NCBI GenBank assembly: GCA_965222935.1
Contig: CBDCVA010000001.1
Coordinates: forward strand, 196,093 to 260,092
Direction of reading: 5' to 3'
Origin: Candidatus Latescibacterota bacterium
GTDB lineage: Bacteria; Latescibacterota; CBDCVA01
Length of the DNA stretch: 64,000 nt
Under the pieces are notes generated by a model. The model was not told where the DNA came from, ran no database searches, and was given only the letters and a program-made list of their open reading frames with translations. How positions within the stretch are numbered: the first letter of the stretch is position 1; the number at the start of each line of letters is the position of its first letter. A program made the position numbers and the translations under genes. Positions 1 through 64,000 of the stretch are shown here, in pieces.

Positions 1-468
1 GATGACGCGGACGATAGCGTTGGTCAGCGGCCAGACCGCGTGATGGATCGGCGCGAACACAAACGACAGTAGATGGAGGATGGGCAGCGCGACCCGGGTG
101 AAGACATACGGATAGCGATTGGCGATGGTCTTGGGCGTCACCTCGCCGAAAATCAAGAGCGCCAAGGTCATACCCAAAGTGGAGATCTGCGCGGCCTGCT
201 CCATGGTGAGCGACGCGAACGCGCGGATGCAGATGATCGTTGCCAGCGAAGCCCCGGCCACATTGGCGATGTTATTCCCGACGTTGATGGTCATAATCAC
301 GCGCTCGGGTTCGCGGTCCCACATCTGCGCGCCTCGGCTCGCACGGCCACCCTTACGGATCAGTTCGCGGATGCGGGCGCGCGATAGCTTGACCAACCCG
401 ATCTCCGAACCCGAGAAGAAGGCCGAAGCCACCAACATAAGCGCCAGAAGGATCAGTTCGTCCGTCAT
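1..468 (-). CDS. CNNM/DUF21-domain membrane protein (CorC/TlyC family), N-terminal part; gene continues beyond window start
   Basis: Reverse-strand translation from ATG (comp. 466-468) gives MTDELILLALMLVASAFFSGSEIGLV...RELIRKGGRASRGAQ..., a typical DUF21 transmembrane N-terminus. No stop before the window edge, so it is absent from the ORF track. Confidence 0.55.
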   Translation of the reverse strand, partial: MTDELILLALMLVASAFFSGSEIGLVKLSRARIRELIRKGGRASRGAQMWDREPERVIMTINVGNNIANVAGASLATIICIRAFASLTMEQAAQISTLGMTLALLIFGEVTPKTIANRYPYVFTRVALPILHLLSFVFAPIHHAVWPLTNAIVRVI

Positions 469-653
469 GTTGATCAAGATCAATTTAAGGCACCGCGTGC
501 GTGTGCGCCAGCGCCCCCTTGTATGGCCTTTGGGCGGCCGCTGTGACTATATTTGGATCATGGGACACGAAGAGAGAGTGCGCGAGTGTCATCGAGGCAA
601 ACGGGTCGAGATACGCGCCTGGCGCTACCGGCCTTTAACTTTTCGGGGAGAGC

Positions 654-1712
654 ATGCGCGACGAATCTTTCCGTTTTCTATCCGATCTGATCGACGCCCC
701 AAGCCCCTCCGGCTTTGAGGGCCCCGTCCGGGAGGTCTGGAGCAGCTACGTCGAGCAGTACGCCGACAGCGTCCGAACCGACCTGCACGGCAACGTCATC
801 GCGACCTTGAACGAGGGGGGCGCGCCGCGGATCATGTTCGCCGGTCACTGCGATGAACTGGGCTTCATGATCAAGTACATCGACGACGACGGGTACCTGT
901 CGTTCGCCACCATCGGCGGCTTCGATACGCAGATCATCCCCGGCAGGCGGGTCGTGGTTCACGCCGAGGGCGGGCCCATTCCGGGTGCGGTCGGCAAGAA
1001 GGCCCTGCATCTGATGTCGCCCGATGACCGCAAGAAAGTGCCGGATGTGCACGAGCTTTGGATCGACATCGGCGCGAAGGACCGGAAGGAGGCCGAGTCG
1101 CTGGTCAGCGTCGGCGATCCCGTGACCTACGATGTGCGCCTGGAGCGGCTGCGCGGGGACCTCGTCGTCTCCCGCGGGCTTGACAACAAGATGGGCGCCT
1201 TCGCCGTCGGCGAGGTGTCCCGCCTGCTCGCCGGGGCGAGCTTTGCCCCCGCTGTCTTCCTGGTCTCGACGGTCCAGGAGGAGATCGGCCTGCGCGGGGC
1301 GCGGACCGCGGCCTACGGCATCGACCCCACGGTCGGGATCGCCATCGACGTTACCCACGCTACCGATCACCCCGGTGTGGACAAGAAGTCAGCCGGTGAC
1401 GTCCGACTGGGCGGCGGCCCGGTGGTCACGCGCGGGGCGAACATCAATCCGGTGGTAGCGCGTTTTCTGATCGAGAGCGCGAAGGCCGAGGACATGCCCT
1501 TTCAGGTCGAGGGCTACCCCGGAGTCACGGGGACGGATGCAGGGGCGATCCAGGTCACCCGCGCGGGCGTGGCGACGGGCCTGGTCTCGGTCCCGTTGCG
1601 CTATATGCACACGCCGACGGAGGTCCTTTCGACCGTCGATCTGGAGAATTGCGCGAAGCTTCTAGCCGCGTTCGTCGAGGCGGTGGATGAGGAGACTGAC
1701 TTCACCCCGTGA
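654..1712 (+). CDS. M42 family aminopeptidase (FrvX/YsdC-like glutamyl aminopeptidase/endoglucanase fold)
   Basis: 352-aa ORF; M42 signature architecture (HCDELGFMI..., DNKMG, EEIGLRGA, metal-binding His/Asp/Glu pattern). Confidence 0.8.
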   Translation: MRDESFRFLSDLIDAPSPSGFEGPVREVWSSYVEQYADSVRTDLHGNVIATLNEGGAPRIMFAGHCDELGFMIKYIDDDGYLSFATIGGFDTQIIPGRRVVVHAEGGPIPGAVGKKALHLMSPDDRKKVPDVHELWIDIGAKDRKEAESLVSVGDPVTYDVRLERLRGDLVVSRGLDNKMGAFAVGEVSRLLAGASFAPAVFLVSTVQEEIGLRGARTAAYGIDPTVGIAIDVTHATDHPGVDKKSAGDVRLGGGPVVTRGANINPVVARFLIESAKAEDMPFQVEGYPGVTGTDAGAIQVTRAGVATGLVSVPLRYMHTPTEVLSTVDLENCAKLLAAFVEAVDEETDFTP

Positions 1713-1856
1713 TGCCCATACGGTTCGGCGCCGGTTGTGTCCTCTCTTATGGGGCACGGGCATCCTGACGGCCCCCGGCACCGAGTGCAGCCTGAGAATA
1801 GGAGAGACGTGACGTGCGCCGCCGCTAGTCGCCTTTGCCCCACACGAAGCCGTCCT

Positions 1857-1872
1857 CGCCCTATCGAGGGCG
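1857..1872 (+). terminator. Weak GC hairpin (cgccct-atcg-agggcg) followed by GTTT downstream of the peptidase gene
   Basis: Perfect 6-bp inverted repeat seen in sequence; short stem and weak T-tract. Confidence 0.2.
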
Positions 1873-1976
1873 GTTTCCCATAATAGCGTTCTTGCTCTGC
1901 GAGTGCTTCGATCCTGTGACCTGGAGATTTTAGGCGCGATCCAACTCCCGAAGCGTCCCTGGGAGAGTGCGCCTGC

Positions 1977-3338
1977 ATGGAGTGGAAGATGAGTGAACAG
2001 AACGAAGTACGGGGTGATTTCGACATGCGATCCGCCCGTGAGCGGGCCATCCTGATCGCAGTGCGCAGCCCCGGTGGAACCGACGGTACGGCGCTCGACG
2101 AGCGGCTCGAAGAACTGGTGCTCCTGTGCAATACTGCGGGGGTCAACGTCGTTGGAAGGGTGGTTCAGGCGCGAGAGCGGCTCGATGCAGCTACTTACAT
2201 CGGGCGGGGCAAGGTGGAGGCGCTCGCGGCGTTGGTGAAAGATCGTAAGGCGGATGTCGCGGTCTTCGAGGGAGCGCTCAGTCCCAGCCAGGCGACCAAC
2301 CTGGAGAAGGCCCTCGCGTGCAAGGTTCTCGACCGGAGCGCCGTCATCCTTGATATCTTCGCTCGAAGGGCGCGCACTCGTGAGGCGAAGGTCCAGGTCG
2401 AGTTGGCGCAGCTCGAATATCTTTACCCGAGGCTGACCCGCCTGTGGGGCCATCTCTCCCGACAGGAGGGGGGCATCGGCACGCGGGGGCCCGGCGAGCG
2501 GCAGCTCGAAGTCGACCGGCGCGCGGTCCGCAAACGGATCGAAGGCCTGCGGCGTGCGCTCAAGCGCGTGGAGGGCCGTCGTGAGATCGCGCGGCGCGGC
2601 CGCGAGGGCTGCTTCTGCGCTGCGCTGGTGGGTTACACGAACGCGGGCAAGTCTACGCTCTTGAGCGCTCTGGCTGACCGCAGCGACGTTTTCATCGAGG
2701 GCCGTCTGTTCGCCACTCTGGACGCGACCACCCGCATCGCCTGGGTGCCCGGCCAGCGGAAGGTCCTTCTGTCCGATACCGTGGGTTTCATCCGCGACTT
2801 GCCGCCCCATCTGGTCGCTTCCTTCCGCAGTACGCTCGAGGAGGTGCGAGAGGCGGACCTGTTACTTCACGTCGTGGACGCCAGCCACCCCGCCGCGTCG
2901 CAGCAGATGGCGACGACCGACGCCACGCTGGAAGACCTCGGCGTGGCGGAGCACCCGACCCTCACGGTCCTCAACAAGATCGACCGTCTAGCGCCGGACG
3001 CCCCGGTCCTGGATGACCTCGCCGAAGGCCGGAAGGCCGTGCCCGTCTCCGCGATCCAAGGCATGGAACTGGAGGCGCTGCGCTGGGCCATCGCTGGGGC
3101 GCTCGACGCCGAGTCGGTGGAACTGGACCTGCGTATCCCACAGCGCGAGGGGGCTCTCGTGGCGGCCCTACACGGGGCGGGCGATGTGCTCGCGGTCAAC
3201 TACGAGGCCCAGGACGTGCTCGTCACGGCTCGGCTTCAGCGAGGGCGCGCCGAGGCCCTCAGGCTTTCTCGATGGACCACGGACTCCCATACGGTCCGGG
3301 AGGGTGCAGTCACAAGCGGAGTGGGCGATGCGAACTAG
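1977..3338 (+). CDS. hflX: GTPase HflX
   Basis: 453 aa; HflX N-domain plus G-domain (GYTNAGKSTLL, DTVGF, NKID); alternative start possible at 2025. Confidence 0.9.
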   Translation: MEWKMSEQNEVRGDFDMRSARERAILIAVRSPGGTDGTALDERLEELVLLCNTAGVNVVGRVVQARERLDAATYIGRGKVEALAALVKDRKADVAVFEGALSPSQATNLEKALACKVLDRSAVILDIFARRARTREAKVQVELAQLEYLYPRLTRLWGHLSRQEGGIGTRGPGERQLEVDRRAVRKRIEGLRRALKRVEGRREIARRGREGCFCAALVGYTNAGKSTLLSALADRSDVFIEGRLFATLDATTRIAWVPGQRKVLLSDTVGFIRDLPPHLVASFRSTLEEVREADLLLHVVDASHPAASQQMATTDATLEDLGVAEHPTLTVLNKIDRLAPDAPVLDDLAEGRKAVPVSAIQGMELEALRWAIAGALDAESVELDLRIPQREGALVAALHGAGDVLAVNYEAQDVLVTARLQRGRAEALRLSRWTTDSHTVREGAVTSGVGDAN

Positions 3339-5028
3339 CGCGAGGTGGGGAGGACGTCCGGCGCTTGGCCTCCCACTGCTCGCGGTTCTGGCGCTCGGTC
3401 TTGTGGGGGTGCAGGCGGCCTCCGCGGGGGGGCAGGTAGCTGCCAAGTGCGGGACGCCGCACGTCCTGGACGCAATGCGGCGGCTGGGGCCGGCGGCATT
3501 CGCCAAACGAGCACAGACGCCGAAGCAACGCCAGTACGACTCGCCAGGCGGCTTTTTCCGCATCCAGTACGATATGGAGGGTCGCGACGCGGTCTCGCAT
3601 GAGGACAGCGATCAGGACGGGGTCCCCGACTACGTGGAGGCCGCCGCTGAGGCCTTCGACCGAGCGCTCCAATTGGAGGTTTTTGAGCTCGGCTACCGCT
3701 CGCCGTTTGTGGGCGAGGAACGTGGTGACGAGCGGTACGAGGTCTTCATCCGCGATCTCGGCGCGCCCGGCTACTACGGACTGACTCACCCGCAGACCGG
3801 GCCAGACCGTGCCTTCACCAGCTTCATCGAGGTGGACAACGACTTCCTCGACCCGATCTACCCCACGAGGGGGCTGGATGGACTGCGCGTCACCGCCGCC
3901 CACGAGTTCTTCCACGCCATTCACTTCGCCTACTATCTGAACACGCGCCTCGACGCACTCTGGTGGATGGAGATCACCGCGACGTGGATGGAAGATGTGG
4001 CCTGGGATTCGATCAACGACTACTACCATTATGTCAGGCCACGGCGTGTGTCGCCCTCCTCCTTTTCCGACGCGTTCTTCGACGTGCCGGGTGCTCCGCT
4101 GGACCATACGAATGGGTATTACGAATATGGCGCGTCCGTCTTCGGACATTTCTTGGCGGCGCTTCATGGGCGTGACATCATCCGGGCCTGCTGGGAGGCC
4201 ATCGGTGAAGCTCAGCGCGGCGACGTGACCGTGATTGACGGCGTCCTGCCTGGAGGGATGGCCGCTGCCGTCCCCGAGTTCGCGGTCTGGAATTACTTCA
4301 CAGGTCCGCGCGCGCGCCCCAGCCAGTTCTATCCCGAGGGCTCGGCCTACGCCGAGGTATGGATCCCGCCCGGTCGGATTCACCATGCGTATCCTGTCTC
4401 CGGAAGCGGCACCGTGGATCACCTCGGCTCTCACCACACGCGCTTCATCGCACCGGACGAGCCGGCCACGCTGGTCTTAGACCTTGAGTTGGATCCTCGA
4501 ACCTCCTGGATGGTCCAGGTCGTGCGCATCACCGAGGGTCGCCCCACTATCGCGCCTCTGGACCCATCGATGCCGTTCCGCTTGACGACGGGACTTCTCG
4601 ACGAGGAGATCGTCCTGATCTCGACGGCGGTCAATCTTTATGGCCACGATTTCACGTACGTGTACAGCGCGCACCTCGACCTCACTCCGGTGGATGTCGG
4701 GGAGCCGACGGTGCTCGTCTGGCCCGGCGACACCAACAACGATGGCATCGTGGGCATCCGAGATGTGCTGCCTATCGGCATCTTCTGGGGAGCTGAGGGG
4801 CCGCCGCGCACGGACGGTGACATCTCTTGGTCCGCCAAGGGAATCCGTCCCTGGGAGGAGAGCCAGGCCGCGTTCGCCGACGCCAACGGCGATGGGATGG
4901 TTGACGCCCGCGATGTCGAGGCCGTCAGAGCCAACTGGAGCAGGGTCCGGCCGCGTGAGGGTGATGCGGCTGTAGCTAAACTCGCCCCGAATGCGCAGCG
5001 AGCGGCTGGGTCACCCTTGGAGCGATGA
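3327..5028 (+). CDS. Secreted zinc metalloprotease-like protein (HEFFHAIH motif) with C-terminal dockerin-like tandem Ca-binding repeats
   Basis: ATG at 3327 overlaps the hflX stop; signal peptide (LPLLAVLALGLVGVQAASAGG); HEXXH motif HEFFHAIHF; C-terminus carries two D-x-N-x-D-G-x5-D segments (DTNNDGIVGIRD, DANGDGMVDARD), typical of dockerin modules. The track ORF 3013-5028 has a spurious 5' extension. Confidence 0.7.
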
Positions 5029-5576
5029 GGCTTACGATGGAAGAATGGAGTCCTGGCCGGTGGGTGGCGGCGCTGCTCGTTGCCCTAGCCGCGCTTGGGC
5101 TCGTCTCGTGCGGAGGGGATGGGGGACCGACCGGTCCCGCCATTGGCCCCACTCCGGAGGGGCTCGTGCTGCGTCTGACGCCGCCCTCTCAGACCGTGAC
5201 CAAGGGGACGACTTTCAGCGCATCGGTGCACCTGTTCAACGCGCAGAGCGTCTTTGGCAGCGCCTTCGAGATCGGGTTTGATCCCTCGAAGCTGGAAGCC
5301 GTCGGCGCCGAATCGGGTCCGTTTCTGCCCGATGACCCCATCTTCTTCAGCTTCTTCGAGCCCGGTACCGCCTCGATAGCTGTCGTCCGCAAGGCGCCAG
5401 AGAGGGCGATCTCAGGCTCGGGCGAGCTGGCTCGCCTTGAGCTGCGCGCGCTGGCGCAGGGCGACGTCGAGTTGAGGTTCCGTCCCCAGATGACCGCGAT
5501 CGAGGACCCGACGGGCGCGCCGATTCCAGGGCGGGTTGATCTACAACACGAGGGGGCGGTGGTGATCGTCCAATGA
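5025..5576 (+). CDS. Cohesin-domain lipoprotein
   Basis: ATGA start/stop overlap with the upstream gene; lipoprotein signal (ALAALGLVSCGG); single ~140-aa domain with a cohesin-like beta-sandwich pattern (TVTKGTTFSASVHLFNAQSVFGSAFEIGFDPSKLEAVG ... GSGELARLELRALAQGDVELRF). Confidence 0.6.
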   Translation: MRLTMEEWSPGRWVAALLVALAALGLVSCGGDGGPTGPAIGPTPEGLVLRLTPPSQTVTKGTTFSASVHLFNAQSVFGSAFEIGFDPSKLEAVGAESGPFLPDDPIFFSFFEPGTASIAVVRKAPERAISGSGELARLELRALAQGDVELRFRPQMTAIEDPTGAPIPGRVDLQHEGAVVIVQ

Positions 5577-8377
5577 TCGTGCCGAGGCGCGGCGGGGCTT
5601 TTGGGTGGGTGGCCTGTGCTCTGGCAGTCCTCGGAACCCAGGGCGCGGTTCGGCCCGCTTGCGCCCAATTCTTCTTCGGCAAGAACAAAGTCCAGTACCG
5701 GACGTTCGACTGGCACATTCAGCGGACCGAACACTTCGACATCTACTTTTACCCTGAGGAGGCGGAGCTAGCCTCGATAGGCGCCGCTTACGCCGAGGCC
5801 GCCTACCGCGATCTGGAGCGCAAGTTCTCCTACACCGCGCGTGAGCGCATCCCCGTTATCTTCTACAGTTCGCCGCTTCACTTCCAGGGCACCAACACCA
5901 TCCTGGCCTTTCTACCCGAGAGCGTCGGGGGTTTCACCGAATTCGCCAGGGGCCGCGTCGTCGTGCCCTTCAATGGCTCGCTTTCCCGCTTCGAGCGCAT
6001 CATCCGCCACGAGCTCGTCCACGCCTTCATGCATCAGAAGCTCCGGGCCGTGCTCCGCCGCCATCGCATCCGTCGCGGTGCCCGCGCTCCGCTGTGGTTC
6101 TCCGAGGGGCTGGCCGAGCACTGGTCCGGTTCCCAGAACGCCCAGGGCGAGATGATCCTGCGCGACGCCGTTCTCACCGGGCACCTGGATGGACTGGACT
6201 ATTTGGCGCGGGTTGCGGGCACGTTCCAGATGTACAAGGCGGGCGAATCGCTGGTCGGGTGGATGGGTCGCACGCTCGGCGACGAAGTGCTGCTCGCGAT
6301 TCTGGAGGACTGGTGGAAGGCGGACGACTTTAGCACAGTCGTCGCCGCTGCGACGGGCCGGCCCTTAGGCGAACTGGCAGAAGCGTGGTGCTACGGGCTG
6401 AAGAAACGCGTCCTGCCGCTATTGGCCGACCACGATGAAGCCAGCCACGCAGCCAGACGCCTCACGGCGGTGGGCCTGGCCACGGGGCCGGAGGTCGTGC
6501 CCTCCTCGGTGATGGGCGATTCCGACCAGTTCCTGTTCTTTTCCAACTACCGGGGCTTCCCCGGCATCTACGTGGGCGAGGTTGGAGATAAGGACCAGGT
6601 CGGCCATGTCCTCCTCGAAGGCGCCCGCAGCGGATCGATGGAATCGCTCCACCTGCTCCAGACGGGGCTCTCGATCAGCAGCGACGGGCGGCTGGCCTTC
6701 GTCGCGAAGTCGGGCCCGCGCGATGTCCTGACCCTCTTCGACCTTGGGAGCCGGCGGGTCACCGCGCGCCTGGGCTTCCCCTCACTGGTGACGCTCCGCT
6801 CTCCATCGTGGTCGCCCGACGGCGGGCGGCTTGTTTTCAGTGGTGAGGGCCTAGACGGCTTCACCGACCTCTACGTTGTCACTGTGGAGAATGGTGCGCT
6901 GGAGCGTCTGACCGAAGATCTCTACAGCGACAGGAATCCCGCTTGGTCGCCCGACGGCAAGCGGATCGCTTTCGACTCCGACCGGCTTTCTTCGGGCACA
7001 ACCCGCCACGTCTTTGTTCTCGACGTCGCCACGGGGAGCGCCGAGCCTCTCGTGGGTGGCGCCGCGAACTTCGTCACACCCGTCTGGTCTCCCGATGGCT
7101 CCCGACTCGCCGTCGCCTCTGACCGTGATGGCACGTTTAACCTCTACCTCCTGGACCTTGACGGCCGTCTGGCGCGCGTCACTCGCGTGCTTACCGCCGC
7201 GCGTGATCCAGCGTGGCTGGAGGGCGGTGACGGTCTTCTGTTCACGGGTTACGAGGAGGGCCGAATGGAGGTCTATGCGGCAAGGATCGATTCCCTCGAG
7301 TGGGAGGCCCCTCTCCCACCCCTTGCGGCCGATTCGGGCTGGGAGCCGCCTAGCCTTGCAGGACCGTCGGCGGCGACGGTGTTTGCCTATGTGCCGCGTT
7401 TCGATCTCGACATCGCGCAGACGCAGATTGCGCAGGACGCGCAGTTCGGGGCCGTCGGCGGCCTGAACATTGCCATAAGCGACATGCTCGGCGACGATCG
7501 CTACTACTTCACCCTCGCCAGCGGCTCAAGCCGCAGTGCCACCGGCAGAGGCGGGATGAATATAGGTGTAACGCATGTCTCCCTGGGGCGGCGCACGGAC
7601 ATGGCCTTCGGCATCTTTCACCTGCATGGCGAGTTTGATGCTCCGGTTGAGGGCCTGTTCAGGGAGCGCCGTTTTGGTGGCTTCGTGATGGCATCGCGTC
7701 CGCTCTCCCGTTTTCAGCGCCTGGAGTTCCAGGGAACCTTTCGCCAGTCCGATCGCCGCTGGAAGGACGGCTCGGGCAGGGTCCGGCGGGCGCTCTTGCA
7801 CACGACGGGTGCCGCCTTCGTGCGCGACACGAGCTTGTGGAGCGCGACGGGTCCCATTGATGGCGATGGTCTGCGTGCGTCGGTGGCTCATACGATTGCT
7901 CTGGAATCGGCGAAGGTGCACTACCTCTCGCTGGAGCTGGACGTACGCCGCTATTTTCGCTTCACGCGCCGGGCTGCCGTAGCGACGCGCGGGCTTCTGC
8001 GCACGAGCCTTGGCCGTGAGCCCGAGCGCTTCGCCATGGGTGGAAGCTGGACGCTGAGAGGCTACCCTTGGCGCTCCATCGAAGGACGCTACCTGGGCCT
8101 ATGGACCAACGAGCTGCGCTTCCCGCTCGTTGATACCCTTGCGCTTCGACTACCCTTCGGCGGGTTGCGGATCGACTCCATTCGCGGCGCTCTTTTCGTC
8201 GATGCCGGGAGCGCCTGGGAGCGTGACCGGCCTGAGGTCCTAGGCAGCTTTGGCGGCGGCTTTCGCATCCGTTTAGGTCCGTTCCTCGTGCTGCGCTACG
8301 ACATCGCCAAGCGCGTGACCTCCGATGGCGTCTCGGGGCGGACCTTCACAGACCTCTTCTTTGGCTGGGATTTCTGA
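5573..8377 (+). CDS. Outer-membrane multidomain protein: N-terminal HEXXH peptidase-MA-like domain, PD40/TolB-like beta-propeller, C-terminal Omp85 (surface antigen D15) beta-barrel
   Basis: ATGA overlap with the upstream gene; signal peptide; HELVHAF motif; repeated WSPDG(K/G/S)R PD40 units; C-terminal Omp85 hallmarks (LRGY..., FVDAGSAW, GGGFRIRLGPF, terminal ...FFGWDF aromatic residue). Confidence 0.7.
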   Translation: MIVPRRGGAFGWVACALAVLGTQGAVRPACAQFFFGKNKVQYRTFDWHIQRTEHFDIYFYPEEAELASIGAAYAEAAYRDLERKFSYTARERIPVIFYSSPLHFQGTNTILAFLPESVGGFTEFARGRVVVPFNGSLSRFERIIRHELVHAFMHQKLRAVLRRHRIRRGARAPLWFSEGLAEHWSGSQNAQGEMILRDAVLTGHLDGLDYLARVAGTFQMYKAGESLVGWMGRTLGDEVLLAILEDWWKADDFSTVVAAATGRPLGELAEAWCYGLKKRVLPLLADHDEASHAARRLTAVGLATGPEVVPSSVMGDSDQFLFFSNYRGFPGIYVGEVGDKDQVGHVLLEGARSGSMESLHLLQTGLSISSDGRLAFVAKSGPRDVLTLFDLGSRRVTARLGFPSLVTLRSPSWSPDGGRLVFSGEGLDGFTDLYVVTVENGALERLTEDLYSDRNPAWSPDGKRIAFDSDRLSSGTTRHVFVLDVATGSAEPLVGGAANFVTPVWSPDGSRLAVASDRDGTFNLYLLDLDGRLARVTRVLTAARDPAWLEGGDGLLFTGYEEGRMEVYAARIDSLEWEAPLPPLAADSGWEPPSLAGPSAATVFAYVPRFDLDIAQTQIAQDAQFGAVGGLNIAISDMLGDDRYYFTLASGSSRSATGRGGMNIGVTHVSLGRRTDMAFGIFHLHGEFDAPVEGLFRERRFGGFVMASRPLSRFQRLEFQGTFRQSDRRWKDGSGRVRRALLHTTGAAFVRDTSLWSATGPIDGDGLRASVAHTIALESAKVHYLSLELDVRRYFRFTRRAAVATRGLLRTSLGREPERFAMGGSWTLRGYPWRSIEGRYLGLWTNELRFPLVDTLALRLPFGGLRIDSIRGALFVDAGSAWERDRPEVLGSFGGGFRIRLGPFLVLRYDIAKRVTSDGVSGRTFTDLFFGWDF

Positions 8378-8400
8378 GCCATTGCCGCCTGCAATCGGTT

Positions 8401-9540
8401 GTGGCTGAAGTGCTCTGTCCCGAGCGTCGTTGGTCGAGGGGCGTACGGCTTACCCTAGTAGCCGCCGGATTTCTCGCTGGTTCCGGTTGTGCGCCTGCGG
8501 GATGGCGCTGCGCACCATCGGTGGGCGTGCCGGTCGGCTCCGCGTACGCCGTGGTGCCACCGCTGGTTCTGAAATGGCGCCAGGACGTGGGTATCAGCGT
8601 GACCGCGCCGCTTCGCCTCGCCGATGGCCTGCTTTTCGTCGGGACAGGCGATGGTAGGCTCAAGGTGTTGGATGCTGCAACGGGCCACAAGTGCGGAGAA
8701 CTGCTCGTTCGCGGCGCGGCGGCGCGTGCGGCGCCTGGGGTGGCAGCGGCGCACCTGATCGTCGTTTGGTCCAATGCCGGGGAGAGCGTACGCGGAGTGG
8801 ACCGGCGTACGGGCGTGCAGATGTGGAGCCACGACGTCGGCGACTGCTCCGCGACGCCGGTCGTCGCTCGTGGTTACGCGGTCGTTGTCGGGGAATCGGG
8901 TCAGGTTCTGGCCGTCGATCTGGCAACGGGTGAGCAGGTGTGGCGCGCAACCGTTGGGGGCCAGGTGCGGTCCGCTGTGGCCGGCGCCGAGGGCGTCGTG
9001 ATCGTCGGGGATAGAAGTGCGCTTCGCGCTTTCGCTCTGGAGGGCGGCGATCCAAAGTGGCGCATCGAACTGGGAGCAGCGGTGAGCTCTCGCATCGCCG
9101 TCCTGGGCGATGTCGCCTTTGTTGCGACGGCGGCCGGGGAGCTGTGGTCGGTGGAGATCGGGACGGGCGCGCGGCGCTGGGGCGTACGGGTCGCCGAGGC
9201 CGCCATCCGGTCGGGCCCCGTGGTGATCGGGTCGTCTGTCATCATTGGCGCCGACGACCGGCGGGTCGTGACGCTCGATGCGGCGACGGGGAACGTGGTG
9301 TGGGATGCCGGCACGGACGGGGTTGTGCGTGGGGCCCCGGTGGCTGATGGGGATGTCGTCTATGTCGCCGCCGGCGACGGAAGCCTTATAGCGTTGGCTC
9401 TGGATGATGGCCGCAGGCTCTGGGAGACGCGGCTCTCGGCACCGGCACTGACCGATCTGGCGCTGGGCCATGGCGGGCTTTTCGCAGGCGCGGACGACGG
9501 CAACGTCTACTGCTTCGATGTCGGGGCCGGGGTTCCTTGA
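8401..9540 (+). CDS. PQQ-repeat beta-propeller lipoprotein (BamB-like)
   Basis: GTG start; lipobox-like LAGSGC; multiple PQQ-type repeats (VWR..., WSHDVGD..., VVWDAG...). Confidence 0.65.
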   Translation: MAEVLCPERRWSRGVRLTLVAAGFLAGSGCAPAGWRCAPSVGVPVGSAYAVVPPLVLKWRQDVGISVTAPLRLADGLLFVGTGDGRLKVLDAATGHKCGELLVRGAAARAAPGVAAAHLIVVWSNAGESVRGVDRRTGVQMWSHDVGDCSATPVVARGYAVVVGESGQVLAVDLATGEQVWRATVGGQVRSAVAGAEGVVIVGDRSALRAFALEGGDPKWRIELGAAVSSRIAVLGDVAFVATAAGELWSVEIGTGARRWGVRVAEAAIRSGPVVIGSSVIIGADDRRVVTLDAATGNVVWDAGTDGVVRGAPVADGDVVYVAAGDGSLIALALDDGRRLWETRLSAPALTDLALGHGGLFAGADDGNVYCFDVGAGVP

Positions 9541-9623
9541 GCGATGGCTGAGCCGGGAAAAGCAGCGCCCGTGGGGCCAAAGCGCTTGACTTCGCTTGTC
9601 CTGCGTACCTACATTTGGGCTGA

Positions 9624-10454
9624 GTGATGATGGCGAATAGCCCGACAGATCCGGCGGTCGTCTGCGACGAAGAGGCCCATAAGGCTCGGGTGTTGGCGCG
9701 TGGCAATCTGCCGCGCCACGTGGCTATCATCATGGACGGCAACGGCCGCTGGGCTGAGCAGCGTGGGCTGCCGCGCACCGAAGGCCACAGCGCCAGCGTC
9801 GCGGTGGTCAAGGATGTGGTGCGGGCCGCGGCAGATCTGGAGCTAGAGGTCCTGACGCTATACACGTTCAGTGTCGAAAACTGGCGGCGCCCTCCCGGTG
9901 AGGTGTTCTTCTTGATGAGCCTGTTGCGCGACACGCTCAATGATGAACTACCGGAACTGCATGCGGAGAACGTCCGGTTCCGCACGATTGGGCGCGTCTC
10001 ACGGCTGTTCCCCGCCAGCCGCGCTGCGGTTCGTAACTCGATCGAGACCACCAAGGACAACACGGGCCTCGTCCTCAACCTGGCGCTGAGCTACGGGGGC
10101 AAACTTGAGATCGTGGACGCGGTCCGGGCCATCAGCCGGAAGATCGAGCGAGGCGAGCTCGCCTCGCACCAGATCAACGAACGGCTCATCGCCGCCCACC
10201 TCTACACCGCCGATCTGCCCGATCCCGACCTGCTCATTCGGACATCGGGCGAGATGCGCATCTCCAACTTCATGCTCTGGCAGTTGGCGTACACGGAGAT
10301 GTGGGTGACCGATGTCCTCTGGCCGGATTTTTCGCGCCACGATCTCTACGAGGCCATCGAGAGCTATCAGACCCGCGAGCGACGCTTCGGCCGCACCTCT
10401 GATCAACTCCGGAGAGGACGATCACAGGCCCCAGCGGTCTCGGTGGCCAGCTGA
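9624..10454 (+). CDS. uppS: Isoprenyl transferase / undecaprenyl-diphosphate synthase
   Basis: IIMDGNGRWA, cis-prenyltransferase fold motifs. Confidence 0.9.
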   Translation: MMMANSPTDPAVVCDEEAHKARVLARGNLPRHVAIIMDGNGRWAEQRGLPRTEGHSASVAVVKDVVRAAADLELEVLTLYTFSVENWRRPPGEVFFLMSLLRDTLNDELPELHAENVRFRTIGRVSRLFPASRAAVRNSIETTKDNTGLVLNLALSYGGKLEIVDAVRAISRKIERGELASHQINERLIAAHLYTADLPDPDLLIRTSGEMRISNFMLWQLAYTEMWVTDVLWPDFSRHDLYEAIESYQTRERRFGRTSDQLRRGRSQAPAVSVAS

Positions 10455-10492
10455 CGTCCGCTCGGGCACGACGACGTCCGGCTCGATCCAGC

Positions 10493-11326
10493 GTGCCCAT
10501 TCCTACGGTGCGGCAGCCCGACTCAGTGCTTCTACGGCGCGGCGTGGCAGGCGCTTTGCTCGTCGCAGTGGTCGCGTGGGCAGCCGTGCGGGGCGGGCTG
10601 TTTTTCCTGGTTCTGCTCGACCTCATCCTGGCTGGAGCGGCGCTCGAACTGATCGCCCTTACGGGGCTTCGCCCGGCCCTATGGCATCGCGTCGCGCTCG
10701 TCGCTCTGGCGCTCATGCCAGGGTGGCTTTGGGTGACCGGCACGGCGTTGGAGCTGGGACTGGGGTTGACGGTCCTCGGTGCTCTGGTCCTGGCTCTTGT
10801 CACCGCGCCGCACGATGGCCTCCGTTCGGCGGGCGCTCACCTGCTCGTCGTCGCCTACGTCGGCTGGCTGGGAGGGTTGTTGGTGGGTCTGCGGTGGGAA
10901 GACCCTGCGTCGCCGGGAGAGAACACCATCCTTTTTACCTTCGTGGTGCTCTGGACGAGCGACACGGTCGCTTATCTGGTCGGGAGCAAGTTTGGTAAAC
11001 ACAAGCTCACGCCCCGTCTCAGCCCTGGTAAATCGGTCGAGGGCCTCGTGAGTGGATTCGTGGGCGCTTGGCTTGTGGCGGGCCTCTGGTGTTTCGCCGT
11101 TCCGGGCGCCGCTACGCTCGCCTACTGGTGGGGGCTTGCTACGCTGCTTGCTGCTGCCGGGTTCGTGGGCGATCTGTTTGAATCGGGCCTCAAACGCGCT
11201 GCGGGGGTCAAGGACACCTCCAACGTGATCCCCGGCCATGGAGGCCTGCTCGATCGCTTCGACTCCGCGCTCTTCGCGGCGCCGGCCCTTGCGTGCTGGC
11301 GCGCCTGGCTTGGAGTGCCTGGATGA
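10493..11326 (+). CDS. cdsA: Phosphatidate cytidylyltransferase
   Basis: Polytopic membrane protein; C-terminal CdsA signature (SxxKRxxxVKDxSxxIPGHGGxLDRxDS). Confidence 0.85.
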   Translation: MPIPTVRQPDSVLLRRGVAGALLVAVVAWAAVRGGLFFLVLLDLILAGAALELIALTGLRPALWHRVALVALALMPGWLWVTGTALELGLGLTVLGALVLALVTAPHDGLRSAGAHLLVVAYVGWLGGLLVGLRWEDPASPGENTILFTFVVLWTSDTVAYLVGSKFGKHKLTPRLSPGKSVEGLVSGFVGAWLVAGLWCFAVPGAATLAYWWGLATLLAAAGFVGDLFESGLKRAAGVKDTSNVIPGHGGLLDRFDSALFAAPALACWRAWLGVPG

Positions 11327-12504
11327 AGCGCTTGGTGATTTTGGGGTCCACGGGCTCCATCGGCACGCAGACGCTGGAGGTGGTCCGGGCGCTGGCTCCT
11401 TCTTCGATATCCATCGTTGGGCTAGCCGCTAGGCGCAATGTGACGGCACTTGTTGCGCAGGCGCGCGAGTTTCGCCCCAAGGTGGTGGCGGTGGCGGACG
11501 AAGCCAGTGCCGCCGCTGCCGCCGCTGCACTTCGGCCGTTGGGTATCACCGTCTGTTCTGGTCCTGCGGGGGTTGAAGCCGCCGCAGCGGAGGCCGAGGC
11601 GGACCTCGTCGTCAACGCGCTGACGGGTTCTGACGGCCTCGCGCCTACGGTGGCCGCGATTGAGGCCGGGTGTGACGTGGCGCTGGCGAATAAGGAGACG
11701 GTCGTCATGGCCGGGCGGTATGTCCTCGGCCTCGCGCGGCGTCGGGGCGTGACGATCCTTCCCGTAGACAGCGAACACTCCTCCCTCTTTCAGCTCCTCG
11801 CTGGCCGCGACCCCGGTGAGGTGAGCCGGCTCATTCTGACGGCCTCCGGCGGTCCATTCGTGGATGTCGACGCGGATGCGCTTGCGCATGTGACCGTAGA
11901 GGCGGCGTTACAACACCCCGTCTGGGACATGGGCGACAGGATCACGATCGATTCCGCGACGCTCATGAACAAGGGGCTCGAAGTCATCGAAGCGCGCTGG
12001 CTCTTCGATATCCCAAGCGACCGTATTGACGTCGTGGTCCATCGCCAGTCGGTCGTTCATGGCATGGTCGGGTTGACTGACGGGACTTGCATGGCGCACC
12101 TGGGTGTTCCGGATATGCGCGCTCCGATCCAGTACGCGCTGACGTATCCCTTCCGCGAGCCGTCGCTAGCCGCTCGCCTGGACATGCACACTCAGCTTTC
12201 TCTGACTTTCGAACGGCCTGATCTTGCGCGTTTTCCGTGTCTCCGCCTGGCGTACGAGGCGTTGCGCGCCGGGGGTACAACGCCAGCCTGCCTCAACGCG
12301 GCCAACGAAGTGGCTGTGGGAGCTTTCCTGGTGGAGCGTTTGCCCTTTCTGGGAATCCCCGCCGTGGTCGAGCGCGTTCTGGAGGCGCACCAGCCGATGC
12401 CGGATGACGAGCTGGGGATCATCCGAATGGCCGACCGCTGGGCGCGCGAGCGTGCGCTCGAGGCCGTCGCGTCGAGCGCCAACGCCGCTGTGTCGGTGGG
12501 TTGA
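11323..12504 (+). CDS. dxr: 1-deoxy-D-xylulose 5-phosphate reductoisomerase
   Basis: Start MKRLVILGSTGSIGTQTLEVV (NADPH-binding); the track ORF begins 30 nt upstream at an in-frame Met. Confidence 0.9.
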   Translation: MKRLVILGSTGSIGTQTLEVVRALAPSSISIVGLAARRNVTALVAQAREFRPKVVAVADEASAAAAAAALRPLGITVCSGPAGVEAAAAEAEADLVVNALTGSDGLAPTVAAIEAGCDVALANKETVVMAGRYVLGLARRRGVTILPVDSEHSSLFQLLAGRDPGEVSRLILTASGGPFVDVDADALAHVTVEAALQHPVWDMGDRITIDSATLMNKGLEVIEARWLFDIPSDRIDVVVHRQSVVHGMVGLTDGTCMAHLGVPDMRAPIQYALTYPFREPSLAARLDMHTQLSLTFERPDLARFPCLRLAYEALRAGGTTPACLNAANEVAVGAFLVERLPFLGIPAVVERVLEAHQPMPDDELGIIRMADRWARERALEAVASSANAAVSVG

Positions 12505-13817
12505 ACGTGCTGGCGTCACTCCAGACCATCGCGGGCTTCGTTCTCATCCTGGGGCCTCTCATTTTCGTCCACGAGTTGGGCCATTTCCTGGCCGCGAAAT
12601 GGGCCGGCATTCGCGTCGAGCGCTTCTCTCTCGGCTATCCGCCCAAGATGTTCGGCATCACCATAGGCGTGACGGAGTACTGTATCTCCTGGATCCCCTT
12701 CGGCGGCTACATCAAGATGGCCGGCGGTTCCTTCGAAACAGGCATTGCCACGGGCGCTCCCGACGAGTTCGCTTCCAAACCCATCGCCGCTCGTCTCGCC
12801 GTTCTGGCGGCGGGTCCGTTGGCGAACATCTTCATCGCGTTTGCTCTTTTCTTTTTCATGGCCGTGGCGTTTGGTGCGCCGACTTATTCCACCACACGCC
12901 TCGGCACCGTGGAGCCCGGTTCGCCCGCCGAACGCGCGGGCCTACGGACTGGCGACCGGATCGTCGCGGTTGGGGGCGAGGCCGTTGTGGACTGGGAGGA
13001 ACTGGCTAAGGGGCTGATGATGGCCTATGCCGAGCCCGTGATGCTGCTGACTGAGCGGGAGGGAGAGCGGCTGGAGATGCTGATCCCGGCGGTTAGCGGC
13101 GACGAACCCTTCGGGATTGAGCCCTGGATTCCGGCGGAGATCGGACGCCTCGAACCCGGAGAGCCAGCGGAGGGGGCGGGCCTAAGGCCAGGTGACCTCA
13201 TCGTCGAGGTGGCGGGTGAACCCATTGCGCAGTGGCGCGACCTCTACGAGGCCGTGCGAGAGCGGCCGGAGTTTCCCACGTCCGTCGTGTGGCGGCGTGG
13301 CGATCAGCAGTTGAGCACGGAAATTGTGCCGCGGGCTTTCAAGGTACCCGGAGAAGCCGACGGAGAGGAAAGGGTAGTGGGCCGCCTGGGTGTCTACCCT
13401 ATGCTGGAGATTAAGCGCGTCGGTCCGATCTCGGGTCTGGTCGTGGCGGGACAGCAGACTTACCTGATATCGTCTCTGATCCTGGATTTCCTCCACCGCG
13501 CGCTCACGGGCAGGGCGTCGAAGGAGGAACTGAGCGGCCCGGTCATGATCATCCGCATGGCTGGCGAGAGCGTGCGCGGAGGGTTTACGTCGCTCTTGAG
13601 CTTCATCGCTTTGCTCGGCGTCAACCTCGGGCTGCTCAACCTCTTCCCGCTTCCCGTCCTGGACGGCGGCCAGATGGTCATCCTTGGCGCTGAAGCCGCC
13701 ATCCGGCGCCCATTTTCGCTGCGCGTGAGGCTGGTCATCCAGCAGGTCGGGCTTGCGTTTCTAGTCCTGCTCATGTTGCTCGTTACAGTCAACGACGTAG
13801 TGCGTCTGTTCAACTAG
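12501..13817 (+). CDS. rseP: RIP metalloprotease RseP (site-2 protease)
   Basis: HELGHFLAA HEXXH in TM1, PDZ domains, LDGG motif near the C-terminus; overlaps the dxr stop. Confidence 0.9.
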   Translation: MNVLASLQTIAGFVLILGPLIFVHELGHFLAAKWAGIRVERFSLGYPPKMFGITIGVTEYCISWIPFGGYIKMAGGSFETGIATGAPDEFASKPIAARLAVLAAGPLANIFIAFALFFFMAVAFGAPTYSTTRLGTVEPGSPAERAGLRTGDRIVAVGGEAVVDWEELAKGLMMAYAEPVMLLTEREGERLEMLIPAVSGDEPFGIEPWIPAEIGRLEPGEPAEGAGLRPGDLIVEVAGEPIAQWRDLYEAVRERPEFPTSVVWRRGDQQLSTEIVPRAFKVPGEADGEERVVGRLGVYPMLEIKRVGPISGLVVAGQQTYLISSLILDFLHRALTGRASKEELSGPVMIIRMAGESVRGGFTSLLSFIALLGVNLGLLNLFPLPVLDGGQMVILGAEAAIRRPFSLRVRLVIQQVGLAFLVLLMLLVTVNDVVRLFN

Positions 13818-13849
13818 CTCGAACCCCGACAGCGCAGAAGAAACGCCTC

Positions 13850-14278
13850 TCACGGCACCGGAGCCGCATGGGTCGGCTCCGGCCCCGGTATGGAGAACGA
13901 CCGCCGGGCGGCGGCCACGCGCAGCTCATCGCGCACCCTCGCTAGAATGTGCTCCCAGCGCTGGGGATCCTCCCCCACGTGCTCCAACGCGCGCCAGACC
14001 TCCGGCATTGAGCGGGCCACTTCGCCGAAGAGCCGCTCGTGCTCCGCCTTCATCTGACCGGGCACGGTCGCGTAGTCGGACGTGGCGAGCAGGGCTTTTG
14101 CCAATAGAAGTGCCAGCACCTCGTCGCTCATGGAGAAGGGCTCACAGCAGGCGATACAGGCCGCCATAAGGGGTCCCAGAAGCGCACTCATGCGCCACGA
14201 ACTGCTCACACGATAGGTGAATATAATGGCACTAACCCCATTAAAGAATACACTATACCTCAAAACTCCTCTTGACAA
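13850..14278 (-). CDS. Hypothetical protein
   Basis: 142-aa ORF convergent with rseP, no recognisable motif; its real start may be an internal Met. Confidence 0.3.
   Translation of the reverse strand: MSRGVLRYSVFFNGVSAIIFTYRVSSSWRMSALLGPLMAACIACCEPFSMSDEVLALLLAKALLATSDYATVPGQMKAEHERLFGEVARSMPEVWRALEHVGEDPQRWEHILARVRDELRVAAARRSFSIPGPEPTHAAPVP
13858..13882. terminator. Strong GC hairpin (ccggagccg-catgggt-cggctccgg) between convergent rseP and a minus-strand ORF
   Basis: Perfect 9-bp inverted repeat seen in sequence; no clear T-tract. Confidence 0.3.
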
Positions 14279-14301
14279 GGGGGGTATAGTGGTGTAAAAT
14301 G
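14273..14301 (+). promoter_or_regulatory. Near-consensus sigma70 promoter (TTGACA-17nt-TAAAAT) upstream of mraZ, followed by G-rich TGGG repeats
   Basis: TTGACA at 14273-14278, 17-nt spacer, TAAAAT at 14296-14301. The ~200-nt leader begins tgggggggtgtgggttgg (candidate MraZ-box-like repeats). Confidence 0.5.
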
Positions 14302-14505
14302 GGGGGGTGTGGGTTGGTTGCGTCGCGGGCGTCGCCCTTAAGCACTTTCTTCCAACGGCACCCGCGACTGTGCCGACCGGGATAACCTGGGGAGGTTACT
14401 CTTTTGGTCATGGCGACTTTCCAGAAGGGTGTGGGCAGTGGTTGCATTCTAGCCTTTGGGCGTGGGGACGGCGCATAGCGCCGACTGCTCCACGACGGCA
14501 CAGTT

Positions 14506-14943
14506 ATGTCGACCTTCTACGGCGAGTTCGAATATACAATAGATGAGAAAGGCCGGCTCAATGTTCCCACGGAACTGCGGCGCGGCCTGGAACCGGAAGC
14601 TGGGGAAAGCCTCGTTATCACGCGCGGTTACGACGGCCACTTGATCGCCTACGGCATCGACGACTGGAGCCACAAGCAGGAAGCGATCCGCAAACTGCCC
14701 ATGGGCGACCCCCGCGCGCGCAACATCAAACGTCTGTTCGGATCGCGCGCCACTGTCCAGCGATTGGACGGCCAGGGGCGCATTCGCATCTCACAGCAGT
14801 TGCTCGAATCTGTCGGCATTCAAGACCGGGTCAAGATCGTGGGCACGGTCGATTGCTTCGAGTTGTGGAACCCCCAGCACTATGACGATCAAATGTCCAA
14901 GGTCGACTTCGGGGGCCAGGACCTGAGCGATTTCATCCTGTAA
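14506..14943 (+). CDS. mraZ: Division/cell wall cluster transcriptional regulator MraZ
   Basis: Two MraZ/AbrB-like repeats (FYGEFEYTIDEKGRLNVP; GQGRIRISQQL). Confidence 0.9.
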   Translation: MSTFYGEFEYTIDEKGRLNVPTELRRGLEPEAGESLVITRGYDGHLIAYGIDDWSHKQEAIRKLPMGDPRARNIKRLFGSRATVQRLDGQGRIRISQQLLESVGIQDRVKIVGTVDCFELWNPQHYDDQMSKVDFGGQDLSDFIL

Positions 14944-14952
14944 CGGCACGCC

Positions 14953-15885
14953 ATGCCCACCATCTACCATATGCCTGTCCTGTGCGAGCGCGTCGTGACG
15001 ACGCTCGCGCGGTTTTCCGAGGGCGTCTACGTCGATGCGACCGTCGGCGGTGGTGGACATGCGGCGGCGCTCCTGGATGGGCTCGGCCCCGGAGCGCGGC
15101 TCGTCGCCATCGATCGCGATCCAGAGGCCATCGAAGCCGCCCACGAACGCCTGGCTCCGTACGGTGATCGGGTGCGCTTGTTCTGCACGACGTTTTCGAG
15201 ACTCGGAGAGGCAGTCGCCGAGACGGGCTTTGGTCCCGTCCACGGCGTGCTGTTCGATCTCGGCGTTTCCTGGTACCAGCTTGATGCCGCTGAGCGTGGT
15301 TTCAGTCACCGGCTCCCGGGGCCCCTGGATATGCGCATGGACCCTTCGCAGGCAGTGCCCGCGCAGGAGATAGTGGCTGGTGCGCCGGAGGATGAGCTTA
15401 CTGCGTTGCTCCGCGGTTACGGTGAGGTCCCACATGCACGACGCGTCGCCAGGCGGATCATTGCCGCCCGCCGGGAACGGCCCATCCGGACGACGCAGGA
15501 CCTCGCGGCCCTGATCGGACCGCTCGTCGCTCCAGCGGTGCAGGTCCGCTATCTCTCGCAGGTCTTTCAGGCGCTGCGCATCGCAGTCAACGACGAGCTC
15601 GGCGAGCTCGAGCGAGGCCTAGTCGCAGCGCTCGGTTGCCTGGCTCCAGGTGGGATTCTGGGAGTGATCGCGTACCATTCGCTTGAGGATCGCTTGGTTA
15701 AGCGTTTCTTCCGCGTTGAGGAGAGCGGCTGCATCTGTCCGCCCGATCTGCCGGTTTGCGCTTGTGGGCAGCGCCCGACGCTGCGCCTTGTGACGCGGCG
15801 GGTGATCCGGCCGTCGGAGGTGGAGGTGGCACATAACACGAGGGCTCGCAGCGCGTGTTTTCGGGCGGCGCAGCGGCGGGGTTGA
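14953..15885 (+). CDS. rsmH: 16S rRNA (cytosine1402-N4)-methyltransferase
   Basis: YVDATVGGGGHA SAM-binding motif and MraW family conservation. Confidence 0.9.
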   Translation: MPTIYHMPVLCERVVTTLARFSEGVYVDATVGGGGHAAALLDGLGPGARLVAIDRDPEAIEAAHERLAPYGDRVRLFCTTFSRLGEAVAETGFGPVHGVLFDLGVSWYQLDAAERGFSHRLPGPLDMRMDPSQAVPAQEIVAGAPEDELTALLRGYGEVPHARRVARRIIAARRERPIRTTQDLAALIGPLVAPAVQVRYLSQVFQALRIAVNDELGELERGLVAALGCLAPGGILGVIAYHSLEDRLVKRFFRVEESGCICPPDLPVCACGQRPTLRLVTRRVIRPSEVEVAHNTRARSACFRAAQRRG

Positions 15886-15960
15886 TGTGCGCAAGGGAAT
15901 CTCGGCTGAGAGGCGATTCCAGGTCGAAAGAGCGGCGGCGGCGCTCATAAGGGGGAGACA

Positions 15961-16242
15961 ATGTCCGCGCGGGTTGGTCTGATTCTGCTCTTCGTCAGTG
16001 TGGTGGCGATGCTTGCACACGTCTGGGGGCTGACCCGGTTGGTCGAGATGACCCAGCAGCGCGCGCGTTTAAGCGCTCGTGTGGATTCGCTGGAGAGCGC
16101 AAACAGCCACCTGCGGGCTGAAGTGGGGCAACTGGCCTCGGCCGACCGCGTTGAGCGCTTGGCCAAATCGCGCCTGGGCCTGGACTTTAAGAGCACGGAG
16201 ATCCGCGCAGTGCAAGTTTTGGTGCCCGCGGAGGAGCGGTAG
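15961..16242 (+). CDS. ftsL: Cell division protein FtsL-like
   Basis: 93 aa; N-terminal TM helix followed by coiled-coil; canonical position between rsmH and ftsI. Confidence 0.6.
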   Translation: MSARVGLILLFVSVVAMLAHVWGLTRLVEMTQQRARLSARVDSLESANSHLRAEVGQLASADRVERLAKSRLGLDFKSTEIRAVQVLVPAEER

Positions 16243-16267
16243 ACCCCTCGTCGCTGTGGGGAGGCAC

Positions 16268-18052
16268 ATGGAACCGGAGACGCTGAAGCTCGCCATCCGG
16301 GGGCGCCGACGCTTTCACGCTCTGATGGTTGGCTTTGTTGTCCTGTGGACTGGCCTTGCGCTGCGTCTATTCCTGCTTCAGGTCATGGATGGGCCACACT
16401 ACCGGGGGCTCGCGCAGAGACAACAGCAGAAGCGACAGAGGCTTCTTGCGCGTCGCGGCCGCATCCTGGACCGGCACTTGACTCCGCTGGTCGACAACGT
16501 TCTGGCGCGCCGCGTTGGAGCCGACCCTCGGAAGCTCAATGTACCCAAGGCTGTGCCGGTCATCACGGCCATCACGGGAGAGGACTCCGGGCTCCTACGC
16601 CAGCGGCTGGCGACACGATCGCCATTCGTCTGGTTAGCGCGTGGGGTGACGCCCGAGCAGGCGCGCGCACTGTCCGATGTTTCCGACTCGCCGATGCGCG
16701 TGGAGGTCGAGGTACAAAGGCATTATCCGCTGGGCGCTCTGGCGGGCTCGGTGATAGGGTTCACGGATGTGGATGGCGAGGGGATCGAAGGGATTGAGGC
16801 TGCCTTTGACGCCCAACTGGCCGGGCGCGACGCGTGGCGCGTAGTTCAACGGAACGGCGCCACCGGCGAGGTCTTCGCCTCAGTGGCGGACGGTGACGAA
16901 TCACCGCGCGATGGGGACGATATAGTCGTGACGCTTGATGCGCGCTACCAGGCCATCGTCGAAGCTGAGCTGGCTGCGACCGTGCGCGAGCACGACGCGC
17001 GGGGTGGAGTGGCGGTATTCCTGGCGCCGGCCACGGGCGAGATCCTCGCTATGGCGCAGGTGCCCAACGTGCATCCGTCCGCCTTTGAGCTTGCCTCATC
17101 CCGAGCGCGCCGCAACCGCTCGATCACCGATGGTTACGAACCGGGGTCGACCTTCAAGCTGGTAACGGCTGCGGCGGCTCTGGAGAGCGGCCGCTTCGGC
17201 CCTTCGACCCTCGTAGATTGCCACGGCGGACAACTGACCGTGGGTGGAGATGTCTTTCACGACCACCACCCTCTCTATGAACTCAGCTTTCAGGAGGTCT
17301 TCGCTCAGTCGAGCAACCTGGGCATGATCAGCGCCGCTCTCAAGGTCGGGGCACGTCCATTCTATCTGACGGCCCGCCAGTTCGGTTTTGGCCACGAGAC
17401 TGGCCTGGGTCTGCCCGGTGAGGCGAAGGGCATCCTGCGTGAGCCAACGGCCTGGTCAGCGCGCTCACTGCCCAGCCTGGCCATCGGGCAGGAGGTGCTG
17501 GTCACGCCACTACAGTTGGCTTGCGCATACGCCGTGGCTGCCAATGGGGGGAAGCTGGTTCCACCCAGGATCGTGCGCTACTTCCTGAGCTCGGACGGCG
17601 GGGTTCGTGACCCATTACCGTCGGCGGTGGGCAGGCGGGTCATCTCAGAGGCTACCGCACGTGAACTTCTGGCGTTCATGCGGACGTGCGTGGCGTCGGG
17701 TACGGGGCGCTCTGCGCAGGTGGAGGGGCTTGCCGTCGGTGGGAAGACCGGAACTGCCCAGAAAAGCGCCCCGGGCCGTAGGGGCTATCTTAAGAACGAA
17801 GTCGTGGTTTCATTCGTGGGAATTTGTCCGCTGGAGGCTCCTCGCATGGTGGGGCTGGTCGTCATCGACGAACCGCGGGGACGCGCATGGGGCGGCACGG
17901 TGGCGGCTCCGGCCTTTCGCCGCATGGTGCGACGGATGTTCGCACTCGATGGTGCTGTGCACGCGCGCGCGGTCGATAGCGTCTCCCCGGTCTCCGAGGG
18001 CGAGATCAGCCGGGATAGGCGCAGTGGGTGGTTGGCATCGAGTATGTTGTGA
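16268..18052 (+). CDS. ftsI: Peptidoglycan D,D-transpeptidase FtsI (class B PBP)
   Basis: Start MEPETLKL at ATG 16268; TM anchor; STFK, SSN and KTGT active-site motifs. The track ORF 16079 has a spurious 5' extension overlapping ftsL. Confidence 0.85.
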   Translation: MEPETLKLAIRGRRRFHALMVGFVVLWTGLALRLFLLQVMDGPHYRGLAQRQQQKRQRLLARRGRILDRHLTPLVDNVLARRVGADPRKLNVPKAVPVITAITGEDSGLLRQRLATRSPFVWLARGVTPEQARALSDVSDSPMRVEVEVQRHYPLGALAGSVIGFTDVDGEGIEGIEAAFDAQLAGRDAWRVVQRNGATGEVFASVADGDESPRDGDDIVVTLDARYQAIVEAELAATVREHDARGGVAVFLAPATGEILAMAQVPNVHPSAFELASSRARRNRSITDGYEPGSTFKLVTAAAALESGRFGPSTLVDCHGGQLTVGGDVFHDHHPLYELSFQEVFAQSSNLGMISAALKVGARPFYLTARQFGFGHETGLGLPGEAKGILREPTAWSARSLPSLAIGQEVLVTPLQLACAYAVAANGGKLVPPRIVRYFLSSDGGVRDPLPSAVGRRVISEATARELLAFMRTCVASGTGRSAQVEGLAVGGKTGTAQKSAPGRRGYLKNEVVVSFVGICPLEAPRMVGLVVIDEPRGRAWGGTVAAPAFRRMVRRMFALDGAVHARAVDSVSPVSEGEISRDRRSGWLASSML

Positions 18053-18418
18053 GGCGAAGAACTCTGAGGGAAAGATGCGTCTTGGTGAAGGTTCGTGCCC
18101 GGGATGTGCGCCGGACGCTGGCTACGGTGGCCAGCAGGTTTCTAGGGAATCCGATGCCACAGCACGGGTCATTCAGAGCCGGGGGGGCCGATGGTTGGGC
18201 GTCGGTCAGTCATATGGGCGCGCCTGTCCTAAAGGCGGGGGACGGCGCAACGTCCGGAGATTGACTGTGACGCATGATGGGTCTCCGCGCAGCCCGGTTC
18301 TACGACTCGTTCTCCCGAGGGTCACGAGCCTTCACCGGTTTCAGTTACCGCGCTCGGTGCGTTCGCTGCGCACACCCGGGCGCGGTAACGCATTTTTGAT
18401 GAGGTCCCGCAGCTAACG

Positions 18419-19882
18419 ATGGTTCCACTCTCGTTCGATCAGGTGCGTCGTTTCGTCGGCGGTCGTCTCGAATGGCGCGTCACCCCTGCGGGGTCCGCCC
18501 CATCCGTGCAGCGGGTCGTGACCGACTCGCGGGTTGCCACCGACGGCGACCTCTTCATCGCGCTCGGGGGTACCCAGCATGATGGCCACGCCTTCGTTGC
18601 CGATGCGTGTGAGCGGGGTGCGGTGGGGGCCATCGTTCGGGCGGATTGGGCAGAGGCTCGAGGGCTGAGGCCCGGTGCTCGGTTTGCTCTCGTTCGCGTG
18701 CCCGAAACGCTGCGTGCCTATGGCCAGCTCGCGGCGGGCTATCGCCGAACGCGCTCGATCCAGGTCGTGGCCGTGACGGGCTCGAACGGCAAAACGACGA
18801 CCAAGGCGTTCATCGCGTCCATCCTCGCCATGCGTTATCGTGTGCGCCAGAGTATCGCGAGCTACAACAATGAGGTGGGTGTCCCGGCAACGCTTCTCTC
18901 AGCCGACGCCGCCGATGAGGTCGTGGTCGTCGAGATGGGGGCCCGCCAACCGGGCGACCTGGCGTACGTCTGTGAGATCGCTCAACCCACGGCGGGTGTG
19001 ATCACCAACATCGGCAGGGCTCACCTGGAAACGCTCGGTTCGCTTGAAGGGGTCATGCGCGCCAAACGCGAGCTCGTCGAAGCGCTGGGTGCATCCGGGG
19101 TCGCCATCCTGCCCTGGGATGACCCGTATTACGCCTCCCTTCGCGCCGCAGCCCGCTGTCGCTCGGTGTCCTTCGGATTCGAGACCGGCGCCGAGATGCG
19201 CGGGCGTGAGCTGGCGTTAACGTCGGACGCCCGGCCCAGTTTCTCTCTTGGCGCGGAACGGCTGACGTTACGCACACCCGGTGCGCACAATGCTCGAAAT
19301 GCTCTCGGGGCTCTCGCTTTAGGCACGACGTTCGGCGTGTCGTTGATCGCCATGCGCACAGCTCTCGAAGCGGTGCGGCCGGAAGGGATGCGGCTGGAGG
19401 AGCGCGAAGTCGGCGGCCTACGCCTGCTCGTGGACTGCTACAACGCTAATCCCGATTCCGCTGCCGCTGCTTTGGATGTGCTTGCGGCGAGTAGCGTCGC
19501 TGATGGTGGGCGTCGGCTGGCCTTTCTGGGCGAGATGCACGAGGTGGGCACAGGAACGGAAGACTCGCACGAGGAACTGGGGCGGCGGGCGGCCGAGGCT
19601 GGCGTGGCGGAACTGGTCGGCGTCGGCGCCTGGGCGGAGGCGGTTGTGCGGGGCGCTGTGGCCGCCGGCTTGCCCATGTCGCGGGCTCACGTTTGCGCTT
19701 CCAACGCGGCGGCGGCGCTCGTAGAGACCCTGGCACGACCCGGCGATCTGGTCCTGATCAAAGGCTCGCGCGCCGCCCGCATGGAGGCGATCGTGAACGC
19801 ATTGGCGGGTGGCATGGGTGCTGCCCGAGCGCCCGAGTGTGGATCGTCACCCCTCCATGCCCGGGCGGATGCCGTCGTCTGA
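18419..19882 (+). CDS. murF: UDP-N-acetylmuramoyl-tripeptide--D-alanyl-D-alanine ligase
   Basis: GSNGKTTTK P-loop; the MurF-specific SYNNEVGVPATLL motif rules out MurE. Confidence 0.85.
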   Translation: MVPLSFDQVRRFVGGRLEWRVTPAGSAPSVQRVVTDSRVATDGDLFIALGGTQHDGHAFVADACERGAVGAIVRADWAEARGLRPGARFALVRVPETLRAYGQLAAGYRRTRSIQVVAVTGSNGKTTTKAFIASILAMRYRVRQSIASYNNEVGVPATLLSADAADEVVVVEMGARQPGDLAYVCEIAQPTAGVITNIGRAHLETLGSLEGVMRAKRELVEALGASGVAILPWDDPYYASLRAAARCRSVSFGFETGAEMRGRELALTSDARPSFSLGAERLTLRTPGAHNARNALGALALGTTFGVSLIAMRTALEAVRPEGMRLEEREVGGLRLLVDCYNANPDSAAAALDVLAASSVADGGRRLAFLGEMHEVGTGTEDSHEELGRRAAEAGVAELVGVGAWAEAVVRGAVAAGLPMSRAHVCASNAAAALVETLARPGDLVLIKGSRAARMEAIVNALAGGMGAARAPECGSSPLHARADAVV

Positions 19883-19913
19883 GCTCGTGTCTCCGGAGGC
19901 AGCGTAGAAAGCG

Positions 19914-20999
19914 ATGCTCTACCACTTGCTGTACCCTTTGCGCGATGTCTTTTCTGCTTTCAACATATTCCGGTACATTACTTTCCGAGCTACCTATGCC
20001 ACCATCACGGCGCTTCTGATCTGCTTTGTCGTTGGGCCCATGATCATCGCCTGGCTGCGTCGTTCCGCGGTGACCCAGGTCATCCGGGCTGACGGTCCCG
20101 AGTCCCACCAGGCCAAGGTGGGCACGCCCACCATGGGCGGGCTGATCATTCTGTTGGCGGTGGTCGTCTCCACGATCTTATGGGCTCCGCTGAACAATGG
20201 CTATGTGCTTCTGGCGCTTTTGGCGATGGTCTGGCTGGGTGCCCTGGGCTTCATCGACGATACCCTCAAGATACGCACCGCTGGCGGTAGGGGGTTGGCG
20301 CCGCGCTACAAGCTCGCCGCACAGGGCGCCTTGGGCGTTGTGATCGGGACGATCCTGTACGTTCACCCTCTGGCTCCTGAGTTCGGCACTCAAACCAGTG
20401 TGCCTTTTTTCAAGGACGTTCACATCCATTTCCACTGGTTTTACATCCCCGCCGTGGCGCTAGTCATCACCGGGGCATCCAATGCCGTCAACCTCACCGA
20501 TGGCCTTGACGGTCTGGCCATTGGCCTGGTCGGGATTGTCACCAGCGCTTTCGCCTTGATCTGCTACGTCACCGGCCGGTCTACCTCCAGCGAGTACCTG
20601 CGCATCGACTATCTACCTGGCTCGGGCGAGCTGACCATCTTCTGCATGGCGCTTTTGGGTGCCAGCTTGGGGTTTTTGTGGTTCAACGCCAGACCGGCGC
20701 AGGTCATGATGGGCGACACGGGCGCGCTCGCTCTAGGCGGCGCCATTGGTACCCTCGCCGTGCTCTCGAAGATGGAACTTGTGCTTGTGATCATCGGCGG
20801 TGTCTTCGTCATCGAAGCGCTATCGGTGATCGCTCAGGTCCTGTCCTTCCGTTACCGTCACAAGCGGGTCCTCCGCATGGCTCCCTTGCACCACCATTTC
20901 GAGCTCTGCGGCTGGCCCGAATCGAAGGTCGTCATACGGTTCTGGATTCTGGGCGTGCTCTTTGCGCTTCTAGGGCTTTCCACCTTCAAGATTCGATGA
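19914..20999 (+). CDS. mraY: Phospho-N-acetylmuramoyl-pentapeptide transferase
   Basis: 10-TM protein with MraY motifs (NAVNLTDGLDGLA, HHHFE). Confidence 0.9.
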   Translation: MLYHLLYPLRDVFSAFNIFRYITFRATYATITALLICFVVGPMIIAWLRRSAVTQVIRADGPESHQAKVGTPTMGGLIILLAVVVSTILWAPLNNGYVLLALLAMVWLGALGFIDDTLKIRTAGGRGLAPRYKLAAQGALGVVIGTILYVHPLAPEFGTQTSVPFFKDVHIHFHWFYIPAVALVITGASNAVNLTDGLDGLAIGLVGIVTSAFALICYVTGRSTSSEYLRIDYLPGSGELTIFCMALLGASLGFLWFNARPAQVMMGDTGALALGGAIGTLAVLSKMELVLVIIGGVFVIEALSVIAQVLSFRYRHKRVLRMAPLHHHFELCGWPESKVVIRFWILGVLFALLGLSTFKIR

Positions 21000-22174
21000 C
21001 CGCCCCGGGCGGCGACTCTGCGGATTCTGGGGCGCGTGTCGGGGGAGTGGACCGTGCCCTTCTGGCTATCGCCCTCATCCTGGTGGCCCTGGGAGTGGTC
21101 ATGGTTTTCAGTGCCAGTGCTTTAGTAGCGGCGGAGCGTTTCGGCAAAGCTACGTTCTTCGCCGAGCGGCACCTCGTGCGGGCCGTCATCGGAATCGCCT
21201 TGATGCTCACCCTGGCGCAGCTTCCCGCCGACGTTTTCGCCCGATTCGCCCGGCCGGCGATGCTCCTGACTTTGGGTCTCCTGCTCCTGCTGCTGTTGGG
21301 TGCGTGGATCGGCTGGCCTCCGACCATCAACGGTGTGCGGCGTTGGATCACGCTGGGACCGTTCACCTTCCAACCCTCAGAGCTCGCGAAGGTGGCGCTG
21401 GTGCTCTACCTGGCCGAGGCACTGCCGCGTAAAGGGCGTCGGGTGCGAAAGTTCTGGATGGGTCTTGCGGGTCCGCTCATAGTGGTCCTGTTCGTCGCGG
21501 CACTGGTGGCCGCCGAGCCAGACCTGAGCGGCGCCAGCGCCGTCGTGCTCATCGCCCTTGCGGTGTTCTGGCTGGGCGGCGTGCGGCTGAGCCACGTCGT
21601 TCTCCTCGGCGGCACGGCAATTGTGTGCTTTCTGGCTGTCGTGCTGGGAGTAGGGCACGGTATCGATCGGGTTGTCGGCGGCTTCCTCGACCGTTCGGCG
21701 CACGCGCATCAAGCGGGTTATCACCTCTCCCAGTCGTTGCTCGGTCTGGGCTCCGGCGGCCTCTGGGGACTGGGCTTGGGGGCTTCGCGCCAGAAAATGT
21801 TCTTCCTGCCGGAACCCCACACGGACTTTATCTTCTCTGTGATCGGCGAGGAACTGGGTTTCATCGGAGCGTTGTTGACGTGCGGGCTGTTCATCGCCTA
21901 TGCTTTCCGGGCGTGGGCCATCGCGCGGCGTGCGCCGACGCAGCAGGGTTTTCTGCTCGCCGCGGGGCTGGCAGGGACGCTGGGACTATCGGCCTGGCTG
22001 CACGTGGCCGTGGTGCTGGGCGTGGTGCCGCCCACCGGCTTGCCCTTGCCTTTCGTCAGTTACGGCGGCACGGCGCTCGTGATGGCGTTGGCCTCCACGG
22101 GTATCATCCTCAACATCTCGCGAACGTTGGAGCCTCAGCGACGGTGGCTGAAACCCGTCGGCATGGTGCCATGA
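20996..22174 (+). CDS. ftsW: Peptidoglycan glycosyltransferase FtsW (SEDS family)
   Basis: ATG at 20996 overlaps the mraY stop; SEDS features (QPSE motif, many TM helices). The long track ORF 20678 is an artefactual extension. Confidence 0.85.
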   Translation: MTAPGGDSADSGARVGGVDRALLAIALILVALGVVMVFSASALVAAERFGKATFFAERHLVRAVIGIALMLTLAQLPADVFARFARPAMLLTLGLLLLLLLGAWIGWPPTINGVRRWITLGPFTFQPSELAKVALVLYLAEALPRKGRRVRKFWMGLAGPLIVVLFVAALVAAEPDLSGASAVVLIALAVFWLGGVRLSHVVLLGGTAIVCFLAVVLGVGHGIDRVVGGFLDRSAHAHQAGYHLSQSLLGLGSGGLWGLGLGASRQKMFFLPEPHTDFIFSVIGEELGFIGALLTCGLFIAYAFRAWAIARRAPTQQGFLLAAGLAGTLGLSAWLHVAVVLGVVPPTGLPLPFVSYGGTALVMALASTGIILNISRTLEPQRRWLKPVGMVP

Positions 22175-23286
22175 GGCTGGTCTTCGCTGGCGGGGGAACG
22201 GGGGGCCACGTCTACCCCGCCCTGGCGGTGGCGGAAGAGGTGGCCCGACGTGCGCCAGGAAGCCAGATCCTCTTTCTGGGGACGGCGGGTGGGCTCGAAA
22301 GCCGCGCTATCCCCTCAGCCGGTTTCCCTCTCCGGTCCGTCTGGGCACGCCCTCTGGCCCGGCGGCTCTCATGGGCGCTGGCGTTCTGGCCGCTTCACCT
22401 TGCGCGTGGGGTCCTGAGCGCCTGCACGGCCCTGGCACGTTTCAAGCCGCATGTGGTTGTCGGTAGCGGTGGCTACGTCAGCGGTCCCGCGGGCATCGCC
22501 GCGCTTCTCTGCGGTGTGCCGTTGGTGCTCTTGGAACAGAATATTTTACCTGGATTAGTGACGCGGCTTCTGGCGCCGCTGGCCCGCCGCGTCTATGTGT
22601 CATCGGCTGATACGCTCCGGTTTCTGGACAGACATAGCAATGTCGCCGTCGCGGGCAATCCCCTTCGGCTCGGCTTCGGTCTCATGGGCCGCGCGGAAGC
22701 GCTTCGCCGCTTGAATCTCCCTCCCGATGAAGGCCGCCTCACGGTCTTGGTAACCGGTGGTAGCCAGGGCTCCGTGCCGATCAACGAGGCTGTCCTGATA
22801 GGGCTTTCCCTGTTGGGGACGGAAAAAGTGCGGTTTTTGTGGCAGACCGGCCCCTCGGATTTCGATCGACTCCAAAGGGCGTGTGCCGGGTTGCCCATCG
22901 AGGTACACCTTCGATCTTACATTGATGAGATGGCTGCGGCGTACGCCGTCTGCGATCTGGTCGTCGCACGTAGCGGTGCCATGACGGTTGCGGAGCTGAC
23001 CACCTGCGGCCTTCCGTCCGTTTTGATCCCACTCCCGCATGCTGCCGCCGGCCATCAGACTGCCAACGCTCGGCATCTGGAGCGTACGGGTGCCTGCATG
23101 GTGATCCCGCAGGCCGAGCTTGCGCCCCAGCGGCTGGCCTCGGCCATCGCTGAGTTGGCCGCCGATCCACGGCGTCTGAGGGAGATGGGTGAGCATGCAC
23201 GATCTCTAGCGCAAAGCGATGCAAGGAACCACATTGCGGAGGACTTGACGCGCAGATGGGAACAGCGCCTGAAAACGGACTGTTGA
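22171..23286 (+). CDS. murG: UDP-N-acetylglucosamine--N-acetylmuramyl-(pentapeptide) pyrophosphoryl-undecaprenol N-acetylglucosamine transferase
   Basis: ATGA overlap with ftsW; GGTGGHVYPALAVA N-terminus. Confidence 0.9.
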   Translation: MRLVFAGGGTGGHVYPALAVAEEVARRAPGSQILFLGTAGGLESRAIPSAGFPLRSVWARPLARRLSWALAFWPLHLARGVLSACTALARFKPHVVVGSGGYVSGPAGIAALLCGVPLVLLEQNILPGLVTRLLAPLARRVYVSSADTLRFLDRHSNVAVAGNPLRLGFGLMGRAEALRRLNLPPDEGRLTVLVTGGSQGSVPINEAVLIGLSLLGTEKVRFLWQTGPSDFDRLQRACAGLPIEVHLRSYIDEMAAAYAVCDLVVARSGAMTVAELTTCGLPSVLIPLPHAAAGHQTANARHLERTGACMVIPQAELAPQRLASAIAELAADPRRLREMGEHARSLAQSDARNHIAEDLTRRWEQRLKTDC

Positions 23287-24722
23287 AGGCACCTAGCGCC
23301 CTGGATGCGCCGAGCCAGGCCTATCGCCGGCTTCATCTAGTGGGTATCGGCGGTGCAGGGATGAGTGCTCTGGCGGAACTCCTCTTGCGCCGCGGCTTCG
23401 CCGTCTCGGGCTCGGACCTAGTGAGTTCGGGAATGACGCGGCGGCTGGCGCAAATGGGCGCCCGGGTCGCCATCGGTCACGCGGCTGAGCACACGCTGGG
23501 CGTTGATCTCGTCATCTATTCGGCCGCTGTGCCGCCAACCAATGTCGAGCTCGAAGCCGCGCGCGCGGCCCGCGTTCCTACGATCCGCCGCGCGGAGGCC
23601 CTCGGCGTCCTGGGTTGTGGAAAGGAAACGATCGCCGTCGGGGGAACGCACGGCAAGACGACGACCGCATCGCTCACATGTGCGGTTCTGACCGAGGCAG
23701 GGCTGGACCCCACCGCCCTTGTGGGCGGGCGGATACGGGTCCTCAATTCCGGGACGCGGCTGGGCGAGGGTCCGCATCTGGTCGTCGAGGCGGATGAGTT
23801 CGGTCGCTCCTTCCTGACGCTTCGTCCCGTGGTCACCGTCGTCACCAGCGTGGAAGGGGATCATCTGGATTGCTATCATGACCTGGCCGACCTAGAAGAG
23901 GCGTTCGTCCGGTTCGCCAGCTCCACCTCGCCCTCGGGGCGGACCATCTTCTGTGCGGATGACCCTGGCGCCCGGAGGTTGGTTTCTCGCGTGGACGTGC
24001 CCTCTCTGCTGTACGGGTTCGGGCCCGACGCGCACGTTCGCGCGGACGCGATGGAGCAGGTGGGGTGGTCGACGGCCTTTACATTACGGGTGGACGGGCG
24101 CACCGCCGGGCGTGCGACGCTTCGGGCTCCGGGCTGCCACAACGTCTCCAACGCCTTGGGGGCCGCCGCCGTGGGCGTGGCGCTGGGTGTGGAGCTGTCG
24201 GCGATCCTCAGGGGACTCGATGCGTGGCAGGGCGTACACCGCCGGTTCGAGATCAAAGGCACCGCGGGCAATACGGTGGTGGTGGACGATTATGCGCACC
24301 ACCCCACGGAGATCCGAGCCACGCTGGTTGCTGCGCGCGCCCTTCGATCCGGGCCAATCGTTGCTGTTTTTCAACCCCACCTGTACTCACGCACGCGGGA
24401 CTTTGCCGATGACTTCGGCGCCGCCTTAGCCGAAGCGGACGCCGTGGTCATCATGGACGTTTACCCTGCGCGCGAGGAGCCGTTGCCCGGGGTGAGTGGG
24501 GCGCTCGTGGCCGACGCCTGCCTGCGCGCTGGGTGCGCTGACGTGACATATGTGCCGGATCGTCAACGACTCATGGAAGTCGTCCGCCATCGGGCCGCCG
24601 AGGCCGCGATGGTGCTCACCTTGGGCGCGGGTGACATCGACGCCCTTGGCGAGGTCCTGGTGGACGAACTGCGCCTGGCGCACACCGTTGGGCCGGTTCG
24701 GCCCAGCGCCAAAGGGGGGTGA
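23256..24722 (+). CDS. murC: UDP-N-acetylmuramate--L-alanine ligase
   Basis: HLVGIGGAGMSALAELL, GTHGKTTT P-loop. Confidence 0.9.
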   Translation: MGTAPENGLLKAPSALDAPSQAYRRLHLVGIGGAGMSALAELLLRRGFAVSGSDLVSSGMTRRLAQMGARVAIGHAAEHTLGVDLVIYSAAVPPTNVELEAARAARVPTIRRAEALGVLGCGKETIAVGGTHGKTTTASLTCAVLTEAGLDPTALVGGRIRVLNSGTRLGEGPHLVVEADEFGRSFLTLRPVVTVVTSVEGDHLDCYHDLADLEEAFVRFASSTSPSGRTIFCADDPGARRLVSRVDVPSLLYGFGPDAHVRADAMEQVGWSTAFTLRVDGRTAGRATLRAPGCHNVSNALGAAAVGVALGVELSAILRGLDAWQGVHRRFEIKGTAGNTVVVDDYAHHPTEIRATLVAARALRSGPIVAVFQPHLYSRTRDFADDFGAALAEADAVVIMDVYPAREEPLPGVSGALVADACLRAGCADVTYVPDRQRLMEVVRHRAAEAAMVLTLGAGDIDALGEVLVDELRLAHTVGPVRPSAKGG

Positions 24723-24728
24723 GCCGAG

Positions 24729-25646
24729 GTGGCTAACGTGGGCGAGCGGCAGCGACTGGCGGGCAGCGACGATCTGGCCTCCGTGGGTACCGACGTCCGG
24801 CGGGACGAAAACCTGAGGGGCCTCACCACGCTCGGCGTCGGTGGCCCGGCCGCCGTGGTCGTCCGCGCGCGGGAGGAGGCCGACATCATCCGCGCGCTCG
24901 CCCTTGCGGAGCGGTCCGGGCGGCCCGTTCGCGTCATCGGTGCGGGTACAAATCTCCTGGCCAGCGATGCGGGTTTCGACGGAGTCATCATCAAGCTGGG
25001 GCGCGGCTTTCGGGGAGTACAGCGGGAGGGTCATTGCGTCGAAATCGGCGCCGCTGCGACGATGAGCCGGCTGGTGGATTTCTGTTTACGGGAGGGGCTC
25101 ACCGGCGTGGAATTCGCCGGTCAGATCCCTGGTACCGTCGGGGGAGCGATCGCGGGCAATGCTGGCGCCTATGACGGTGAGACCGCCGATCGGCTTGAGG
25201 CAGTGTGGGGGGTGGACATCCCCACGCGCCAGCCCGTCCGCCTTTCGCGCGAAGAGATCACTTTCGCCTACCGGAACTCCACATTGCGGAATCGGGTGGT
25301 GATTACGCGGGCCCGTTTCGCTCTGGAGCCCGGGGAAGATGCCGCCAGCCGCGAACGGGTCCGCGTGCTTAGGGGCCATCGCACGGCGACGCAGCCGATG
25401 GGTGTCCGGACGGCGGGTTGTGTGTTCAAGAATCCGCCCGGTCTTTCCGCCGGGGCGCTGTTGGACCGCGCCCAACTCAAAGGCCAAGCCGTGCGCGACG
25501 CCGCCATGAGCGAGACGCATGCGAATTTTCTGATCAACCTCGGCGCTGCGACGGAGGTCGATGTCCGTGAGCTCATCGCTCTTGCCCGGCGCGTGATCCT
25601 CCATAGCTACGGCATTCGCTTGGAATTGGAGCTTGTGGAGCTATGA
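24729..25646 (+). CDS. murB: UDP-N-acetylenolpyruvoylglucosamine reductase
   Basis: FAD-binding domain (LTTLGVGG...), MurB C-terminal domain. Confidence 0.85.
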   Translation: MANVGERQRLAGSDDLASVGTDVRRDENLRGLTTLGVGGPAAVVVRAREEADIIRALALAERSGRPVRVIGAGTNLLASDAGFDGVIIKLGRGFRGVQREGHCVEIGAAATMSRLVDFCLREGLTGVEFAGQIPGTVGGAIAGNAGAYDGETADRLEAVWGVDIPTRQPVRLSREEITFAYRNSTLRNRVVITRARFALEPGEDAASRERVRVLRGHRTATQPMGVRTAGCVFKNPPGLSAGALLDRAQLKGQAVRDAAMSETHANFLINLGAATEVDVRELIALARRVILHSYGIRLELELVEL

Positions 25647-26452
25647 ACCGCGCACTGCCCTATGCCGGGTCCAGAGGTCCACGTCCCATGGCTCGCCGGG
25701 CGAGGCGAGGGCGCCGGTTTGTACGCTACATCGTCGGAGCGGTCGGCGTGGGGGCCGCACTTGCGGCTCTGGCCTGGTCCGGACATGCTCTGCCTTCAAG
25801 CCTGGCTCAAATGCCATTGTTTTCGGTCGGGCGCGTTGAGGTCGTGGGCGCGGGCCTGCCTGAGGTCGGCGAGCTTGTCGCGGCTGCGGGGCTGGCAGCA
25901 CAGGAGCGCGTCGGACAGCTCGATCTTCAGGCCGCTGCGGAGCGCCTTCTCGCCCTGCCTCCCGTGCGAAAGGCCGATCTCACCTGGCTCCCTCCGGACC
26001 GCGTGCGCATACGCATCACCAAGCGGGAGCCCGTGGCGCTCCTCAGCCTCGACCAAACCTACGGCGTGGACCGCGATCTATGGTGCTTCACGATTCCTTC
26101 CGATGCTCTTCCCACGGGGCTTCCAATGGTCACGGGCGTGAGTCCGTCCGGTGTGGCCCCCAGTGGGCGTTTGACCAACCCAGCGGTGGGGGAGGCGATT
26201 CGCGTTGTCGATGCACTTGGGGCAACGGATCCGGCACTGGCGTCGCAAGTGGCCGAGGTCGCCATGACGCCGGAGGGCATTGATCTCGTGCTTCGGAACG
26301 GGCGTGTGCGCCTTGGGCGCGGTCGATACGAGGACAAGCTCCGGGTCGTATTGATGGTACTGGATGACCTGGCGAGCCGAAGTGAGACATATGCCGAGAT
26401 CGATGTGCGGTTCAGGGAGTTGGCCGTGGTTCGGGGTCCTCGAGGCGCGTAA
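25643..26452 (+). CDS. ftsQ: Cell division protein FtsQ (POTRA domain)
   Basis: Basic N-terminus, one TM segment, POTRA-like region; canonical position before ftsA. Confidence 0.7.
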   Translation: MNRALPYAGSRGPRPMARRARRGRRFVRYIVGAVGVGAALAALAWSGHALPSSLAQMPLFSVGRVEVVGAGLPEVGELVAAAGLAAQERVGQLDLQAAAERLLALPPVRKADLTWLPPDRVRIRITKREPVALLSLDQTYGVDRDLWCFTIPSDALPTGLPMVTGVSPSGVAPSGRLTNPAVGEAIRVVDALGATDPALASQVAEVAMTPEGIDLVLRNGRVRLGRGRYEDKLRVVLMVLDDLASRSETYAEIDVRFRELAVVRGPRGA

Positions 26453-26468
26453 TCTTTAACCGCGCAAG

Positions 26469-27716
26469 GTGTGGGAGAAAGCGAGCGGCGTGGCAAAGTC
26501 GGGCGATCTGATTGTCGGGCTGGACATCGGGACGACGAAGACGCTCTGCGTCGTGGCCGAGGCGGTCCCGGACGAGCTCCCCAGCGTCATTGGCATGGGT
26601 GTGTCATCCACAGCCGGGCTCTACAGTGGTTCCGTGGTGAACATGGAGGACACCGTGGGGGCCATCCGAGAGGCTGTGGCTAGCGCCGAACGGATGGTCG
26701 GTGTGCAGGTCGAACAGGTTTACGCCGGCATCATGGGCGAGCACGTTTACGGCCATAATGGCCGCGGCACCGTCGCGGTGTCAGGTCCGGGCAATGAGAT
26801 CACCTCTGGCGATGTCGACCGGGTCTTGGCGCAGGCCGAGGCCATCACTCTTCCCGATGGACGAGAGGTCCTTCACGTGCTCCCCCGGCAGTTCATCGTA
26901 GACGACCAGCAAGGCATCCGCGAGCCCTTGGGCATCACGGGCACCCGCTTGGAGGCCGATGTGCACGTGGTCACCGCTCAGAGCACCCCGATCTTGACTC
27001 TCGAGAGAGGCGTCGAGCGGGCGGGCTTCGCCGTGCGTGGGATGGTGCTTGAACCTTTGGCGTCGAGCTATGCCGTCCTCACACCGGACGAGAAGCAGCT
27101 AGGCTGCGTTCTGGTCGACATCGGCGGCGGCACGACCGACCTGGCCGTGTTCTTCCGCGGGAGCATCTGGCACACGGCCGTCGTGCCTCTGGGTGGCAAT
27201 AACGTGACCGAGGACATTGCTGTGGGTCTGGAGATGCCGGTCGCCTGCGCGGAGAAGCTGAAGTGCGAAAGGGGTAGTGCGCTGGCCGAAATGGTCGACG
27301 ATGACGAGCAGATCGAGATAGAAGCGTCGGGCGACGACGGAGCACGGTCGGTCTCCCGCACGTTTCTGGCTGAGATTATCGAAGCCCGGTTGGAGGAGAT
27401 TTTCCAGCTCACATGCAGGGAGCTCCGACGAGCCGAATGCATCGAACTGTTGGGGAGCGGTATGATCCTGACCGGAGGCGGCACCCTTCTGGATGGGGTG
27501 GTGGATGTGGCGCGGAAGATTTTTGGGCGCTCGGTGCGGGTTGGGACGCCTCGGGGCGTGCGCATGGCCCGCGATGACTTCGCGAGTCCCATGTACGCGA
27601 CCGGCGTCGGGCTCGTGGTCTATGGATTCGAAGCGCTCAGCGTCGAAGGCCGCCAGGGGCGTGTACGCAAGGGTTGGTCGGGGCGATTGGGCGCATGGCT
27701 TCGCGATTTCTTCTAG
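26469..27716 (+). CDS. ftsA: Cell division protein FtsA
   Basis: Actin-like ATPase (VGLDIGTTK, DIGGGTTD). Confidence 0.9.
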   Translation: MWEKASGVAKSGDLIVGLDIGTTKTLCVVAEAVPDELPSVIGMGVSSTAGLYSGSVVNMEDTVGAIREAVASAERMVGVQVEQVYAGIMGEHVYGHNGRGTVAVSGPGNEITSGDVDRVLAQAEAITLPDGREVLHVLPRQFIVDDQQGIREPLGITGTRLEADVHVVTAQSTPILTLERGVERAGFAVRGMVLEPLASSYAVLTPDEKQLGCVLVDIGGGTTDLAVFFRGSIWHTAVVPLGGNNVTEDIAVGLEMPVACAEKLKCERGSALAEMVDDDEQIEIEASGDDGARSVSRTFLAEIIEARLEEIFQLTCRELRRAECIELLGSGMILTGGGTLLDGVVDVARKIFGRSVRVGTPRGVRMARDDFASPMYATGVGLVVYGFEALSVEGRQGRVRKGWSGRLGAWLRDFF

Positions 27717-27775
27717 CGGCGCCACCGCGGCCTGCTGCGGTTGGCAAAGAGAGCTACGACGCGCGGGGGTGGACG

Positions 27776-28942
27776 ATGTCGGATGACGATAGCACGAGGA
27801 TCGAGATGGCCGAGCATCCTGGCAACGGTGCTCGCATGAAAGTGGTGGGGGTCGGTGGCGCTGGTGGGAACGCGGTGGATCGCATGATAGCGGCCCATCT
27901 TGCGGGCGTCGAGTTCATCGCGATCAATACGGACCTTCAGGCCCTCGGCCAGTCGCGGGCACCCACCAAGGTGCAGATCGGCACCAACCTCACCCGGGGG
28001 CTCGGCGCTGGCGGTGACCCCCAGGTGGGCCGCGAGGCTGCCCTCGAAGATCGCGAGACCGTTGTCGAGATCCTAGATGGATCGGACATGGTCTTCGTCG
28101 CCGCTGGGATGGGCGGCGGCACCGGCACAGGCGCTGCGCCCCTCGTCGCCGAGGTGGCGCGGGAACATGGGGCCTTGACCGTTGGGATCGTGACCAAGCC
28201 CTTCGTCTTCGAGGGAGCCAGGCGGCTCGACCAGGCCCAGGAGGGGATCGATGCCCTGAAGGCTCGCGTGGACACCTTGATCGTCATTCCCAATCAGCGC
28301 CTTATGTTGGTCACCGACGAGAACACGACGCTTCTGGACGCCTTCAAGCTGGCTGACGAAGTGCTGCTTCACGCCACACGCGGCATCTCCGATATCATTG
28401 CCATACCGGGCCTGATCAACCGCGATTTCAATGACGTCAAGGCGGTGATGCACGATATGGGCGATGCCCTCCTTGGGACTGGCACCGCTAGTGGGGAGAA
28501 ACGCGCGATCGATGCGGCCCAGCGGGCGGTCAAGAGCCCTCTCCTAGAGGAGATCTCGATCGAGGGTGCAAAGGCCGTTCTCCTCAACATCTCGGCGGGT
28601 CCCAACCTCAAGCTCGCCGAGGTGGATGCCGCTGCAACGGTTGTCAGCGAGGCAGCGGGTGCTGGGGCCGGCATTTTCATGGGCGCCGTCATCCGGGAAG
28701 ATATGGCCGAAGAGCTGACCGTCACCGTGATCGCCACTGGCTTCGGGGATGAGGAGGATGACCTTCCTGGGTCGCCCTCCTCTGAGGTGGTGCAGGAAGA
28801 GATCGGAGTACCGGCTATCGAGCGCAAACCGACTGCTAAGATCGAAAAGTTGCGGCGAAGCCGCTTGCAGGGATCGTCCACGAAAGAGGCGAAAGACCAG
28901 TTGGACGTCCCGGCCTTTATACGGAAGCGACTTCGCTCGTAG
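27776..28942 (+). CDS. ftsZ: Cell division GTPase FtsZ
   Basis: GVGGAGGNAV tubulin signature, T7 loop, conserved C-terminal tail DVPAFIRKR. Start chosen at ATG 27776; the track ORF 27674 has a 5' extension overlapping ftsA. Confidence 0.9.
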   Translation: MSDDDSTRIEMAEHPGNGARMKVVGVGGAGGNAVDRMIAAHLAGVEFIAINTDLQALGQSRAPTKVQIGTNLTRGLGAGGDPQVGREAALEDRETVVEILDGSDMVFVAAGMGGGTGTGAAPLVAEVAREHGALTVGIVTKPFVFEGARRLDQAQEGIDALKARVDTLIVIPNQRLMLVTDENTTLLDAFKLADEVLLHATRGISDIIAIPGLINRDFNDVKAVMHDMGDALLGTGTASGEKRAIDAAQRAVKSPLLEEISIEGAKAVLLNISAGPNLKLAEVDAAATVVSEAAGAGAGIFMGAVIREDMAEELTVTVIATGFGDEEDDLPGSPSSEVVQEEIGVPAIERKPTAKIEKLRRSRLQGSSTKEAKDQLDVPAFIRKRLRS

Positions 28943-28951
28943 GGGGGAGGC

Positions 28952-28965
28952 GCCCGCCGTCGGGC
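28952..28965. terminator. GC hairpin (gcccg-ccgt-cgggc) in the 24-nt gap between convergent ftsZ and rpmB
   Basis: Inverted repeat seen in sequence, followed by gtt; overlaps the rpmB 3' end, so tentative. Confidence 0.2.
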
Positions 28966-28966
28966 G

Positions 28967-29209
28967 TTACGCCTCGGCGGCGGCAACTTCGGGCACGAAC
29001 CCTTCTTCCCGCTCAGGCTTGCCGCGCTTGAGCACGAGCCCGCTGCGCAAGCAGCGCGTGCATACCTTCAGAATCACCGGGCTCTTACCTACCATCGCGC
29101 GCACGCGCTGAAGGTTGGGCCGGAAGACGCGCTTGGTCCTGCGCTTGGAGTGGCTGACGTTGTTGCCACTCATCGGCCCCTTGCCGCAGATGTCACACCT
29201 TCGTGCCAC
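28967..29209 (-). CDS. rpmB: 50S ribosomal protein L28
   Basis: 80 aa, [34 protein letters not shown]. Confidence 0.9.
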
Positions 29210-29296
29210 TGATCCGTCCGTTGTTAGGTGTTGGTGGAAAACTCGTAACCTCCAAGTATAAACATCAACTGAGTATCGCGCAACTCACCTCATGCA

Positions 29297-30064
29297 TCAC
29301 GGTTCCGCGACGGCCCACCGCCCGTTCTCCTGCGCGAGTTGTCCGATGGGCACCGCCGGGTCGTGGCTCCAGATGACGAGCGCTTTCCGCTCGTGTGCCT
29401 CGGCCAGAAGGCGCTTCTTTTGCGCCAGTGTCTCCCGAGGATGCGTGTCATAGGCCATGATGTAGGCGGGCTGCAGGTGATGGGTTGTCGGAGCCATCTC
29501 AGCGACAAATAGCGCCGTCTCTCCTTCGGACTCCACCCAGACCACCTGATGCCCTTCGGTGTGTCCGCCCGTGAGCTCGACGCGGACGCCGGGGACGATC
29601 TCGGCATCTCCGTCGACGAGGTTCAGAAGGCCCATCTCGCGGAGGGACTCGAAATTATCAGGGAGGTAAGTCCCGCGCGTGATCTCGTTGGGATGGGTCG
29701 CCAGCTCCCATTCGGTGCGCTGAAGGACGTGGCGTGCGCTCGGGTAGGTGGGCACTACGTTTCCCCCTGAATCGCGGCGCGTCAGCCCGCCTGCGTGGTC
29801 TATGTGAAGGTGGGTGGGGATGACCAGCGTGACCTCCTCGGGCGAGATCCCGAAGGCCCCCAAAGCAACCTCGAGTGGTGGCGAGCCATCGAGCCCGTAG
29901 ATGTCCACAAGCTTGGGTGAGAGCTTCCGTCCGAAGCCGCTATCCATTAGGATCAGGTGCTCATCCGATCGGATGAGGGCGCAGTTGAGCCCGAGCGTGA
30001 TCCGATTCCGATCGTCGGCGGGGCACGACCGGGACCAGATGGCCTTGGGGATGATTCCGAACAT
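29297..30064 (-). CDS. MBL-fold metallo-hydrolase
   Basis: HLHIDHAGG metallo-beta-lactamase motif. Confidence 0.7.
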   Translation of the reverse strand: MFGIIPKAIWSRSCPADDRNRITLGLNCALIRSDEHLILMDSGFGRKLSPKLVDIYGLDGSPPLEVALGAFGISPEEVTLVIPTHLHIDHAGGLTRRDSGGNVVPTYPSARHVLQRTEWELATHPNEITRGTYLPDNFESLREMGLLNLVDGDAEIVPGVRVELTGGHTEGHQVVWVESEGETALFVAEMAPTTHHLQPAYIMAYDTHPRETLAQKKRLLAEAHERKALVIWSHDPAVPIGQLAQENGRWAVAEP

Positions 30065-30174
30065 GGTCCCGCCGTCGAGGCGAAAGGTGCCGTCGGAGGG
30101 TACAGCTAGTTCGAACGCCCCGACCCGCCGCCAAGCGCGGACGGTGCTCGAGGAAGATGCAACCTGCGGCTCGG

Positions 30175-31068
30175 CTATGCCTTCGTCTCCTCGGCTAGCT
30201 CGCGCCTGCTTTTTCGGCCCAGGTAGATGCGCTCTGGGTCCACTTCCGCGCGCAGGGTCTTGAGTTCCTCGTAGGTGGGAGGCTCCAGTTCACGAGTGGC
30301 CGAGACATCCAAGTCCCAGCCCGTGTTCTCCTTGACCATCGCGGCGGCTGCGCCCGGGAAGATATAGTCCAGCCTCAACTCGGGATCGTCGGGCGGGTTG
30401 TTGCGCAGGATGCACAAATCCGAGATGACCACGAGTGCTCCGCCGCGCGTGAGGCCGTAGTCGGTCTTGCGCTCGCCTTTCGGTCCGCGCATCCCGGCGA
30501 TGGAGGTGATGTACTCCGCGCGCTCGGGGAAGCGCCTTTTTTCATGGACCATCATCACGAGCAAGAGATCGGACAGGGTTGCGATGTTGTTCGCGCCGCC
30601 CGAGCCCGCGAAGCGCACGGCCGGACCGCGTCCTGTCTCCGATACCCCCGCTGGCCAATAGCCGCCGATGGCCGTCGAGTTCAGGTTGCCGTAGCGGTCG
30701 CACTCAGCGCCCCCCAGGATGCCCACGGTGCAGTATCCTCGCTGCGCCGTGGTGCCGAAGGTGTCAGCCATGTTGCTCACCGTCGATGCCTTCAGGCACC
30801 CGCGGGGGTCCGAGACCGCAATGGGTAAGTGCTCGATCCTAGGGCCGACGATGCCCGCCTCCATGATGATAGTGCAGTGGGGCGCGGTGGTCTTCTGCGC
30901 CAGCATCGAGCCCAGAAGGGGCAGCCCCGTCCCCGCGAAGATGAAGCTGTGGTCGGGCGTCTCGCGCGAGGTCGCCACAGCGAGGAGCTCCATCGTCGTG
31001 AAATCCTCCGGCCCCAGGCCCTGTTTCTCAAGGTATTGCTCGTATTCCGCGTCGGTCATCTCGGGCAT
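30175..31068 (-). CDS. CoA-transferase family I subunit B (glutaconate/3-oxoacid CoA-transferase beta-like)
   Basis: 297 aa with the GctB-type fold pattern; paired with an A subunit immediately upstream. Confidence 0.65.
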   Translation of the reverse strand: MPEMTDAEYEQYLEKQGLGPEDFTTMELLAVATSRETPDHSFIFAGTGLPLLGSMLAQKTTAPHCTIIMEAGIVGPRIEHLPIAVSDPRGCLKASTVSNMADTFGTTAQRGYCTVGILGGAECDRYGNLNSTAIGGYWPAGVSETGRGPAVRFAGSGGANNIATLSDLLLVMMVHEKRRFPERAEYITSIAGMRGPKGERKTDYGLTRGGALVVISDLCILRNNPPDDPELRLDYIFPGAAAAMVKENTGWDLDVSATRELEPPTYEELKTLRAEVDPERIYLGRKSRRELAEETKA

Positions 31069-31083
31069 CTTGGTCTCTCCCCC

Positions 31084-32184
31084 TCACATCTGCCGCGCCA
31101 GATCGGGCCTGTAGCCGTAAGCTGTCTGCGCCCTCAGTTCGAACAAGCGCTTCATGCCCACCACGCTGCTCAAGTACTCCCAATCGTCCTCGGTCCTCTG
31201 CACGTGGTCGGCCCACCAGGCCCGGACCTCCTCCTTGGGTCGACGGTTGGTCCGCCCGTAGCTCACAAACCAGTCCCAGTCGTAATCGTAGTAATTGGGC
31301 ACCGCGGAAGGGTACCCGCCGAAGGGCTGCTCGACGATGGCGTCGGTGATATGCGCGGGGATGTGGTTGCGCTCCGGCGCCGCCCGCAGCTCCTCCTCCG
31401 GCACGACCTGCTCGCATTCGACGATCAGCCGCTTGCCAGCGATCGACTGCTCGATGTCCGGCCCGAAAATGCCCTCCAGGCGGACCGTTCCCTCCTCGCC
31501 GACGCGTTGCGCCCGCAAGAGGACCACTTCCGGCATCACCGGCGGCACCAGGACGATCTTGATCCCCGGGTTGCCCGTGTACTTGGTGGACGTGCGCGCG
31601 CCCTCCAGGTCGTTGGTCTGGTTGGCCGTCTTATCGCCATCTTCGAAGTCGTGGGGTCTCAAACCCCAGCCGTCGAAAGGATCGTCGACGACATGGTACT
31701 TCTTCGGCGGGATGCGCGGATCGATCCACGAGCCGTCGGGGTTCTTGCCTCGCAGACCCGCCTTGCCCAGCGTGTCGTAGGTCAGGATGTCGCTCCCGAG
31801 CTCACTGACCAATGGTGCGAACGGCCAGCCGTACTTGCCCGCCACCGTCCGCGTGGCATAGCCGTAGTTGGAGTAGTCCTCCACCAACTCGATCTCGCCT
31901 TCCTCGATCCCTCGGCGGACGCTATTCGCCACGGGTTGAATGCCTTCCAGCCCTAGGTACGTCGATTCGATCCGCTTCACCAGCCCACACCCAGCCAGGG
32001 CTTCCGTGCATGCCGTCCCACCGTTCATCGTCACGTACAGGTCACCGATCCCCTGCCGGATGATTTCCCGTATCAGGGTGAAGGGCCGCCGCGTGTAGCT
32101 GAACCCGCAGGGACACACCTGCGTCCCCGGTTTGATGTACTTTTGGACCGCCTCGTGGGCCGTCATCAGCTTTTCGCTGGCCAT
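31084..32184 (-). CDS. CoA-transferase family I subunit A (GctA-like)
   Basis: 366 aa; GctA-like N-terminus (MTAHEAVQKYIKPGTQV...). Confidence 0.65.
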   Translation of the reverse strand: MASEKLMTAHEAVQKYIKPGTQVCPCGFSYTRRPFTLIREIIRQGIGDLYVTMNGGTACTEALAGCGLVKRIESTYLGLEGIQPVANSVRRGIEEGEIELVEDYSNYGYATRTVAGKYGWPFAPLVSELGSDILTYDTLGKAGLRGKNPDGSWIDPRIPPKKYHVVDDPFDGWGLRPHDFEDGDKTANQTNDLEGARTSTKYTGNPGIKIVLVPPVMPEVVLLRAQRVGEEGTVRLEGIFGPDIEQSIAGKRLIVECEQVVPEEELRAAPERNHIPAHITDAIVEQPFGGYPSAVPNYYDYDWDWFVSYGRTNRRPKEEVRAWWADHVQRTEDDWEYLSSVVGMKRLFELRAQTAYGYRPDLARQM

Positions 32185-32210
32185 TGAGCGCTCGTCACCT
32201 CCTTGTCGTC

Positions 32211-33560
32211 TCAGTTCGCCGCTTTCTGGCGCCGGTCCTCTACCCGCGCGCTCGCCGTCTTGCCCTCGCCCGCCGTCACGCGGGGAAGCGCGTCCGGCTC
32301 CAGCAACGTCACCTCCTTGGGCGTGACACCCAGGGCGCTCTGGAGCGAGTCGGTGATCCTCGCTGTCAGACCCTGTACAGCCCTAGCGTCGCCAAGGAAT
32401 TGCGCGTCTTTGACCTCGATCTTGAGCGTCAACCGGTCCAGCCCCCGCTCGTCGGTATCGATGAACATCCGGAAGTTGGCGCCCACCTCGGGATACTGCA
32501 CCAGGACGCTCTCCACCTGGCTAGGGAAGACGATGAGCCCCCCCATGCTGATGGCATCGTCGCTCCGTCCCTTAATGGCGGCGATGCGCGGGTGCTGACG
32601 GCCGCAGGCGCATGGCTCCCAGGTCAGGGCTGAAAGATCGCGGCTGCGGTAGCGGATGAACGTTGTGCCCTCGAACCCGAGCGTCGTCCAGACGAGCTCG
32701 CCCTCCTTGCCGTCGTCCACCGGCTCGCCCGTCTGGGGGTCGATGCACTCACACAAAAACGCGTCGGCCCACGTGTGCATCCAGTTCCGCTCCTGACATT
32801 CGCAGCTCATCCCCGGACCCAGGAACTCGGTCATCCCGAATTCATCGTACGCCGTGATTCCGAAGAGATCTTCGATCCGTTCCCGCGTAGACCACGGCCA
32901 CGGCTCCGCGCCGAAAAGCCCAATGCGCAGACTCTTCTTCTCAGCGAAGTTGATGCCCTTCTCGACCGCCCGCTGGCCGACGTAGACGGCGAACGACGGC
33001 GTCATGCAGAACGCCGTCACGTTCAGGTCGTCCAAGAGCTCTATCTGCCGGTCGGTCTGGCCGCTGCCAGTGGGGATGGCCATGACACCCATCTTCGTCG
33101 CGCCGTAGTGGAATCCGAAGCCGCCCGTGGGCAGACCGTAGCCATAGGCGTTGAGTAGACTGTCGCCGGGACGCAGGCCCACCATCCACAGTTCGCGCGC
33201 GTTCAGTTCTCCCCAGAAGTCCAGGTCCTTCCGCGTCGCGAAGACGAGAACGGATTTCCCGGTCGTGCCCGACGTCCCGTGTACCTCGACCACCTCGTCG
33301 CGCGGACTCGTCACCATGCCAAAAGGATAGGCTGTCCGGACGGTCGCCTTCTCCAAAAAGGGAAGCTTCCGGATGTCTTCGATGCCCTTGATGTCGTACG
33401 GCTTGACGCCGTACGCGTCGTAGAGCTTGCGGTAGAAGGGCGATGTGTGGTAGACTTTGTTCACCACGGCCTTCAGCCGACCCACCTGGAGCGCTTTGAG
33501 ATCCTTGGTGCTCAGCGTCTCGACCGCTTCGTTGAAATACTGGCTGTCCCTTGCCATCAA
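32211..33560 (-). CDS. Phenylacetate-CoA ligase family protein (PaaK-like / coenzyme F390 synthetase-like adenylate-forming enzyme)
   Basis: 449 aa; PaaK family architecture (TSGTTGKSVLVF P-loop-like motif, YGMTE, C-terminal lid). Confidence 0.8.
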   Translation of the reverse strand: MMARDSQYFNEAVETLSTKDLKALQVGRLKAVVNKVYHTSPFYRKLYDAYGVKPYDIKGIEDIRKLPFLEKATVRTAYPFGMVTSPRDEVVEVHGTSGTTGKSVLVFATRKDLDFWGELNARELWMVGLRPGDSLLNAYGYGLPTGGFGFHYGATKMGVMAIPTGSGQTDRQIELLDDLNVTAFCMTPSFAVYVGQRAVEKGINFAEKKSLRIGLFGAEPWPWSTRERIEDLFGITAYDEFGMTEFLGPGMSCECQERNWMHTWADAFLCECIDPQTGEPVDDGKEGELVWTTLGFEGTTFIRYRSRDLSALTWEPCACGRQHPRIAAIKGRSDDAISMGGLIVFPSQVESVLVQYPEVGANFRMFIDTDERGLDRLTLKIEVKDAQFLGDARAVQGLTARITDSLQSALGVTPKEVTLLEPDALPRVTAGEGKTASARVEDRRQKAAN

Positions 33561-33590
33561 CGCTGCCCCCTCCAGGCTATAGGTTCGCGC

Positions 33591-33875
33591 TTACCGCTCC
33601 CCAACATACTTACCGACTACCCTGGCACCTAGCGCTCGCCCCAACGTCTCGACGCACGACACGACCGTGTCGAGGTATCGGTCCTTGGTCAACACCTCCA
33701 CGCTCGCGTCCGGGTTGAAGTACAGGGTCGGCCATTCTTCCTCGTGTGGAATCAGGCGCAGGCCCCGCTCTCCCAGGTCGAGGACCTGCCCGAACGGTGC
33801 AAGCGCCCGATGCAACTCCGCACGGCTGAGAGGGGTCTCGAAGTGGTACGTCAGAACCTCGAAATCGGTGTACAT
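33591..33875 (-). CDS. Small hypothetical protein (possible ACT-like domain partner of the PaaK-like ligase)
   Basis: 94-aa ORF directly upstream of the ligase on the same strand; ACT assignment is an inference from size and context only. Confidence 0.35.
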   Translation of the reverse strand: MYTDFEVLTYHFETPLSRAELHRALAPFGQVLDLGERGLRLIPHEEEWPTLYFNPDASVEVLTKDRYLDTVVSCVETLGRALGARVVGKYVGER

Positions 33876-33900
33876 GACGCTCCGTGAGCGGCCACGCCGC

Positions 33901-34257
33901 CTAGCGCGATGTGCGCTGCCGTGCTTCCCAGAGGGCCCTCAGCGCCTCCTCGATCGCTTCCAGGCTCCCTTCGAGCGTCCCCAGGTGCGCCTCCAACTCG
34001 ATCTGTGCGCGGCGCAACTCGTCTTCGATGACGTCCAGATCGGCCCAGTCGGGCAGCCCCTCCGCGACGCGGGCCATCGCCTGCTCCAGGGCCTCCGACA
34101 CACGGCCGCCCGGGCCCCTCGCTTCGTGAAGCGCCGTCCGAAAACTCTGGAGCGTCCAAGCTGCCTTTAGGACTTCCTCCCAGACGGCGCGCGCCGCCTC
34201 GGGGGACGATTCACCCACGGCCTCCTGGTGCGGTTTAGGTCGCGCTTGTGCACTCAT
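33901..34257 (-). CDS. Hypothetical coiled-coil protein
   Basis: 118-aa Glu/Ala/Leu-rich ORF. Confidence 0.35.
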   Translation of the reverse strand: MSAQARPKPHQEAVGESSPEAARAVWEEVLKAAWTLQSFRTALHEARGPGGRVSEALEQAMARVAEGLPDWADLDVIEDELRRAQIELEAHLGTLEGSLEAIEEALRALWEARQRTSR

Positions 34258-34280
34258 CGTTCGCCTCTCTTCAGATCTCT

Positions 34281-34357
34281 TGGTGGGCGATACCGGATTC
34301 GAACCAGTGACCTCCTGCTTGTAAGGCAGGCGCTCTCGCCATCTGAGCTAATCGCCC
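34281..34357 (-). tRNA. tRNA-Val (anticodon UAC), CCA encoded
   Basis: Hand-folded cloverleaf. Acceptor GGGCGAT/ATCGCCC, D-stem GCTC/GAGC, anticodon stem CCTGC/GCAGG with loop CUUACAA (U33, A37), T-stem ACTGG/CCGGT, T-loop TTCGAAT, discriminator A plus CCA. Confidence 0.85.
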
Positions 34358-34408
34358 CACCTCTGTTACCGCGTCGTCATCTTGAGATGTTCCACCCGCC
34401 GCCTCAAG

Positions 34409-35278
34409 TCATCCCTCGGCCTGTGCCGCGGGTCCCACGGAAATGCTAAGGCCGGCCACCGTCCACATGTTCTCCTGGTAGCTCGCCCCGCCCACGACGG
34501 TCGCGTAGGCGCCCTCGGACACCGAGCCCGGCGACGAATCGAAGAATCCGCTGATATCCACGATATCCATCACGATGCCGTCAAGCGTCCAGAAAAGCCT
34601 CCGGTCGTCGTCGATGACCCCGAGACCCCAGCGATGGCCCCAGGGGGTGCCATCGCCAAATGGATCATGGCGCCACGCCAGACAGGTCGCGGGCGGTGTC
34701 CTGACGGGACATCGCACGGTTATCGTCGATACCATCTTCGCCGCGTCCGCCTCCCCCTCCCAGAATCGAATCTTCTTTTGGTCTTCCTCCAGCATGTTGC
34801 GGTTGAGGACGAACCAGAGGCCCGCTTTGCTCCACCAGTCGCAATGAATCTGAACGACGCGATCGTGGACGCGGTCGTTTTCGCTTCCCACCAGCCCCCG
34901 AAAGCTCCCGATGGCCAGACAGAATCCCATGAGATAGACGCCCATATGCGGGTCCTCGTGTTTGGCGGGCGTTCCGTCGTTGGCCAAGTACTGGTTGAGG
35001 AAAACGCCATTGTGCGCGTAGTCCACGAAGGTCAACTCAAAGTGATTCCTGCCGGCCAGGTTCGGCTGGAAGACGCGGTTTTTGGAGGCGAAGCCATTGT
35101 AGGCCATCACCCCGGGTCCCGGTGACAGGGGTGAACTCGCTCTGATCCGAGCTGTCCCGTTTCCCGCGTCGGTCCGCACGATGTCGCCGCGAGACGGGCG
35201 TACAACAGGCGTCCACGTGGAGAGATCGAACTCACCCGTGAAGTCATCCGATAACTGGACCGCCAACTCTTGCGTCAC
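34409..35278 (-). CDS. Hypothetical protein (289 aa, Trp/His/Asp-rich; no recognised family)
   Basis: Long ORF with coding-like composition next to the tRNA; no family recognised, possibly ConA-like/glycoside-hydrolase-like. Confidence 0.45.
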   Translation of the reverse strand: MTQELAVQLSDDFTGEFDLSTWTPVVRPSRGDIVRTDAGNGTARIRASSPLSPGPGVMAYNGFASKNRVFQPNLAGRNHFELTFVDYAHNGVFLNQYLANDGTPAKHEDPHMGVYLMGFCLAIGSFRGLVGSENDRVHDRVVQIHCDWWSKAGLWFVLNRNMLEEDQKKIRFWEGEADAAKMVSTITVRCPVRTPPATCLAWRHDPFGDGTPWGHRWGLGVIDDDRRLFWTLDGIVMDIVDISGFFDSSPGSVSEGAYATVVGGASYQENMWTVAGLSISVGPAAQAEG

Positions 35279-35317
35279 GCGCTGGTTCTCGGTTCAGGTG
35301 GTGCAGTGGCAGCGGCA

Positions 35318-35578
35318 CTAAGGTTTCGGTTTCTTCCGGCCCCCTGGCTCCGCTTGCTCACGGCCGCTGCGTGAGAGGCGAGCCAGAAGCGCCACCGGGA
35401 TCAGCACACAATAGCCAAGCACCAAGAGGATCGGCCCGATAGTCAGCGATGAGAAGCTATCCGCCGGGCCGATGGATAGGAAGATGTAACCCAGGGCGAT
35501 AGCACCAAGCCCAGCAGCGAAGGTGAGCCAGTGCTTGGGCCCGTATGGCAATGAGGAGCGGTCGTCTCGTCTGGGCAT
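35318..35578 (-). CDS. Small two-TM membrane protein
   Basis: 86 aa, two hydrophobic helices, basic C-terminus. Confidence 0.35.
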   Translation of the reverse strand: MPRRDDRSSLPYGPKHWLTFAAGLGAIALGYIFLSIGPADSFSSLTIGPILLVLGYCVLIPVALLARLSRSGREQAEPGGRKKPKP

Positions 35579-35674
35579 TCGCCGGTATCCAATGGTTAGA
35601 GATTAGAAAAGTATTGCCCATGCGTCTTGGGTGTCAAGGCGTTCAACCTCCCGAAGCCATGCGCGGTTGCTCCT

Positions 35675-36442
35675 TCAGGAGGGTCTGGGCTCCTCGAGCG
35701 GTGGGCCCTCATCAGCCTTGCTCCGCCGGTACGCCTCGTACTCCTCGAGCACCTCGGGGCTGGGCGGGTAGACGCCGAGGAGCGAGACCTTGTCCTCAAT
35801 GAGCTTGCGGCACAGGAACGCTTCCTTCTCCTCGGTCGCGGCGGCCTCTTCAGCCACCGCCTCGGCCAGAGCGCGTGGCACTACGACCACCCCCACCGCA
35901 TCGCCGACCAGCACGTCGCCCGGCAGCACCGTCACGCCGCCGCAGTTGATCGGCACGTTGAGGTCGGCGCCGACCAGTCGCCGTTGCTGCCCGCCCGCAT
36001 GCGCGCCCTTGCAGTAGACCGGCAGGTCCATCCGGCGCAGCGCCGCAATATCGCGCATGGCGCCATCCACCACGAAACCCGCTCCGCCTCGCACCATGAG
36101 CCGGGTCAGCGTCACGTCGCCCGTCAACCCGGTCTCCAGCGTGCCGCCGCAATCGGAGACGAAGACGTCCCCCGGTTCGCACATCTCGACCACTTTCTGG
36201 TTGAAGCCTCCCCAGCCCTGGCTTTGCATCTCGGCGATGAGATCGGATCGCTTGGGCAGATGGCGTGTCGTGACCGCGACGCCCACCAGCGTGTGGTCCG
36301 GGTTGATGGGCGCGAGCCCCGTCATGAACTGATCGGGATAGCCGCGTCCCACCAGGGCACCCCACACCGCCTCGACGCTTGCCCGCCTGAAGAGCTCCCA
36401 GGTCTCCCGCGCCATGGGCGCCACGTTGCGCTCGTTGATCAT
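35675..36442 (-). CDS. RraA-family protein (RNase E regulator / 4-hydroxy-4-methyl-2-oxoglutarate aldolase-like)
   Basis: RraA/MenG-like fold pattern (GDVFV, GGAGFVVDGAMRD). Confidence 0.7.
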   Translation of the reverse strand: MINERNVAPMARETWELFRRASVEAVWGALVGRGYPDQFMTGLAPINPDHTLVGVAVTTRHLPKRSDLIAEMQSQGWGGFNQKVVEMCEPGDVFVSDCGGTLETGLTGDVTLTRLMVRGGAGFVVDGAMRDIAALRRMDLPVYCKGAHAGGQQRRLVGADLNVPINCGGVTVLPGDVLVGDAVGVVVVPRALAEAVAEEAAATEEKEAFLCRKLIEDKVSLLGVYPPSPEVLEEYEAYRRSKADEGPPLEEPRPS

Positions 36443-36629
36443 CGCTGGCCTCCTCTGCCCATCCCTGAGCGGCTCGACATCTCTCGTCGCGTTCGCGACC
36501 GCAACTCAGGGTACACTTCGCGCCCACCTATTGCAACGCCGGGCTCGGCCAGCAGGTTGACGGCCTCGCGCCCTCGTACCACATTGGTCTGCATCACAAA
36601 CGACGCACAATGAAAGCTAGGAGGGGGCG

Positions 36630-37697
36630 ATGACATCACGGATCGTACGTTTGCGCGCGGCCCTGGAAGAGAGGGACTTCGACGCTTTTCTGGCGACGGG
36701 CAAGCCCAACCAGGTCTACTTCGCGGAAAGCCTGGAGGCCAACGGTTACCTCCTGGTCACGGAGAACGAGCAGGCCCTCTTCCCGGGTCTCTGGTCGGCC
36801 TACGCATGCCGGGATTACGTCGAGACGTGCGAGGTCGTCCTCATCGAGTTGGGCGACCCCGATGAGACCGATCAGCTCATCGCGCGTCTGGGGACATTGG
36901 GCTTGAGGCGCGTGGCAGTGGACCACCTGGGCGCGGAACTGCGCGAGCGGTTGACGAAAGAAGTGGCGGGGACCGAGTTCGTCGAGGCGCCGAGATTGGG
37001 AGCCGAGATTCGCAGGAAGAAGGAGCCGCACGAGCTGCTTCTCATCCGCCAAGCAGCGGCGATCTCGGACGCAGGGATCGCGGCGGCCTTCGCGGCCATC
37101 CGCCCCGGCGTGAGTACGCGCGACGTGGATGCGGAAGGCACGGCCACCATGATGCGCCTGGGCTGCGAATCGGTCTCGATGGCGGTGACGATCGGGCAGG
37201 GGGCGAGCTACCTCGACGGCGGCAATGACCCGCGCCATGTCATCCAGGCGGGCGACATGGTCATCATCGATATGGGCATCTACTACCGGGGTTACATCGG
37301 CGACCAGACGCGCTCGGCCATCGTCGGCGAGGGCACACCCCTTCAGCGCGACATCCTGGCGACGATCCGCCGCTCCCAGGACGTATGCCGTGAGGCCATC
37401 GAGATCGGCGCGCGCGCGACCGATGTCTACCAGGCGGCGGTGGACATCGTCGCCGAGAAGGGCTGGCGCAAGTACTTCGTCCATCACCTCAGCCACGGTC
37501 TGGGTTTGGGCGACGACCTGCCTCAGATCACCGCCGAAAGCGAAGATGTCCTGGAGGCCGGCGACATGATGTCGTGCGAGCCCGGCGTCTACATCCCCCA
37601 GGTCGGCGGGGCCAGGATAGAGAACATGGTTCACCTCACCGAGAGGGGCCCCGAGAGCCTGACCCACTTCACGATGGACCCGACGATCGAGGCCTAA
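36630..37697 (+). CDS. M24 family metallopeptidase (Xaa-Pro aminopeptidase/creatinase-like)
   Basis: Pita-bread fold metal ligands (DMGIYYRGY...D, HGLGLG, E...E). Confidence 0.8.
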   Translation: MTSRIVRLRAALEERDFDAFLATGKPNQVYFAESLEANGYLLVTENEQALFPGLWSAYACRDYVETCEVVLIELGDPDETDQLIARLGTLGLRRVAVDHLGAELRERLTKEVAGTEFVEAPRLGAEIRRKKEPHELLLIRQAAAISDAGIAAAFAAIRPGVSTRDVDAEGTATMMRLGCESVSMAVTIGQGASYLDGGNDPRHVIQAGDMVIIDMGIYYRGYIGDQTRSAIVGEGTPLQRDILATIRRSQDVCREAIEIGARATDVYQAAVDIVAEKGWRKYFVHHLSHGLGLGDDLPQITAESEDVLEAGDMMSCEPGVYIPQVGGARIENMVHLTERGPESLTHFTMDPTIEA

Positions 37698-38653
37698 GCG
37701 AGGTAGCGCTTGGGGATCTCGGCGCCGACGGTGTAGCGCAGCCTGCCGACATCGGCCATCTGGTAAACGTTGATGCGGAAATCGGGGTTGACGGACGTCA
37801 TCAGGTACGCCTCGCGGGCTTCGAGGCCATAGTCGTCCACCATCCACGAGAGCAGGTTCTCGACCGCGCCCACGACAGCGTCCTCCAGGGGCCTCGCGCA
37901 AGAAAGGGCGACGACCGATTCCGGCTTCTCGATGCGCGGAAAGGGTATCCGCTTGCCTTTCACTACCTGGCACGAGCATGTTACCTCTGCCCGCGTCTCG
38001 TTCGCGGTGCCCGTGAACTCCGTGTCGCCCTGTGATGCGTGGACGTCGCCCAAGAAGAAGAGGCCTCCCGGATGGTAGCAGTTCAGGTAGACGACGTTCG
38101 GCGGTGCCATGTCTTGCACGTCCAGGTTGCCGCCCCACGGTCCCTGGCCTTCGCCCGTCGGTTCGACCAGCCATTCGGGCGCCGTCCCGATCGTGCCGAT
38201 CATCGGCCTCAAAGGCCACTGAAGCCGATCCGTAAAACGCACTGTACCATCAGCCAGCGTGCCGCTCGGCCCAATGTGGTGCGTGAAGATGAAGGTCTCG
38301 TGTTCGCCCAATTCGGACCATCGGGCCAGCCCCGCTAGGGCCCCGTGGCTGGGGGTCAGGACCGTGAAGCCCTGGGCTTGCACGGCGATCTTCTCGATCG
38401 TGACGGCCAGGAGGTCTCCGGGCTCGGCTCCTCGGACGAAGACGGGTCCTCCTATCGGGTTGACTTTGGGCGGCGTGGATCGGTGGGTGGGTCGGTTGTC
38501 CGGCGTCGGGAGAACGTCGGAGTTGCGCAGATAGCCGCTGGCGGCGTCTTCCGTCTCGATGGCGAAAGACTCGCCCGGATCGACCTCCAGCCTGGCGGGA
38601 AGGCCGGCGTCGAAGGCGTATTCGAGGGCTTCGGCTCTTACGATGCGCTTCAT
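37694..38653 (-). CDS. Acetamidase/formamidase family protein (FmdA/AmdA)
   Basis: 319 aa with FmdA_AmdA family conservation. Confidence 0.7.
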   Translation of the reverse strand: MKRIVRAEALEYAFDAGLPARLEVDPGESFAIETEDAASGYLRNSDVLPTPDNRPTHRSTPPKVNPIGGPVFVRGAEPGDLLAVTIEKIAVQAQGFTVLTPSHGALAGLARWSELGEHETFIFTHHIGPSGTLADGTVRFTDRLQWPLRPMIGTIGTAPEWLVEPTGEGQGPWGGNLDVQDMAPPNVVYLNCYHPGGLFFLGDVHASQGDTEFTGTANETRAEVTCSCQVVKGKRIPFPRIEKPESVVALSCARPLEDAVVGAVENLLSWMVDDYGLEAREAYLMTSVNPDFRINVYQMADVGRLRYTVGAEIPKRYLA

Positions 38654-38778
38654 GAAGAACCTCCTTCGGTCGGGTGAAAATGCGATCTTGTGGAGGGTAA
38701 TGGAACCCGGATGCTCTCACTAGTTGGTGTGTTGCTAGCCATTGAGGCTCAACAGGCTCAATGCGATGTCACATTTTT

Positions 38779-38806
38779 TTGCCCTTGGTAGGGGCCATGA
38801 TATATT
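38779..38806 (+). promoter_or_regulatory. Candidate promoter (TTGCCC-16nt-TATATT) in the divergent intergenic region upstream of the first OFOR operon
   Basis: The only AT-rich patch in the 280-nt divergent spacer. Confidence 0.25.
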
Positions 38807-38931
38807 AGCGAGCGGATGTTGAGTGTCATAGTTGCGCGCGGCTGCGAGCCGTGTAGCGCTGGCCTCCGCATGAGACATGGAAACATCCACCGTGTCCGGC
38901 GTCAATAACGCGGGAGACCAAGGTATATGAT

Positions 38932-40653
38932 ATGAGACAGTCCGACCTGCTTGTGCGGATCGGGGGCGAAGGCGGTGAAGGCGTCATCTCTTCGGGTGAG
39001 ATCCTCACCAAGGCGATGGCGCGGGCCGGCTGGAACGTGTTCACGTTTCGCACCTATCCCGCTGAGATTCGCGGGGGTGTGGCGATGTTTCAGTTGCGCG
39101 TGGCCTCGCAACCCATCTACTCGCAGGGCGGTAAAGCCGACCTGTTCATTGCCTTCAATGACGAGGCTCTGGAGCATTACCTTCCCGAACTGCGTCCCGG
39201 TGGTACGCTGTTGTTCGATCCTGAGCAGGCACACGCCCCTGAAGAGGGCGCCTACCACGTCCTTCCAGTGCCCCTCAACCGGCTGGCGCGCGAGGCCGGC
39301 AGTGTCCTGACCAAGAACATCGTCGCTGTCGGCGCGCTTTCCAAGGCGTTCGACGTGGACCCGGAGATCTTCCGTCAGCTCATCCGGGACCAGTGGCTGC
39401 GCAAGGGCGAGCGGGTCGTCGAGATGAACTACCGCGCGCTCGAAGTCGGTCGCCAGGCCGTCGTCGAGGCAGGGGGCGCCGAGGGAGTCGCTCTGGAAGC
39501 TGCCCCGCCCAACGGCGAGGAGCTCATGATCATCAGCGGCAACCAGGCGGTGGGCTTGGGCGCTATCGTTGCCGGCTGTCGCTTCTGCGCCGGATATCCC
39601 ATCACGCCTGCGACGCCGCTGTTTGAGTTTCTGATTGCAGAATTGCCGAAGTTCGGGGGAGGGACGTTCCAGGCCGAGGACGAGATGGCGGCACTGGGAG
39701 CGTGCCTGGGCGCCTCGTTCTCGGGCATCAAGGCGATGACTTGCACGTCGGGTCCTGGCATTTCACTGATGAGCGAACTCATCAACCACGCCTCGATGCT
39801 TGAGCTGCCCGTCGTCATCGTGGACGTCCAGCGCGCAGGACCCTCGACGGGCATGCCCACCAAGACTGAGCAGGGTGATCTGAAGTTCGCCATCTACGGC
39901 ACGACGGGGGAATCCCCCAGGATCGTGCTGGCTCCCACGTCGGTGGAGGACTGCATTTATCAGACGGTCCGCGCGTTCAACCTGAGCGAGCGTTATCAGA
40001 TGCCGGCCATCATCCTCAGCGACCAGGCGATGGCATATAGGACCCAGAACGTGAAGTTGCCCGACCTGTCTATGATCGATGTGGATGAGCGGATCCTGGC
40101 CGGCGATGGCGAGCTTAACGATTACAGGCGCTTCAGGCTTACCGAAACGGGCGTCTCGCCGATGACCGTTCCGGGGATGGAGGGCGGCGCCTATTTGGCG
40201 ACAGGTCTCGAGCACGACGAGACGGGCGCGCCCAAGTACACTCCTGAAGCTCACAAGACGATGACGGCCAAGCGGTTTCGAAAGCTGACTACACTCGCCG
40301 ACGAACTCGCCTCGGATCCCCAGCCGTACTACGGTTCAGATAAGGCTCGCATCGGCGTGATCGGCTGGGGCTCAACCGAAGGCGCGATCCGCGAGGCTCG
40401 ATACAGGGCGGAGGAGGCCGGCATTCCGATCAAGCACTTGCATCCGAGGGTGGTCTCTCCGCTGCCGGAGAAGCGCATCGCTGAGTTTCTCCGGGGACTA
40501 GAGACGATCATCATCCCCGAGGAGAACTTCACCGGGCAGTTCGCGCATTTCGTAAAGGCGAAGTTCGGGATCAGGCCCATAGAAGTTCACAAGGCGGAGG
40601 GGATCCCTCTCACACCCGAAGAAATCTTAGACGCGATTGAGGAGCATGCCTAA
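38932..40653 (+). CDS. 2-oxoacid:ferredoxin oxidoreductase subunit alpha with fused gamma domain (set 1)
   Basis: N-terminal gamma-type domain (GGEGGEGVISSGEIL); the alpha domain belongs to the pyruvate/2-oxoglutarate ferredoxin oxidoreductase family (KorA-like). Confidence 0.85.
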   Translation: MRQSDLLVRIGGEGGEGVISSGEILTKAMARAGWNVFTFRTYPAEIRGGVAMFQLRVASQPIYSQGGKADLFIAFNDEALEHYLPELRPGGTLLFDPEQAHAPEEGAYHVLPVPLNRLAREAGSVLTKNIVAVGALSKAFDVDPEIFRQLIRDQWLRKGERVVEMNYRALEVGRQAVVEAGGAEGVALEAAPPNGEELMIISGNQAVGLGAIVAGCRFCAGYPITPATPLFEFLIAELPKFGGGTFQAEDEMAALGACLGASFSGIKAMTCTSGPGISLMSELINHASMLELPVVIVDVQRAGPSTGMPTKTEQGDLKFAIYGTTGESPRIVLAPTSVEDCIYQTVRAFNLSERYQMPAIILSDQAMAYRTQNVKLPDLSMIDVDERILAGDGELNDYRRFRLTETGVSPMTVPGMEGGAYLATGLEHDETGAPKYTPEAHKTMTAKRFRKLTTLADELASDPQPYYGSDKARIGVIGWGSTEGAIREARYRAEEAGIPIKHLHPRVVSPLPEKRIAEFLRGLETIIIPEENFTGQFAHFVKAKFGIRPIEVHKAEGIPLTPEEILDAIEEHA

Positions 40654-40655
40654 CT

Positions 40656-41537
40656 ATGACCGCTCTCGTGGCAACACCGGCTCCGACCCGAAGTCCTGCC
40701 AGCTATAAAAGCGATCTCAAGCCCATCTGGTGCCGCGGTTGCGGCGATTTCGGGGCGCTCTCAGCCTTCTATAAGGCGCTCTCCACACAAAACGTCGATC
40801 CCAACGATCTCGTCTTCGTCAGCGGCATCGGCTGCTCCGGGCGTTTCCCCCACTTCGTTGAGACCTACAGCTTTCACTCGACCCACGGCAGAGCGCTTCC
40901 CGTGGCCACGGGGCTCAAGGTGGCGCGCCCGGAGCTTCCGGTGGCGGTGGTAGGCGGCGACGGCGACGGACTGGCCATCGGCATGGGGCACATCCCTCAC
41001 GCCGCACGGCGCAACGTTGACATCACTTACGTCCTTCTGGACAACGAGATCTATGGGCTGACCAAGGGACAAAGCTCGCCTACGACGCCCTTCGGCGCCC
41101 ATACCCCCGGGGGCATGGGGGCAACGAAGGATGGGCATTGGGAAGAGAGGCTGGACCCGTTGGCCATCTACATTGCCTCGGGGGCGACCTTCGTCGCCTG
41201 CGGCTTCACCGGCGTTCCAGCCCAACTGGCCGGCATCTTCTCGGCGGCGCTGGCCCACAAGGGCTTTTCCATCGTTCATACGTACAGCCCGTGCACGACC
41301 TTCAATCACTTTCTGACCTTCGACAGCATCAAGGAGCGCCTCGGCCAGATCCCCGAGGACCACGACCCCACCGACCGGCTGGCTGCGATGCGCTATGCCC
41401 TCGATCACGAACAGATCTGGACCGGCATATACTACCAGGTCGAGCGGCCGACGCTGGATGGCATTGTGGATGCCCAGCGGCGCGAGGTCGGGGATCGGCG
41501 GACCGCGCTCTTGGACCTCTTGAGGGGGTTTGAATAG
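40656..41537 (+). CDS. 2-oxoacid:ferredoxin oxidoreductase subunit beta, TPP-binding (set 1)
   Basis: CPGCGDFG motif and TPP-binding GDGD...N pattern (KorB-like). Confidence 0.85.
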   Translation: MTALVATPAPTRSPASYKSDLKPIWCRGCGDFGALSAFYKALSTQNVDPNDLVFVSGIGCSGRFPHFVETYSFHSTHGRALPVATGLKVARPELPVAVVGGDGDGLAIGMGHIPHAARRNVDITYVLLDNEIYGLTKGQSSPTTPFGAHTPGGMGATKDGHWEERLDPLAIYIASGATFVACGFTGVPAQLAGIFSAALAHKGFSIVHTYSPCTTFNHFLTFDSIKERLGQIPEDHDPTDRLAAMRYALDHEQIWTGIYYQVERPTLDGIVDAQRREVGDRRTALLDLLRGFE

Positions 41538-41645
41538 CCGAAGGAGCCGGGTGCGTGAGTTGTGCGGCATCGCGCCTGGCGGGTGCCTGGCATACGTAGT
41601 GGCGAATATACAAATCATGGCGAAACGATCCCGGAGTCGAGTCCT

Positions 41646-43409
41646 ATGCGAGAAGAACTAACGCTTGGAATTGGCGGCGCTGCAGGCGAAGGTATCGGAG
41701 CACCTGGCAATGCGGTAGGTCAGCTCTGCGCCCGCCTCGGGTTGCACGTGTACTCCTATAACGAGTACCAGTCCTTGGTCAAAGGCGGGCACATCTGGCT
41801 GCGCATTCGGATGTCCAAGACGAAGGTCGAAAACCATGGCGATCACCTCAACGTCGCGCTCGCCTTCAATCAAGACACCCTCAATCGGCATGCTCAAGAG
41901 GTAGAGCCGGGCGGGGCCGTCATCTTTAACGGGGGCAAGCTCAGCCTCGAGGGACTGCAACTTCAAGAGGACGTGACGCCTATCCCGCTCCCTATCACGG
42001 AGATTATGGAACCCTTTGGACGGCTACCGGCGATCATGCAGAACACGGTCATGATTGGCGCTGTCATGTGGGTCTTGGGCCTCGATTTCCCGGTCCTCAA
42101 GGAGTCCATCCGCGAAGAGTTCCTGGGACGCGGCAAGGGCGAGGAGGTGGCTAACACCAACGCCGATCTAGCTCAGGCGGGGTACGACTATGCCCGGTCT
42201 CAGTATCCGCACCTGGGCGATGACTGGGGGGAGTTCTCACGGGTGGGCAGGGCGGTCGTCACCGGCAATGAGATGTTCGGTTTCGGCGCCTTGGCCGCGG
42301 GATGCGCTTACTACACAGCTTATCCGATGACGCCAGCCTCGGGCATCCTTCATTTGCTGGCCAAGTACGGGCCGCGCCACGGGATGGTAGTGAAGCAGAT
42401 GGAGGACGAGATCGCTGTGCTCAACTCGGCCATCGGTGCTGGCTTCGCGGGAGTGAGAGCGATGTGCGGCACCTCCGGCGGCGGGTTCGCCTTGATGACG
42501 GAGGCCGTGGGCATGGCGGGGATGACAGAGACGCCAGTCGTGATCGTGGAATGCCAGCGCGGCGGCCCGTCCACGGGGCTACCTACCAAGACCGAGCAGG
42601 GCGACCTCAATCAGGCCTACGGGGCCTCTCAGGGTGATTACCCCCGTGTGATCTTTGCTCCCACCGACGCGATCGACTGCTTCAATGCGATCCCCGAAGC
42701 CTTCAACCTGGCCGAGCGCTGGCAGATCCCCGTGATCGTGTTGTCGGACCTCTATCTCTCCGAGCATAATGAGACGATCGACCCCGAGGCCGTGAACTTC
42801 GCGGTCGAGATTGATCGCGGCGAGATTGTCAGAGAGCTTCCGCCCGAGAACGGCTATCTACGTTTCCGCCATACCGCCTCGGGTGTGTCGCCGCGCGTGT
42901 TGCCCGGGACCCTGGGTGGCGTCCATACCACGGCCACGGACGAGCACGATCAGCGCGGCGCCCTCATAAGCGATGAGTACACCAATCCGCCCGAGCGCAT
43001 CAAGATGATGGACAAGAGGATGCGGAAGATGGAGGGTATTTTACGCGAGGTGCCTCCGCCCGTCTTGGAGGGCCCTGCAGAGGCGGATGTCACGCTGATC
43101 GGGTGGGGATCCACAACGGGGCTGATTCGAGAGGCCATCGGGCAACTCGCGGAGACCGGCGTGACCGCGAACCATGTGCAGTTCCGCTACCTCGTTCCCT
43201 TCCATACCGACGAGGCCCGGGTGATTCTGGAGCGGGCACGCTTCACCATCATGGTGGAGGTGAATTACAGCGGACAGTTCGAGCGTCATCTGCGCGCCGA
43301 GACGGGTTTGAGCGTGGACGCTCACGTGCGGAAGTACGATGGCGAGCCCATGGAACCGGCTTACCTAAAGGACCGAATACTGGAGGTGCTGAATGTCCCC
43401 GTCAGTTGA
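41646..43409 (+). CDS. 2-oxoacid:ferredoxin oxidoreductase subunit alpha with fused gamma domain (set 2)
   Basis: Paralogue of 38932-40653 (IGGAAGEGIGAPG... gamma domain, alpha domain); ATG at 41646. Confidence 0.85.
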   Translation: MREELTLGIGGAAGEGIGAPGNAVGQLCARLGLHVYSYNEYQSLVKGGHIWLRIRMSKTKVENHGDHLNVALAFNQDTLNRHAQEVEPGGAVIFNGGKLSLEGLQLQEDVTPIPLPITEIMEPFGRLPAIMQNTVMIGAVMWVLGLDFPVLKESIREEFLGRGKGEEVANTNADLAQAGYDYARSQYPHLGDDWGEFSRVGRAVVTGNEMFGFGALAAGCAYYTAYPMTPASGILHLLAKYGPRHGMVVKQMEDEIAVLNSAIGAGFAGVRAMCGTSGGGFALMTEAVGMAGMTETPVVIVECQRGGPSTGLPTKTEQGDLNQAYGASQGDYPRVIFAPTDAIDCFNAIPEAFNLAERWQIPVIVLSDLYLSEHNETIDPEAVNFAVEIDRGEIVRELPPENGYLRFRHTASGVSPRVLPGTLGGVHTTATDEHDQRGALISDEYTNPPERIKMMDKRMRKMEGILREVPPPVLEGPAEADVTLIGWGSTTGLIREAIGQLAETGVTANHVQFRYLVPFHTDEARVILERARFTIMVEVNYSGQFERHLRAETGLSVDAHVRKYDGEPMEPAYLKDRILEVLNVPVS

Positions 43410-44274
43410 AATCCTGCCTGTCAAGGATTATAAAGGACTGGTAGACCCCGACTGGTGCCCCGGCTGCGGCGACTTCGGGGTACTCCGGGCGCTGCAAACG
43501 GCCGCCAGCCAGTTGGCGATCCACCCTCATCGGCTCGTGGCCGTCTCCGGCATAGGCTGCTCTTCGAATCTGCCCGGGTTCATTCACGCGTACGGTTTTC
43601 ACAGCCTGCACGGTCGTGCGCTCCCCGTAGCAACGGGCATCAAGCTGGCCAACCCCGATCTCAACGTCGTTGTGGCCACGGGTGACGGGGATGGCTACGG
43701 GATCGGCGCGGGTCACTTCGTCCACATCCTGCGGCGGAACGTGGACATGACCATGATCGTGATGAACAACCAGATCTATGGGCTCACCACCGGCCAGGTG
43801 TCGCCCACGAGCGAGAAGGGAATGAAGAGCAAGTCCACCTTGGGCGGCACGTTGGAGGAAGCGTTCAATCCGCTGGCTCTTGCGCTTGCGGGCGGCGCCA
43901 CTTTCGTTTCCCGCTGCTTCTCGGGTGATGCCAAGCACATGGCCCAGGTGCTCAAGCGCGCTATCAGCCACAGGGGCTTTAGTCTGGTGGACGTGTTCAG
44001 TCCCTGCGTCACCTACAACAAGATCAACACTTACGCGTGGTTCAAGGAGCGCGTCTACAAGCTCGAAGAGGCCGACCACGATACCAGCGCCTTTCAAACA
44101 GCGATGCTCAAGGCCATGGAGTGGGGGCATGAGATCCCGCTCGGGGTCTTCTACGAGCGCGAAGCGCCCACCTACGAGGATGAGGAACCAGCCCTGGCGG
44201 ACGGTCCGCTGCCTGAACGCGAACTGGGCATGACCCAGGAGCAGGGCATGGCGGTGCTCAAGGACTTCATGTAG
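43393..44274 (+). CDS. 2-oxoacid:ferredoxin oxidoreductase subunit beta, TPP-binding (set 2)
   Basis: CPGCGDFG plus TPP motif; overlaps the preceding alpha gene. Confidence 0.85.
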   Translation: MSPSVEILPVKDYKGLVDPDWCPGCGDFGVLRALQTAASQLAIHPHRLVAVSGIGCSSNLPGFIHAYGFHSLHGRALPVATGIKLANPDLNVVVATGDGDGYGIGAGHFVHILRRNVDMTMIVMNNQIYGLTTGQVSPTSEKGMKSKSTLGGTLEEAFNPLALALAGGATFVSRCFSGDAKHMAQVLKRAISHRGFSLVDVFSPCVTYNKINTYAWFKERVYKLEEADHDTSAFQTAMLKAMEWGHEIPLGVFYEREAPTYEDEEPALADGPLPERELGMTQEQGMAVLKDFM

Positions 44275-44377
44275 GAGTACCGATTAGCACGGTAGCGCTT
44301 GAGGCCCACTGCCCGGCCACGGGGGTGGGTCTTCGCTTCTCAAGGTATCCGATTGTAGCAGTGGGGGGGGGCGTGCG

Positions 44378-45061
44378 ATGCTGACCATTCGTTTTCTGGG
44401 CCACGCGGCTTTCACCTTCTCCGACGGCTCCCACGAGGTGCTGGTTGACCCGTTCCTCACCGACAACCCGGTGGCGGCGGCTAAGCCCGACGACCTCTCG
44501 CCGGACGCGATCCTGCTGACGCACGGCCACAACGATCACCTCGGTGACGCCGTCCCGATCGCCAAGCGGGCGAATGCCACCATCGTCGCGCCCTTTGAAC
44601 TGGCTGTTTTCTGCGAGCGCCAGGGCTGCGTTACCCACCCCATGCACATCGGCGGCGCGCACGCGTTCGATTTCGGTCGCGTCAAGTTCGTGCCGGCATG
44701 GCACGGCTCCGCCTTCATCGGCGACGACATCGTCTACACGGGCAACCCCACCGGGATCATTCTGACGATGGGCGGCATCTCCGTCTATCATGCCGGCGAC
44801 ACGGGGCTCTTCGGGGATATGCGTCTGATCGGCGAACGGGAGACGCCGGATGTCGCGCTGCTGCCCATCGGCGACAACTTCACGATGGGCGTCGAGGACG
44901 CCGAACAGGCGGCGCGATGGGTGGGAGCGAGGCGCGTCATTCCTATGCATTACAATACATTTGACCTGATTAGTGCAGACCCGCAGGACCTCGCAAGGCG
45001 CCTGGAGGGCAGCGGGATCGAGGTTCTCCCCCTAGCACCGGGTGAATCGCTTCAGGTGTGA
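44378..45061 (+). CDS. UPF0173-type metal-dependent hydrolase (MBL fold)
   Basis: LTHGHNDH motif and UPF0173 family architecture; preceded by a G9 homopolymer. Confidence 0.7.
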   Translation: MLTIRFLGHAAFTFSDGSHEVLVDPFLTDNPVAAAKPDDLSPDAILLTHGHNDHLGDAVPIAKRANATIVAPFELAVFCERQGCVTHPMHIGGAHAFDFGRVKFVPAWHGSAFIGDDIVYTGNPTGIILTMGGISVYHAGDTGLFGDMRLIGERETPDVALLPIGDNFTMGVEDAEQAARWVGARRVIPMHYNTFDLISADPQDLARRLEGSGIEVLPLAPGESLQV

Positions 45062-45555
45062 GACGACTGCGCCTGACACCCGACCAGAAGCGCATCTTAT
45101 GCTTTCTACCACCGACGGGTGAGACGGAAGAGATCAACGATCTGATCGGCGAGATTGCCGAGCTTCCTCGCTCGCTTCTAGGCCAGTGGTTCGATGAGCG
45201 CCTGCTCGATCCCGAGCAACGGCGGGCGCACCATCAGGCGGAACGCTGTGTCCGCCGCGTCATCCGCCAGCTCTTCGAGCGAGGCCTCGTGGACGTGGGC
45301 AACGACGCGACTTACGGCGAAGGCGTTCGCCGGTTCCACAGGCGCATGTGGGAGGCTCAGCAGGACCCCGGCTACTGGAAGCAGAAAGAGGCGACCCCGT
45401 CCGCGGAGCAGCTTGAGCGCTCCATGGCGCTTCACCAGGAGCTAATGGAGACGCGAAAGTTCAACGTTGCCAGGGAGGCGCTGCGAGGTGACGTGCGGAC
45501 CGTGGGCTTGACTGCGGTGGGCTGTCAGTGGCGCGCCGCACAGGCAGCGGGTTAG
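45058..45555 (+). CDS. Hypothetical protein
   Basis: 165 aa; GTG start overlapping the hydrolase stop (GTGA); no recognisable domain. Confidence 0.4.
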   Translation: MRRLRLTPDQKRILCFLPPTGETEEINDLIGEIAELPRSLLGQWFDERLLDPEQRRAHHQAERCVRRVIRQLFERGLVDVGNDATYGEGVRRFHRRMWEAQQDPGYWKQKEATPSAEQLERSMALHQELMETRKFNVAREALRGDVRTVGLTAVGCQWRAAQAAG

Positions 45556-45570
45556 CGCCATCCGAAGCCT

Positions 45571-45630
45571 GATGAGAAGTACATCCTGAGCCCGTCGAGG
45601 GATGAGCGCCTCTTAGTTGCCGGGATCAAG
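45571..45630 (+). repeat. 60-bp direct repeat copy A (~87% identical to 52093-52152)
   Basis: gatgagaagtacatcctgagcccgtcgagggatgagcgcctcttagttgccgggatcaag versus gatgagacgtacatcctgggcccgtcgaaggataagtgcctcctagtcgccgagatcgg. Confidence 0.6.
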
Positions 45631-45635
45631 TCTGC

Positions 45636-45725
45636 GGTTCCCTCACCCGCGCGGGGATAACGCCATTACTGGGATTGGTGCCCCAATCAGCCACCCGGTT
45701 TCCCCGCCGGCGAGGGAAGCCGTGG
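45636..45725 (+). CRISPR. Degenerate type I-E-like CRISPR mini-array (2 repeats of 29 nt flanking one 32-nt spacer)
   Basis: R1 GGTTCCCTCACCCGCGCGGGGATAACGCC (45636-45664); spacer attactgggattggtgccccaatcagccaccc (32 nt); R2 GGTTTCCCCGCCGGCGAGGGAAGCCGTGG (45697-45725). The 61-nt period and palindromic CCCCGC..GCGGGG core match the E. coli-type I-E repeat family. Confidence 0.5.
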
Positions 45726-45773
45726 CGCTCAGAAACCACCATTGATTCCATGCCAAAGAGGGAAACCTGAAGG

Positions 45774-46826
45774 ATGATGAACCGACGCAGCTTTCTGAAG
45801 AAGGCAGGGGCGGCTAGCGCCGTGGGCGCGGCTGCGATTGCGGCCCCGGCGGTGCACGCGCAATCGAAGACAAAGATCAAGTGGCGCCTCCAGACCTATG
45901 CGGGGCCCGCCCTCGCCGAGCACGTCATCAAGCCGTCCATCGATTCGTTCAACAAGGTGGCGAACGGCGAGATGGAAGTCGGACTCTACTTCGCGGACCA
46001 GCTCGTGCCGACCGGCGAGCTTTTCCGGGCCATGCAGCAGGGCACCATCGACGCGGTGCAGTCGGACGACGACTCGATCGCAGCGCCGGTGGACATCTCC
46101 GTATTCGGCGGCTACTTCCCGTTCGCCACTCGGTACAGCCTCGACGTGCCAGCGCTCTTCCACCAATGGGGGCTGAACGAGATCTGGGCGGAAGCCTACG
46201 GTGAAATCGAAGGGGTCACGTGGCTCAGCGCCGGCGCCTGGGACCCGTGTCACTTCAATACCGTCAACCCCATTCGCAGCCTCGAGGGTCTCAAGGGCCT
46301 TCGCGTGTACACCTTCCCTACCGCCGGCCGCTTCCTGTCGCGCTTCGGGGTGGTGCCGGTGACTCTGCCCTGGGAGGACATAGAAGTCGCGGTGCAGACC
46401 GGGGAGTTGGACGGCATGGCTTGGTCCGGTATCACCGAGGACTACACGGCAGGCTGGGCCGACCTCACCAACTACTTCCTCACCAACAGCATCTCGGGCG
46501 CGTGGTGCGGGTCGTACTTCGCCAACTCTGAGAAGTGGGACGCCGTGCCCGCTCACCTTCAGGAGTTGTTCCGGCTCTGCATGGACAGCTCGCACTACTA
46601 CCGCCAGTACTGGTACTGGGGCGGCGAGGCGAAGCTCCGCGTCGACGGCACCAAGCTGGAGCTGACCTCGATCCCAGACGAGGAGTGGGCGAAGGTGGAG
46701 GCCGAGGCGGTCACGTTCTGGGACGAGATCGCGGCCGAGACCCCGCGCACCGCCAAAGTGGTGGGCATCCTGCGGGCCTACAACGAGGCCATGAGCAAGG
46801 CCGGCCGGCCCTACCGGTATTCCTGA
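45774..46826 (+). CDS. TRAP transporter substrate-binding protein (DctP family), Tat signal; no adjacent DctQM genes
   Basis: RRSFLKKAGAASAVGAAA twin-arginine signal; DctP-family pattern. Confidence 0.8.
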   Translation: MMNRRSFLKKAGAASAVGAAAIAAPAVHAQSKTKIKWRLQTYAGPALAEHVIKPSIDSFNKVANGEMEVGLYFADQLVPTGELFRAMQQGTIDAVQSDDDSIAAPVDISVFGGYFPFATRYSLDVPALFHQWGLNEIWAEAYGEIEGVTWLSAGAWDPCHFNTVNPIRSLEGLKGLRVYTFPTAGRFLSRFGVVPVTLPWEDIEVAVQTGELDGMAWSGITEDYTAGWADLTNYFLTNSISGAWCGSYFANSEKWDAVPAHLQELFRLCMDSSHYYRQYWYWGGEAKLRVDGTKLELTSIPDEEWAKVEAEAVTFWDEIAAETPRTAKVVGILRAYNEAMSKAGRPYRYS

Positions 46827-46897
46827 TAGGCCTGAACGGACGAAGCGCAAGCAACAGACCCACGCGCCCGCGGCGAGCCGATGCAGCGGATTATGGA

Positions 46898-47400
46898 ATG
46901 AGGCGCAGCGGTCGTCCCCTCGTTTTCGCCGTTCCGACGCGTACCGCCACCAGGCAGCTTCATGGTCGCGTCAATGAGGCGCTACGCCGGGTGCTCGGTG
47001 CGGATACGCCTGAAGCCGTGCTGGCCATTCCCGGGATGCTGCGCGCGAAGGAGTTAGGGGGCCAACGTCTGTCCCATTGGCGCGTAAAGTGGGACGACGA
47101 TGCAACATTGGTCCCGCAACGATGGGCCGCCGAGCACGCGACGCGATTTCTGGCGGTACCTGTTGGCGTCGGTACTGTGGATCAGACGATGCTTGCCGGA
47201 CTTGGGTGAAATATGCGCCTTTGCGGAGCAGCGCGCTCAATCACAGTCTTCTGGTGATCGACGAGGTTCATGTTTCCGACGCCTACATGGCCGAGATTCT
47301 GGCGCGACTCCTGGATGGGCACCTCGCCACCGGAGGATACGCGATGCTGATGTCTGCGACACTGGATTCGCGACCGGGGGATGCGCCGACGCCCGCTGAA
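46898..47400 (+). pseudogene. cas3: Internal fragment of a Cas3-like SF2 helicase (motifs Ia-II-III only), frameshifted near 47205; lacks the HD domain, Walker A and C-terminal domains
   Basis: Frame 1 (46898-47209) reads ...LVFAVPTRTATRQLHGRV...GTVDQTMLAGLG*; the +1 frame (47209-) reads KYAPLRSSALNHSLLVIDEVHVSDAYMAEILARLLDG...AMLMSATLD. DEVH followed by (A/V)xDAYM fits my recollection of the type I-E Cas3 motif II; SAT is motif III. Truncated at both ends by neighbouring genes. Confidence 0.45.
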
Positions 47401-47414
47401 ACACCGGCCATGCC

Positions 47415-48464
47415 TCACCCAGCAGCGTCCGGAGGCCGGTTCCCCGAGAATACGCTGATTATGCGGTCGACCGAGACCGCGCCGACCGCCGCCCCCGTTA
47501 CGTCCACCACCCGGACCTCCTTGCCCGGCGCTGATGTTGCCAGCGGTAAGGCGTCCTCCAGAGAGGTGCCGACCGGGCAATCCGGCCCGTCGAGTTCGGG
47601 CTTGACGGGCGCCATGATCGAATCGACGCGGATGACACGGCCCCGGTTGATGTTCTTGATGAACGCGGAGATGTAGGCATCGGCCGGCCGCAGGACGATG
47701 TCTTGGGAGTCGCCGTTCTGCACGATCTCGCCGTCGCGCAGAATCGCGATTCGGTCGCCGAGTTCGATTGCCTCTTCGAGATCGTGGGTGACGAACACTA
47801 TGGTCTTGTTCAGATCTCGTTGCAACTCCAGCAGCAACGCCTGCATGTCCGACCGGATCAGCGGATCGAGGGCGCTGAACGGTTCGTCCATCAACAGTAT
47901 CTCGGCGTCGGTCGCCAGCGCGCGGGCCAGTCCGACCCGCTGCTGCATGCCGCCCGAGAGGTGGTGGGGATAGGTTGCTTCGTAACCCGAAAGCTCGACC
48001 CGATCGATCCATTGCCCGGCGCGGCCGGCACGCTCGACGCCGGCGACGCCCTGCATTTCCAGACCGTAGCCGACGTTCTCCATCACGGTCCGGTGGGGCA
48101 GCAGCGCAAAACGCTGGAACACCATGCTGACCCGGTGCCGGCGGAGATGCTGGAGGGCGGCGCGGTCGAGTGCGAGCACGTCCTCGCCGCCGATCCGGAC
48201 CTCGCCCTCGGTCGGATCGATCAGACGGTTGACGTGGCGGATCAGCGTCGATTTGCCTGACCCGCTGAGACCCATGATCACCTGGACATGGCGCGGCGCG
48301 ATGCTCAGGTTGATGTCGCGCAGGCCCAGCACGTGGCCATGGGTTTCCAGCAAGTCCTTTTTGTCAACGCCCTCGTGGACGAGCGGCATCATGGCCGCGG
48401 GATCGGCGCCGAAGACCTTGTAAAGCCCGCGGATTTCGATTCTGTCGCCGGTCGTCATAGTCAT
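47415..48464 (-). CDS. proV: Glycine betaine/proline ABC transporter ATP-binding protein with C-terminal CBS pair (ProV/OpuAA)
   Basis: True start MTMTTGDRIEIRGLYKVFG at comp. 48464; Walker A GLSGSGKST, LSGGMQQRV signature, CBS domains. The 592-aa track ORF carries a ~240-aa artefactual N-terminal extension. Confidence 0.85.
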   Translation of the reverse strand: MTMTTGDRIEIRGLYKVFGADPAAMMPLVHEGVDKKDLLETHGHVLGLRDINLSIAPRHVQVIMGLSGSGKSTLIRHVNRLIDPTEGEVRIGGEDVLALDRAALQHLRRHRVSMVFQRFALLPHRTVMENVGYGLEMQGVAGVERAGRAGQWIDRVELSGYEATYPHHLSGGMQQRVGLARALATDAEILLMDEPFSALDPLIRSDMQALLLELQRDLNKTIVFVTHDLEEAIELGDRIAILRDGEIVQNGDSQDIVLRPADAYISAFIKNINRGRVIRVDSIMAPVKPELDGPDCPVGTSLEDALPLATSAPGKEVRVVDVTGAAVGAVSVDRIISVFSGNRPPDAAG

Positions 48465-49342
48465 GCTTGCCGCGCGGTCTGGATGCGCCGGCCGTAGCTC
48501 TGCGTGATCCTGTCGAACACGATCGCCAGCCCGACGACGGCAGCGCCGTTGAACAGGCCGAGCGCGAAATACTGGTTGGTGACCGCCTGGAGCACCGGTT
48601 GACCGAGGCCCTTGACGCCGATCATGGAGGCGATCACCACCATCGAGAGCGCCATCATGATGGTCTGGTTCACCCCGGCCATGATGTTGGGAAGCGCGAG
48701 CGGCAACTGGACGCCGAAGAGCCGCCGCCACGTGTCGGCGCCGAACGCGTCGGCGGCTTCCAGCACTTCCTTGTCGACCAGCCGGATGCCCAGATTGGTG
48801 AGCCGGATGACCGGCGGCACGGCATAGATCACCACTGCGATCAGCCCCGGTATCTTGCCGAGGCCGAACAGCATGACCACCGGGATTAGATAGACGAAGA
48901 TCGGCATCGTCTGCATGATGTCGAGGATCGGCGTCATGATCGCCTGCACCCGGTCCGAACGCGACATCGCGATCCCGAGCGGGATGCCGATCATGATGGC
49001 AAAGAGCGTGGAGACCAAGATGATGACGAGGGTCCGCATCATATTGTCCCACATGCCGAGAAAGCCAATCGCGAAGAAGGCGATGCCGACGCCGGCGGTC
49101 AGCCGCCTGCTCCGGCTGGCGAAGAAGCACAGCCCCGCGATGGAGGCGATAACCAGCCACCAGGGCGTACCGAGCAGAAACCGCTCGAACCACACCAGAG
49201 TGTAGAGCAGCGGATCGAAAAAGCTCTCGATGGTGTCGCCGTAGGACCTAGAGAAGGCGCGGTACGCCGCGTCGAACGACTTGTGGATAGCCCGCAACGA
49301 GCCTTGCTCGAGGGTCGGGAATTCCACAATCCATTCGATCAC
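48461..49342 (-). CDS. proW: Glycine betaine/proline ABC transporter permease (ProW/OpuAB)
   Basis: 293-aa polytopic permease with an EAA-like loop; stop overlaps the proV start. Confidence 0.85.
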   Translation of the reverse strand: MIEWIVEFPTLEQGSLRAIHKSFDAAYRAFSRSYGDTIESFFDPLLYTLVWFERFLLGTPWWLVIASIAGLCFFASRSRRLTAGVGIAFFAIGFLGMWDNMMRTLVIILVSTLFAIMIGIPLGIAMSRSDRVQAIMTPILDIMQTMPIFVYLIPVVMLFGLGKIPGLIAVVIYAVPPVIRLTNLGIRLVDKEVLEAADAFGADTWRRLFGVQLPLALPNIMAGVNQTIMMALSMVVIASMIGVKGLGQPVLQAVTNQYFALGLFNGAAVVGLAIVFDRITQSYGRRIQTARQA

Positions 49343-49451
49343 GATTCAGTCTCCCCGATAAATCTCGGCTTGCACGAATTCCACATACCCCGCCGCTGGC
49401 GCCCGCGAAGGGGCCGAGGCTGGATGGGTCCGCGCCGGCCGTCGGACGGGC

Positions 49452-50444
49452 TTAGAGACCCGCTTTCACCTTCGCAGTGACATCCGCGGGCACCCAGGCG
49501 CTCCAGACCGCCTCGTGGTTTTTGAGAAAGTACTCGGCGGTCTCCCGAGGAGTCGCCTGATTCTCGTCTTTCCAAGCCAGCAGGCCCTTCAGGAACGCGT
49601 TCGACCAGGAGACGTTAGAGACGAACTCGTACGCGTCGGGCACCCGGTTCGCGAAGCTGGACGTGACTACCGACATCACCATCGATTTCGGATACATGTT
49701 CGGCTTCGGGTCGGCGCAATCCTTGTCTACGACGCACGGCCAAGTCGCGGGATCGTACGTCATCCCACCAAGCTTGACCATCGGGTACTTGCTGAGCAGG
49801 GTCGTCGGCGCCCAATAGTAGGCGAAGATCGACTGCTTGCGCTCATAGGCATGGGCAATCGCGCCCGCCAGCCCCTCGCCGGACCCGGGGTCGAACAGGG
49901 TGAACCCGGCCTCTTTCATGCGGTAGGCCTTGTAAAGGTTGCCGTTGATGATCTGGCAGGCCCAGCCCGACGGGCAGTCATAGAACCGGCCCATGCCCGG
50001 CTCCTCCTTGTCGGGAAACAGGTCGGGCCGCTCGAGGACCGCCTGCAGGGTGGTCAACTCCGGGTTGTCCTTCACCACATAGTCCGGAACCCACCAGCCC
50101 TCTTCGCCGCCATCCGACAGGATCTCGCCGGCAATCTTGAGACGGCCTTCGGCGACCGCCTTCTCGACGACCTCGCGCACCGAATTGATCCAGATCTCGG
50201 GCGCGATATCGGGCTCGTTCTTTTCCGTCATGGAGGTGACCGTCGGCACGGTATCACCGGGCACGAGCTCCGATTCGCAACCGTAACCCTTGGCCAGGAT
50301 GATATCCTCGACGTGGGCCGCGACCGCGGCTGAGGCCCAAGTCATCTCGGCAATCGTCACCTTGCCGCAGGCCACATCGGCACCCCATGCAAGGCCAGGA
50401 GCCATCAAAGCCGCCACGAGTAGTAATCCTGATCTCTTCACCAT
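49452..50444 (-). CDS. proX: Glycine betaine ABC transporter substrate-binding protein (ProX/OpuAC)
   Basis: Start MVKRSGLLLVAALMAPGLAWGAD (signal peptide) at comp. 50444; ProX-family pattern. The 60 N-terminal residues of the track ORF are a TTG-initiated artefact. Confidence 0.8.
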   Translation of the reverse strand: MVKRSGLLLVAALMAPGLAWGADVACGKVTIAEMTWASAAVAAHVEDIILAKGYGCESELVPGDTVPTVTSMTEKNEPDIAPEIWINSVREVVEKAVAEGRLKIAGEILSDGGEEGWWVPDYVVKDNPELTTLQAVLERPDLFPDKEEPGMGRFYDCPSGWACQIINGNLYKAYRMKEAGFTLFDPGSGEGLAGAIAHAYERKQSIFAYYWAPTTLLSKYPMVKLGGMTYDPATWPCVVDKDCADPKPNMYPKSMVMSVVTSSFANRVPDAYEFVSNVSWSNAFLKGLLAWKDENQATPRETAEYFLKNHEAVWSAWVPADVTAKVKAGL

Positions 50445-50518
50445 CGAACTTACCTCCCTTGGTTTAAGACACCGCTGCGTGGATCCACCGGCACGGCGAA
50501 CCCCGTTCCTCTCCCATC

Positions 50519-50541
50519 TATAATATACCGCAATATACCGC
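50519..50541 (-). promoter_or_regulatory. Candidate promoter/operator upstream of proXWV: TATAAT-like box plus tandem ATATACCGC x2 (10-bp period)
   Basis: ctataatATACCGCaatATACCGCgag sits 75-100 nt upstream of the proX start; the tandem repeat is seen in sequence. Confidence 0.3.
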
Positions 50542-50578
50542 GAGCCTCCCAATGGCAATCCTGGGTTCGCGCCCTGTC

Positions 50579-50607
50579 GGTTCCCCCGCCCGCGCGGGGA
50601 TAGCCCC
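50579..50607 (+). repeat. Solitary type I-E-like CRISPR repeat (GGTTCCCCCGCCCGCGCGGGGATAGCCCC)
   Basis: Best-preserved copy of the repeat family at 45636 and 52057, with the same palindromic core. No neighbouring repeat at a 61-nt period. Confidence 0.5.
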
Positions 50608-50650
50608 AGGATGGGTGTCCACAAGGGACGCCCCTACAGGACAGGAGATG

Positions 50651-51475
50651 CTACGGCTTGCGTCCTATCGCCTCTCCCCAGGCGAGGGCGGCGAATGCAC
50701 CGGGGGTATCCTTCCACTGATCGAGCATACGGCGCCAGTCATCGAACTGCTCTTGACTTGCCAGCCCGTGTTTCGTGGCCGCTTCCACGGTATCGGGAGA
50801 GAAGAACCAGCCGATGACGAAACCGTGAAGAAAGTCGATGTCCCCGGTCGTGCTGTAGGATTCAAATGAAGTGCTCGCGTGGATGTCCGAGAACCCGGCT
50901 TCGAGAAACGTACGCTTCAGTTCCTTCCCCATCTGGGGGTGGCCCCCGTTGGCCTCGAGAAGGTTCGAGAACGTCGTCCACGCACCGCGGAGATCGTCGA
51001 GTTCGGGTTCGAAAAACGACGAGGCGCTAATCAGTTCCCGGCTGGAGAGGATACCCCCGGGCTTCAACACCCGCTTCACCTCGGCCAGGGCAGCCTGCGT
51101 GTCCGGAACGTGCATGAGCAGGGCGTGGCAGTGGGCGACATCGAACGAGCCGTCTTCATAGGGAAGATCGGTCACATCGCCTGTCTGGAATACCGCGTTG
51201 TCGTGCCCGCCGGCCGACGCGGCGGCCCGGGCCATCTCGATCTGCGACGCTTCCATCTCGATGCCGTGCAACTCTCCGGGTTCCACCGCTTTTGCGAGCC
51301 CCACCGAAATCGTTCCGGGACCGCAACCGAAGTCGAGAACGCGGAGACCGGGCTCGAGGTACGGGAGCAGATGCGCGGCATTGGTCGTTGCGCTCCGGCG
51401 GCTGAGCAGTTTCTGAAACTCGTCACTGTAACCCATGGTGTAGGTGGGCGTATCCGGGGTCCTGTTGTCAGTCAT
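50651..51475 (-). CDS. Class I SAM-dependent methyltransferase
   Basis: Motif I VLDFGCGPGTIS and post-I/II motifs; 274 aa. Confidence 0.75.
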   Translation of the reverse strand: MTDNRTPDTPTYTMGYSDEFQKLLSRRSATTNAAHLLPYLEPGLRVLDFGCGPGTISVGLAKAVEPGELHGIEMEASQIEMARAAASAGGHDNAVFQTGDVTDLPYEDGSFDVAHCHALLMHVPDTQAALAEVKRVLKPGGILSSRELISASSFFEPELDDLRGAWTTFSNLLEANGGHPQMGKELKRTFLEAGFSDIHASTSFESYSTTGDIDFLHGFVIGWFFSPDTVEAATKHGLASQEQFDDWRRMLDQWKDTPGAFAALAWGEAIGRKP

Positions 51476-51502
51476 GGGTCGCTCCTTATGCGTGCTGCCG
51501 GC

Positions 51503-51703
51503 TCATGATCGTCGGGGCGCCCGCACCTCGACGATGCCGCACGCCTGCGTACCCTGCTCACGGAAGGCGCGGTTCACGCGCACCGGTGTCAGCGCGATCC
51601 GGCCGTTCTCTGCGGTGACGTCGAAATACTCGGTTCTCTTCACGGCCGGGATCAACGCCTTCGGCAGGGTCAACGGGTTCTTGGAGGTCGGTTTGGGGAG
51701 CAT
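51503..51703 (-). CDS. Small SpoVT/AbrB-like (VapB/MazE-type antitoxin-like) DNA-binding protein, orphan
   Basis: 66 aa; MLPKPTSKNPLTLPKALIPAV...GRIALTPV fits the swapped-hairpin K.TSKGQ.T.PK... pattern. The rest of the 233-aa track ORF is noise. Confidence 0.35.
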   Translation of the reverse strand: MLPKPTSKNPLTLPKALIPAVKRTEYFDVTAENGRIALTPVRVNRAFREQGTQACGIVEVRAPRRS

Positions 51704-52056
51704 GGCAAGCGCTCCGATTGAGAATATAAGCGAACCATAGGTCCTTACAAATTCCACGACAGGAATGGCGTCGATAGCCGCCTCCGCGTACGAGCGCCGC
51801 GCCGTGGGCGCTCGTACTGCGGCACTGCGTCGGGCCGCTTCTTGGCGCCCTCGCCAATGATCGCCTGACGACATCGTCCTCTCCGATGCGAGCTCGACGG
51901 CATACGATGGCTGTCGGTCGGTTTGCTCGGCGGAGTTCATATCCTTCTGACCGTCCGAGGCGCCCTGTCGGCGATGTGTGCTTCCTCGGCGAACTGGGCA
52001 TAAGGCGACTGGTTCGGGTTGATGGAGATCAGGCGCAGTCGGTGCGGGCCTGTCAT

Positions 52057-52085
52057 GGTTTCCCCGCCCGCACGGAGATAGACCC
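52057..52085 (+). repeat. Degenerate type I-E-like CRISPR repeat (GGTTTCCCCGCCCGCACGGAGATAGACCC)
   Basis: 24/29 identical to the repeat at 50579; directly followed by copy B of the 60-bp direct repeat. Confidence 0.4.
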
Positions 52086-52092
52086 TGACCGT

Positions 52093-52152
52093 GATGAGAC
52101 GTACATCCTGGGCCCGTCGAAGGATAAGTGCCTCCTAGTCGCCGAGATCGGA
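52093..52152 (+). repeat. 60-bp direct repeat copy B
   Basis: See copy A at 45571-45630. Confidence 0.6.
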
Positions 52153-52227
52153 GATGTGTCCTTGCGTGGGGTGGTTGAGGCGCGTATTTTTCGGAGCGTG
52201 ACAAGCGTGTGTGCTCGATGGCGGCGA

Positions 52228-52815
52228 ATGGGCTGCTTCGGCAGGTGGTGGGTTACGCTGGTTACCTCCATTGGGGTTTTGGCGATGGCGTGTGCATCTG
52301 AGCGTGAGCGGGCCGAGATCGGTGACGCCGGTGAGGTGGCAATCCTTGAGACGTCGGCGGGGCGGATCGTCTTGCAGTTCCACGAGGAAGATGCCCCGCG
52401 CCACGTCGGAAACTTCAAGAAGCTCGCCCGGTCGGGTTTTTATGACGGCACGTACTTTCACAGGGTTATCCCGGGTTTTATGGTCCAGGGGGGCGACCCC
52501 AACACTAAGGATGACGACCGTACAAACGATGGGCAGGGCGGCCCCGGATACGCGATTGAGGCGGAGTTCAACGCCCGCAAGCATGTGCGTGGCACCCTTT
52601 CGATGGCGCGCTCGCGCGGCATTCACACGGCCGGATCACAGTTCTTCATCTGCGTGGCGAATGCGCCCCATCTCGACGGTCAGTACACGGCGTTCGGGCA
52701 CGTGCAGGAGGGCATGGAGACCGTGGACGAGATCGTCAGCGTGCCGCGCGACCGTCGGGATAATCCTCTGGAGCCGATTTACCTAGAGCGGGTCACCGTT
52801 ACGAGCTCGCCTTAA
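52228..52815 (+). CDS. Peptidyl-prolyl cis-trans isomerase, cyclophilin type (secreted/lipoprotein)
   Basis: Start at MGCFGRWWVTLVTSIGVLAMACAS (signal/lipobox-like); cyclophilin motifs (FHRVIPGFMVQGGD, SMAR, GSQFFI). The upstream 114 codons of the track ORF overlap the repeat region and are not coding. Confidence 0.8.
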   Translation: MGCFGRWWVTLVTSIGVLAMACASERERAEIGDAGEVAILETSAGRIVLQFHEEDAPRHVGNFKKLARSGFYDGTYFHRVIPGFMVQGGDPNTKDDDRTNDGQGGPGYAIEAEFNARKHVRGTLSMARSRGIHTAGSQFFICVANAPHLDGQYTAFGHVQEGMETVDEIVSVPRDRRDNPLEPIYLERVTVTSSP

Positions 52816-52822
52816 AGCGCAG

Positions 52823-53650
52823 ATGGCAGCGGCGATGAGCTATTATTACGGGCGGTCGGGTATGACCTTCGGCGGCGGAGCACTGACCCCAGTGGTCAAG
52901 CTCCTTTTGATCGCCAATGCCGCGATCTTCCTCTTGGAGTGGGTGTTCGATTACGGCCTTATCGTCCACTATTTTGGCGTCACACCGGCTCTGGTTCTTG
53001 GCCGCGGCATGCTCTGGCAGGTCGTCACCTACATGTTCCTACATGGTGGCGTGTGGCACCTGGCCTTCAACATGCTGTGGCTGTGGATGTTCGGCTGTCG
53101 CATCGAGCGCGCCTGGGGTTCGCGCGATTTCCTGAAGTATTACGCCGTCACCGGCATCGGTGCGGGCCTTGCGACGGTCATCCTCTCGCCTGGTTCGGTC
53201 GCGCCCACCATCGGCGCCTCGGGAGCGGTCTTCGGCATCCTGATGGCCTATGCGTTGATGTTCCCCGAGGACCTGGTCTGGATCTTCGGCATCATTCCCC
53301 TTAAGGCCAAGCACTTGGTGCTGATCATCGGCGGCATTGAGCTCCTTCAGACCGTCCAGTACTCGCAATCGGACGGCATCGGACGTTTCGCGCACCTCGG
53401 CGGCATGGCCGTCGGCTACGTGTACCTGAAGAAGTTCTGGCGGTTGACCGTCTTCTTCGAACGCTGGCGCCACAGGCGCGCCCGGCATCACCTACGGGTC
53501 ATCCGGCGGCAGGAGGTCGAGGGTGAGAACGTGCGCGAGGTCGTGGACGCGATCTTGGACAAGATCGCACGCGAAGGGGCGAGCAGTCTGACCGAGCGCG
53601 AGCGCCGCATCCTCGACGACGCCAGCACCTTCTATCGCGAGTCCGGGTGA
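52823..53650 (+). CDS. Rhomboid family intramembrane serine protease
   Basis: GASGAVFG catalytic Ser motif, conserved His in a distal TM helix, cytoplasmic C-terminal extension. Confidence 0.75.
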   Translation: MAAAMSYYYGRSGMTFGGGALTPVVKLLLIANAAIFLLEWVFDYGLIVHYFGVTPALVLGRGMLWQVVTYMFLHGGVWHLAFNMLWLWMFGCRIERAWGSRDFLKYYAVTGIGAGLATVILSPGSVAPTIGASGAVFGILMAYALMFPEDLVWIFGIIPLKAKHLVLIIGGIELLQTVQYSQSDGIGRFAHLGGMAVGYVYLKKFWRLTVFFERWRHRRARHHLRVIRRQEVEGENVREVVDAILDKIAREGASSLTERERRILDDASTFYRESG

Positions 53651-53680
53651 AACAACTCCTTCGGATGAGACCTTGCTGAG

Positions 53681-54604
53681 TTGGCCCCGGCCGCCTTGCC
53701 CGGCCCGCATCTCCACAGCGAAGTTGGTCGTCCGGATCCGGTGGCTGTTCCCCTTATGAACGCGGCCGACCACGGGCGACGTTTTCCGCTCTACGGCTGG
53801 GCCGGTCTCGTGGCCATCATCCTGGCCGAGGTGTTGCTAGCCATGGGGGTCCGGTTCATCGGGCTCTGGATGACGCCGATCTGCTGGTACGGTTACATCC
53901 TCCTCGCCGATGGGCTCGTCGAGAAGCTGCGCGGCGGCTCAATGATCACCTCGTGGCGACGGCCATTTCTGTGGATGTTCCCGATTTCCGCCGGTCTTTG
54001 GGTCATCTTCGAGTTCTACAACCTTTTCCTTGACAACTGGCACTACGTTGGTCTTTACGAGTCGCGCTTGTTGCGCTACACGGCCTATGCCCTGGCGTTT
54101 GCCACCATCACCCCCGGCATCATGGAGACGCGCGACCTCGTTACCGCCCTCACCGGTTGGGACCGCTGGCGAACGCGCCCGTGGGTCGTTTCCGACGACG
54201 CCATCCGCGTTTTCATCGTGATGGGCCTGGCCATGGTGATTCTGCCCTTGGCCTATCCCTCTCGCTATGTGTTCGCGCCCGTCTGGGGGGGGTTCGTCCT
54301 TTTGTGCGACCCCCTGAACTATCTTTTGCGCCGACCCTCCTTACTGGGCGATCTCGCCGAGGGCAAACCGGGGCGGATAGTTGCGCTTTTGGTCGCGGGC
54401 GGCGTATGCGGCTTTCTGTGGGAGTTCTGGAACTATTGGGCGGTCACCAAATGGATCTACACCGTGCCCTTCACGGAGAACATCAAGATCTTCGAGATGC
54501 CGCTTCTGGGCTTCGTCGGCTTTTTCCCATTCGCCTGGGAGTGCTTCTGCATGTATCACCTGGTCGCTGGCGCTCGGGATTTCACCCTTCCTCAGGTGAG
54601 ATGA
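53681..54604 (+). CDS. Hypothetical polytopic membrane protein
   Basis: Multiple hydrophobic helices rich in Trp/Phe; real start probably internal (MNAADHG, ~53756). Confidence 0.4.
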   Translation: MAPAALPGPHLHSEVGRPDPVAVPLMNAADHGRRFPLYGWAGLVAIILAEVLLAMGVRFIGLWMTPICWYGYILLADGLVEKLRGGSMITSWRRPFLWMFPISAGLWVIFEFYNLFLDNWHYVGLYESRLLRYTAYALAFATITPGIMETRDLVTALTGWDRWRTRPWVVSDDAIRVFIVMGLAMVILPLAYPSRYVFAPVWGGFVLLCDPLNYLLRRPSLLGDLAEGKPGRIVALLVAGGVCGFLWEFWNYWAVTKWIYTVPFTENIKIFEMPLLGFVGFFPFAWECFCMYHLVAGARDFTLPQVR

Positions 54605-54688
54605 CTCGATTGGTCGTCGACCGCGAATGCAGCGGGGCATAGCGCCGCTTAGGGCTTCGCCAGAACCCATTTCGCTCCCTTCCCGTCG

Positions 54689-57061
54689 TTGATCGGATCA
54701 ACCGCCGCTGTACTGAGGCGTCTAGTAGGTGGGATGATTCGGCTCACCTCTGTGGCCCGCCGTGCGGCTCGGGTCATGTGCACGATAGTGCTTCTGCCCG
54801 CTCTGGCGAGCGCGGCATCCCTACCTCCCGATTCGCTGACCTATTCGGCCGAGCGCATCGAGTACAGCCCCACGACTCAGGAGATCGTCCTGACTGGCGA
54901 CGCCAAGGCTGCGTTCGGACAGAGGGAGCTCGAGGCGGAGATCATTCGCTATGACGCCGGGACCAACGTCCTCTACGCGGCGGGTGTGCCCGATACCTCC
55001 GCCCCCGGGGGTCTGGCAGGAACGCCCATTTTCCGCGACGGTGAAGAGGTGCTCTACGGTGAGACCATGACCTACAACCTGACCACCCGGCGAGGCCAGG
55101 TGCGCAGGGCGCGTACCACGTTCCAGGATGGCTTCTACCGCGGCGACCACATCGAGAGAGAGGCTGAGGACGTTCTCAACGTCGCCCGGGGTCGTTACAC
55201 CACCTGCGATCTCGAAACCGCGCCCCACTATCATTTCGACACGGACGCGATGAAGGTCATCAAGGAGCGAATTGCCGTCGCGCGATCGGTGACTATGTAC
55301 ATCAGAAAGGTGCCCATTCTGTGGCTGCCGTTTTTCGTCTTCTCTATCGAGCCGGGCCGGCATTCGGGCCTACTCGTTCCCCGCATAGGTTCCAGTTCGC
55401 GCGACGGACGCTACGCCCAGAACCTCGGTTACTATTTCGCGCCCAGCGACCGCTGGGACCTCCTGGTACGCGGGCGCCTCCGCGAGCGCGCGGGCTTTCT
55501 CTTCGAGGGGGATTTCCGCTATGCCCTGCGCTACAGAATGGGCGGCGCCATCGGCGGCTCCTTCGAACGCGAGTCCAGGGCCGGCGCTGCCCGGCGCAGT
55601 CGCTGGGATTTCAACTGGCGTCACCATCAAGAGCTCGGGCAGCGCACCACGCTGAAGGCCAACGCCAATTTCGTCAGCGACAGGCGATTCTTCCGGGACA
55701 ACTCGGACGACCTCACCGTCCGCGCATCGCAGCAGATCCGGTCCGACCTCGCATTGGACCACCGGTGGCAGGACGGCGCGAGCCTGGAGGTGCGCCTGTC
55801 TCGCACCGAGCGCCTGGACCAGGACGACGTGAGCGAGATGCTGCCGTCAGTCGGTTTCCGTCTACCAGAGCGGACCCTACGTCGCGGTGCGGCAGCCGGG
55901 CGGATCGGTCGTGCTAGCCGCCCTGAAGGGCACGGTGGTTTTCTGGCCACGACCTATGTCCGCTACAATGCGCGCCTCGTCCACCAGAACGCGTTGCGGG
56001 CCGGTAGGCCTAACGAGCGTCGTGTCGCCCTCGACCACGTCGCGTTGCTGCGAAGTCCGCAGCGGCTCGGCGGCTGGCTTGACGTCTCCCCACGGGTCGA
56101 CCTGCGCGAGACCTGGTTCGACGAGGACCTGTCGAACCGGTGGCTGGTGCGGCGGGGCACTTTCGGCACCTCGCTCGGCTTGAGCACGACACTCTACGGC
56201 TTGTTCCGGGCGCAGCTTGGTCCCGTAAGCGCGTTGCGCCATGTCGTCCGCCCCTCGCTCTCCGTACGCTTCCGTCCCGGCTTCGGCAATCTTGATCGTT
56301 TCCCGACGGTGGGGAGCGTTGGAAGAGAGAGCGGCGCGCGCCAGTTTGCGCTCACGAGCCGGTTGGGCAACACGTTCCAGATCAAGCTGGGTGAGGGCAA
56401 GGCGGCGCGCAAGCTGGACCTGATAGAGATGGATTTCTCGCTGGGCTACGACTTCGAGAAAGCGCGCCGACGCCTCTCCAATCTGGGCGTCTCAGCGGCA
56501 GTCAAACCCTCGAGGGCTTTCGATATTCGCCTCCGGTCGTCTCACGATTTCTACCGCGATGAGACCACCGAGGCGCTGGGCTTTCCTCGGTTGACGAGCG
56601 TGACGATGACCACCTCGCTGACGGTCGGCGGGTCGGTGGGCAGCGGGTCGGCGCCATCCGCTTTCGGTGCGGGGCCGCGCGGGCTGAGCGAGGATCGGTC
56701 GTTGGGAGGGGGGCAGACCCGCGGCTCAAGACTCGCTTTGCGTCACCACTTGGGGATCAGGCGTAGGACCGACGGCTCGGAGCGCAGGCAATGGCTCGAA
56801 CCGGAGATCGCCTTGAGTCCGAGCACGAAATGGTGGTTCAGCTACCGAATGCACCTGACGCTGTCGGACCCGCGGAGCGATGGAATCGAGGTCAGCAACC
56901 CTGCGTTGAGCGCCCGCCGCGACCTGCATTGCTGGGAAGCGCGCTTCCGCTGGCGCCCAAGTGGCCCGCGGGAAGGTTACTACTTCGTGATCAATATTAA
57001 AGCGTTGCCGGACGTGAAGTTCGAGCACAAGCGTGGCATTGGGAGCGTCGGCCGTTTCTAG
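54689..57061 (+). CDS. lptD: LPS-assembly protein LptD (OstA-like N-domain plus beta-barrel)
   Basis: Signal peptide; N-terminal OstA-like domain (TYSAERIEYSPTTQEIVLTGDAKA...); long C-terminal barrel rich in aromatic/Gly beta-strand signature. Confidence 0.7.
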   Translation: MIGSTAAVLRRLVGGMIRLTSVARRAARVMCTIVLLPALASAASLPPDSLTYSAERIEYSPTTQEIVLTGDAKAAFGQRELEAEIIRYDAGTNVLYAAGVPDTSAPGGLAGTPIFRDGEEVLYGETMTYNLTTRRGQVRRARTTFQDGFYRGDHIEREAEDVLNVARGRYTTCDLETAPHYHFDTDAMKVIKERIAVARSVTMYIRKVPILWLPFFVFSIEPGRHSGLLVPRIGSSSRDGRYAQNLGYYFAPSDRWDLLVRGRLRERAGFLFEGDFRYALRYRMGGAIGGSFERESRAGAARRSRWDFNWRHHQELGQRTTLKANANFVSDRRFFRDNSDDLTVRASQQIRSDLALDHRWQDGASLEVRLSRTERLDQDDVSEMLPSVGFRLPERTLRRGAAAGRIGRASRPEGHGGFLATTYVRYNARLVHQNALRAGRPNERRVALDHVALLRSPQRLGGWLDVSPRVDLRETWFDEDLSNRWLVRRGTFGTSLGLSTTLYGLFRAQLGPVSALRHVVRPSLSVRFRPGFGNLDRFPTVGSVGRESGARQFALTSRLGNTFQIKLGEGKAARKLDLIEMDFSLGYDFEKARRRLSNLGVSAAVKPSRAFDIRLRSSHDFYRDETTEALGFPRLTSVTMTTSLTVGGSVGSGSAPSAFGAGPRGLSEDRSLGGGQTRGSRLALRHHLGIRRRTDGSERRQWLEPEIALSPSTKWWFSYRMHLTLSDPRSDGIEVSNPALSARRDLHCWEARFRWRPSGPREGYYFVINIKALPDVKFEHKRGIGSVGRF

Positions 57062-57100
57062 CGTGGCGTCAGAAAATCTCACGCTAAGCCCCAAAAGGTG

Positions 57101-57130
57101 TTGACAAGACGGCGCCGCATGGCTTTTAAT
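57101..57130 (+). promoter_or_regulatory. Candidate promoter for hup (TTGACA-18nt-TTTAAT) with strong SD AAAGGAGAGGAGAG
   Basis: Seen in sequence upstream of the HU start. Confidence 0.35.
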
Positions 57131-57173
57131 AGTGGGAAGTGCATATAGTTCACTCCGGGAAAGGAGAGGAGAG

Positions 57174-57446
57174 ATGACGAGAGACGACGTCATCGCCCAC
57201 GCTGCTGAAGATGCTGGGATTCCCAAGACACAGGCTGCCGCCGTTCTTAGCTCGGTCCTCGACAGCATCAGCGATGCGCTGAAGGAGGGCGACAAGGTAA
57301 CCTTCGTGGGTTTTGGTGCCTTCTCGGTGAGCCAGCGTGCGGCGCGAATGGGCCGTAATCCGCAGAGCGGGGCTTCGATCCAGATTCCCGCATCCCGTGT
57401 GCCGAGGTTCAAGGCGGGGAAGAGGCTCAAGTCGGCTGTGCAATGA
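57174..57446 (+). CDS. hup: DNA-binding protein HU
   Basis: 90 aa from MTRDDVIAHAAEDAGIPKTQAAAVL..., with the HU/IHF arm motif GRNPQSGASIQIPA; the track ORF has a 14-aa extension. Confidence 0.85.
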   Translation: MTRDDVIAHAAEDAGIPKTQAAAVLSSVLDSISDALKEGDKVTFVGFGAFSVSQRAARMGRNPQSGASIQIPASRVPRFKAGKRLKSAVQ

Positions 57447-57526
57447 GTGAAGCCTTTGGCGTCGACGCTGAACCTCAAAGGGTCACACCAGCAACGACGT
57501 CACGGGTCACGCATTCAGTTGAAGTA

Positions 57527-57562
57527 CAGGGCAGGGGGCGTCCGCTCCCTGCCCCGCATTTT
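57527..57562 (+). terminator. Rho-independent terminator after hup
   Basis: Stem gggcaggg/ccctgccc with a 10-nt loop, followed by cgcatttt. Confidence 0.55.
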
Positions 57563-57582
57563 GGCCCGCACCGGCGGGTTGG

Positions 57583-58044
57583 GTGGCGAGCGCCATCGTT
57601 GTCCTGTTGCAGCGCGTGAGCCACGCCGCCGTCGGTGGCGCAGAGTTGCCGAGGCGGGCAATCGGTCCCGGCTTGGTACTGCTCGCTGGAGTAGAGCAGG
57701 GTGACGATGCTCGAGAGGCGGAGCAGGTCGCGCGAAAATGTCTGGCGCTGCGGGTCTTCGATGACGACGATGGTAAGATGAACCTGTCGGTTGTTGACGT
57801 CCGTGGGGCGATGCTGGCTGTGGCCCAGTTCACCCTCTGCGCTGACACGACCCGCGGGCGTCGCCCCTCGTTCACGCGCGCTGCGCCGCCGAACAATGCT
57901 CGGGCGTGCTTCAATGCTTTCGTCGGGAGGTTGCGGGCTTCGGGACTTGATGTCCTTACGGGCTTCTTTGGCGAGCGGCAACTCGTTGAGATCGCCAACG
58001 ACGGTCCGGTGACGCTTCTCGTGCATAGCGGTGAGCGAACGTAG
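57583..58044 (+). CDS. dtd: D-aminoacyl-tRNA deacylase
   Basis: Dtd family conservation (LLQRV, GPGLVLLAGV, SQFTL, NDGPVTL). The antisense 183-aa track ORF is rejected. Confidence 0.8.
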   Translation: MASAIVVLLQRVSHAAVGGAELPRRAIGPGLVLLAGVEQGDDAREAEQVARKCLALRVFDDDDGKMNLSVVDVRGAMLAVAQFTLCADTTRGRRPSFTRAAPPNNARACFNAFVGRLRASGLDVLTGFFGERQLVEIANDGPVTLLVHSGERT

Positions 58045-58727
58045 ACGCGTCGTAAGACGCCGTCCTGAGTCCGTCGAAGGCCGCTGCCCTCGATTGATCC
58101 TCGCCTCGAGCTCTCCCAGGCGCTCGGCTCTCCTCGCTCAGTTGGGCTTAGTCTTCGATGTGATCTCTCCCTCGGTCGTTGAACCCGATCTGAGGGGCGC
58201 GGATCCCGTGGAGTTGGCGCGCGCGAGCGCGTGTGAAGCTGGCCTCGGTAGCGCCGCTTGCAGGGGAGGGGCTGCTTGTCAGCGCTGACACCATCGTGGT
58301 CCTTGGGGATGACGTGCTGGGCAAGCCAGACGGACCCGAGGACGCACGCGTCATGCTGCGCCGGCTTGCGGGAGGGACACACGACGTGCTGACCGCCGTC
58401 GCGGTCTGTGACACGGTTCGCGCGCGTGGTTTGCGTGGTTTGGTGGAGGTCGAGCGGACCCGCGTCACCTTACGTGCGATGAACGATGTGGAGATCGCCT
58501 GGTATGTCAACACCGGCGAGCCGATGGACAAAGCGGGGGCGTACGCGGCCCAGGGCCTCGGCGCGCTCTTCATCACCGAGTTTCAAGGCTGCTTTTACAA
58601 TGTGGTCGGGCTACCCCTCGTACGGCTGGCTTCGATGACCGCCAGGCTCGGTCAGCCCCTTCTGAGTTTCTGCCCTCCGGGCTATAGGGTTCGTGAACCC
58701 TCCGGTTCCTCGCTTGATTCGAGTTGA
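58031..58727 (+). pseudogene. maf: Maf-like nucleoside triphosphate pyrophosphatase with apparent frameshift near 58265
   Basis: N-terminal half in one frame (LILASSSPRRSALLAQLGL...ELARASACEAGLGSAA), C-terminal half in the +1 frame (PLAGEGLLVSADTIVVLGDD...GEPMDKAGAYAAQGLGALFI...VVGLPL). Either a real disruption or a sequencing indel. Confidence 0.55.
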
Positions 58728-61182
58728 CCGCCCCGAGGTCGGGACGACGAAGGCTCTGGTGGCCGTCGCGGTGGCGGGTCCGGTGCCTGAGCCCCTGACC
58801 TACCGCGTCCCCGCTTCCCTCCAGCCCGCGCCGCAACCGGGCTCGCGTATACTGGTGCCGCTAGGCCCGAGGACCGTCACGGGCTTCGTCGTCGATTGCC
58901 CCCAGACCCCGCCGCCGGGGGAACTTCGAGATGTGGTGCGGGTCCTCGACCCATCGCCTCTCTTGGGTCCCGAGCTTCTGCAGCTCACCCGTTGGGTGGC
59001 GGGTTACTACGGGTGCGCCTGGGGCGAAGTCCTTGCGGCCGCCACGCCCGGCGGCTTCACGCCCGCGAGCGTGCGCCGGCTTCGCCTGGTTGTCCCGTTG
59101 AATGACGCTGCCCGCAAAGCATTGCGAAACCGCGCGCCGGTCCAGGCGGCGCTCGTCGAGGCGCTCGTCGAGGGCCGTGCCGTGAGCTTGAGCCATCTTA
59201 GGCGCCGCTTGCGCCGGCGTCGCCTCGATGGCGCGATCCGGTCTCTCCTCGCCGCTGGCGTGATCGAGGAGGTCGGCGAGCAGCCTCCGGTTGGTCCCCT
59301 GGACCACGGTGTACGGGTGGCGACGCTTGTGGCTGCCGCTGGGTCGCGCGGCCAGATGCGTGGGCCAAAGCAGCGCGCACTGCTCGATGCGCTAGAAGAG
59401 GCTGGCGGCGAGGTGGCCGTTACCGTGCTGCTCGAGGCGACCAATAGCTCCGAGGCGCCGCTTCGGGCGCTTGTGAAGCGGGGTGCGGTCCGGTTGATGA
59501 GGGTGCCGGAGCCGCCCAGGATGGAGCGCTACACCGTTCCTGGCTCCGCTGCGCCTCAAGAGCTCACGCTGGCGCAAGAGATCGCCTCAGGGCGCATCCG
59601 CCAGGTCTTGGACCAACGGACGTTCAGCACCATCTTGCTCCACGGTGTGACCGGCAGCGGCAAGACGGCCGTCTACCTTCGGGCGATCGGCGTCGTGCTG
59701 GCTCAGGGACGAAGCGCGATCTTCCTGGCGCCGGAGATTGCGCTCACGTCGCAGCTCGCCGGAGCGGTGCGGGCACGCTTCGGAGAAGTCGTGACGCTTC
59801 TGCACAGCGGGATGGCCTCCGCTGAGCGGGCGGCGGCCTGGCGCGCTTTGGGGGGCGGGGGTCCAGCCGTGGTGGTCGGTCCTAGGTCGGCCGTCTTCGC
59901 CCCTGTGGGTGCGCTGGGGCTGATCGTCGTGGACGAGGAGCAGGACGGCTCGTACAAACAGGAGGCGCCGGACCCCAAGTACAATGCCCGCGATGTCGCG
60001 GCCGTCCGCGCCCGCGATGCTGGAGCGGTGCTGCTTCTCGGCTCGGCCACGCCCGGTCTGGAGACTTTCTGGCGCAGCCAGGAGGGGCGCGTCGAGCGGC
60101 TGGAGTTGCCCGAGCGGGTGGACGGGCGCTCACTACCGGAGGTGGTCGTCGTGGATATGCGAGCCGAGCGGCGGCGCGGTAATCGTGGTCTTCTGTCCGA
60201 ACGCCTACGGACGGCGCTCGTCGAGCACTTGGGCCGCGGCGAGCAGGCGATCGTGCTCCAGAACCGCCGGGGCTACTGTCCCGCGCTGACCTGCATCGAC
60301 TGCGGGTGGGCCCAGAACTGCGCGCACTGCCAGGTACGGCTCGTCTACCATCGGAGCCTCCTGCAGCTCATCTGCCACTACTGCGGTTACACCCAGCGCC
60401 CACCGGCGGTCTGCCCGCTCTGCCAGGGTCGGGAACTGGTCCTCAGGGGTGCTGGAACCGAGCGCGTCATGGAGGCCCTGCGCGAGGTGGTTCCCGAAGC
60501 GCGCGTGGTGCGGATGGATGTGGATACGACGCGCCGCACAGGCGCCCACGCCCGCATTCTCAGGGCTTTCGCGGCGGGAGAGTACGACATTCTCTTGGGA
60601 ACGCAGATGGTGGCCAAAGGTCTAGATTTCCCCGAGGTGACCCTCGTGGGCGTCGTTGAGGCGGATGTGGGCCTGCACCTGCCCGATTTCCGCGCGGGCG
60701 AGCGTACCTTTCAGCTTCTCACACAAGTGGCGGGCCGCGCGGGCCGGGGTGAGGTTCCCGGGGCGGTGATCGTCCAGACCTACCAGCCCGAGCACCCTTC
60801 GATCGTCGCGGCCCGAACACATGACTATCTGGGCTTCGCTAAGGCCGAGTTGGCCTTCCGCCGCGAGCTGAGCTACCCGCCCTTTGGGCGTCTGGTAACG
60901 CTGCTCCTACGCGGGCGGGACGAGGCGGCGGTCGAGCGTGCCGCCATGGGTGTCGTCCGGGCATTGGAACCGGCGCTCGGGGGGATCGGCGATGTCCTGG
61001 GGCCTTCGCGAGCGGCCATCGCCAAGATCCGCGACCGCTATCGCTGGCGCGTGCTGCTCAAGGGCTCTAGCACGGTCCGTCTGGTGAACGCGTGGCGGGC
61101 GGTCTGGCCGCAGATCCGCTCTGCAGTGACGGGGGATGGAGTCGATGTTGACGTGGATGTGGATCCGTTTTCGTTGCTTTGA
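58693..61182 (+). CDS. priA: Primosomal protein N' (replication restart helicase PriA)
   Basis: Walker A VTGSGKT, DEEQ box, Cys4 zinc-binding insert (CIDCGWAQNCAHC...CHYCGY...CPLCQG), C-terminal domain. Confidence 0.85.
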   Translation: MNPPVPRLIRVDRPEVGTTKALVAVAVAGPVPEPLTYRVPASLQPAPQPGSRILVPLGPRTVTGFVVDCPQTPPPGELRDVVRVLDPSPLLGPELLQLTRWVAGYYGCAWGEVLAAATPGGFTPASVRRLRLVVPLNDAARKALRNRAPVQAALVEALVEGRAVSLSHLRRRLRRRRLDGAIRSLLAAGVIEEVGEQPPVGPLDHGVRVATLVAAAGSRGQMRGPKQRALLDALEEAGGEVAVTVLLEATNSSEAPLRALVKRGAVRLMRVPEPPRMERYTVPGSAAPQELTLAQEIASGRIRQVLDQRTFSTILLHGVTGSGKTAVYLRAIGVVLAQGRSAIFLAPEIALTSQLAGAVRARFGEVVTLLHSGMASAERAAAWRALGGGGPAVVVGPRSAVFAPVGALGLIVVDEEQDGSYKQEAPDPKYNARDVAAVRARDAGAVLLLGSATPGLETFWRSQEGRVERLELPERVDGRSLPEVVVVDMRAERRRGNRGLLSERLRTALVEHLGRGEQAIVLQNRRGYCPALTCIDCGWAQNCAHCQVRLVYHRSLLQLICHYCGYTQRPPAVCPLCQGRELVLRGAGTERVMEALREVVPEARVVRMDVDTTRRTGAHARILRAFAAGEYDILLGTQMVAKGLDFPEVTLVGVVEADVGLHLPDFRAGERTFQLLTQVAGRAGRGEVPGAVIVQTYQPEHPSIVAARTHDYLGFAKAELAFRRELSYPPFGRLVTLLLRGRDEAAVERAAMGVVRALEPALGGIGDVLGPSRAAIAKIRDRYRWRVLLKGSSTVRLVNAWRAVWPQIRSAVTGDGVDVDVDVDPFSLL

Positions 61183-62099
61183 TGGATGGGCTTGCACCGC
61201 CTTCGGAGGCTTGCCAGGCCATGACTACCGAAATGAACGCCGTGCCGACCCGGTACGAGCACGCTGAACGCAGCTTCGTCGCGAAGCTGGCGGCTGCCGT
61301 CAACGGACGCCGTTCCTGGCTCTGCGTGGGCCTCGACCTCGACCCCGCGAGACTGCCGCCGGACTTTTCCGCCGATGCCGCTGGGGTCCAGGCGTGCGCT
61401 AGGGCGATCATCGAGGCGACGGGCGATCTGGCTTGCTCCTACAAACCGAACGCCGCGTTCTACGAGGCGATGGGCATAAGGGGCCTCGAAGCGCTTATGG
61501 CGATCATTGAAACGGTGCCGGACGACGTGCCGGTCATCCTCGATGCCAAGCGCGGCGACATCGCCGAGACATCGGAGCGCTATGCCCGGGCGTGCTTCGA
61601 CTGGCTGGGGGCCGACGCCGTCACGGTCAGCCCCTACCTCGGTGGAGGGGCCATAGCGCCCTTTTTCGCATGGCCTGATAAAGCGGCCTTCGTCCTGTGC
61701 GCTACGTCTAACCCGGGGGCGGTTGATTTCCAGACGCATGCGACTGATGGCGGGCCGCTCTACCTTGCGGTGGCCAGACGCGCCTGCACCTGGGCCCCCC
61801 CGGAGCGCTGCGGCCTGATCGTGGGCGCACGTGATCCCCGGATCATTGCAGACGTGCGGGCCGTAGCTCCCGACCGGACCTTCCTCGTCCCCGGCGTTGG
61901 GGCGCAAGGCGGCGATCTGTCAGCCGCAGTCGGTGCGGCATGGAGCCAAGCGGCCGCCGTGCCCTTGATCGTCAACGTGGGCCGCGGCATCACTCACCAC
62001 GATGGGTGCGGTGATTACACCGAGGGCGTCCGTAGGCGCGCGGAGGTTTTTCTTGAACGAATTCGAGCGGCCGTGGAGGTCCGCCGCGATCCGTCCTAG
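61179..62099 (+). CDS. pyrF: Orotidine 5'-phosphate decarboxylase (type 2)
   Basis: Type-2 OMPdecase pattern (LCVGLDLDP, ILDAKRGDI); the real start may be an internal Met (MTTEMN). Confidence 0.75.
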   Translation: MMDGLAPPSEACQAMTTEMNAVPTRYEHAERSFVAKLAAAVNGRRSWLCVGLDLDPARLPPDFSADAAGVQACARAIIEATGDLACSYKPNAAFYEAMGIRGLEALMAIIETVPDDVPVILDAKRGDIAETSERYARACFDWLGADAVTVSPYLGGGAIAPFFAWPDKAAFVLCATSNPGAVDFQTHATDGGPLYLAVARRACTWAPPERCGLIVGARDPRIIADVRAVAPDRTFLVPGVGAQGGDLSAAVGAAWSQAAAVPLIVNVGRGITHHDGCGDYTEGVRRRAEVFLERIRAAVEVRRDPS

Positions 62100-62124
62100 T
62101 CCCTCGTCTGGGGGAAAGCTCCCG

Positions 62125-62913
62125 ATGCGTGTATGCATCCTCGGCAGCGGCAGCTCAGGAAACGCGATCTACGTCAGCTCAGGCGCCACCCAGGTCCTGG
62201 TGGATGCCGGCTTCTCCGCGCGCGAGTTGACGCGCCGGCTGACGCTCGTGGGGGTTGATCCCCACGCCATCGAGGCCATCCTGGTCACACATGAGCACCA
62301 GGATCACGTGCGGGGTCTCGGGCCTTTCGCCAGGCGGGTCGGCGCGAGCGTCTTTCTCACGGCGGGCACCCTCGGCGCGTTGGCTCAATCCAGGGCGTCG
62401 CTTGACGGCGTCGCGAACATCGTGACCATCGAGCGCAGCGCCGCCTTTCGCGTGGGGGATCTCGCGATCGAGGCCTTTCCCGTCCCGCACGACGTCGCCG
62501 ACCCCGTCCAGTACGTCTTGGGAGATGGGGGATCGACCGTTGCCATCGCCCTGGATCTGGGCTATCCCTCCCAACTGGTACGCGAGCGGCTCCGAGGCGC
62601 CCACTTGGTGGTCCTCGAAGCGAACTATGACGAGGTGCTCCTGCTCGGCGGCCACTATCCCCCCGAGGTCAAGCAGCGGGTTCGTAGCCGTACCGGCCAC
62701 CTCTCGAACCGCGACGCCGCCGAGCTGGTGGCCGATCTGGCCGCCGACGGCGTACGCCGGGTCGTTCTGGGGCATTTGAGCGCCGATAACAACGCGCCCT
62801 TGCTTGCCGTAGGGGCGTGCATAGCAGCCCTCAAAGCCCGGGGCGTCACGGGCGTGGATGTCGTCTCCGCCATGCAAAATCGCCCCACGGCGATGTTCGT
62901 CCTCGAAACGTAG
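62125..62913 (+). CDS. MBL-fold metallo-hydrolase (YycJ/PhnP-like)
   Basis: Start MRVCILGSGSSGN at 62125; HEHQDH motif. Confidence 0.7.
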   Translation: MRVCILGSGSSGNAIYVSSGATQVLVDAGFSARELTRRLTLVGVDPHAIEAILVTHEHQDHVRGLGPFARRVGASVFLTAGTLGALAQSRASLDGVANIVTIERSAAFRVGDLAIEAFPVPHDVADPVQYVLGDGGSTVAIALDLGYPSQLVRERLRGAHLVVLEANYDEVLLLGGHYPPEVKQRVRSRTGHLSNRDAAELVADLAADGVRRVVLGHLSADNNAPLLAVGACIAALKARGVTGVDVVSAMQNRPTAMFVLET

Positions 62914-62979
62914 CCCAGTCCGTGAATTCCACCTCTGACCGATCCGAGTGCTGGATCCAGGCGAATCCCTGGAGGTTCG

Positions 62980-63684
62980 ATGCTTGAAGACATCGTGGTG
63001 GTCGGTACCCTCATTGTCCTGGAGGGGTTGCTATCCGCCGACAACGCCCTCGTGCTGGCCGTTCTGGTCGGCCGTCTGCCTAAACATCAGCAGCAGAAAG
63101 CTCTGCTCTACGGCATCGCGGGGGCCTTCGTCTTTCGGTTTGCGGCGCTCGCCACGGTTAAGTTTCTCCTCCAATCCTGGTACTTACGAGCCGCTGGAGG
63201 CGGCTATTTGGCGTACCTGGCCGTCGCCCATTTTGTGCGGAAGCACAAGGCTTCGCGTAAGGCGGAGAGCGTTGAGGGCAACGTCGGCTTCTGGAGAACG
63301 GTCTTCGTCGTCGAGATGACGGATATAGCCTTCGCCGTGGATTCCATCCTGGCCGCCGTCGGTGTGTCCAACAAGCTCTGGGTCATCTACACGGGGGGCA
63401 TTCTGGGCGTCATCACGATGCGCTTTGTGGCGGGTTTCTTCATCCGTCTGCTCGAAAAGCTGCCCAAGCTGGAGGCGACGGCTTACCTGCTCATCGGGTG
63501 GATCGCGGTGAAGCTCCTGCTCGAAGCCTACGAGGTTGGTTTCCTCGTTCACGAGGGCCCCTCGGAACCGGAGCACCTCTTGCCGCACTGGTTGTTCTGG
63601 ACGGTGCTGTTCGCCATCTCCGCGGGGGGTGTCTTGCTCTCGTACAGGGCCAAGAATGACCGCGGCGACGTTCGTGGGCCTTAG
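62980..63684 (+). CDS. TerC family integral membrane protein
   Basis: TerC/YkoY-like pattern (LSADNALVLAVL ... DIAFAVDSI). Confidence 0.8.
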   Translation: MLEDIVVVGTLIVLEGLLSADNALVLAVLVGRLPKHQQQKALLYGIAGAFVFRFAALATVKFLLQSWYLRAAGGGYLAYLAVAHFVRKHKASRKAESVEGNVGFWRTVFVVEMTDIAFAVDSILAAVGVSNKLWVIYTGGILGVITMRFVAGFFIRLLEKLPKLEATAYLLIGWIAVKLLLEAYEVGFLVHEGPSEPEHLLPHWLFWTVLFAISAGGVLLSYRAKNDRGDVRGP

Positions 63685-63861
63685 CCGGATGATGTCTGTC
63701 GCCGGTCCCGGTGAACGGAGGGCTTCGGCCCTAGCTGTTCCACGGAGGGCAAAGGGGTTGACACTCTTAGGGCTAGAGACGTAGATTCATTGATCTAGGA
63801 GCCGATCAGATTGATCGTTGATGCCCCTCCGGTGGGAGGCGCATGCCGTGGAGGCGAACCC

Positions 63862-64000
63862 GTGTTCAAGGTCAGTTGCGCGGTGAAGATACTTGCGACT
63901 GTACTGCTTGTCGCGGCCACCGCGATGGTCGCGCAAGCTCAGACAGTGCGCGATCTGCTCGAACGAGAGACGCAGCAGAAGGCTAAAGCCTCTGGACCCC
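63862..64000 (+). CDS. Putative secreted protein, N-terminal fragment; gene continues beyond window end
   Basis: GTG-initiated VFKVSCAVKILATVLLVAATAMVAQAQ signal peptide; weak promoter-like TTGACA at ~63758 upstream. Confidence 0.3.
   Translation, partial: MFKVSCAVKILATVLLVAATAMVAQAQTVRDLLERETQQKAKASGP

Follow-up and report, generated by a model that had tools for sequence, protein, structure and literature searches.

Gene Organization of the Locus

The window, i.e., the whole analysed stretch of 64,000 nucleotides from a Candidatus Latescibacterota contig, carries a run of minus-strand genes behind a tRNA-Val(TAC) gene. The tRNA gene (34281-34357, minus strand) was recognized by ARAGORN and Rfam (72 bits), was the sole match of the Rfam scan, and forms the upstream boundary of the module described below. 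The outermost 5' gene of the module is orf118 (33901-34257, 118 aa), followed by orf94 (33591-33875, 94 aa), and neither belongs to a known family. Next come the genes of a PaaK-family acyl-CoA ligase (32211-33560, 449 aa with a TTG start or 448 aa if translation begins at the ATG of position 33557), a GctA-like α subunit (31084-32184, 366 aa) and a GctB-like β subunit (30175-31068, 297 aa) of a CoA-transferase, both with the Pfam CoA_trans domain (PF01144), and an MBL-fold hydrolase (29297-30064, 255 aa, Pfam Lactamase_B).

The sequence-only reading had described a minus-strand unit of five ORFs, running from orf94 to the MBL gene. All five were found on the minus strand at the coordinates above, and their domains agreed with Pfam and NCBIfam. 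The genes are real, but the extent of the unit had to be redrawn, i.e., orf118 had been missed and the MBL gene wrongly included. The gaps between genes are 25, 30, 26, 15, 110, and 87 nt. None of them contains a terminator-like hairpin on the minus strand, and promoter and terminator scans gave background levels that were uninformative on co-transcription. A single operon is plausible for the minus-strand genes.

Conserved Module and Its Distribution

The locus was compared with 71 species-level loci from about ten phyla, and orf118 was counted in the 63 of them with enough upstream DNA. The genes occurred in a nested manner. By iterated HMM, 56/63 loci have an orf118 homologue immediately ahead of the gctA-like gene, whereas orf94 was present in 32/71, the ligase in 16/71, and the MBL gene in none of the 71. 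The core of the module is a GctAB-type family-I CoA-transferase pair with orf118. The conserved unit is this pair and the two small proteins, sometimes with the CoA ligase, and the MBL gene lies outside it. When orf94 was used as query against 1.84 billion representatives, the matches again adjoined the ligase or a CoA_trans pair. The module is also present in cultured isolates, i.e., Desulfurella acetivorans A63 and Desulfosporosinus spp. Ligase-free versions have uptake transporters next to them, of the AceTr acetate-uptake type in 11 Chloroflexota loci and of the SSF symporter type in 14 Bacillota loci. No curated NCBIfam model names the transferase subfamily, and a literature search for this subfamily or for the combination of ligase and Gct found nothing relevant.

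An M24 (PepQ/creatinase-like) hydrolase lies 2.4 kb from the module in the window and next to it in a single MAG lineage and a single Bacillota locus. It was rejected as a module member because identities were just 23-31%.

The MBL protein carries HLHIDH, i.e., the HxHxDH metal-binding motif. It reached 188 bits with the YtnP-lactonase model (cut-off 425), followed by AiiA, AidB, and pyridoxolactonase. The best PDB match was 3ESH (3e-41), and lactonases and organophosphate hydrolases came after it. Adjacency to the module was seen in near-identical contigs only. A role as thioesterase of the pathway had been suggested for this protein; it is not upheld, because the protein resembles lactonases of the YtnP and AiiA families rather than thioesterases of the glyoxalase-II type and the gene is absent from all related loci. 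The MBL protein is a lactonase-like hydrolase, and its gene is a lineage-specific neighbour.

Small Partner Proteins

No Pfam, NCBIfam or PDB match was obtained for orf118. Its AF2 model, built on a 3-sequence alignment, consists of three helices at low confidence (pLDDT 61). In 38 loci the orf118 stop codon falls between -60 and +150 nt relative to the gctA start, and overlap is frequent. The orf118 protein is a near-universal partner of the CoA-transferase subfamily.

Just 22 representatives of the orf94 family were found among the 1.84 billion proteins. No Pfam (E up to 0.01) or PDB match was found for orf94. The small ORF adjoins a PaaK-family ligase, as in the pairs of PaaK-like ligase and ACT protein of anaerobes, and it had accordingly been taken for an ACT partner of the ligase. 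However, none of 16 family members matched Pfam ACT (0/16, E up to 1), and at least 12 of the loci with orf94 have no ligase, including those of Desulfurellales and Desulfosporosinus. Unlike the ACT proteins of those pairs, orf94 goes with the transferase and not with the ligase, and the ACT assignment is not supported. Of the five AF2 models of orf94 (3-sequence alignment), a single one reached pLDDT 80. Its order is β-α-β4-α-β, which differs from the β-α-β-β-α-β of the ACT fold. The best Foldseek matches of this weak model were TBP-like half-domains (TMq 0.62-0.68, E of at least 0.014), and no ACT protein was among the matches listed.

Word-indexed homologue searches with orf118 and orf94 returned near-identical proteins only, and profile searches of both families against PDB and Pfam gave coiled-coil or chance matches only. 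Two candidate fusions of orf94, i.e., partial matches to giant repeat proteins, were judged spurious. A role of orf94 as acyl carrier in the style of citrate lyase or malonate decarboxylase is no more than speculation, with no CitD or MdcC Pfam match; no CitG/CitX-type domain was present among the listed module neighbours. Both small proteins probably serve as accessory subunits with a structural or regulatory role.

CoA-Transferase Subunits

Both transferase subunits had their best PDB match in glutaconate CoA-transferase (1POI) of Acidaminococcus fermentans, i.e., the α subunit in GctA (1POI_A, E 7e-39) and the β subunit in GctB (1POI_B, E 6e-39). The catalytic residue of this enzyme is Glu54 of the β subunit (PMC5380842). 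In the window β subunit, IIMEAG aligns to IIVESG of GctB, so that E70 takes the position of the catalytic Glu, and E70 is invariant in 68/68 aligned sequences. The three Gly of G155-S-G-G158 are likewise invariant in all 68. In family I, the glycine-rich G-x-G-G loop forms the oxyanion hole. The assignment as a GctA/GctB-type transferase is therefore confirmed by the best matches of both subunits and by the retained Glu.

The window enzyme shares with GctAB of A. fermentans the two-subunit family-I organization, the β-Glu and the GSGG loop. To our knowledge, GctAB-type enzymes have been described as simple α/β enzymes. In contrast, genes for one or two small proteins almost always accompany a transferase of the window type. 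The α subunits also differ. The alignment with 1POI_A fell in two stretches that left α residues ~170-205 unaligned, and in 21 homologues neither D168-P177 nor Y202-G204 varies. Between about 170 and 205, the α subunit carries ~35-45 additional conserved residues without GctA counterpart. Genes of glutamate fermentation (hgd/gcd, i.e., 2-hydroxyglutaryl-CoA dehydratase and glutaconyl-CoA decarboxylase) were found neither in the window nor in the related loci examined.

Gct-family heterodimers have been recruited to specialised pathways as AibAB, a 3-methylglutaconyl-CoA decarboxylase, and IpdAB, a steroid ring hydrolase. It is conceivable that the pair, too, now catalyses something other than CoA transfer, e.g., decarboxylation or ring/C-C hydrolysis of an acyl-CoA, with the small proteins adding functions and the ligase supplying the acyl-CoA. 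The family has given rise to non-transferase enzymes twice (5MZW, 6CO6; PMC5380842; PMC7756340), the extra α stretch and the extra putative subunits are both absent from canonical GctAB, and the ligase by itself would be sufficient for activation. Both 5MZW and 6CO6 were among the weaker PDB matches of the subunits. However, in both known cases the catalytic β-Glu was lost, being Cys in AibAB and Gly in IpdAB (PMC5380842; PMC7756340), yet it is invariant in the window subfamily together with GSGG. Moreover, most loci have no ligase, and the enzyme must therefore obtain its own thioester in a transferase-like manner. Recruitment to a non-transferase reaction is thus considered quite improbable.

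PaaK-Family Ligase

The ligase consists of AMP-binding and AMP-binding_C_2 domains (Pfam) with a P-loop, TSGTTGK. It reached 395 bits with TIGR02155 (cut-off 646) and 401 bits with NF041878 (cut-off 700), i.e., ~60% of the PaaK cut-offs, versus 148 bits with the F390 synthetase model TIGR03335 (cut-off 459). It belongs to the PaaK clade and not to the F390 synthetases, in support of the PaaK-like label given in the sequence-only reading. The PDB matches 4R1L, 2Y4O, and 2Y27 had E values of 1e-92 to 1e-104. The fold family, domain architecture, P-loop and A10 Lys region are shared with PaaK1 and PaaK2 of B. cenocepacia and 4R1L of B. thetaiotaomicron. Unlike these enzymes, the window ligase stays under both equivalog cut-offs, has changed pocket residues, and is not in a paa operon.

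Three signatures set the module-linked subclade apart from PaaK1, PaaK2, and 4R1L. Among the module-linked ligases compared from the related loci, the motif GYGL[P/A]TGGFGFHYGA has Pro except in loci L026 and L075 (Ala), the motif YDEFGMTEFLGPG is invariant, and GAEPW[P/A]W has a single Ala exception. Pro144 replaces the pocket Phe (F141 of PaaK1, F146 of 4R1L), and none of the compared module-linked ligases has a residue other than Pro or Ala there. Phe150 corresponds to A147 of PaaK1 and Glu240 to Ile236, which is presumably a pocket residue, and both are kept in the subclade. The Phe-to-Pro position lines the aryl pocket of PaaK (PMC9516798) and equals Tyr164 of 2-hydroxyisobutyrate ligase in our own alignment (PMC8388817). 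By these signatures, the ligase belongs to a distinct PaaK-family subclade, and it is accessory to the module.

The sequence-only reading had placed these genes in a CoA cycle of aromatic acids (phenylacetate, indoleacetate or hydroxyphenylacetate), with a PaaK ligase, an ACT-like orf94, a propagating transferase and an MBL thioesterase. Solved PaaK enzymes are indeed the closest to the ligase (E 1e-104). The one aromatic hint is confined to the BMS3Abin14-type lineage, where the gene pair of an IOR-like indolepyruvate oxidoreductase lies at a distance of ~4 kb, and 2-oxoacid oxidoreductases lie near the module in the window and some Bacillota. However, scores under the PaaK cut-offs and the exchange of the pocket Phe speak against an aromatic substrate, and in neither the window nor the relatives was a paa or benzoyl-CoA pathway gene found within about 10 kb. 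The cycle is further weakened by the behaviour of orf94 and the MBL gene, i.e., the missing ACT signal, the ligase-free orf94 loci, and a lactonase-like hydrolase that no relative has. An aromatic cycle is accordingly very doubtful.

Linkage of Ligase and Transferase

The co-occurrence of ligase and transferase had been pointed out as unusual, and it recurs in 16 species-level loci. The linked loci belong to Latescibacterota, Chloroflexota, unclassified MAGs, Pseudomonadota-labelled MAGs, BMS3Abin14, and Nitrospirota. Two gene orders were found, i.e., orf118-orf94-ligase-gctA-gctB and ligase-orf118-gctA-gctB-orf94. Because the linkage recurs in this number of species-level loci, in several phyla and in two orders, it is not due to chance, and the two orders favour selection over common ancestry of a single arrangement. 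Nevertheless, the ligase and transferase could be independent neighbours, the ligase having landed beside a housekeeping operon for a short-chain (e.g., acetate) CoA-transferase. The absence of the ligase from 55/71 family loci and the acetate-type and solute transporters beside ligase-free versions agree with such an origin. On the other hand, the linkage is repeated across the groups named above and in two gene orders, the ligase gene is embedded in the module with the small genes on one side and gctA on the other, and ligase identity (58-73%) tracks GctA identity (56-80%). Independent neighbours are therefore judged improbable. Since most family members have no nearby ligase, it is reasonable that the ligase and transferase need not share a substrate.

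Proposed Function

On balance, the region may well be a conserved acyl-CoA activation module with a transferase core, small partners, a priming ligase, and an unrelated MBL gene. From the alignments and gene neighbourhoods, the core would be a putatively active GctAB-type transferase with the extra α stretch, nearly always with orf118 and often with orf94, which a PaaK-family ligase appears to have joined in the window organism and 16 other species. The ligase probably forms the first acyl-CoA from free acid and ATP. The transferase would then load fresh acid with CoA taken from a product or donor thioester, and the ATP cost would be confined to priming. These steps are modelled on CarB/CarA. 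A loop in which the ligase primes and the transferase propagates had been put forward before this analysis, and it has a biochemical precedent in caffeate respiration. In Acetobacterium woodii, the ligase CarB primes caffeate activation and the CoA-transferase CarA recycles CoA from product to substrate (PMC8085960). The same logic of ATP priming and subsequent CoA recycling is proposed for the window module, but the module contains neither reductase nor Etf genes. CarA consists of one chain and belongs to a different transferase subfamily, and CarB is not known to be of the PaaK type. We know of no small partner proteins of CarA and CarB. As substrate of the module, phenylacetate is unlikely, and a small or polar carboxylate imported from outside is more likely.

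In a further-reaching proposal, a new class of multi-subunit CoA-transferase complex would require orf118 and orf94 as subunits, which would act as a tether to an uptake transporter or the ligase or as a gate. As a tether, they might allow the carboxylate to be thioesterified during cell entry (vectorial activation), with the PaaK-like ligase as a docked priming module. As a gate, they might control the covalent Glu-CoA intermediate. This proposal is tentative and rather unlikely. If true, it would be the first Gct-type transferase that needs extra subunits, and it would bring two new protein families and a new substrate class.

The activation module proposed here has a meaning beyond the window. 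The subfamily spans about ten phyla, and its genes are nearly always accompanied by those of one or two small proteins without a match in Pfam, NCBIfam or PDB. If these proteins are subunits, the textbook picture of CoA-transferase architecture is incomplete. In that case, many anaerobes and soil bacteria would also possess a widespread, so far unannotated activation route for some common carboxylate. Where such loci are annotated as "phenylacetate-CoA ligase" and "glutaconate CoA-transferase", the substrate named is probably incorrect. The module can be tested directly in the isolates Desulfurella acetivorans A63 and Desulfosporosinus spp.

Gene Organization

The sequence-only reading placed five ORFs on the minus strand, and their coordinates were exact. 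They were orf94 (94 aa, 33591-33875), an adenylate-forming ligase (449 aa, 32211-33560), two CoA_trans proteins, i.e., the gctA-like alpha subunit (366 aa, 31084-32184) and the gctB-like beta subunit (297 aa, 30175-31068), and a metallo-beta-lactamase-fold (MBL) protein (255 aa, 29297-30064). The domains assigned to the ligase, the two CoA_trans proteins and the MBL protein were confirmed by Pfam and NCBIfam. Public gene calls start the ligase at the ATG at 33557. A further minus-strand gene, orf118 (118 aa, 33901-34257), was found just upstream by iterated HMM searches. The gaps from orf94 through ligase, gctA and gctB to the MBL gene were 30, 26, 15, and 110 nt, and rpmB (L28) followed after a further 87 nt. 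None of these minus-strand gaps contained a terminator-like hairpin, and matches to promoters and terminators stayed at background level; an operon is therefore plausible. The source is an uncultured bacterium, and the closest named transferase relative belongs to a Candidatus Latescibacterota MAG (80% identity).

Distribution of the Module

The alpha-subunit profile was searched against one genome per species in GTDB. Seventy-four loci were obtained, 71 of which belonged to the subfamily at 40% identity or more. They were found in Latescibacterota, Chloroflexota (Chloroflexia, Ktedonobacteraceae), Acidobacteriota, Desulfurellales (including the isolate Desulfurella acetivorans A63), Nitrospinota, Nitrospirota, Omnitrophota, Pseudomonadota-labelled MAGs, and many Bacillota, i.e., Thermovenabulum, Tepidanaerobacteraceae, Desulfosporosinus, Defluviitaleaceae, Symbiobacteriaceae, and Oscillospiraceae. 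The BMS3Abin14 genome was an extra occurrence from contig look-ups.

Across these phyla, orf118, orf94 and the ligase gene were linked with gctAB in a nested manner. The most faithful partner of the transferase genes is orf118, whose homologs were searched by iterated HMMs over all six-frame ORFs. It lay upstream of gctA on the same strand in 56 of the 63 loci with enough upstream DNA, and its stop was placed -60 to +150 nt from the gctA start in 38 loci, the genes overlapping in some. The seven loci lacking it comprised one with a masked N run, one of Oscillospiraceae, and five of Desulfosporosinus, which carried a weakly matching 105-120-aa ORF at this position. No orf118 was found beside distant Gct-like paralog pairs (26-31% identity).

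The narrower layers were orf94 (32/71 loci) and the ligase (16/71). Twelve of the 16 ligase-bearing loci carried orf94; of the other four, three were on contigs that stop at gctA, and L066 had 10 kb downstream with a partial gctB match only. The ligase-bearing module occurred in two gene orders, orf118-orf94-ligase-gctA-gctB (the window and related loci L007, L008, L017, and L019) and ligase-orf118-gctA-gctB-orf94 (BMS3Abin14/Pseudomonadota-type MAGs), which argues for selection on the ligase linkage. That ligase and transferase are merely independent neighbors is therefore unlikely, and parallel sequence divergence also speaks against it.

In the Desulfurellales-type loci L084, L093, and L060, a third conserved small ORF (about 106-111 aa, no Pfam match) came right after gctB. 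Their subunits were longer (alpha about 408 aa, beta about 340-355 aa), and MaoC dehydratase and MOFRL genes lay upstream. A Desulfurellales-type orf94-gctA-gctB module was also present in L064 (JALVYU010000034.1), a contig of 2.4 kb assigned to 'Desulfurococcales archaeon' in binning; its orf94 has the same long form, and a misbinned contig is more probable than an archaeal occurrence. In L087, a metagenome contig of 4.2 Mb, the gctA-like and gctB-like genes were split by an inserted gene for a patatin-like phospholipase (11189-12196).

Small Proteins and MBL Neighbor

No match to orf118 or orf94 was found among Pfam, NCBIfam, or PDB sequence families, either singly or as profiles (16 and 20 diverse members). 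By these comparisons, both are new protein families. The orf118 model, of low confidence (pLDDT 61), consisted of three helices. For orf94, with only three close sequences as input, one of five AlphaFold models reached pLDDT 80 with a beta-alpha-beta4-alpha-beta topology; its best Foldseek matches were TBP-like half-domains (TMq 0.62-0.68, none with E below 0.014), and no ACT protein was among the matches listed for this weak model.

It had been suggested that orf94 might be an ACT-domain partner of the ligase. In the HMM check, ACT models matched none of 16 orf94 relatives. At least 12 loci, checked over at least 2.5 kb upstream of gctA and including all Desulfurellales, carried orf94 without a ligase. 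Thus, orf94 travels with the transferase, not with the ligase, and the ACT proposal fails on sequence and clearly on genetics, and may also fail on fold.

A search of 1.84 billion representative proteins with orf94 returned only 22 matches, nearly all stand-alone (82-158 aa). Five were looked up. One preceded a module-type ligase (66% identity), two lay in ligase-free clusters in the order orf118 homolog, orf94 homolog, CoA_trans, CoA_trans, the contig of another ended too early to judge, and one was borderline. At 2290-3291 of L091, this borderline protein, P0141 (E 3e-4), was encoded directly upstream of a gene whose N-terminus looks, by eye, acetyl-CoA-synthetase-like. The case gives a hint that proteins with the orf94 fold may also partner other enzymes that form acyl-CoA.

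The MBL protein had been read as a possible thioesterase of the pathway. It carries the HLHIDH metal-binding motif, and a glyoxalase-II-type thioesterase was considered; its relatives were instead organophosphate hydrolases and lactonases, the latter being YtnP (model score 188 bits, cut-off 425), AiiA, AidB, 4-pyridoxolactonase, and PDB 3ESH. The gene was in none of the 71 related loci and adjoined the module only in near-identical contigs. It is regarded as a neighbor wedged between the module and rpmB. The aromatic-acid CoA cycle of the sequence-only reading, with its ACT regulator and MBL thioesterase, is improbable as a whole.

CoA-Transferase

The GctAB-type assignment of the transferase held. 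The best solved relative of both subunits was glutaconate CoA-transferase of Acidaminococcus fermentans (1POI, E 7e-39 and 6e-39), and far weaker matches were AibAB, a decarboxylase (5MZW), and IpdAB, a hydrolase (6CO6). E70 of the beta subunit aligned with the catalytic Glu of GctB ('IIMEAG' vs 'IIVESG'). In glutaconate CoA-transferase, Glu54-beta forms the covalent CoA intermediate, whereas IpdAB has Gly and AibAB has Cys (PMC5380842; PMC7756340). E70 and the G-S-G-G loop were invariant or nearly so across 68 sequences, which comprised GctB of 1POI, the window protein, and 66 distinct members of the family taken from the retrieved loci. The feature that marks a true transferase is preserved, and the active site is conserved. 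The invariant Glu speaks against a neofunctionalized non-transferase like AibAB or IpdAB, which is considered quite unlikely.

GctA lacks an equivalent of alpha-subunit residues ~170-205, a stretch in which several positions were invariant among 21 homologs. No NCBIfam model names either subunit, and no study of the transferase subfamily was found in the literature search; the subfamily appears to be unnamed.

Ligase and Its Pocket

The ligase belongs to the PaaK clade, not the F390 synthetase clade, as its scores show (395-401 vs 148 bits). The PaaK scores amount to only about 60% of the cut-offs set for the equivalog models. It matched the PaaK structures 4R1L, 2Y4O, and 2Y27 at E 1e-92 to 1e-104. 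Module-linked ligases of the compared related loci, several phyla apart, shared three signatures, GYGL[P/A]TGGFGFHYGA (Ala in L026 and L075, Pro in the others), YDEFGMTEFLGPG (without variation), and GAEPW[P/A]W (Ala in a single exception). In PaaK1, PaaK2, and the Bacteroides enzyme, the corresponding sequences are GYGLFTGGLG[A/I/F], D[I/S][Y/F]G[L/M][S/T]E, and GAEP[W/H]T. Glu240 stands where PaaK1 has Ile236, presumably a pocket residue. Pro144 replaces Phe146 of 4R1L, which lines the aryl pocket and is His in isophthalate-CoA ligase (PMC9516798). In our alignment, the Pro144 position corresponds to Tyr164, which together with one other residue sets the specificity of 2-hydroxyisobutyrate-CoA ligase; the PaaK family includes ligases for non-aryl acids (PMC8388817). 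Considering these pocket changes and the known non-aryl ligases, the module ligases are treated as a distinct specificity subclade, for which phenylacetate is an unlikely substrate.

Substrate Context and Proposed Function

Just upstream of orf118-gctAB, 11 Chloroflexota loci carried a gene for an acetate-uptake transporter of the AceTr type (129 bits, cut-off 50). A sodium:solute symporter gene was close beside the module in 14 Bacillota loci, in some directly upstream of orf118 and in others right after gctB. Genes of 2-oxoacid:ferredoxin oxidoreductases were near the module in some Bacillota, and an IOR-like pair in BMS3Abin14-type MAGs. In the window, two tandem two-subunit 2-oxoacid:acceptor oxidoreductases (fused gamma-alpha plus beta; TIGR03710, 648 and 608 bits) were encoded on the plus strand at 38932-44274. 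C-N hydrolases, i.e., M24 PepQ/creatinase-like, FmdA-like, isochorismatase-like, and CN_hydrolase, recurred loosely. Together, these neighbors point to an externally supplied small carboxylate as substrate. The module is possibly linked to 2-oxoacid/acyl-CoA interconversion.

We lean toward a package in which orf118 and orf94 would be accessory subunits, the ligase would make the first acyl-CoA by spending ATP, and the transferase would then load incoming acid with CoA taken from a donor or product thioester. CarB/CarA activate caffeate by an established scheme of this kind, with a priming ligase and a recycling transferase (PMC8085960). The reactions of the module are probably conventional ones, namely CoA transfer and adenylation. 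The module is readily testable, since ligase-free versions occur in Desulfosporosinus isolates and in Desulfurella acetivorans A63, where the locus lies near 1.726-1.728 Mb of CP007051.1.

Genes Around the Module

At 25643-29209, the end of a dcw cell-division cluster (ftsQ, ftsA, ftsZ, plus strand) converges on minus-strand rpmB, so that a catabolic-looking module is wedged beside core housekeeping genes. The tandem oxidoreductases were followed by genes for another MBL-fold protein and for a TRAP solute-binding protein of the DctP type. Immediately upstream of orf118, tRNA-Val(TAC) (34281-34357, minus) parted the module from two minus-strand ORFs, one of 289 aa (34409-35278, no match in Pfam or NCBIfam) and one of 86 aa (35318-35578, copies in L001, L088, and L089 without a precomputed Pfam match). 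Both sit between an RraA-like gene and the tRNA and are kept in these three close relatives. In L001, which is 99.7-99.9% identical to the window, a segment of about 936 nt with a 136-aa ankyrin-repeat gene lay between the RraA-like and M24 genes. The segment is absent from the window at 36585-36602, the gene is also present in L088 and L089, and the difference is an insertion/deletion polymorphism between strains.

Follow-up and report, generated by a model that had tools for sequence, protein, structure and literature searches.

The stretch of DNA analysed here (the window, 64,000 nt from a Candidatus Latescibacterota bacterium) holds, between two direct repeats, CRISPR-like sequences, a piece of a helicase gene and transporter genes, which raises the question of what this segment once was and what the repeats at its borders mean. 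An earlier note, made from the sequence alone, saw in it a former CRISPR-Cas locus overwritten by an osmoadaptation cassette. We find the wreck of a type I-E locus, namely four decayed repeats, one spacer and a broken piece of cas3. Its pieces are strewn among transporter genes of an ordinary kind, and two copies of a common hairpin repeat enclose them (Table 1). Judged within the window, the segment is probably a chromosomal type I-E CRISPR-Cas locus reduced to an inert remnant. The decayed locus is real and represents ordinary genome decay. What is new here is that the core of the bracketing repeat belongs to a widespread REP-like hairpin family, that the local pair has shared flanks unique to it, and that the mosaic is fixed in the sampled strains.

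Table 1. Features of the bracketed segment and its right border (positions in the window).
Feature	Position	Strand	Remarks
Left 58-mer	45570-45627	+	REP-like hairpin CATCCT-GAGCCCGTCGA-GGGATG; ends 8 nt before R1
R1	45636-45664	+	Decayed I-E repeat, leader-proximal in mini-array; 2 substitutions break the stem
Spacer	45665-45696	+	Single, 32 nt; from R1/R2 spacing
R2	45697-45725	+	Strongly degenerate, terminal-repeat type; 3' half diverged
Orphan DctP-family TRAP solute-binding protein	45774-46826	+	Tat signal; PF03480 E=1.2e-15; TIGR01409 20.1 bits (cutoff 16.7)
Internal cas3 pseudogene fragment	46919-47373	+	455 nt; helicase motifs Ia to III (PTRTAT ... VIDEVH ... MSATL)
proV	47415-48464	-	ABC_tran; OpuA-type glycine-betaine ABC importer
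proW	48461-49342	-	BPD_transp_1
proX	49452-50444	-	OpuAC
R3	50579-50607	+	Solitary, best-preserved I-E repeat; 135 nt upstream of proX start
Class I SAM methyltransferase	50651-51475	-	
66-aa ORF	51506-51703	-	Fold not recognised
R4	52057-52085	+	Degenerate I-E repeat, 2 substitutions in 3' stem arm; ends 6 nt before right 58-mer
Right 58-mer	52092-52149	+	Same REP-like hairpin core
Cyclophilin gene	52229-52815		Starts 80 nt past right 58-mer

In an alignment scan of the whole window against the repeat consensus, R1, R2, R3 and R4 score 19, 17, 27 and 23, whereas the background stays at or below 13 on both strands. They are identical to one another at 20 to 25 of 29 positions. All four belong to the I-E repeat family, whose 29-nt members have the form GTTCCCCGC-N4-GCGGGGAT-N6 and run in the direction of the cas genes. 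Of the intact I-E loci that we found, the nearest (L209), in which the array follows cas2 of a cas3-cse1-cse2-cas7-cas5-cas6e-cas1-cas2 operon, has a repeat to which R1 to R4 are identical at 24 to 26 of 29-30 positions, R3 at 26. The 29-mers thus fall into the same repeat family as an array beside a complete I-E operon, and the mini-array of two repeats and one spacer (45636-45725), the well-preserved solitary repeat and the degenerate repeat next to the right border, all pointed out in the earlier note, are indeed I-E debris. Nowhere do 29-nt repeats form a near-identical series with spacers of 32-33 nt; a single 32-nt spacer is all that lies between adjacent repeats. This spacer has no protospacer in phage records or IMG/VR.

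Likewise, the helicase fragment proposed at 46898-47400 is a piece of cas3 and of no other helicase, its homologous part being somewhat shorter. It corresponds to positions 334-481 of the 878 of NCBIfam PRK09694 (Cas3; E=2e-18) and is 67% and 79% identical to the Cas3 of the intact locus in its two frames, which result from a 1-nt deletion at ~47204-47205. The frameshift is seen in three independent assemblies and is common to L207 and L210. Only 151 codons remain; a full-length Cas3 with HD nuclease domain and SF2 helicase is not present. The earlier note was also correct in listing no other parts of such a system: tblastn queries comprising every ORF from two I-E loci gave no other cas genes (cse1, cse2, cas7e, cas5e, cas6e, cas1-cas2) in the 64 kb, and no integrase or transposase Pfam families were found on the called genes at 38.8-73.7 kb. 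Debris of this kind can mislead CRISPR and cas annotation, and indeed an ATG at 46898 opens a 103-aa ORF that gene callers (JGI) name Cas3.

With Cas6e and Cascade missing, cas3 frameshifted and no two repeats left as an intact pair, nothing CRISPR-related can work here. The variation between strains points in the same direction. R1 carries four between-strain SNPs within 11 nt, and the mini-array as a whole shows eight strain differences in 127 nt, compared with 0.47% in the flanking 6.7 kb, an excess that indicates neutral drift. R3, which is identical in L210 and L211, is suspiciously well preserved, and this counts against reading the segment as inert. Together with the position of every relic in a promoter-proximal intergenic region, it might suggest that the mini-array and the solitary repeats still act as crRNA-like regulators (CreA-like or SRU-like) with an I-E Cascade encoded elsewhere, for example in tuning the gene for the TRAP solute-binding protein or proX. 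Mini-arrays with a degenerate distal repeat, which occur in ~19% of I-E loci, are able to regulate genes (10.1101/2023.03.03.530964). We nevertheless consider such a function highly improbable here, as the window holds no Cascade or cas6e gene, the hairpins of R1 and R2 are disrupted, SNP density between strains peaks at the mini-array, and the spacer has no self-match or partial target of at least 10 nt beyond chance in the 64 kb. The likeness to regulatory mini-arrays and standalone repeats (10.1101/2023.03.03.530964) and to CreTA (PMC8501985) lies in the two repeat-like sequences around one spacer, the degenerate distal repeat and the solitary repeats; in contrast to those systems, a nearby cognate effector and a partially complementary target are missing, and strain divergence is raised rather than lowered.

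The genes between the relics belong to at least three separate blocks: the gene for the TRAP solute-binding protein, which separates the mini-array from the cas3 relic and is no CRISPR part, the proVWX genes, and the methyltransferase with the small ORF. Profile matches agree with the earlier identification of a TRAP solute-binding protein with a Tat signal, a ProXWV system and a SAM methyltransferase. The encoded ProV has a single CBS motif and 349 aa, compared with 408 aa for OpuAA. A sigma-70-like promoter at 51750-51723 lies ahead of the block formed by the 66-aa ORF and the methyltransferase. This ORF had been called AbrB-like, a label that we drop: it has no Pfam match even at E<=10, and AlphaFold models it poorly (pLDDT 48). 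ProXWV is the only demonstrably osmoprotectant-related block, and R3 separates it from the methyltransferase, so that the mosaic is not one cassette. On either side lie housekeeping genes, PFOR and an MBL-fold gene to the left and cyclophilin, rhomboid, LptD, HU, Maf and PriA to the right.

Neither does the segment look newly acquired. The order of genes and relics is identical in all five same-species assemblies (L204, L207, L210, L211 and L212), and the comparison of related strains, which covered same-species assemblies of 98.4-100% identity only, revealed no presence/absence polymorphism and no intact array or cas operon in any of these collinear genomes. Outside the species, no relatives closer than ~60-68% protein identity were found for this host, a member of an uncultured lineage. 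GC content is flat (0.61-0.66), with no anomaly in the segment. Given this flat composition and the identical order in all sampled strains, the segment is not a recent foreign cassette. In other words, the former CRISPR-Cas locus of the earlier note stands, while its overwriting by an osmoadaptation cassette oversimplifies the mosaic.

How might the remnant have come about? The fragment of cas3 and R3/R4 are oriented in the canonical I-E order. We infer an original layout, all on the plus strand, in which a short upstream array or mini-array (R1-spacer-R2) would have come first and the cas genes from cas3 to cas2 next, with a leader, the downstream array (R3 ... R4) and a trailer after them. 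The AT-rich stretch at ~50510-50545 ahead of R3 could be the old leader and/or the proX promoter. Successive deletions and insertions would then have stripped cas3 of its HD domain and C-terminal half and eliminated every Cascade gene, cas1-cas2 and almost every spacer, the gaps now being filled by native-looking genes, namely the gene for the TRAP solute-binding protein, the opposite-strand proVWX, and the methyltransferase with the small ORF. The CRISPR relics persist in intergenic DNA only, where they drift neutrally.

Loss and decay of CRISPR-Cas are well known, and orphan or degenerate I-E remnants, such as isolated CRISPRs and cas pseudogenes, have been surveyed (PMC5294841). As in those remnants, the present locus has repeats of the I-E family without effector genes, a truncated and frameshifted cas3, and a spacer content without strain turnover. 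Further cases are Escherichia coli and Shigella strains without their former cas-E genes. The difference is that decay has gone unusually far here, to four diverged repeats and one spacer, and that the relics are interleaved with three unrelated gene blocks instead of forming one orphan array. As a CRISPR finding, this locus is therefore one more example and a minor one, although it offers a clean and dated-looking case in which single repeats and a cas3 shard outlast extensive erosion in intergenic DNA.

The borders of the segment need a separate explanation. The direct repeats, described earlier as 60 bp long and ~87% identical, are indeed direct, with the size corrected to 58 nt, the position shifted by 1 nt, and an identity of 50/58 (86%). 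No repeat in the 64 kb other than the CRISPR repeats is stronger, and a 25-nt core pattern of the 58-mer occurs at exactly two sites (0 expected; 100 shuffles). The left copy is identical in L204 and L210. Because the two copies abut the outermost CRISPR repeats, at distances of 8 and 6 nt, they delimit the old locus. For a left copy in leader position and a right copy in trailer position there is no functional rationale, and a model involving rearrangement is needed.

Short, dispersed and extragenic REP-like hairpins with the loop TGAGCYYGTCGAA and a covarying stem make up a very widespread family, and the core of the 58-mer is a member of it. A core 22-mer occurs in >120 metagenome contigs and also in proteobacterial plasmids. 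In 752 kb we counted the loop 232 times, with covarying stems, and 1.42 Mb from unrelated genomes contained none. Only 52% of the hairpins fall within long ORFs (background 92%), a depletion. In 73.7 kb of the source genome there are four family copies, including generic ones at 58065 and ~72 kb, the stems and flanks of which differ from those of the 58-mer pair. The suspicion that the border repeat might be a common REP-like element is thus correct for its 22-28-nt core, which is dispersed, and not for the full 58-mer with flanks, of which the 73.7 kb contains no third copy. In these flanks the local pair agrees at 30/36 positions, and 127 other copies at no more than 17/36.

The bracketing pair may have arisen at a REP-like site through integration or duplication, or else through independent insertions; its origin, like the order of events, we infer from the arrangement seen today. 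We believe that the pair most likely stems from one event that duplicated a REP-like site, which would have been either recombination or integration of CRISPR-Cas-bearing DNA at that site or a local duplication. The divergence of the pair (50/58, 86%) equals that of R1-R3 and R3-R4 (25/29, 86%), a match behind which stand just 8 and 4 substitutions, and the duplicating event might accordingly date to about the time when the repeats ceased being kept identical. Alternatively, two copies of a mobile REP- or MITE-like unit may have inserted independently beside the palindromic CRISPR repeats, by target preference for hairpins, or the two copies may simply belong to the extragenic DNA at the array ends; either way, the bracket would be without historical meaning. 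The dispersal of the core in extragenic DNA as singles, inverted doublets and tandem copies, and the further generic copies nearby, fit this explanation, which we regard as quite improbable in view of the different stems and flanks of those local copies, the presence of the 58-mer flanks in 0/127 copies elsewhere, and the absence of a CRISPR array near the hairpin in 123 other loci. It would also require two landings within 6-8 nt of both outermost repeats, on opposite sides, which seems unlikely by chance.

A specific form of a single event would be the integration, by site-specific or Campbell-type recombination, of a circular CRISPR-Cas element (58-mer, array A, cas, array B) at a chromosomal hairpin copy, which would have lain between the gene for a 165-aa protein and the cyclophilin gene. 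The 58-mers would then represent attL and attR, and the recombinase would have been lost later. Direct 58-nt repeats exactly at both borders, housekeeping genes on both sides and the ready-made homology of dispersed hairpins are consistent with this scenario, in which one event accounts for the left copy touching R1 and the right copy touching R4. Known genomic islands with attL/attR resemble the segment in their imperfect border direct repeats of tens of nt and in being variable-looking DNA amid housekeeping genes. In contrast to such islands, however, the segment lacks an integrase (and any relaxase or transposase at 38.8-73.7 kb), a compositional signal and presence/absence polymorphism, being present in every sampled strain. 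There is no tRNA/tmRNA target at the border either, the only tRNA gene lying 11 kb away (34281-34357), and the longest identical run between the two copies is now only ~10 nt. We therefore consider the island origin unlikely, and the 58-mers are not active att sites today. Still, because the 58-mer flanks occur at these two sites only (in 73.7 kb), the earlier suggestion of recombination scars or att-like sites may hold as far as the border direct repeats go, the recombinase, the tRNA target and the polymorphism being the parts that fail. More generally, it appears decidedly doubtful that the REP-like hairpin was the landing or recombination site that moved the whole I-E locus here, with the 58-mer pair as its footprint; if true, dispersed hairpin repeats would provide a route of CRISPR-Cas mobility without a dedicated integrase. 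Placed right at the two edges of what was once a defence locus, the REP-like repeats offer a testable hint on how such loci are moved or deleted.

The hairpin family merits a survey of its own. It resembles REP, BIME and REPIN elements and the CGTC-tagged REP superfamily (PMC3733652, PMC3116915) in that it consists of a short extragenic palindrome, dispersed as singles, inverted doublets and tandem copies or clusters, with covarying stems and a CGTC or TGTC centre. In CGTC REPs an unpaired CGTC/TGTC tag precedes a stem of 8-9 bp that begins with AT, the loop is 4-5 nt long, and the tail is CCA, whereas the 58-mer core, as parsed here, has a conserved 13-nt loop and a variable stem. Moreover, the contigs that carry the core differ widely in base composition, and plasmids of alpha- and betaproteobacteria have it too, a distribution broader than that of most named families. 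A sequence description of this core, which is common to bacteria of different classes, is apparently absent from the searchable literature. The conserved centre reads CCGTC in 132 cases, CTGTC in 51 and TTGTC in 36. The family also forms 60-63-nt tandem arrays of CRISPR-like appearance, and in a Comamonas plasmid record one copy lies in the intergenic gap between two electron-transfer flavoprotein genes.

The CRISPR remnants in this segment are genuine debris of a type I-E system, judging from Cas3 profile matches, the close match of the decayed repeats to those of an intact array, and tblastn matches to I-E loci. A repeat search of the window grouped R1, R3, and R4 (see the table) into one family about 30 nt long, with which R2, degenerate in its 3' half, can be aligned. 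In local alignment of both strands to the repeat consensus, R1, R2, R3, and R4 scored 19, 17, 27, and 23, respectively, against at most 13 in the rest of the window. All four lie on the plus strand, and the gap between R1 and R2 is 32 nt, as is canonical for an I-E spacer. They are identical at 24 to 26 of 29 to 30 positions to the array repeat of L209, the nearest intact I-E locus found, in which more than 20 repeats of GTTTCCCCCGCACGGGCGGGGATAGACCC directly follow cas2 in the orientation of the cas genes. A putative fifth repeat after the right 58-mer of the bracketing pair scored at the background mean and was rejected. Likewise, a candidate before the left 58-mer (45530-45558) gave P values of 0.013 to 0.26 depending on the reference repeat; this is not significant after five comparisons and remains an unproven hint. 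The spacer gave one match with an E value of 0.9 in phage records and no exact match in IMG/VR.

Coordinates of the features discussed (window positions unless a contig is named)
Feature	Position	Remark
Left and right 58-mers	45570-45627; 52092-52149	86% identical
R1, R2, R3, R4	45636-45664; 45697-45725; 50579-50607; 52057-52085	
cas3 region, two frames	46898-47400	
cas3 tblastn segments	46919-47203; 47206-47373	67% over 95 aa; 79% over 56 aa
ProV, C-terminal part	47415-47660 (-)	stops after a single CBS motif
AT-rich island	50510-50545	
165-aa ORF	45058-45555	no family match
Hairpin copies	45582-45603, 52104-52125, 58065-58080; L216:19040; loci L081-L203; L214:2460-2530	conserved 13-nt loop TGAGCYYGTCGAA, covarying stems
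Tandem hairpin arrays	L143:3295-3420; L158:38-125	60- to 63-nt period
Same-species contig L204	38820-45762	99.4%
Same-species contig L207	46722-47941	98.4%
Same-species contigs L205/L206	from 52213	99%
Same-species contig L210	41503-61710	99.6%, collinear
Same-species contig L211	50093-61708	99.4%
Same-species contig L212	51116-61703	100%

The cas3 region encodes PTRTAT..., VGTVDQ, LLVIDEVH, and MLMSATL in two frames. Once rejoined, the 184-aa sequence matched positions 334 to 481 of 878 of the NCBIfam Cas3 model PRK09694 (E = 2e-18) as well as TIGR01587 cas3_core (E = 1.7e-14). We compared the window by tblastn with every ORF of L208 and L209, complete I-E operons with Cas3_HD, Cse2, Cas7e (CT1975), Cas5e, Cas6e, Cas1, and Cas2. 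This recovered the fragment as two segments, which shows a 1-nt deletion in it, and detected no other cas gene in the window. The relics follow the canonical I-E architecture, with cas3 preceding R3 and, further downstream, R4. Hence, repeats, fragment, and order all bear out the type I-E origin proposed in the earlier note. In a protein search, the fragment matched a 103-aa ORF named Cas3 by JGI (94% identical) and 35 further proteins at 40 to 82% identity. All of these homologues are short (99 to 277 aa), and taken at face value they could pass for a mini-Cas3 family. In the ENA contigs L208, L209, and L215, however, the annotation breaks cas3 up into several short ORFs of 98 to 344 aa, and because two of these three are low-coverage (2x) long-read contigs, we reject such a family and attribute the short matches to likely assembly frameshifts in split cas3 ORFs.

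Among the genes between the relics, Pfam and NCBIfam support the TRAP DctP-family binding protein with its Tat signal, the OpuAC, permease, and ATPase components of ProXWV, and the class I SAM methyltransferase. The ORF previously described as AbrB-like matched no HMM and gave a low-confidence structure model, and that description is not confirmed. No exact-protein database record was found for the TRAP protein, the methyltransferase, or the ORF at 654. Among solved structures, ProV is best matched by the OpuA ATPase (E = 7e-87). ProV has 349 aa versus 408 aa in OpuAA, and its gene stops about 40 nt away from where the cas3 fragment ends. The rearrangement may have removed a second CBS motif; alternatively, a short form of this kind may be natural. 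Since proX and the methyltransferase gene have R3 between them, and the TRAP gene and proV have the cas3 shard between them, the cargo forms at least three separate blocks. Thus, the proposed osmoadaptation cassette holds as regards the ProXWV genes but not as a single cassette. GC content is flat along the segment. Between R3 and the start of proX, an AT-rich island carries two direct copies of GGTATATT in the minus strand and TATAAT in the plus strand. This island may represent an operator or promoter of proX, a leftover of the CRISPR leader, or both; conceivably, the stretch before R3 is an old leader that now serves as the proX promoter region. To the right of the segment lie a gene for a 195-aa lipoprotein-type cyclophilin (start, 52229) and a rhomboid gene. 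To the left, the last codons of the 165-aa ORF extend into the DNA that directly precedes the left 58-mer, and two tandem 2-oxoacid:ferredoxin oxidoreductase alpha/beta gene pairs (38932-44274) represent a local duplication.

Sampling of this lineage is poor. For the 165-aa protein, the databases contain one relative, from the same species (99% identity), and the next relatives of the cyclophilin are 54 to 68% identical. A search for synteny in reference genomes via the MBL-fold neighbor returned only matches of at most 60% identity in unrelated phyla, and no synteny was seen around a distant cyclophilin homologue on L213. Seven samples yielded same-species contigs over the locus (see the table). 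Contigs of this species of 0.2 to 1 Mb are present in the assemblies of Logan ERR13602196 and ERR13605531 and of ENA ERZ25067264. Wherever the tabulated contigs reach them, the two 58-mers, R3, R4, and the cas3 frameshift show no strain difference, and a few SNPs between strains occur in R1, R2, and the cas3 fragment. The mini-array (R1, spacer, and R2) and the next 37 nt (45636-45762) show 8 strain differences in 127 positions versus 0.47% in the flanking 6.7 kb on the left, a roughly 14-fold higher density, with four differences within 11 nt of the R1 stem. This concentration fits unconstrained DNA. Neither a strain lacking the segment nor one with an intact system was found among the same-species contigs.

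Nothing in the segment can exert CRISPR-Cas action; its working parts are the transporter and methyltransferase genes. Retention of the mini-array as a regulatory mini-array or CreA-like element is unsupported, given that the window contains no effector genes, the repeat hairpins are broken, the SNP density is high, and neither a protospacer nor a partial self-target was found for the spacer. Decay of CRISPR-Cas loci is well known, and this locus adds a further case.

The bracketing direct repeats that were noted before are real, as are the mini-array and the solitary repeats, all four sites scoring above background. The repeat search defined a two-copy element of 58 nt, and pairwise alignment showed that the likeness stops at these limits. 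Its 25-nt core matched only these two sites and gave no match in 100 shuffles. The earlier note had considered that the repeat might be a common dispersed REP-like element. This is what we find for the core, which is a REP-like dispersed hairpin, whereas the flanked pair occurs only here, with no third copy in the 73.7 kb comprising the window and same-genome sequence beyond it. Outside the core, the left and right copies agree at 30 of 36 positions; among 127 other hairpin copies, the best agreement was 17 of 36 (mean, 10.4). Other copies in the same genome (58065-80 and at about 72 kb) differ in stems and flanks.

A gap of 8 nt separates the left 58-mer from R1, and one of 6 nt separates R4 from the right 58-mer. 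With so few copies, chance adjacency of both to the outermost repeats is very unlikely. The two 58-mers differ at 8 of 58 positions, the same divergence as between R1 and R3 and between R3 and R4 (4 of 29 each); although these counts are small, this fits a duplication of about the same age as the loss of repeat homogenization. The 58-mer is not a conserved or shared I-E leader, as it resembles neither the 80-nt L209 leader nor the stretch before R3, and no repeat follows the right copy. A structured RNA or ribozyme (the left copy begins CUGAUGAG) was also rejected, with fold z-scores of +0.6 to +1.1; Rfam gave no match in the window at the gathering threshold and nothing relevant in hairpin-rich loci. 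Possibly, a circle carrying a 58-mer, one array, the cas genes, and a second array integrated once at a chromosomal hairpin, by a Campbell-type or site-specific event. This would account for the geometry in one step, but of the att-like sites suggested earlier only the direct repeats at the borders stand, with no recombinase, tRNA target, compositional signal, or polymorphism to accompany them. Independent insertion of the 58-mers would need two precise coincidences, and the hairpin has no general affinity for CRISPR arrays, no such association being seen in 123 loci. No plasmid matched the whole left junction. Having weighed these models, we regard the pair as marking the borders of the former locus and as the probable product of one event. 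The CRISPR-relic reading is supported, and the cassette and att readings only partly so.

The most interesting by-product is the widespread hairpin family itself. A metagenome scan with the core CATCCTGNGCCCGTCGANGGAT matched at least 120 contigs and a viral scan (IMG/VR) 3 contigs, where about one match would be expected by chance for 20 specified bases, the collection size being a rough guess. Among the matches listed, nearly all carried the same 22-mer, CATCCTGAGCCCGTCGAAGGAT, with complementary bases on either side, on contigs of very different base composition. The 752 kb fetched contain 232 instances of the loop TGAGCNNGTCGAA, of which 107 lie outside the 22-mer used for the search; 1.42 Mb of loci from unrelated genomes contain none. 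At the first three positions on either side of the loop, the bases pair in 91 to 98% of instances, and CG/GC and TA/CG exchanges occur. The hairpin lies inside long open stretches in 52% of cases versus 92% for background. The many dispersed copies, covarying stems, and this depletion identify the core as REP-like. Copies stand alone, pair up as inverted doublets spaced about 80 nt apart, or form tandem arrays, which mimic CRISPR spacing and could yield false CRISPR calls. The hairpin is not an Rfam family, and the searchable literature yielded no paper quoting its DNA or peptide strings. A relationship with the CGTC-tagged REPs is possible. The conserved center of the hairpin contains CGTC or TGTC, the tag of that superfamily, although the geometry of the hairpin differs from the published description. 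Copies are also present in alpha- and betaproteobacterial plasmid or chromid records (Comamonas, Novosphingobium, Methylobacterium, Microvirga, and Nitratireductor), for example as an intergenic inverted doublet with an electron-transfer flavoprotein gene on each side.

Follow-up and report, generated by a model that had tools for sequence, protein, structure and literature searches.

Whether a single pair of degenerate repeats can be recognized as the trace of a CRISPR array is the question raised by positions 45636–45725 of the 64,000-nt stretch of DNA analysed here (hereafter, the window). A preliminary description had placed there a mini-array of type I-E, composed of two 29-nt repeats (R1 and R2) and one 32-nt spacer. 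Its coordinates and the 61-nt distance between repeat starts (29 + 32) are right: both repeats lie on the same strand and form one interval only. The flagged stretch is located inside a 218-nt spacer region bounded by a 165-aa ORF on the left and by dctP, the gene of a TRAP-type solute-binding protein, on the right, and the following features can be defined:

45058–45555: 165-aa ORF with no family match and with homologues in conspecific contigs only
45570–45627, + strand: first copy of element Y, a 58-nt GC-rich repeat just 5′ of R1; the hairpin of its core occupies 45584–45602
45636–45664, + strand: R1, GGTTCCCTCACCCGCGCGGGGATAACGCC, a CRISPR repeat of type I-E in degenerate form, agreeing with the array consensus at 25/29 positions
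45665–45696, + strand: the only spacer, 32 nt, ATTACTGGGATTGGTGCCCCAATCAGCCACCC
45697–45725, + strand: R2 as originally claimed, GGTTTCCCCGCCGGCGAGGGAAGCCGTGG
45697–45708, + strand: the repeat-derived part of R2, a 12-nt stub, GGTTTCCCCGCC; the remainder, up to 45725, is dctP 5′ UTR

By itself, the R1/R2 pair is no better than chance. Aligned without gaps, the two sequences are identical at 16/29 positions, and 64 positions of the window equal this value at a spacing of 61, so that in a sequence of 64% G+C the pair alone could be dismissed. Standard repeat finders run on the window left it unreported. Several near-identical repeats with unique spacers, by which an array is recognized, are not what the site contains; it holds one full repeat and a 12-nt stub. 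The palindrome CCCCGC(N4-5)GCGGGG, described as conserved in both repeats, is intact in neither R1 nor R2. Counting gave one exact instance in the window, which by reading is a copy at 50579 (CCCCGC-CCGC-GCGGGG). As for the ends, said to be GGTT…GATA(A/G)C in both repeats, GATAAC is present in R1 and missing from R2.

The decisive yardstick came from elsewhere. Metagenome contigs were scanned with GGTTYCCNNNCCCGCNCGGNGATA, which yielded 28 loci; several of these are clearly CRISPR arrays, in which unique spacers separate repeats that recur every 61 nt. The arrays of loci L015 and L028 are on contig MKWU01003322.1, with more than 50 repeats; the array of L022, on Ga0209020_1004036, has the same leader as the MKWU01003322.1 array, and the arrays of L013, L035 and L037 consist of close variants of the repeat. 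The repeat of the L015, L028 and L022 arrays is GGTTCCCCCGCCCGCGCGGGGATAGCCCC. Directly 5′ of the L015 array are genes for Cas3 (HD and helicase), Cse1/CasA (TIGR02547), Cas7e (PF09344), Cas6e (PF08798), Cas1 and an I-E-type Cas2 (PF09707), and this cas3-cse1-cas7e-cas6e-cas1-cas2 succession is a canonical type I-E operon. When both strands of the window were re-scored with the first 22 nt of the genuine-array repeat, the four best scores were those of copy B at 50579 (22/22), R1 (20/22), copy C at 52057 (19/22) and R2 (18/22), all on the + strand, whereas 0.1 sites per window with at least 18/22 matches are expected by chance. Over 29 nt, the scores against the array consensus are 29 for B, 25 for R1 (mismatched at positions 8, 10, 25 and 27), 25 for C and 18 for R2. 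All 18 matches of R2 fall within its first 22 nt, and part of this score is microhomology with the dctP 5′ UTR that replaces the 3′ half of R2. Judged by sequence, R1, R2, B and C belong to the repeat family of a bona fide I-E system, and the R1/R2 observation is real because of the outside consensus derived from genuine arrays, not because of the similarity between R1 and R2. The assignment to type I-E was thus correct, given that this repeat family adjoins a complete I-E cas operon and that a relic of cas3 is found downstream of R2. Even two copies that resemble each other as faintly as these (16/29) can thus be a genuine relic of CRISPR, the proof of which comes from outside the window, through real arrays of identical repeat, together with the cas3 relic close by.

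Copies B and C were found by a degenerate pattern search:

50579–50607, + strand: copy B, GGTTCCCCCGCCCGCGCGGGGATAGCCCC, a perfect repeat of type I-E that stands alone, 29/29 to the L015, L028 and L022 arrays
52057–52085, + strand: copy C, GGTTTCCCCGCCCGCACGGAGATAGACCC, likewise solitary but degenerate, with 25/29 positions as in the consensus

Copy C is closer (27/29) to the variant form GGTTT..GATAGACCC, which corresponds to the 5′ end of L013 repeats joined to a tail seen in L013 and L014, and its first 12 nt are identical to the R2 stub GGTTTCCCCGCC (12/12). No repeat-like sequence is present at ±61 or ±122 of either B or C. All four copies lie within 6.5 kb on one strand, and there is none in the other 57 kb of the window. 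An AT-rich patch 40 nt to the left of B (50520–50541), with a TATAAT hexamer and a tandem 2 × AATATACCGC, is unlike CRISPR leaders and probably serves opuAC, on the opposite strand, as promoter.

The genes between and around these copies are as follows:

46919–47373, + strand: cas3 pseudogene fragment with helicase motifs, about residues 336–487 of an 878-aa Cas3
47415–50444, − strand: opuA-type glycine-betaine ABC operon encoding an ATPase, a permease and a binding protein (Pfam ABC_tran, BPD_transp_1, OpuAC)
50651–51475, − strand: SAM-dependent methyltransferase gene (Pfam), between copies B and C

The cas3 fragment lies 1.2 kb downstream of R1/R2, on the same strand. It was matched by the L015 Cas3 in a tblastn search of the window (69–77% identity, E-value 5e-53) in two pieces that are in different frames, and comprises about 150 codons, the frame shifting once near 47204. 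Within 46900–47400, the helicase motifs DEVH and SAT can be read, and the NCBIfam Cas3 models PRK09694 and TIGR01587 independently match 47206–47373. The other L015 Cas proteins gave no tblastn match in the window, about 65 ORFs from all over the window, scanned with Pfam, included no further cas gene, and the 10 kb further to the right encode polysaccharide export genes and no cas. The Pfam-scanned ORFs are housekeeping genes, including the dcw cluster, BamA/BamB, LptD, PriA and 2-oxoacid:ferredoxin oxidoreductases, and BamA/BamB, LptD and the dcw cluster suggest a host that is diderm and uncultivated. Read along the + strand from 45.6 to 52.1 kb, the order is Y, the R1-spacer-R2 stub, dctP, the cas3 fragment, the opuA operon (−), copy B, the methyltransferase gene (−), copy C, Y and the cyclophilin gene. 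Left of this region, at 38932–44274, are two adjacent paralogous pairs of 2-oxoacid:ferredoxin oxidoreductase alpha and beta genes, the beta-subunit genes of which share a 279-nt stretch of about 65% identical DNA.

The degeneracy of R2 is explained by the gene to its right:

45710–46826, + strand: dctP segment, composed of 64 nt of native 5′ UTR and an ORF at 45774–46826 (Pfam DctP)

The closest homologues of this dctP, with 93% protein identity, are encoded on long-read metagenome contigs. In loci L041–L048, dctP stands behind DUF169-dctQ-dctM, and the window is 89% identical to these loci at the nucleotide level over 45710–46826. The dctP homology begins at about position 14 of R2 and stops at the dctP stop codon. 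The 3′ part of R2, GCGAGGGAAGCCGTGG, has its counterpart in GCGAGCGAAGCCGTAG of the original 5′ UTR of dctP, and the 3′ 16 nt agree with the region upstream of dctP in other genomes at 14/16 positions. Neither dctQ nor dctM is present in the window, the GC3 of dctP is 0.89 against 0.68–0.89 (mostly 0.70–0.86) for other window ORFs, and the gene looks recently acquired. R2 is therefore degenerate because the junction with the acquired dctP segment interrupts it about 12 nt from its start, and not, as had been supposed, through decay of an array from its trailer end. Both the repeat and the dctP donor have GCG.G.G.A at the junction, which suggests microhomology. The possibility that the spacer region is a structured 5′ UTR or riboswitch of dctP was considered and rejected, the folding of the whole region being no better than that of shuffled sequences (z −1.06 for the + and +0.17 for the − strand). 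A promoter and terminator scan of 45000–46200 found none; Rfam searches returned one tRNA and nothing else for the whole window at the gathering score, and only noise for 45400–45900 at E-values up to 10. The conspecific contigs L050–L053 all end 12 to 31 nt short of the dctP start, which suggests strain heterogeneity at the dctP junction.

The 60-mer upstream of R1 had been taken for the end of a leader. This stretch is instead the GC-rich 58-nt element Y, of which a second copy was identified:

52092–52149, + strand: second copy of element Y, directly 3′ of copy C and 5′ of the cyclophilin gene (true start at about 52228)

The AT-rich leaders of L015 and L013 resemble each other; Y is unlike them, and no similar leader is present upstream of R1, B or C. 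The two Y copies are 86% identical (self-BLAST, E-values 3e-9 to 4e-12) and bracket the whole remnant as a direct repeat. The core of Y, (GTAC)ATCCTGAGCCCGTCGAAGGA(T), has a 5-bp stem and an 11-nt loop, and a third core is located at 58063–58081, between dtd and maf, which makes 3 copies against 0.15 expected. The core is also found, sometimes in tandem, in MAGs of Chloroflexota, Syntrophaceae, Sphingomonadales, Ignavibacteriaceae and Dehalococcoidia (loci elsewhere: L001, L003–L006, L008, L011 and L012); according to the scan of the genome collection, other phyla share the short core only. It corresponds to no Rfam family, the core word, whether as peptide or as DNA, is absent from the literature searched, and Y is absent beside the other arrays fetched. 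Following the TAG of the 165-aa ORF, Y and R1 continue in frame to a TAA at 45658. A coding role of Y in this frame (DEKYILSPS..) was rejected, since by hand count only 2/8 differences between the copies are synonymous and since the second copy is upstream of the true cyclophilin start. Two further candidates were discarded, namely, a third degenerate repeat to the left of Y, the local alignment of which is non-significant (158/1000 shuffles score as well), and a similarity of the flanks of copy B to Y, which is not significant either. Y in L051–L053 carries two changes towards the other Y copy, which may be due to gene conversion.

The arrangement is fixed in the population and is no assembly artefact, because it recurs in conspecific contigs of other samples: L050–L053 are 99.4% identical to 38820–45762, L055 is 99.3% identical to 50093–61932, with B and C unchanged, and L054 is 100% identical to 51116–63650. 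Sequence data of this population are found under ERR13602196, ERR13605531, ERZ25072076 and JGI 3300038992 / 3300040731. The 5′ half of R1 (45636–45652) contains 5 variable sites in 13 nt, all of them transitions, at an overall divergence of 0.6%. None of 5 conspecific sequences shows a change in the spacer, in the 8-nt handle or in the R2 stub, although for the spacer this means little because the background divergence is only 0.6%. Pair 10–17 of the R1 stem is G-C in the consensus, G.U in L050 and A-U in L051–L053. The A-U pair resembles a compensated change, and the hairpin could have been under selection at the RNA level until recently, a weak indication, since the sequences are few and closely related.

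A Cas6e hairpin had been predicted for the repeats, and copy B does form one (−15.4 kcal/mol, compared with −15.2 kcal/mol for the E. coli repeat), with a 6-bp stem and a 4-nt loop. R1 of the window does not: its fold (−7.5 kcal/mol, z +0.37) is no better than those of shuffled sequences, its stem contains a U.G pair and an A × C mismatch, and the canonical hairpin is not formed; its 5′ handle is kept at 6/8 positions. In copy C (−7.3 kcal/mol), two uncompensated stem mutations have abolished the hairpin. R1 of L051–L053 forms a stem-loop, and R1 of the L051 type folds in the canonical register (−10.9 kcal/mol). The fused R2, i.e. the 12-nt stub followed by dctP UTR, has a hairpin of −15.4 kcal/mol (z −2.1). 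No target of the spacer with at least 10/12 seed nt and a suitable PAM is present in the 64-kb window. Viral contigs contain no protospacer (two patterns, exact matching only) and no copy of the repeat, and in the plasmid collection the spacer region is unmatched and there is no close relative of the window.

Taken together, these results make it highly probable that 45.6–52.1 kb is the remnant of a decayed type I-E CRISPR-Cas locus, ordinary and most likely non-functional. Rather than a self-standing mini-array, R1/R2 would be a fragment of this dismantled locus, the surviving stub of one of its arrays. The region would once have contained cas3, presumably together with Cascade genes and cas1-cas2, as well as CRISPR arrays, with an ancestral array repeat near GGTT(C/T)CCCCGCCCGCGCGGGGATAG(C/A)CCC. 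Illegitimate recombination may then have brought in the 1.1-kb orphan dctP, the left junction of which fell inside the second repeat, about 12 nt in, at the microhomology. The opuA-type ABC operon and the methyltransferase gene presumably replaced more of the locus, opuA occupying the place of the lost cas genes. The leftovers of this history would be R1, the spacer and the truncated R2, about 150 frameshifted cas3 codons, and the solitary B and C. We infer this order of events, and consider that the remnant most likely has no function today; at most, its transcript would be the 5′ leader of dctP. Three observations are less comfortable for this explanation. One is the apparently compensated stem pair 10–17 of R1. 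Another is the flawless state of copy B, slightly unexpected in a relic of some age; however, with about 2 derived changes in each other copy, the Poisson probability of no change in B is about 0.14, which is not significant. In addition, the search for relatives brought up none in which the ancestral locus is intact: outside its own population, the flanking MBL-fold gene is at most 65% identical to any homologue, and Candidatus Eisenbacteria are among the named best matches.

The perfect state of B also bears on an alternative that we regard as unlikely, in which R1, the spacer and R2, or the solitary repeats, or both, form a functional orphan unit, transcribed, processed by Cas6e and loaded into a Cascade encoded elsewhere, either as a crRNA or as a regulator of the CreA/CreR type, which would repress a promoter to which it is partially complementary. 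The product would be a 61-nt species extending from AUAACGCC at 45657 to the R2 hairpin. Besides the perfect and canonically folding B, this reading could draw on the 6/8 handle of R1, on the strong hairpin of the fused R2, and on the variation of R1 pair 10–17 (G-C, G.U, A-U) next to an invariant spacer and handle; regulatory mini-arrays with degenerate repeats and like conservation are indeed known for type I-E (10.1101/2023.03.10.532045; 10.1101/2023.03.03.530964). Similarly to CreA/CreR, the site has the form degenerate repeat, spacer, degenerate repeat and is located upstream of (former) cas genes, conservation being highest towards the 3′ end of the first repeat and at the 5′ end of the second. 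Unlike in CreA/CreR, there are no Cascade genes in the window and no partially matching promoter target flanked by a PAM, and R2 owes its degeneracy to a recombination junction rather than to selective retention of a 3′ handle: it keeps 12 nt, its hairpin is completed by the dctP UTR, and thus its 3′ arm is not repeat sequence. Furthermore, no cas gene of the window is intact, only a piece of cas3 being left next to the site, the window R1, with its A × C mismatch, is unfolded, the spacer has no PAM-flanked seed match in 64 kb, no mini-array is present between the cas genes of the intact relative L015, and the invariance of the spacer means little at 0.6% background divergence. The broader proposal, that the stub and the solitary repeats are alive and are processed by an I-E system elsewhere, at least one of them regulating in the manner of a crRNA or providing a site of RNA processing in front of the acquired transporter genes, is equally improbable in our view. 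If true, it would account for both the perfect B and the apparently compensated stem pair of R1.

To two other explanations we give little credit. A dispersed GC-rich palindrome (REP/BIME- or MITE-like), acting as an mRNA stabiliser or as a protein-binding site, would fit the intergenic position and hairpin-like form of every copy, the two copies that adjoin the repeated element Y, and the possible mutual pairing of R1 and R2 (17 nt, 82% complementary). Such a reading is nevertheless very improbable, because arrays that adjoin a complete I-E operon are built of a 29-mer identical to copy B, all copies lie on one strand of the 6.5 kb at the cas3 remnant with none elsewhere in the 64 kb, R1 and R2 keep an exact 61-nt register, and plasmids and viral contigs have no match. 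Slightly less probable still is a neo-CRISPR, i.e. an off-target integration of one spacer by Cas1-Cas2 with duplication of a 29-mer target on both sides. The exact 29 + 32 geometry, the single spacer and the absent leader are what such an event would leave, but it would give two identical copies, whereas 14 of the last 16 nt of R2 agree with the sequence that precedes dctP in other genomes; moreover, the repeat belongs to the family of real arrays, and the cas3 remnant lies alongside.

For the decayed-locus explanation, the nearest comparisons are with intact and with decaying systems. Repeat length, period and orientation relative to cas3 are those of type I-E arrays, and so are the 6-bp G+C stem, the 4-nt loop and the 8-nt 5′ handle AUA..CC of copy B, which has 22/29 positions in common, in a gapped alignment, with the E. 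coli K-12 repeat as given in the preliminary description. The flagged site differs from such arrays in consisting of one full repeat and a 12-nt stub that are not near-identical, in lacking a leader and intact cas genes, and in the loss of the hairpin from R1 and C. Orphan and degenerate arrays and decaying CRISPR-Cas loci with cas pseudogenes are well documented in Enterobacteria and others (PMC8616872). The window shares with them relic repeats beside a truncated, frameshifted cas3, the replacement of the cas operon and fixation in the population, and there is no essential difference; particular to it are the dctP junction inside a repeat and the uncultivated host lineage. The locus is a known kind of element that met a common fate and adds no new mechanism. 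It provides a small worked example of CRISPR-Cas loss, with cas genes giving way to metabolic and transport genes and one junction falling within a repeat, and 45.6–52.1 kb would best be annotated as a CRISPR-Cas remnant (a cas3 pseudogene and three repeat relics), not as an active array.

A few observations were made along the way. At the left end of the window, 3013–5576 encodes a cohesin/dockerin protein pair. Among the loci returned by the metagenome scan, L028 has at 3687–3747 (equivalent to L019 169 and L039 260) a repeat, a spacer and a degenerate repeat, 1.77 kb past its main array and following a phage tail S-type gene; this stray unit looks like an array split by insertion, parallel to the window. 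Locus L014 contains, on the minus strand (130 and 191 of the reverse complement), a two-repeat unit scoring 28/29 and 23/29, with a 32-nt spacer and no further repeat, the first repeat of which abuts CAT, as copy C does in the window.

What the first reader, a model, noticed from the sequence alone, without database searches (positions are those of the whole stretch)
46898..47400. Internal cas3-like helicase fragment, frameshifted near 47205 and truncated by flanking genes
Helicase motifs Ia (VPTRTATRQL), II (LLVIDEVHVSDAYM) and III (MSATLD) are readable across two frames that meet exactly at 47207-47209. The HD nuclease domain and Walker A (GSGKT) are absent on the 5' side, and motifs IV-VI are absent on the 3' side where proV ends. 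DEVH followed by xxDAYM is, to my recollection, the type I-E Cas3 motif II, and the adjacent I-E-like repeats corroborate this.
Basis: partly seen in the sequence, partly recalled or inferred. Interest (0 to 1): 0.55.

Follow-up and report, generated by a model that had tools for sequence, protein, structure and literature searches.

The report
Dead fragment of a CRISPR cas3 gene
This is a roughly 460-base, frameshifted leftover of a type I-E CRISPR cas3 helicase gene, lying among a few stray CRISPR repeats in a defence locus that was mostly deleted and now holds transporter genes; it is an ordinary pseudogene, not a working gene.

Summary
Window 46916-47374 (+) is homologous to the RecA1 part of type I-E Cas3, from motif Ia through motif II (DEVH) to motif III (SAT). 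It is read in two frames joined by a 1-nt deletion at about 47203-47206.

- **Family:** profile and structure-sequence searches put it in Cas3e (PADLOC Cas3e E=1.7e-39; NCBIfam NF007248 E=2.8e-18; PDB 4q2c Cas3 E=6e-13). No non-Cas helicase family gave a better match.
- **Closest relative:** 77% aa identity, in a canonical I-E operon whose CRISPR repeat differs by 2 nt from a solitary repeat in the window.
- **What is missing:** the HD domain, Walker A and motifs IV-VI. No other cas remnant exists in the 64 kb.
- **Repeats:** there is no regular array next to the fragment. There is a one-spacer mini-array 1.25 kb upstream and two solitary repeats 3.2 and 4.7 kb downstream, all on the + strand.
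- **Neighbours:** dctP appears horizontally acquired; proVWX is convergent with the fragment.
- **Reality and age:** the same junctions and frameshift occur in several independent assemblies, including a sister lineage at 96.7% identity. The fragment evolves without protein-level constraint (dN/dS about 0.8).

Verdict: a real but ordinary relic of a decayed I-E CRISPR-Cas locus, of low interest.

The parts
46916..47205 (+). cas3e relic, 5' part (frame A): motif Ia (AVPTRTATRQL) to GTVDQ...AGL. Corresponds to residues 108-202 of homologue P0001, and the whole relic to about 359-518 of T. terrenum Cas3.
   Evidence: (76% aa)
47203..47206 (+). Frameshift: a 1-nt deletion relative to intact homologues. 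Frame A then hits TGA at 47207-47209.
   Evidence: alignment. The same state is present in L002, L083, L168 and L169.
47206..47374 (+). cas3e relic, 3' part (frame B): VKYAPLR, motif II LLVIDEVHVSDAYM, motif III MSATL. Homology ends about 47365-47374.
   Evidence: (79% aa)
46827..46915 (.). Junction segment between the dctP stop and the relic. No detectable homology to cas3 or to dctP-bearing genomes beyond 46838.
47375..47414 (.). Junction segment between the relic and the proV stop codon; origin unknown.
45570..45627 (+). 58-nt segment 'seg_L', ending 8 nt before R1. It is 86% identical to seg_R. It may be leader-like or att-like; its role is unresolved.
45636..45664 (+). CRISPR repeat R1 (GGTTCCCTCACCCGCGCGGGGATAACGCC), I-E type. 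Its stem is polymorphic among strains.
   Evidence: (E=5.7e-7)
45665..45696 (+). Single 32-nt spacer, ATTACTGGGATTGGTGCCCCAATCAGCCACCC.
   Evidence: No protospacer was found.
45697..45725 (+). Degenerate terminal repeat R1b, in exact 61-nt phase with R1. dctP-related DNA starts within it or just after it.
   Evidence: (D4)
45774..46826 (+). dctP-type solute-binding protein gene. The homologous insert is about 45710/45738-46838. It is 87-89% nt identical to four gammaproteobacterial MAGs with no flank synteny, so a single-gene horizontal acquisition is likely.
47415..50444 (-). proV (47415-48464), proW (48461-49342) and proX/OpuAC (49452-50444). This glycine-betaine-type ABC transporter operon is convergent with the relic. 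It occupies the place where the cas3 3' half, the Cascade genes and cas1-cas2 would be expected.
50579..50607 (+). Solitary CRISPR repeat R2 (GGTTCCCCCGCCCGCGCGGGGATAGCCCC). It differs by 2 nt from the repeat of the L001 I-E array.
   Evidence: E=9e-8
52057..52085 (+). Solitary, degenerate CRISPR repeat R3 (GGTTTCCCCGCCCGCACGGAGATAGACCC); its stem is broken.
   Evidence: E=1.6e-7
52092..52149 (+). 58-nt segment 'seg_R', starting 6 nt after R3; a direct repeat of seg_L.

Best explanation
The feature is a non-functional pseudogene fragment, the last recognisable piece of a type I-E cas3 gene.

**Proposed history (inferred).** An ancestor carried a I-E CRISPR-Cas locus on the + strand. Deletions and replacements then removed the HD domain and Walker A on the 5' side, and the rest of cas3 plus cse1-cse2-cas7-cas5-cas6e-cas1-cas2 on the 3' side. 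A horizontally acquired dctP gene now lies upstream and a convergent proVWX operon downstream. The arrays collapsed to a one-spacer mini-array and two solitary repeats.

**Since then.** The 459-bp remnant sits in a convergent intergenic gap, where nothing selects for its removal. It has drifted neutrally, gaining a 1-nt deletion and replacements at otherwise invariant residues. It has been inherited vertically by at least two sister lineages.

**Function.** It does nothing. Lacking Walker A, motifs IV-VI, the HD domain, a start codon and an open frame, it cannot bind ATP, unwind or cut DNA.

**Shown:** homology, boundaries, the frameshift, the absence of other cas genes, the repeat identity, and presence in independent assemblies. 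**Inferred:** the order of events, and that decay happened in place.
For: **Cas3e identity**
- NF007248, profile positions 334-481 of 878, E=2.8e-18; TIGR01587 E=2.3e-14.
- PADLOC Cas3e E=1.7e-39 against Cas3b 1.7e-12.
- PDB 4q2c/4q2d and 4qqw/6c66 Cas3.
- Best relative P0001 at 77% aa, inside a I-E operon with an array.

**Fragment limits and frameshift**
-.
- No other cas homology in 45-53 kb or in the whole window.

**Repeats**
- Repeats of the same type, all on the + strand like the relic: chance expectation 0.01 against 3 found.
- 2 nt from the L001 array repeat.
- R1b lies in 61-nt phase with R1.

**Not an artefact**
- Identical structure in L002 (JGI, 98.4%), L083 (99.7%) and L168/L169 (96.7%, 4.2 Mb and 1.4 Mb contigs). 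L084-L087 and L171-L174 confirm the flanks.

**Relaxed constraint**
- Window against L168: 3 synonymous and 7 non-synonymous changes, dN/dS about 0.8, against 0.05-0.57 in the nine neighbouring genes compared.
- 6 or 7 of the 8 differences from L002 inside frame A change the amino acid (P0002 sequence).
- 5 unique replacements at positions invariant in 9 homologues, including DEVH-A to V, against 0-3 in the others.
- GC3 of 0.65-0.68 against 0.73-0.89 for the intact genes checked.
- R1 is polymorphic in its stem among strains.

**dctP as a foreign insert**
- 87-89% nt identity to MAGs L003-L006, confined to the gene.
Against: - The substitution counts are small (10 and 8 changes), so the neutrality estimate is imprecise.
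- The relic's total divergence from L168 (2.4%) is no higher than that of neighbouring coding genes. It is comparable to the local synonymous rate of proV (dS 0.034) but lower than that of several other neighbours.
- No relative with an intact locus or an empty site at this position was found. Decay in place therefore cannot be told apart from arrival of an already broken locus.
- No expression data are available.
- The 58-nt direct repeat bracketing the block is not explained by this model.
Confidence: 0.9

Rival explanations
1. The relic and its repeats did not decay in place. They arrived already fragmentary, as part of an integrated island or a recombined foreign segment. The 6.5-kb block from R1 to R3 would have been inserted between ORF165 and the cyclophilin gene, with the 58-nt direct repeats as att-like scars.
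For: - 58-nt direct repeats at 86% identity lie 8 nt outside R1 and 6 nt outside R3 and bracket the whole block.
- dctP inside the block appears horizontally acquired.
- GC3 of dctP and proVWX (0.82-0.89) lies at the upper end of, or just above, the 0.73-0.83 of the other intact genes checked.
Against: - There is no integrase, transposase or tRNA at the borders.
- The repeats are only 86% identical.
- No empty-site relative was found.
- The block is shared by all sampled lineages.
- The segment could equally be a duplicated CRISPR leader.
Confidence: 0.2
2. The fragment is retained because it is useful, for example as a small protein (the 103-aa ORF called by JGI), a decoy, or a regulatory or 3'-UTR element for dctP or proV.
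For: - It has persisted without indels across lineages that differ by dS 0.03-0.16.
- A gene caller annotated a 103-aa 'Cas3' ORF.
Against: - dN/dS is about 0.8, and most polymorphisms change the amino acid.
- There is no Shine-Dalgarno-like sequence before the ATG at 46898.
- Three other assemblies' gene calls leave the gap empty.
- No promoter or terminator signal lies in the gap.
- Walker A is missing, so no ATPase activity is possible.
Confidence: 0.04
3. It is an assembly or sequencing artefact: an intact cas3 broken by a homopolymer error or by a chimeric join.
For: Several related contigs come from low-coverage long-read assemblies. The closest homologous operon (L001) is itself split into many ORFs and has an irregular array.
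Against: The same 1-nt deletion and the same two truncation points occur in five assemblies from three or more samples, made by different centres, at up to 27x coverage by the contig names. These include a lineage 3.3% divergent.
Confidence: 0.01
4. It is a fragment of a non-Cas SF2 helicase such as Lhr, HrpB or a DEAD-box protein.
For: Pfam reports only a weak generic DEAD/DEAH-box match (E=0.018).
Against: All specific profiles and solved structures that match are Cas3, and Cas3e is the best by far. The close homologues lie in I-E operons.
Confidence: 0.005

Closest known systems
Type I-E Cas3 (Cas3e): E. coli YgcB-type model NF007248; solved structures of Thermobaculum terrenum (4q2c) and Thermobifida fusca (4qqw, 6c66) Cas3
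   Same: It has the same RecA1 core with motif Ia, the GTVDQ segment, motif II DEVHxxDxYM and motif III SAT. It aligns to residues 359-518 of 4q2c and to profile positions 334-481 of 878 in NF007248.
   Different: Only about 153 of roughly 900 residues remain. The HD nuclease, Walker A, motifs IV-VI and the C-terminal domain are all missing. It is frameshifted and carries 5 replacements at otherwise invariant positions. It is a descendant of the family, not a functional member.
The I-E locus on metagenomic contig L001 (ENA ERZ21830300 ctg607508l)
   Same: Its cas3 is the closest relative (77% aa, 76.6% nt). Its CRISPR repeat GGTTCCCCCGCCTGCGCGGGGATAGGCCC differs by 2 nt from window repeat R2. 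The cas3-then-array order and orientation match the window layout.
   Different: L001 keeps cse1, cas7e, cas5e, cas6e, cas1e, cas2e and a multi-spacer array. The window keeps none of these.
Degraded CRISPR-Cas loci, orphan arrays and mini-arrays described in comparative genomics, for example loss of I-E cas genes in E. coli lineages and 'CRISPR arrays away from cas genes' (from my own knowledge; the papers listed hold these search terms but were not read)
   Same: cas genes reduced to pseudogene fragments, arrays collapsed to one or a few repeats, and unrelated genes occupying the locus.
   Different: Nothing differs in principle. The particular feature here is how far decay has gone: one 459-bp cas3 piece and four repeats spread over 6.5 kb.
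An independent cas3e relic on L170 (ENA ERZ26694273 contig_3, 3.8 Mb)
   Same: It is also an internal, frameshifted fragment of the same Cas3e clade, matching residues 1-230 of P0001. It is embedded among transporter and hydrolase genes with no other cas genes.
   Different: The genome and neighbours are different. It retains the Walker A region. No CRISPR repeats lie within 10 kb.

Membership tests
Cas3, type I-E (Cas3e) | Sequence matches Cas3e-specific profiles better than other helicase or Cas3 subtypes | tested here: met
   PADLOC Cas3e E=1.7e-39 against the next subtype, Cas3b, at 1.7e-12. NF007248 is the best NCBIfam hit. Only Cas3 structures match significantly in the PDB.
Cas3, type I-E (Cas3e) | Reaches the curated whole-protein score of the family model | tested here: not met
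   65.4 bits against a cut-off of 569 for NF007248, and 53.3 against 102.45 for TIGR01587. Only 148 of 878 profile positions are covered.
Cas3, type I-E (Cas3e) | Complete SF2 helicase core (motifs I, Ia, II, III, IV, V, VI) | tested here: not met
   Only motifs Ia, II and III are present. Walker A and motifs IV-VI lie outside the homology limits 46916-47374.
Cas3, type I-E (Cas3e) | N-terminal HD nuclease domain | tested here: not met
   A tblastn search with the L001 HD region found nothing in the window. Upstream of 46916 the sequence is unrelated.
Cas3, type I-E (Cas3e) | Uninterrupted open reading frame with a start codon | tested here: not met
   There is a 1-nt deletion at about 47203-47206 and a stop at 47207-47209. 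There is no native start.
Cas3, type I-E (Cas3e) | Linked Cascade (cse1, cse2, cas7, cas5, cas6e) and cas1-cas2 genes | tested here: not met
   tblastn with all L001 Cas proteins found only the cas3 piece in the 64 kb.
Type I-E CRISPR array | 29-nt repeat with a CCCCGC...GCGGGG stem and an ATAxxxxx 3' handle, matching repeats of a I-E locus | tested here: met
   R2 is 2 nt from the L001 array repeat. R1 and R3 are degenerate copies.
Type I-E CRISPR array | Regular repeat-spacer periodicity (about 61 nt) with several units | tested here: inconclusive
   There is only one unit: R1, a 32-nt spacer and degenerate R1b in exact 61-nt phase. R2 and R3 are solitary. Tandem Repeats Finder and Rfam found no array.
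Type I-E CRISPR array | Leader sequence upstream of the first repeat | tested here: inconclusive
   The 58-nt segment ending 8 nt before R1 has a second copy after R3. It does not resemble the L001 leader.
Non-Cas SF2 helicases (Lhr, HrpB, DEAD-box) | Best match to those families | tested here: not met
   None of these appears in the NCBIfam, PADLOC or PDB results. Pfam gives only a DEAD-box match at E=0.018, below threshold.

The most novel reading that the evidence does not exclude
The remains of the CRISPR locus acted as a gene-capture or recombination platform, or were themselves a mobile island.
- Each gene block (dctP; proVWX; methyltransferase plus the small AbrB-like ORF) is bordered by a CRISPR repeat.
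- The foreign dctP DNA starts at or within the terminal repeat of the mini-array.
- The whole 6.5-kb block is bracketed by 58-nt direct repeats placed 6-8 nt outside the outermost CRISPR repeats.

This would mean that recombination at CRISPR repeats, or at a leader/att-like site, brought in the transporter genes that replaced the cas operon.
Probability: 0.08. Interest if true: 0.45.

Novelty: already known. Interest (0 to 1): 0.12.

Why it matters
It matters little beyond annotation.
- The 103-aa 'Cas3' ORF called in one public metagenome is a pseudogene piece and should not be counted as a CRISPR-Cas system.
- The lineage, sampled in several metagenomes, has lost this I-E system.

As a worked example it shows how far a CRISPR-Cas locus can erode (one 459-bp cas3 piece and four repeats over 6.5 kb) while staying recognisable. 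It also shows such relics being inherited across lineage splits. A second, independent relic of the same Cas3e clade (L170) suggests that such fragments are not rare.

Tried and rejected
- **Array detection.** Tandem Repeats Finder, short-range direct-repeat search and Rfam (at gathering thresholds and at E<=1) found no CRISPR array. The repeats were found only by pattern and HMM search.
- **A mis-specified pattern.** My first stem-loop pattern with 5 Ns gave only chance-level hits. A pattern with 11 Ns instead of 10 found nothing in the loci.
- **Genome scan with DctP.** It returned 80 loci, but they share only the dctP gene with the window.
- **Metagenome scan with the neighbouring MBL-fold protein.** It returned only relatives at 61% aa identity or less, with no synteny.
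- **Search for an ancestral state.** No relative with an intact locus or an empty site was obtained.
- **Unfiltered tblastx of L001 against the window.** It was swamped by composition-driven hits. It was replaced by tblastn with the individual Cas proteins.
- **Protospacer search.** Two 22-mers of the single spacer found nothing in viral contigs.
- **Look-ups that failed.** The exact window DctP and P0020 (Rhodovulum viride) were not on record.
- **The 58-nt segment.** I considered that it is the 3' end of cas2 or part of the cyclophilin gene. Both were rejected: there is no tblastn signal for Cas2, and the cyclophilin most likely starts at 52228, as called in L083, where the product begins with what looks like a lipoprotein signal peptide.
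- **Mobile-element and expression signals.** I looked for IS or transposon-like inverted repeats and for promoter or terminator signals around the relic. Nothing exceeded chance.
- **Host taxon.** Not determined; I chose not to spend a large database search on it.

Full report

Yes. Reading window 46000-48400 and the ORF table gives two frames.
- Frame A reads ...GRPLVFAVPTRTATRQLHGRVNEALRRVLGADTPEAVLAIPGMLRAKELGGQRLSHWRVKWDDDATLVPQRWAAEHATRFLAVPVGVGTVDQTMLAGLG, then TGA at 47207-47209.
- Frame B starts at GTG 47206 and reads VKYAPLRSSALNHSLLVIDEVHVSDAYMAEILARLLDGHLATGGYAMLMSATLDSR...

The joined peptide gave these matches:
- NCBIfam NF007248 (CRISPR-associated helicase/endonuclease Cas3, E. 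coli type): E=2.8e-18 over profile positions 334-481 of 878.
- TIGR01587 (cas3_core): E=2.3e-14.
- PADLOC Cas3e: E=1.7e-39, against 1.7e-12 for the next subtype, Cas3b.
- Solved structures: only Cas3 proteins match significantly, namely 4q2c/4q2d at E=6.3e-13 (residues 359-518 of 949) and 4qqw/6c66 at E=1.2e-7.
- Pfam: only a sub-threshold generic DEAD-box match.

**2. Exact anatomy**

The closest relative in the protein database, P0001 (77% identity, E=1e-63), lies on contig L001. L001 carries a type I-E operon with Cse1, Cas7e, Cas5e, Cas6e, Cas1e and Cas2e, followed by a CRISPR array.
- Nucleotide alignment of the window to L001 shows homology only from about 46916 to about 47374. It is 76.6% over 457 nt, with a clean loss of similarity on both sides.
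- The frame change is one missing base: window GGACT-TGGGTGAAA against L001 GGGCTCCAGGTGAAG.
- At protein level the two halves match residues 108-202 and 204-256 of P0001.
- The fragment therefore starts about 20 residues after the Walker A GSGKT (residues 85-89 of P0001) and stops just after motif III. The HD domain, motif I, motifs IV-VI and the C-terminal domain are gone.
- tblastn with every Cas protein of L001, and with its HD region, finds nothing else in the 64-kb window.
- Stretches of 89 nt (46827-46915) and 40 nt (47375-47414), of unknown origin, separate the relic from the dctP stop and the proV stop.

**3. The repeats**

No array was found by Tandem Repeats Finder, a short-range repeat search or Rfam. 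A pattern search found three copies of a I-E-like repeat, all on the + strand, where 0.01 were expected by chance. An HMM built from the L001 and window repeats confirmed them and added a fourth, partial copy.

| Repeat | Coordinates | Note |
|---|---|---|
| R1 | 45636-45664 | first repeat of the mini-array |
| R1b | 45697-45725 | degenerate; exactly 61 nt after R1, leaving a 32-nt spacer |
| R2 | 50579-50607 | solitary |
| R3 | 52057-52085 | solitary; stem broken |

- R2 differs by 2 nt from the repeat of the L001 array.
They are a one-spacer mini-array 1.25 kb upstream and two solitary repeats 3.2 and 4.7 kb downstream, not an adjacent array.
- Their strand, and their order relative to the cas3 piece, match the cas3-to-cas2-to-array layout of L001.

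**4. Surroundings**

The gene order is:
- ORF165 (no family match);
- a 58-nt segment, then R1, the spacer and R1b;
- dctP (45774-46826, +);
- the cas3 relic;
- proV, proW and proX on the minus strand (47415-50444);
- R2;
- a class I methyltransferase (50651-51475, -) and a 66-aa ORF (51503-51703, -) that looks AbrB-like by eye but has no family match;
- R3, then a second copy of the 58-nt segment;
- cyclophilin and rhomboid genes.

dctP is 87-89% identical at the nucleotide level to four gammaproteobacterial MAGs (L003-L006). The similarity is confined to the gene plus at most about 65 nt upstream and 12 nt downstream, and no flank is shared. By contrast, the neighbouring MBL-fold gene has no relative above 61% aa identity in the metagenome scan outside this lineage. 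This points to a single-gene horizontal acquisition. Its left junction lies at or just after R1b (45710-45738). Short-read contigs of this organism break exactly at the start of dctP. That would fit near-identical copies in other members of the community, but I did not test it.

**5. Real, and old**

The same structure is present in independent assemblies:
- L002 (JGI 3300047102): 98.4% identical over 46722-47941. Its called 103-aa 'Cas3' ORF, P0002, ends at the same AGLG-stop.
- L083 (ENA ERZ25067264): 99.7%.
- L084-L087 and L171-L174: cover the flanks.
- L168 and L169: contigs of 4.2 Mb and 1.4 Mb from a sister lineage at 96.7% identity, with the same gene order and, within the relic, no indel relative to the window.

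So the frameshift and both truncation points are not sequencing or assembly errors. They predate the split of these lineages (dS 0.03-0.16 in neighbouring genes).

**6. Is it under selection?**

- Between the window and L168, the relic has 3 synonymous and 7 non-synonymous differences, giving dN/dS of about 0.8. The nine neighbouring genes compared give 0.05-0.57.
- Against L002, 6 or 7 of the 8 differences inside frame A change the amino acid (compared with the P0002 sequence).
- In an alignment with nine homologues, the relic has five unique replacements at positions invariant in all the others (A14T, A83V, A86G, R112H, and A122V within DEVH-A-SD). The others have 0-3.
- Its GC3 (0.65-0.68) is below that of every intact gene checked (0.73-0.89).
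- R1 differs at 3-4 stem positions among strains, R2 carries a 5-nt insertion in L168, and R3 varies as well.
- The numbers are small, but all point to drift without protein-level constraint.
- The relic's overall divergence (2.4%) is similar to the local synonymous rate of the adjacent proV (0.034). It is therefore not unexpectedly conserved.
- No promoter-like or terminator-like site lies in the gap.

**7. Best explanation**

This is a dead relic of a type I-E cas3 gene in a CRISPR-Cas locus that has almost completely eroded. The cas3 5' third, the cas3 3' half, the Cascade genes and cas1-cas2 are gone. A foreign dctP gene lies upstream and a convergent proVWX operon downstream. The arrays are reduced to four repeats. 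The remnant survives because it sits between two convergent genes, where deletion brings little benefit.

The homology, the limits, the frameshift, the absence of other cas genes and the inheritance are shown. The order of events, and decay in place as opposed to import of an already broken locus, are inferred.

**8. Unresolved**

A 58-nt direct repeat (45570-45627 and 52092-52149, 86% identical) lies 8 nt before R1 and 6 nt after R3, and so brackets the whole block.
- It could be a duplicated leader-proximal segment, or an att-like scar of an island that carried the CRISPR-Cas locus.
- It does not resemble the L001 leader, has no Rfam match and has no further copies in the window or in any fetched locus.
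- I could not obtain a relative with an empty or intact site to decide between these readings.

**9. Comparison with what is known, and verdict**

Functionally and by descent the fragment belongs to Cas3e. As a gene it fails the defining tests: curated score, complete helicase core, HD domain, open frame and linked Cascade genes. It should be filed as a pseudogene fragment.

Eroded CRISPR-Cas loci, orphan arrays and mini-arrays are well documented (my own knowledge; the literature search returned papers holding the search terms, which I did not read). A second, independent relic of the same Cas3e clade turned up in an unrelated 3.8-Mb contig (L170). The finding is correct but ordinary: novelty is 'already known' and interest is low.

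Noticed in passing
window 45570-45725: A minimal CRISPR array: a leader-like 58-nt segment, repeat R1, one 32-nt spacer (ATTACTGGGATTGGTGCCCCAATCAGCCACCC) and a degenerate terminal repeat in exact 61-nt phase. The spacer is identical in L083 and the four JGI contigs and differs by one base in L168, while R1 is polymorphic in its stem. No exact 22-mer protospacer occurs in viral contigs.
   Followed up: partly
window 45570-45627 and 52092-52149: A 58-nt direct repeat (86% identical) placed 8 nt before R1 and 6 nt after R3, bracketing the 6.5-kb block that holds all the CRISPR relics. It may be a leader duplicate or an att-like scar; this was not resolved. In L168 the left copy carries two changes that make it more like the right copy of the window.
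   Followed up: partly
window 45710-46838 (dctP 45774-46826): A lone TRAP-type solute-binding protein gene with no dctQ/dctM partner called in the stretch examined. It is 87-89% nt identical to four gammaproteobacterial MAGs (L003-L006), with similarity confined to the gene, so single-gene horizontal transfer is likely. Short-read contigs of this organism (L171-L174) all end at its start.
   Followed up: partly
L170:10262-10962 (ENA ERZ26694273 contig_3, 3.8 Mb): An independent frameshifted cas3e relic (residues 1-230 of P0001, with Walker A retained). It is fused in frame to the end of a peptide-transporter gene cluster, with no other cas genes or I-E repeats within 10 kb.
   Followed up: partly
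protein hits P0001-P0049: All 49 database homologues of the relic are 301 aa or shorter, although Cas3e is about 900 aa. Several sit on long contigs, and one (P0020, Rhodovulum viride) has a degenerate Walker A. I did not establish whether this reflects fragmented gene calls in error-prone assemblies, widespread pseudogenisation of this clade, or a bias of the search index.
   Followed up: no
window 51835-52043 and 51514-51565: Two indels separate the window lineage from the sister lineage L168/L169. One is 209 nt, just upstream of R3. The other is 52 nt at the 3' end of the small AbrB-like ORF. The 209-nt piece reads on the minus strand as a plausible protein fragment (…RLISINPNQSPYAQFAEEAHIADRAP…), possibly another gene relic.
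   Followed up: no
window 49452-51475, compared with L083: Divergence from the otherwise almost identical L083 is concentrated in proX, the R2 spacer region and the methyltransferase gene (1.4-2.4%, against 0-0.3% in the other genes). This suggests a recent recombination tract between strains.
   Followed up: no
L001:10238-11700: The CRISPR array of the closest I-E locus is irregular, with repeat spacings of roughly 50-110 nt, truncated repeats and partial repeats. Its cas3 and cse1 are split into several ORFs. This is either a low-coverage long-read consensus problem or a second decaying locus.
   Followed up: no
window 50522-50541: A perfect tandem AATATACCGC x2 in the AT-rich stretch upstream of proX (minus strand), between the proX start and R2. 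It may be part of a promoter or operator for proXWV.
   Followed up: no
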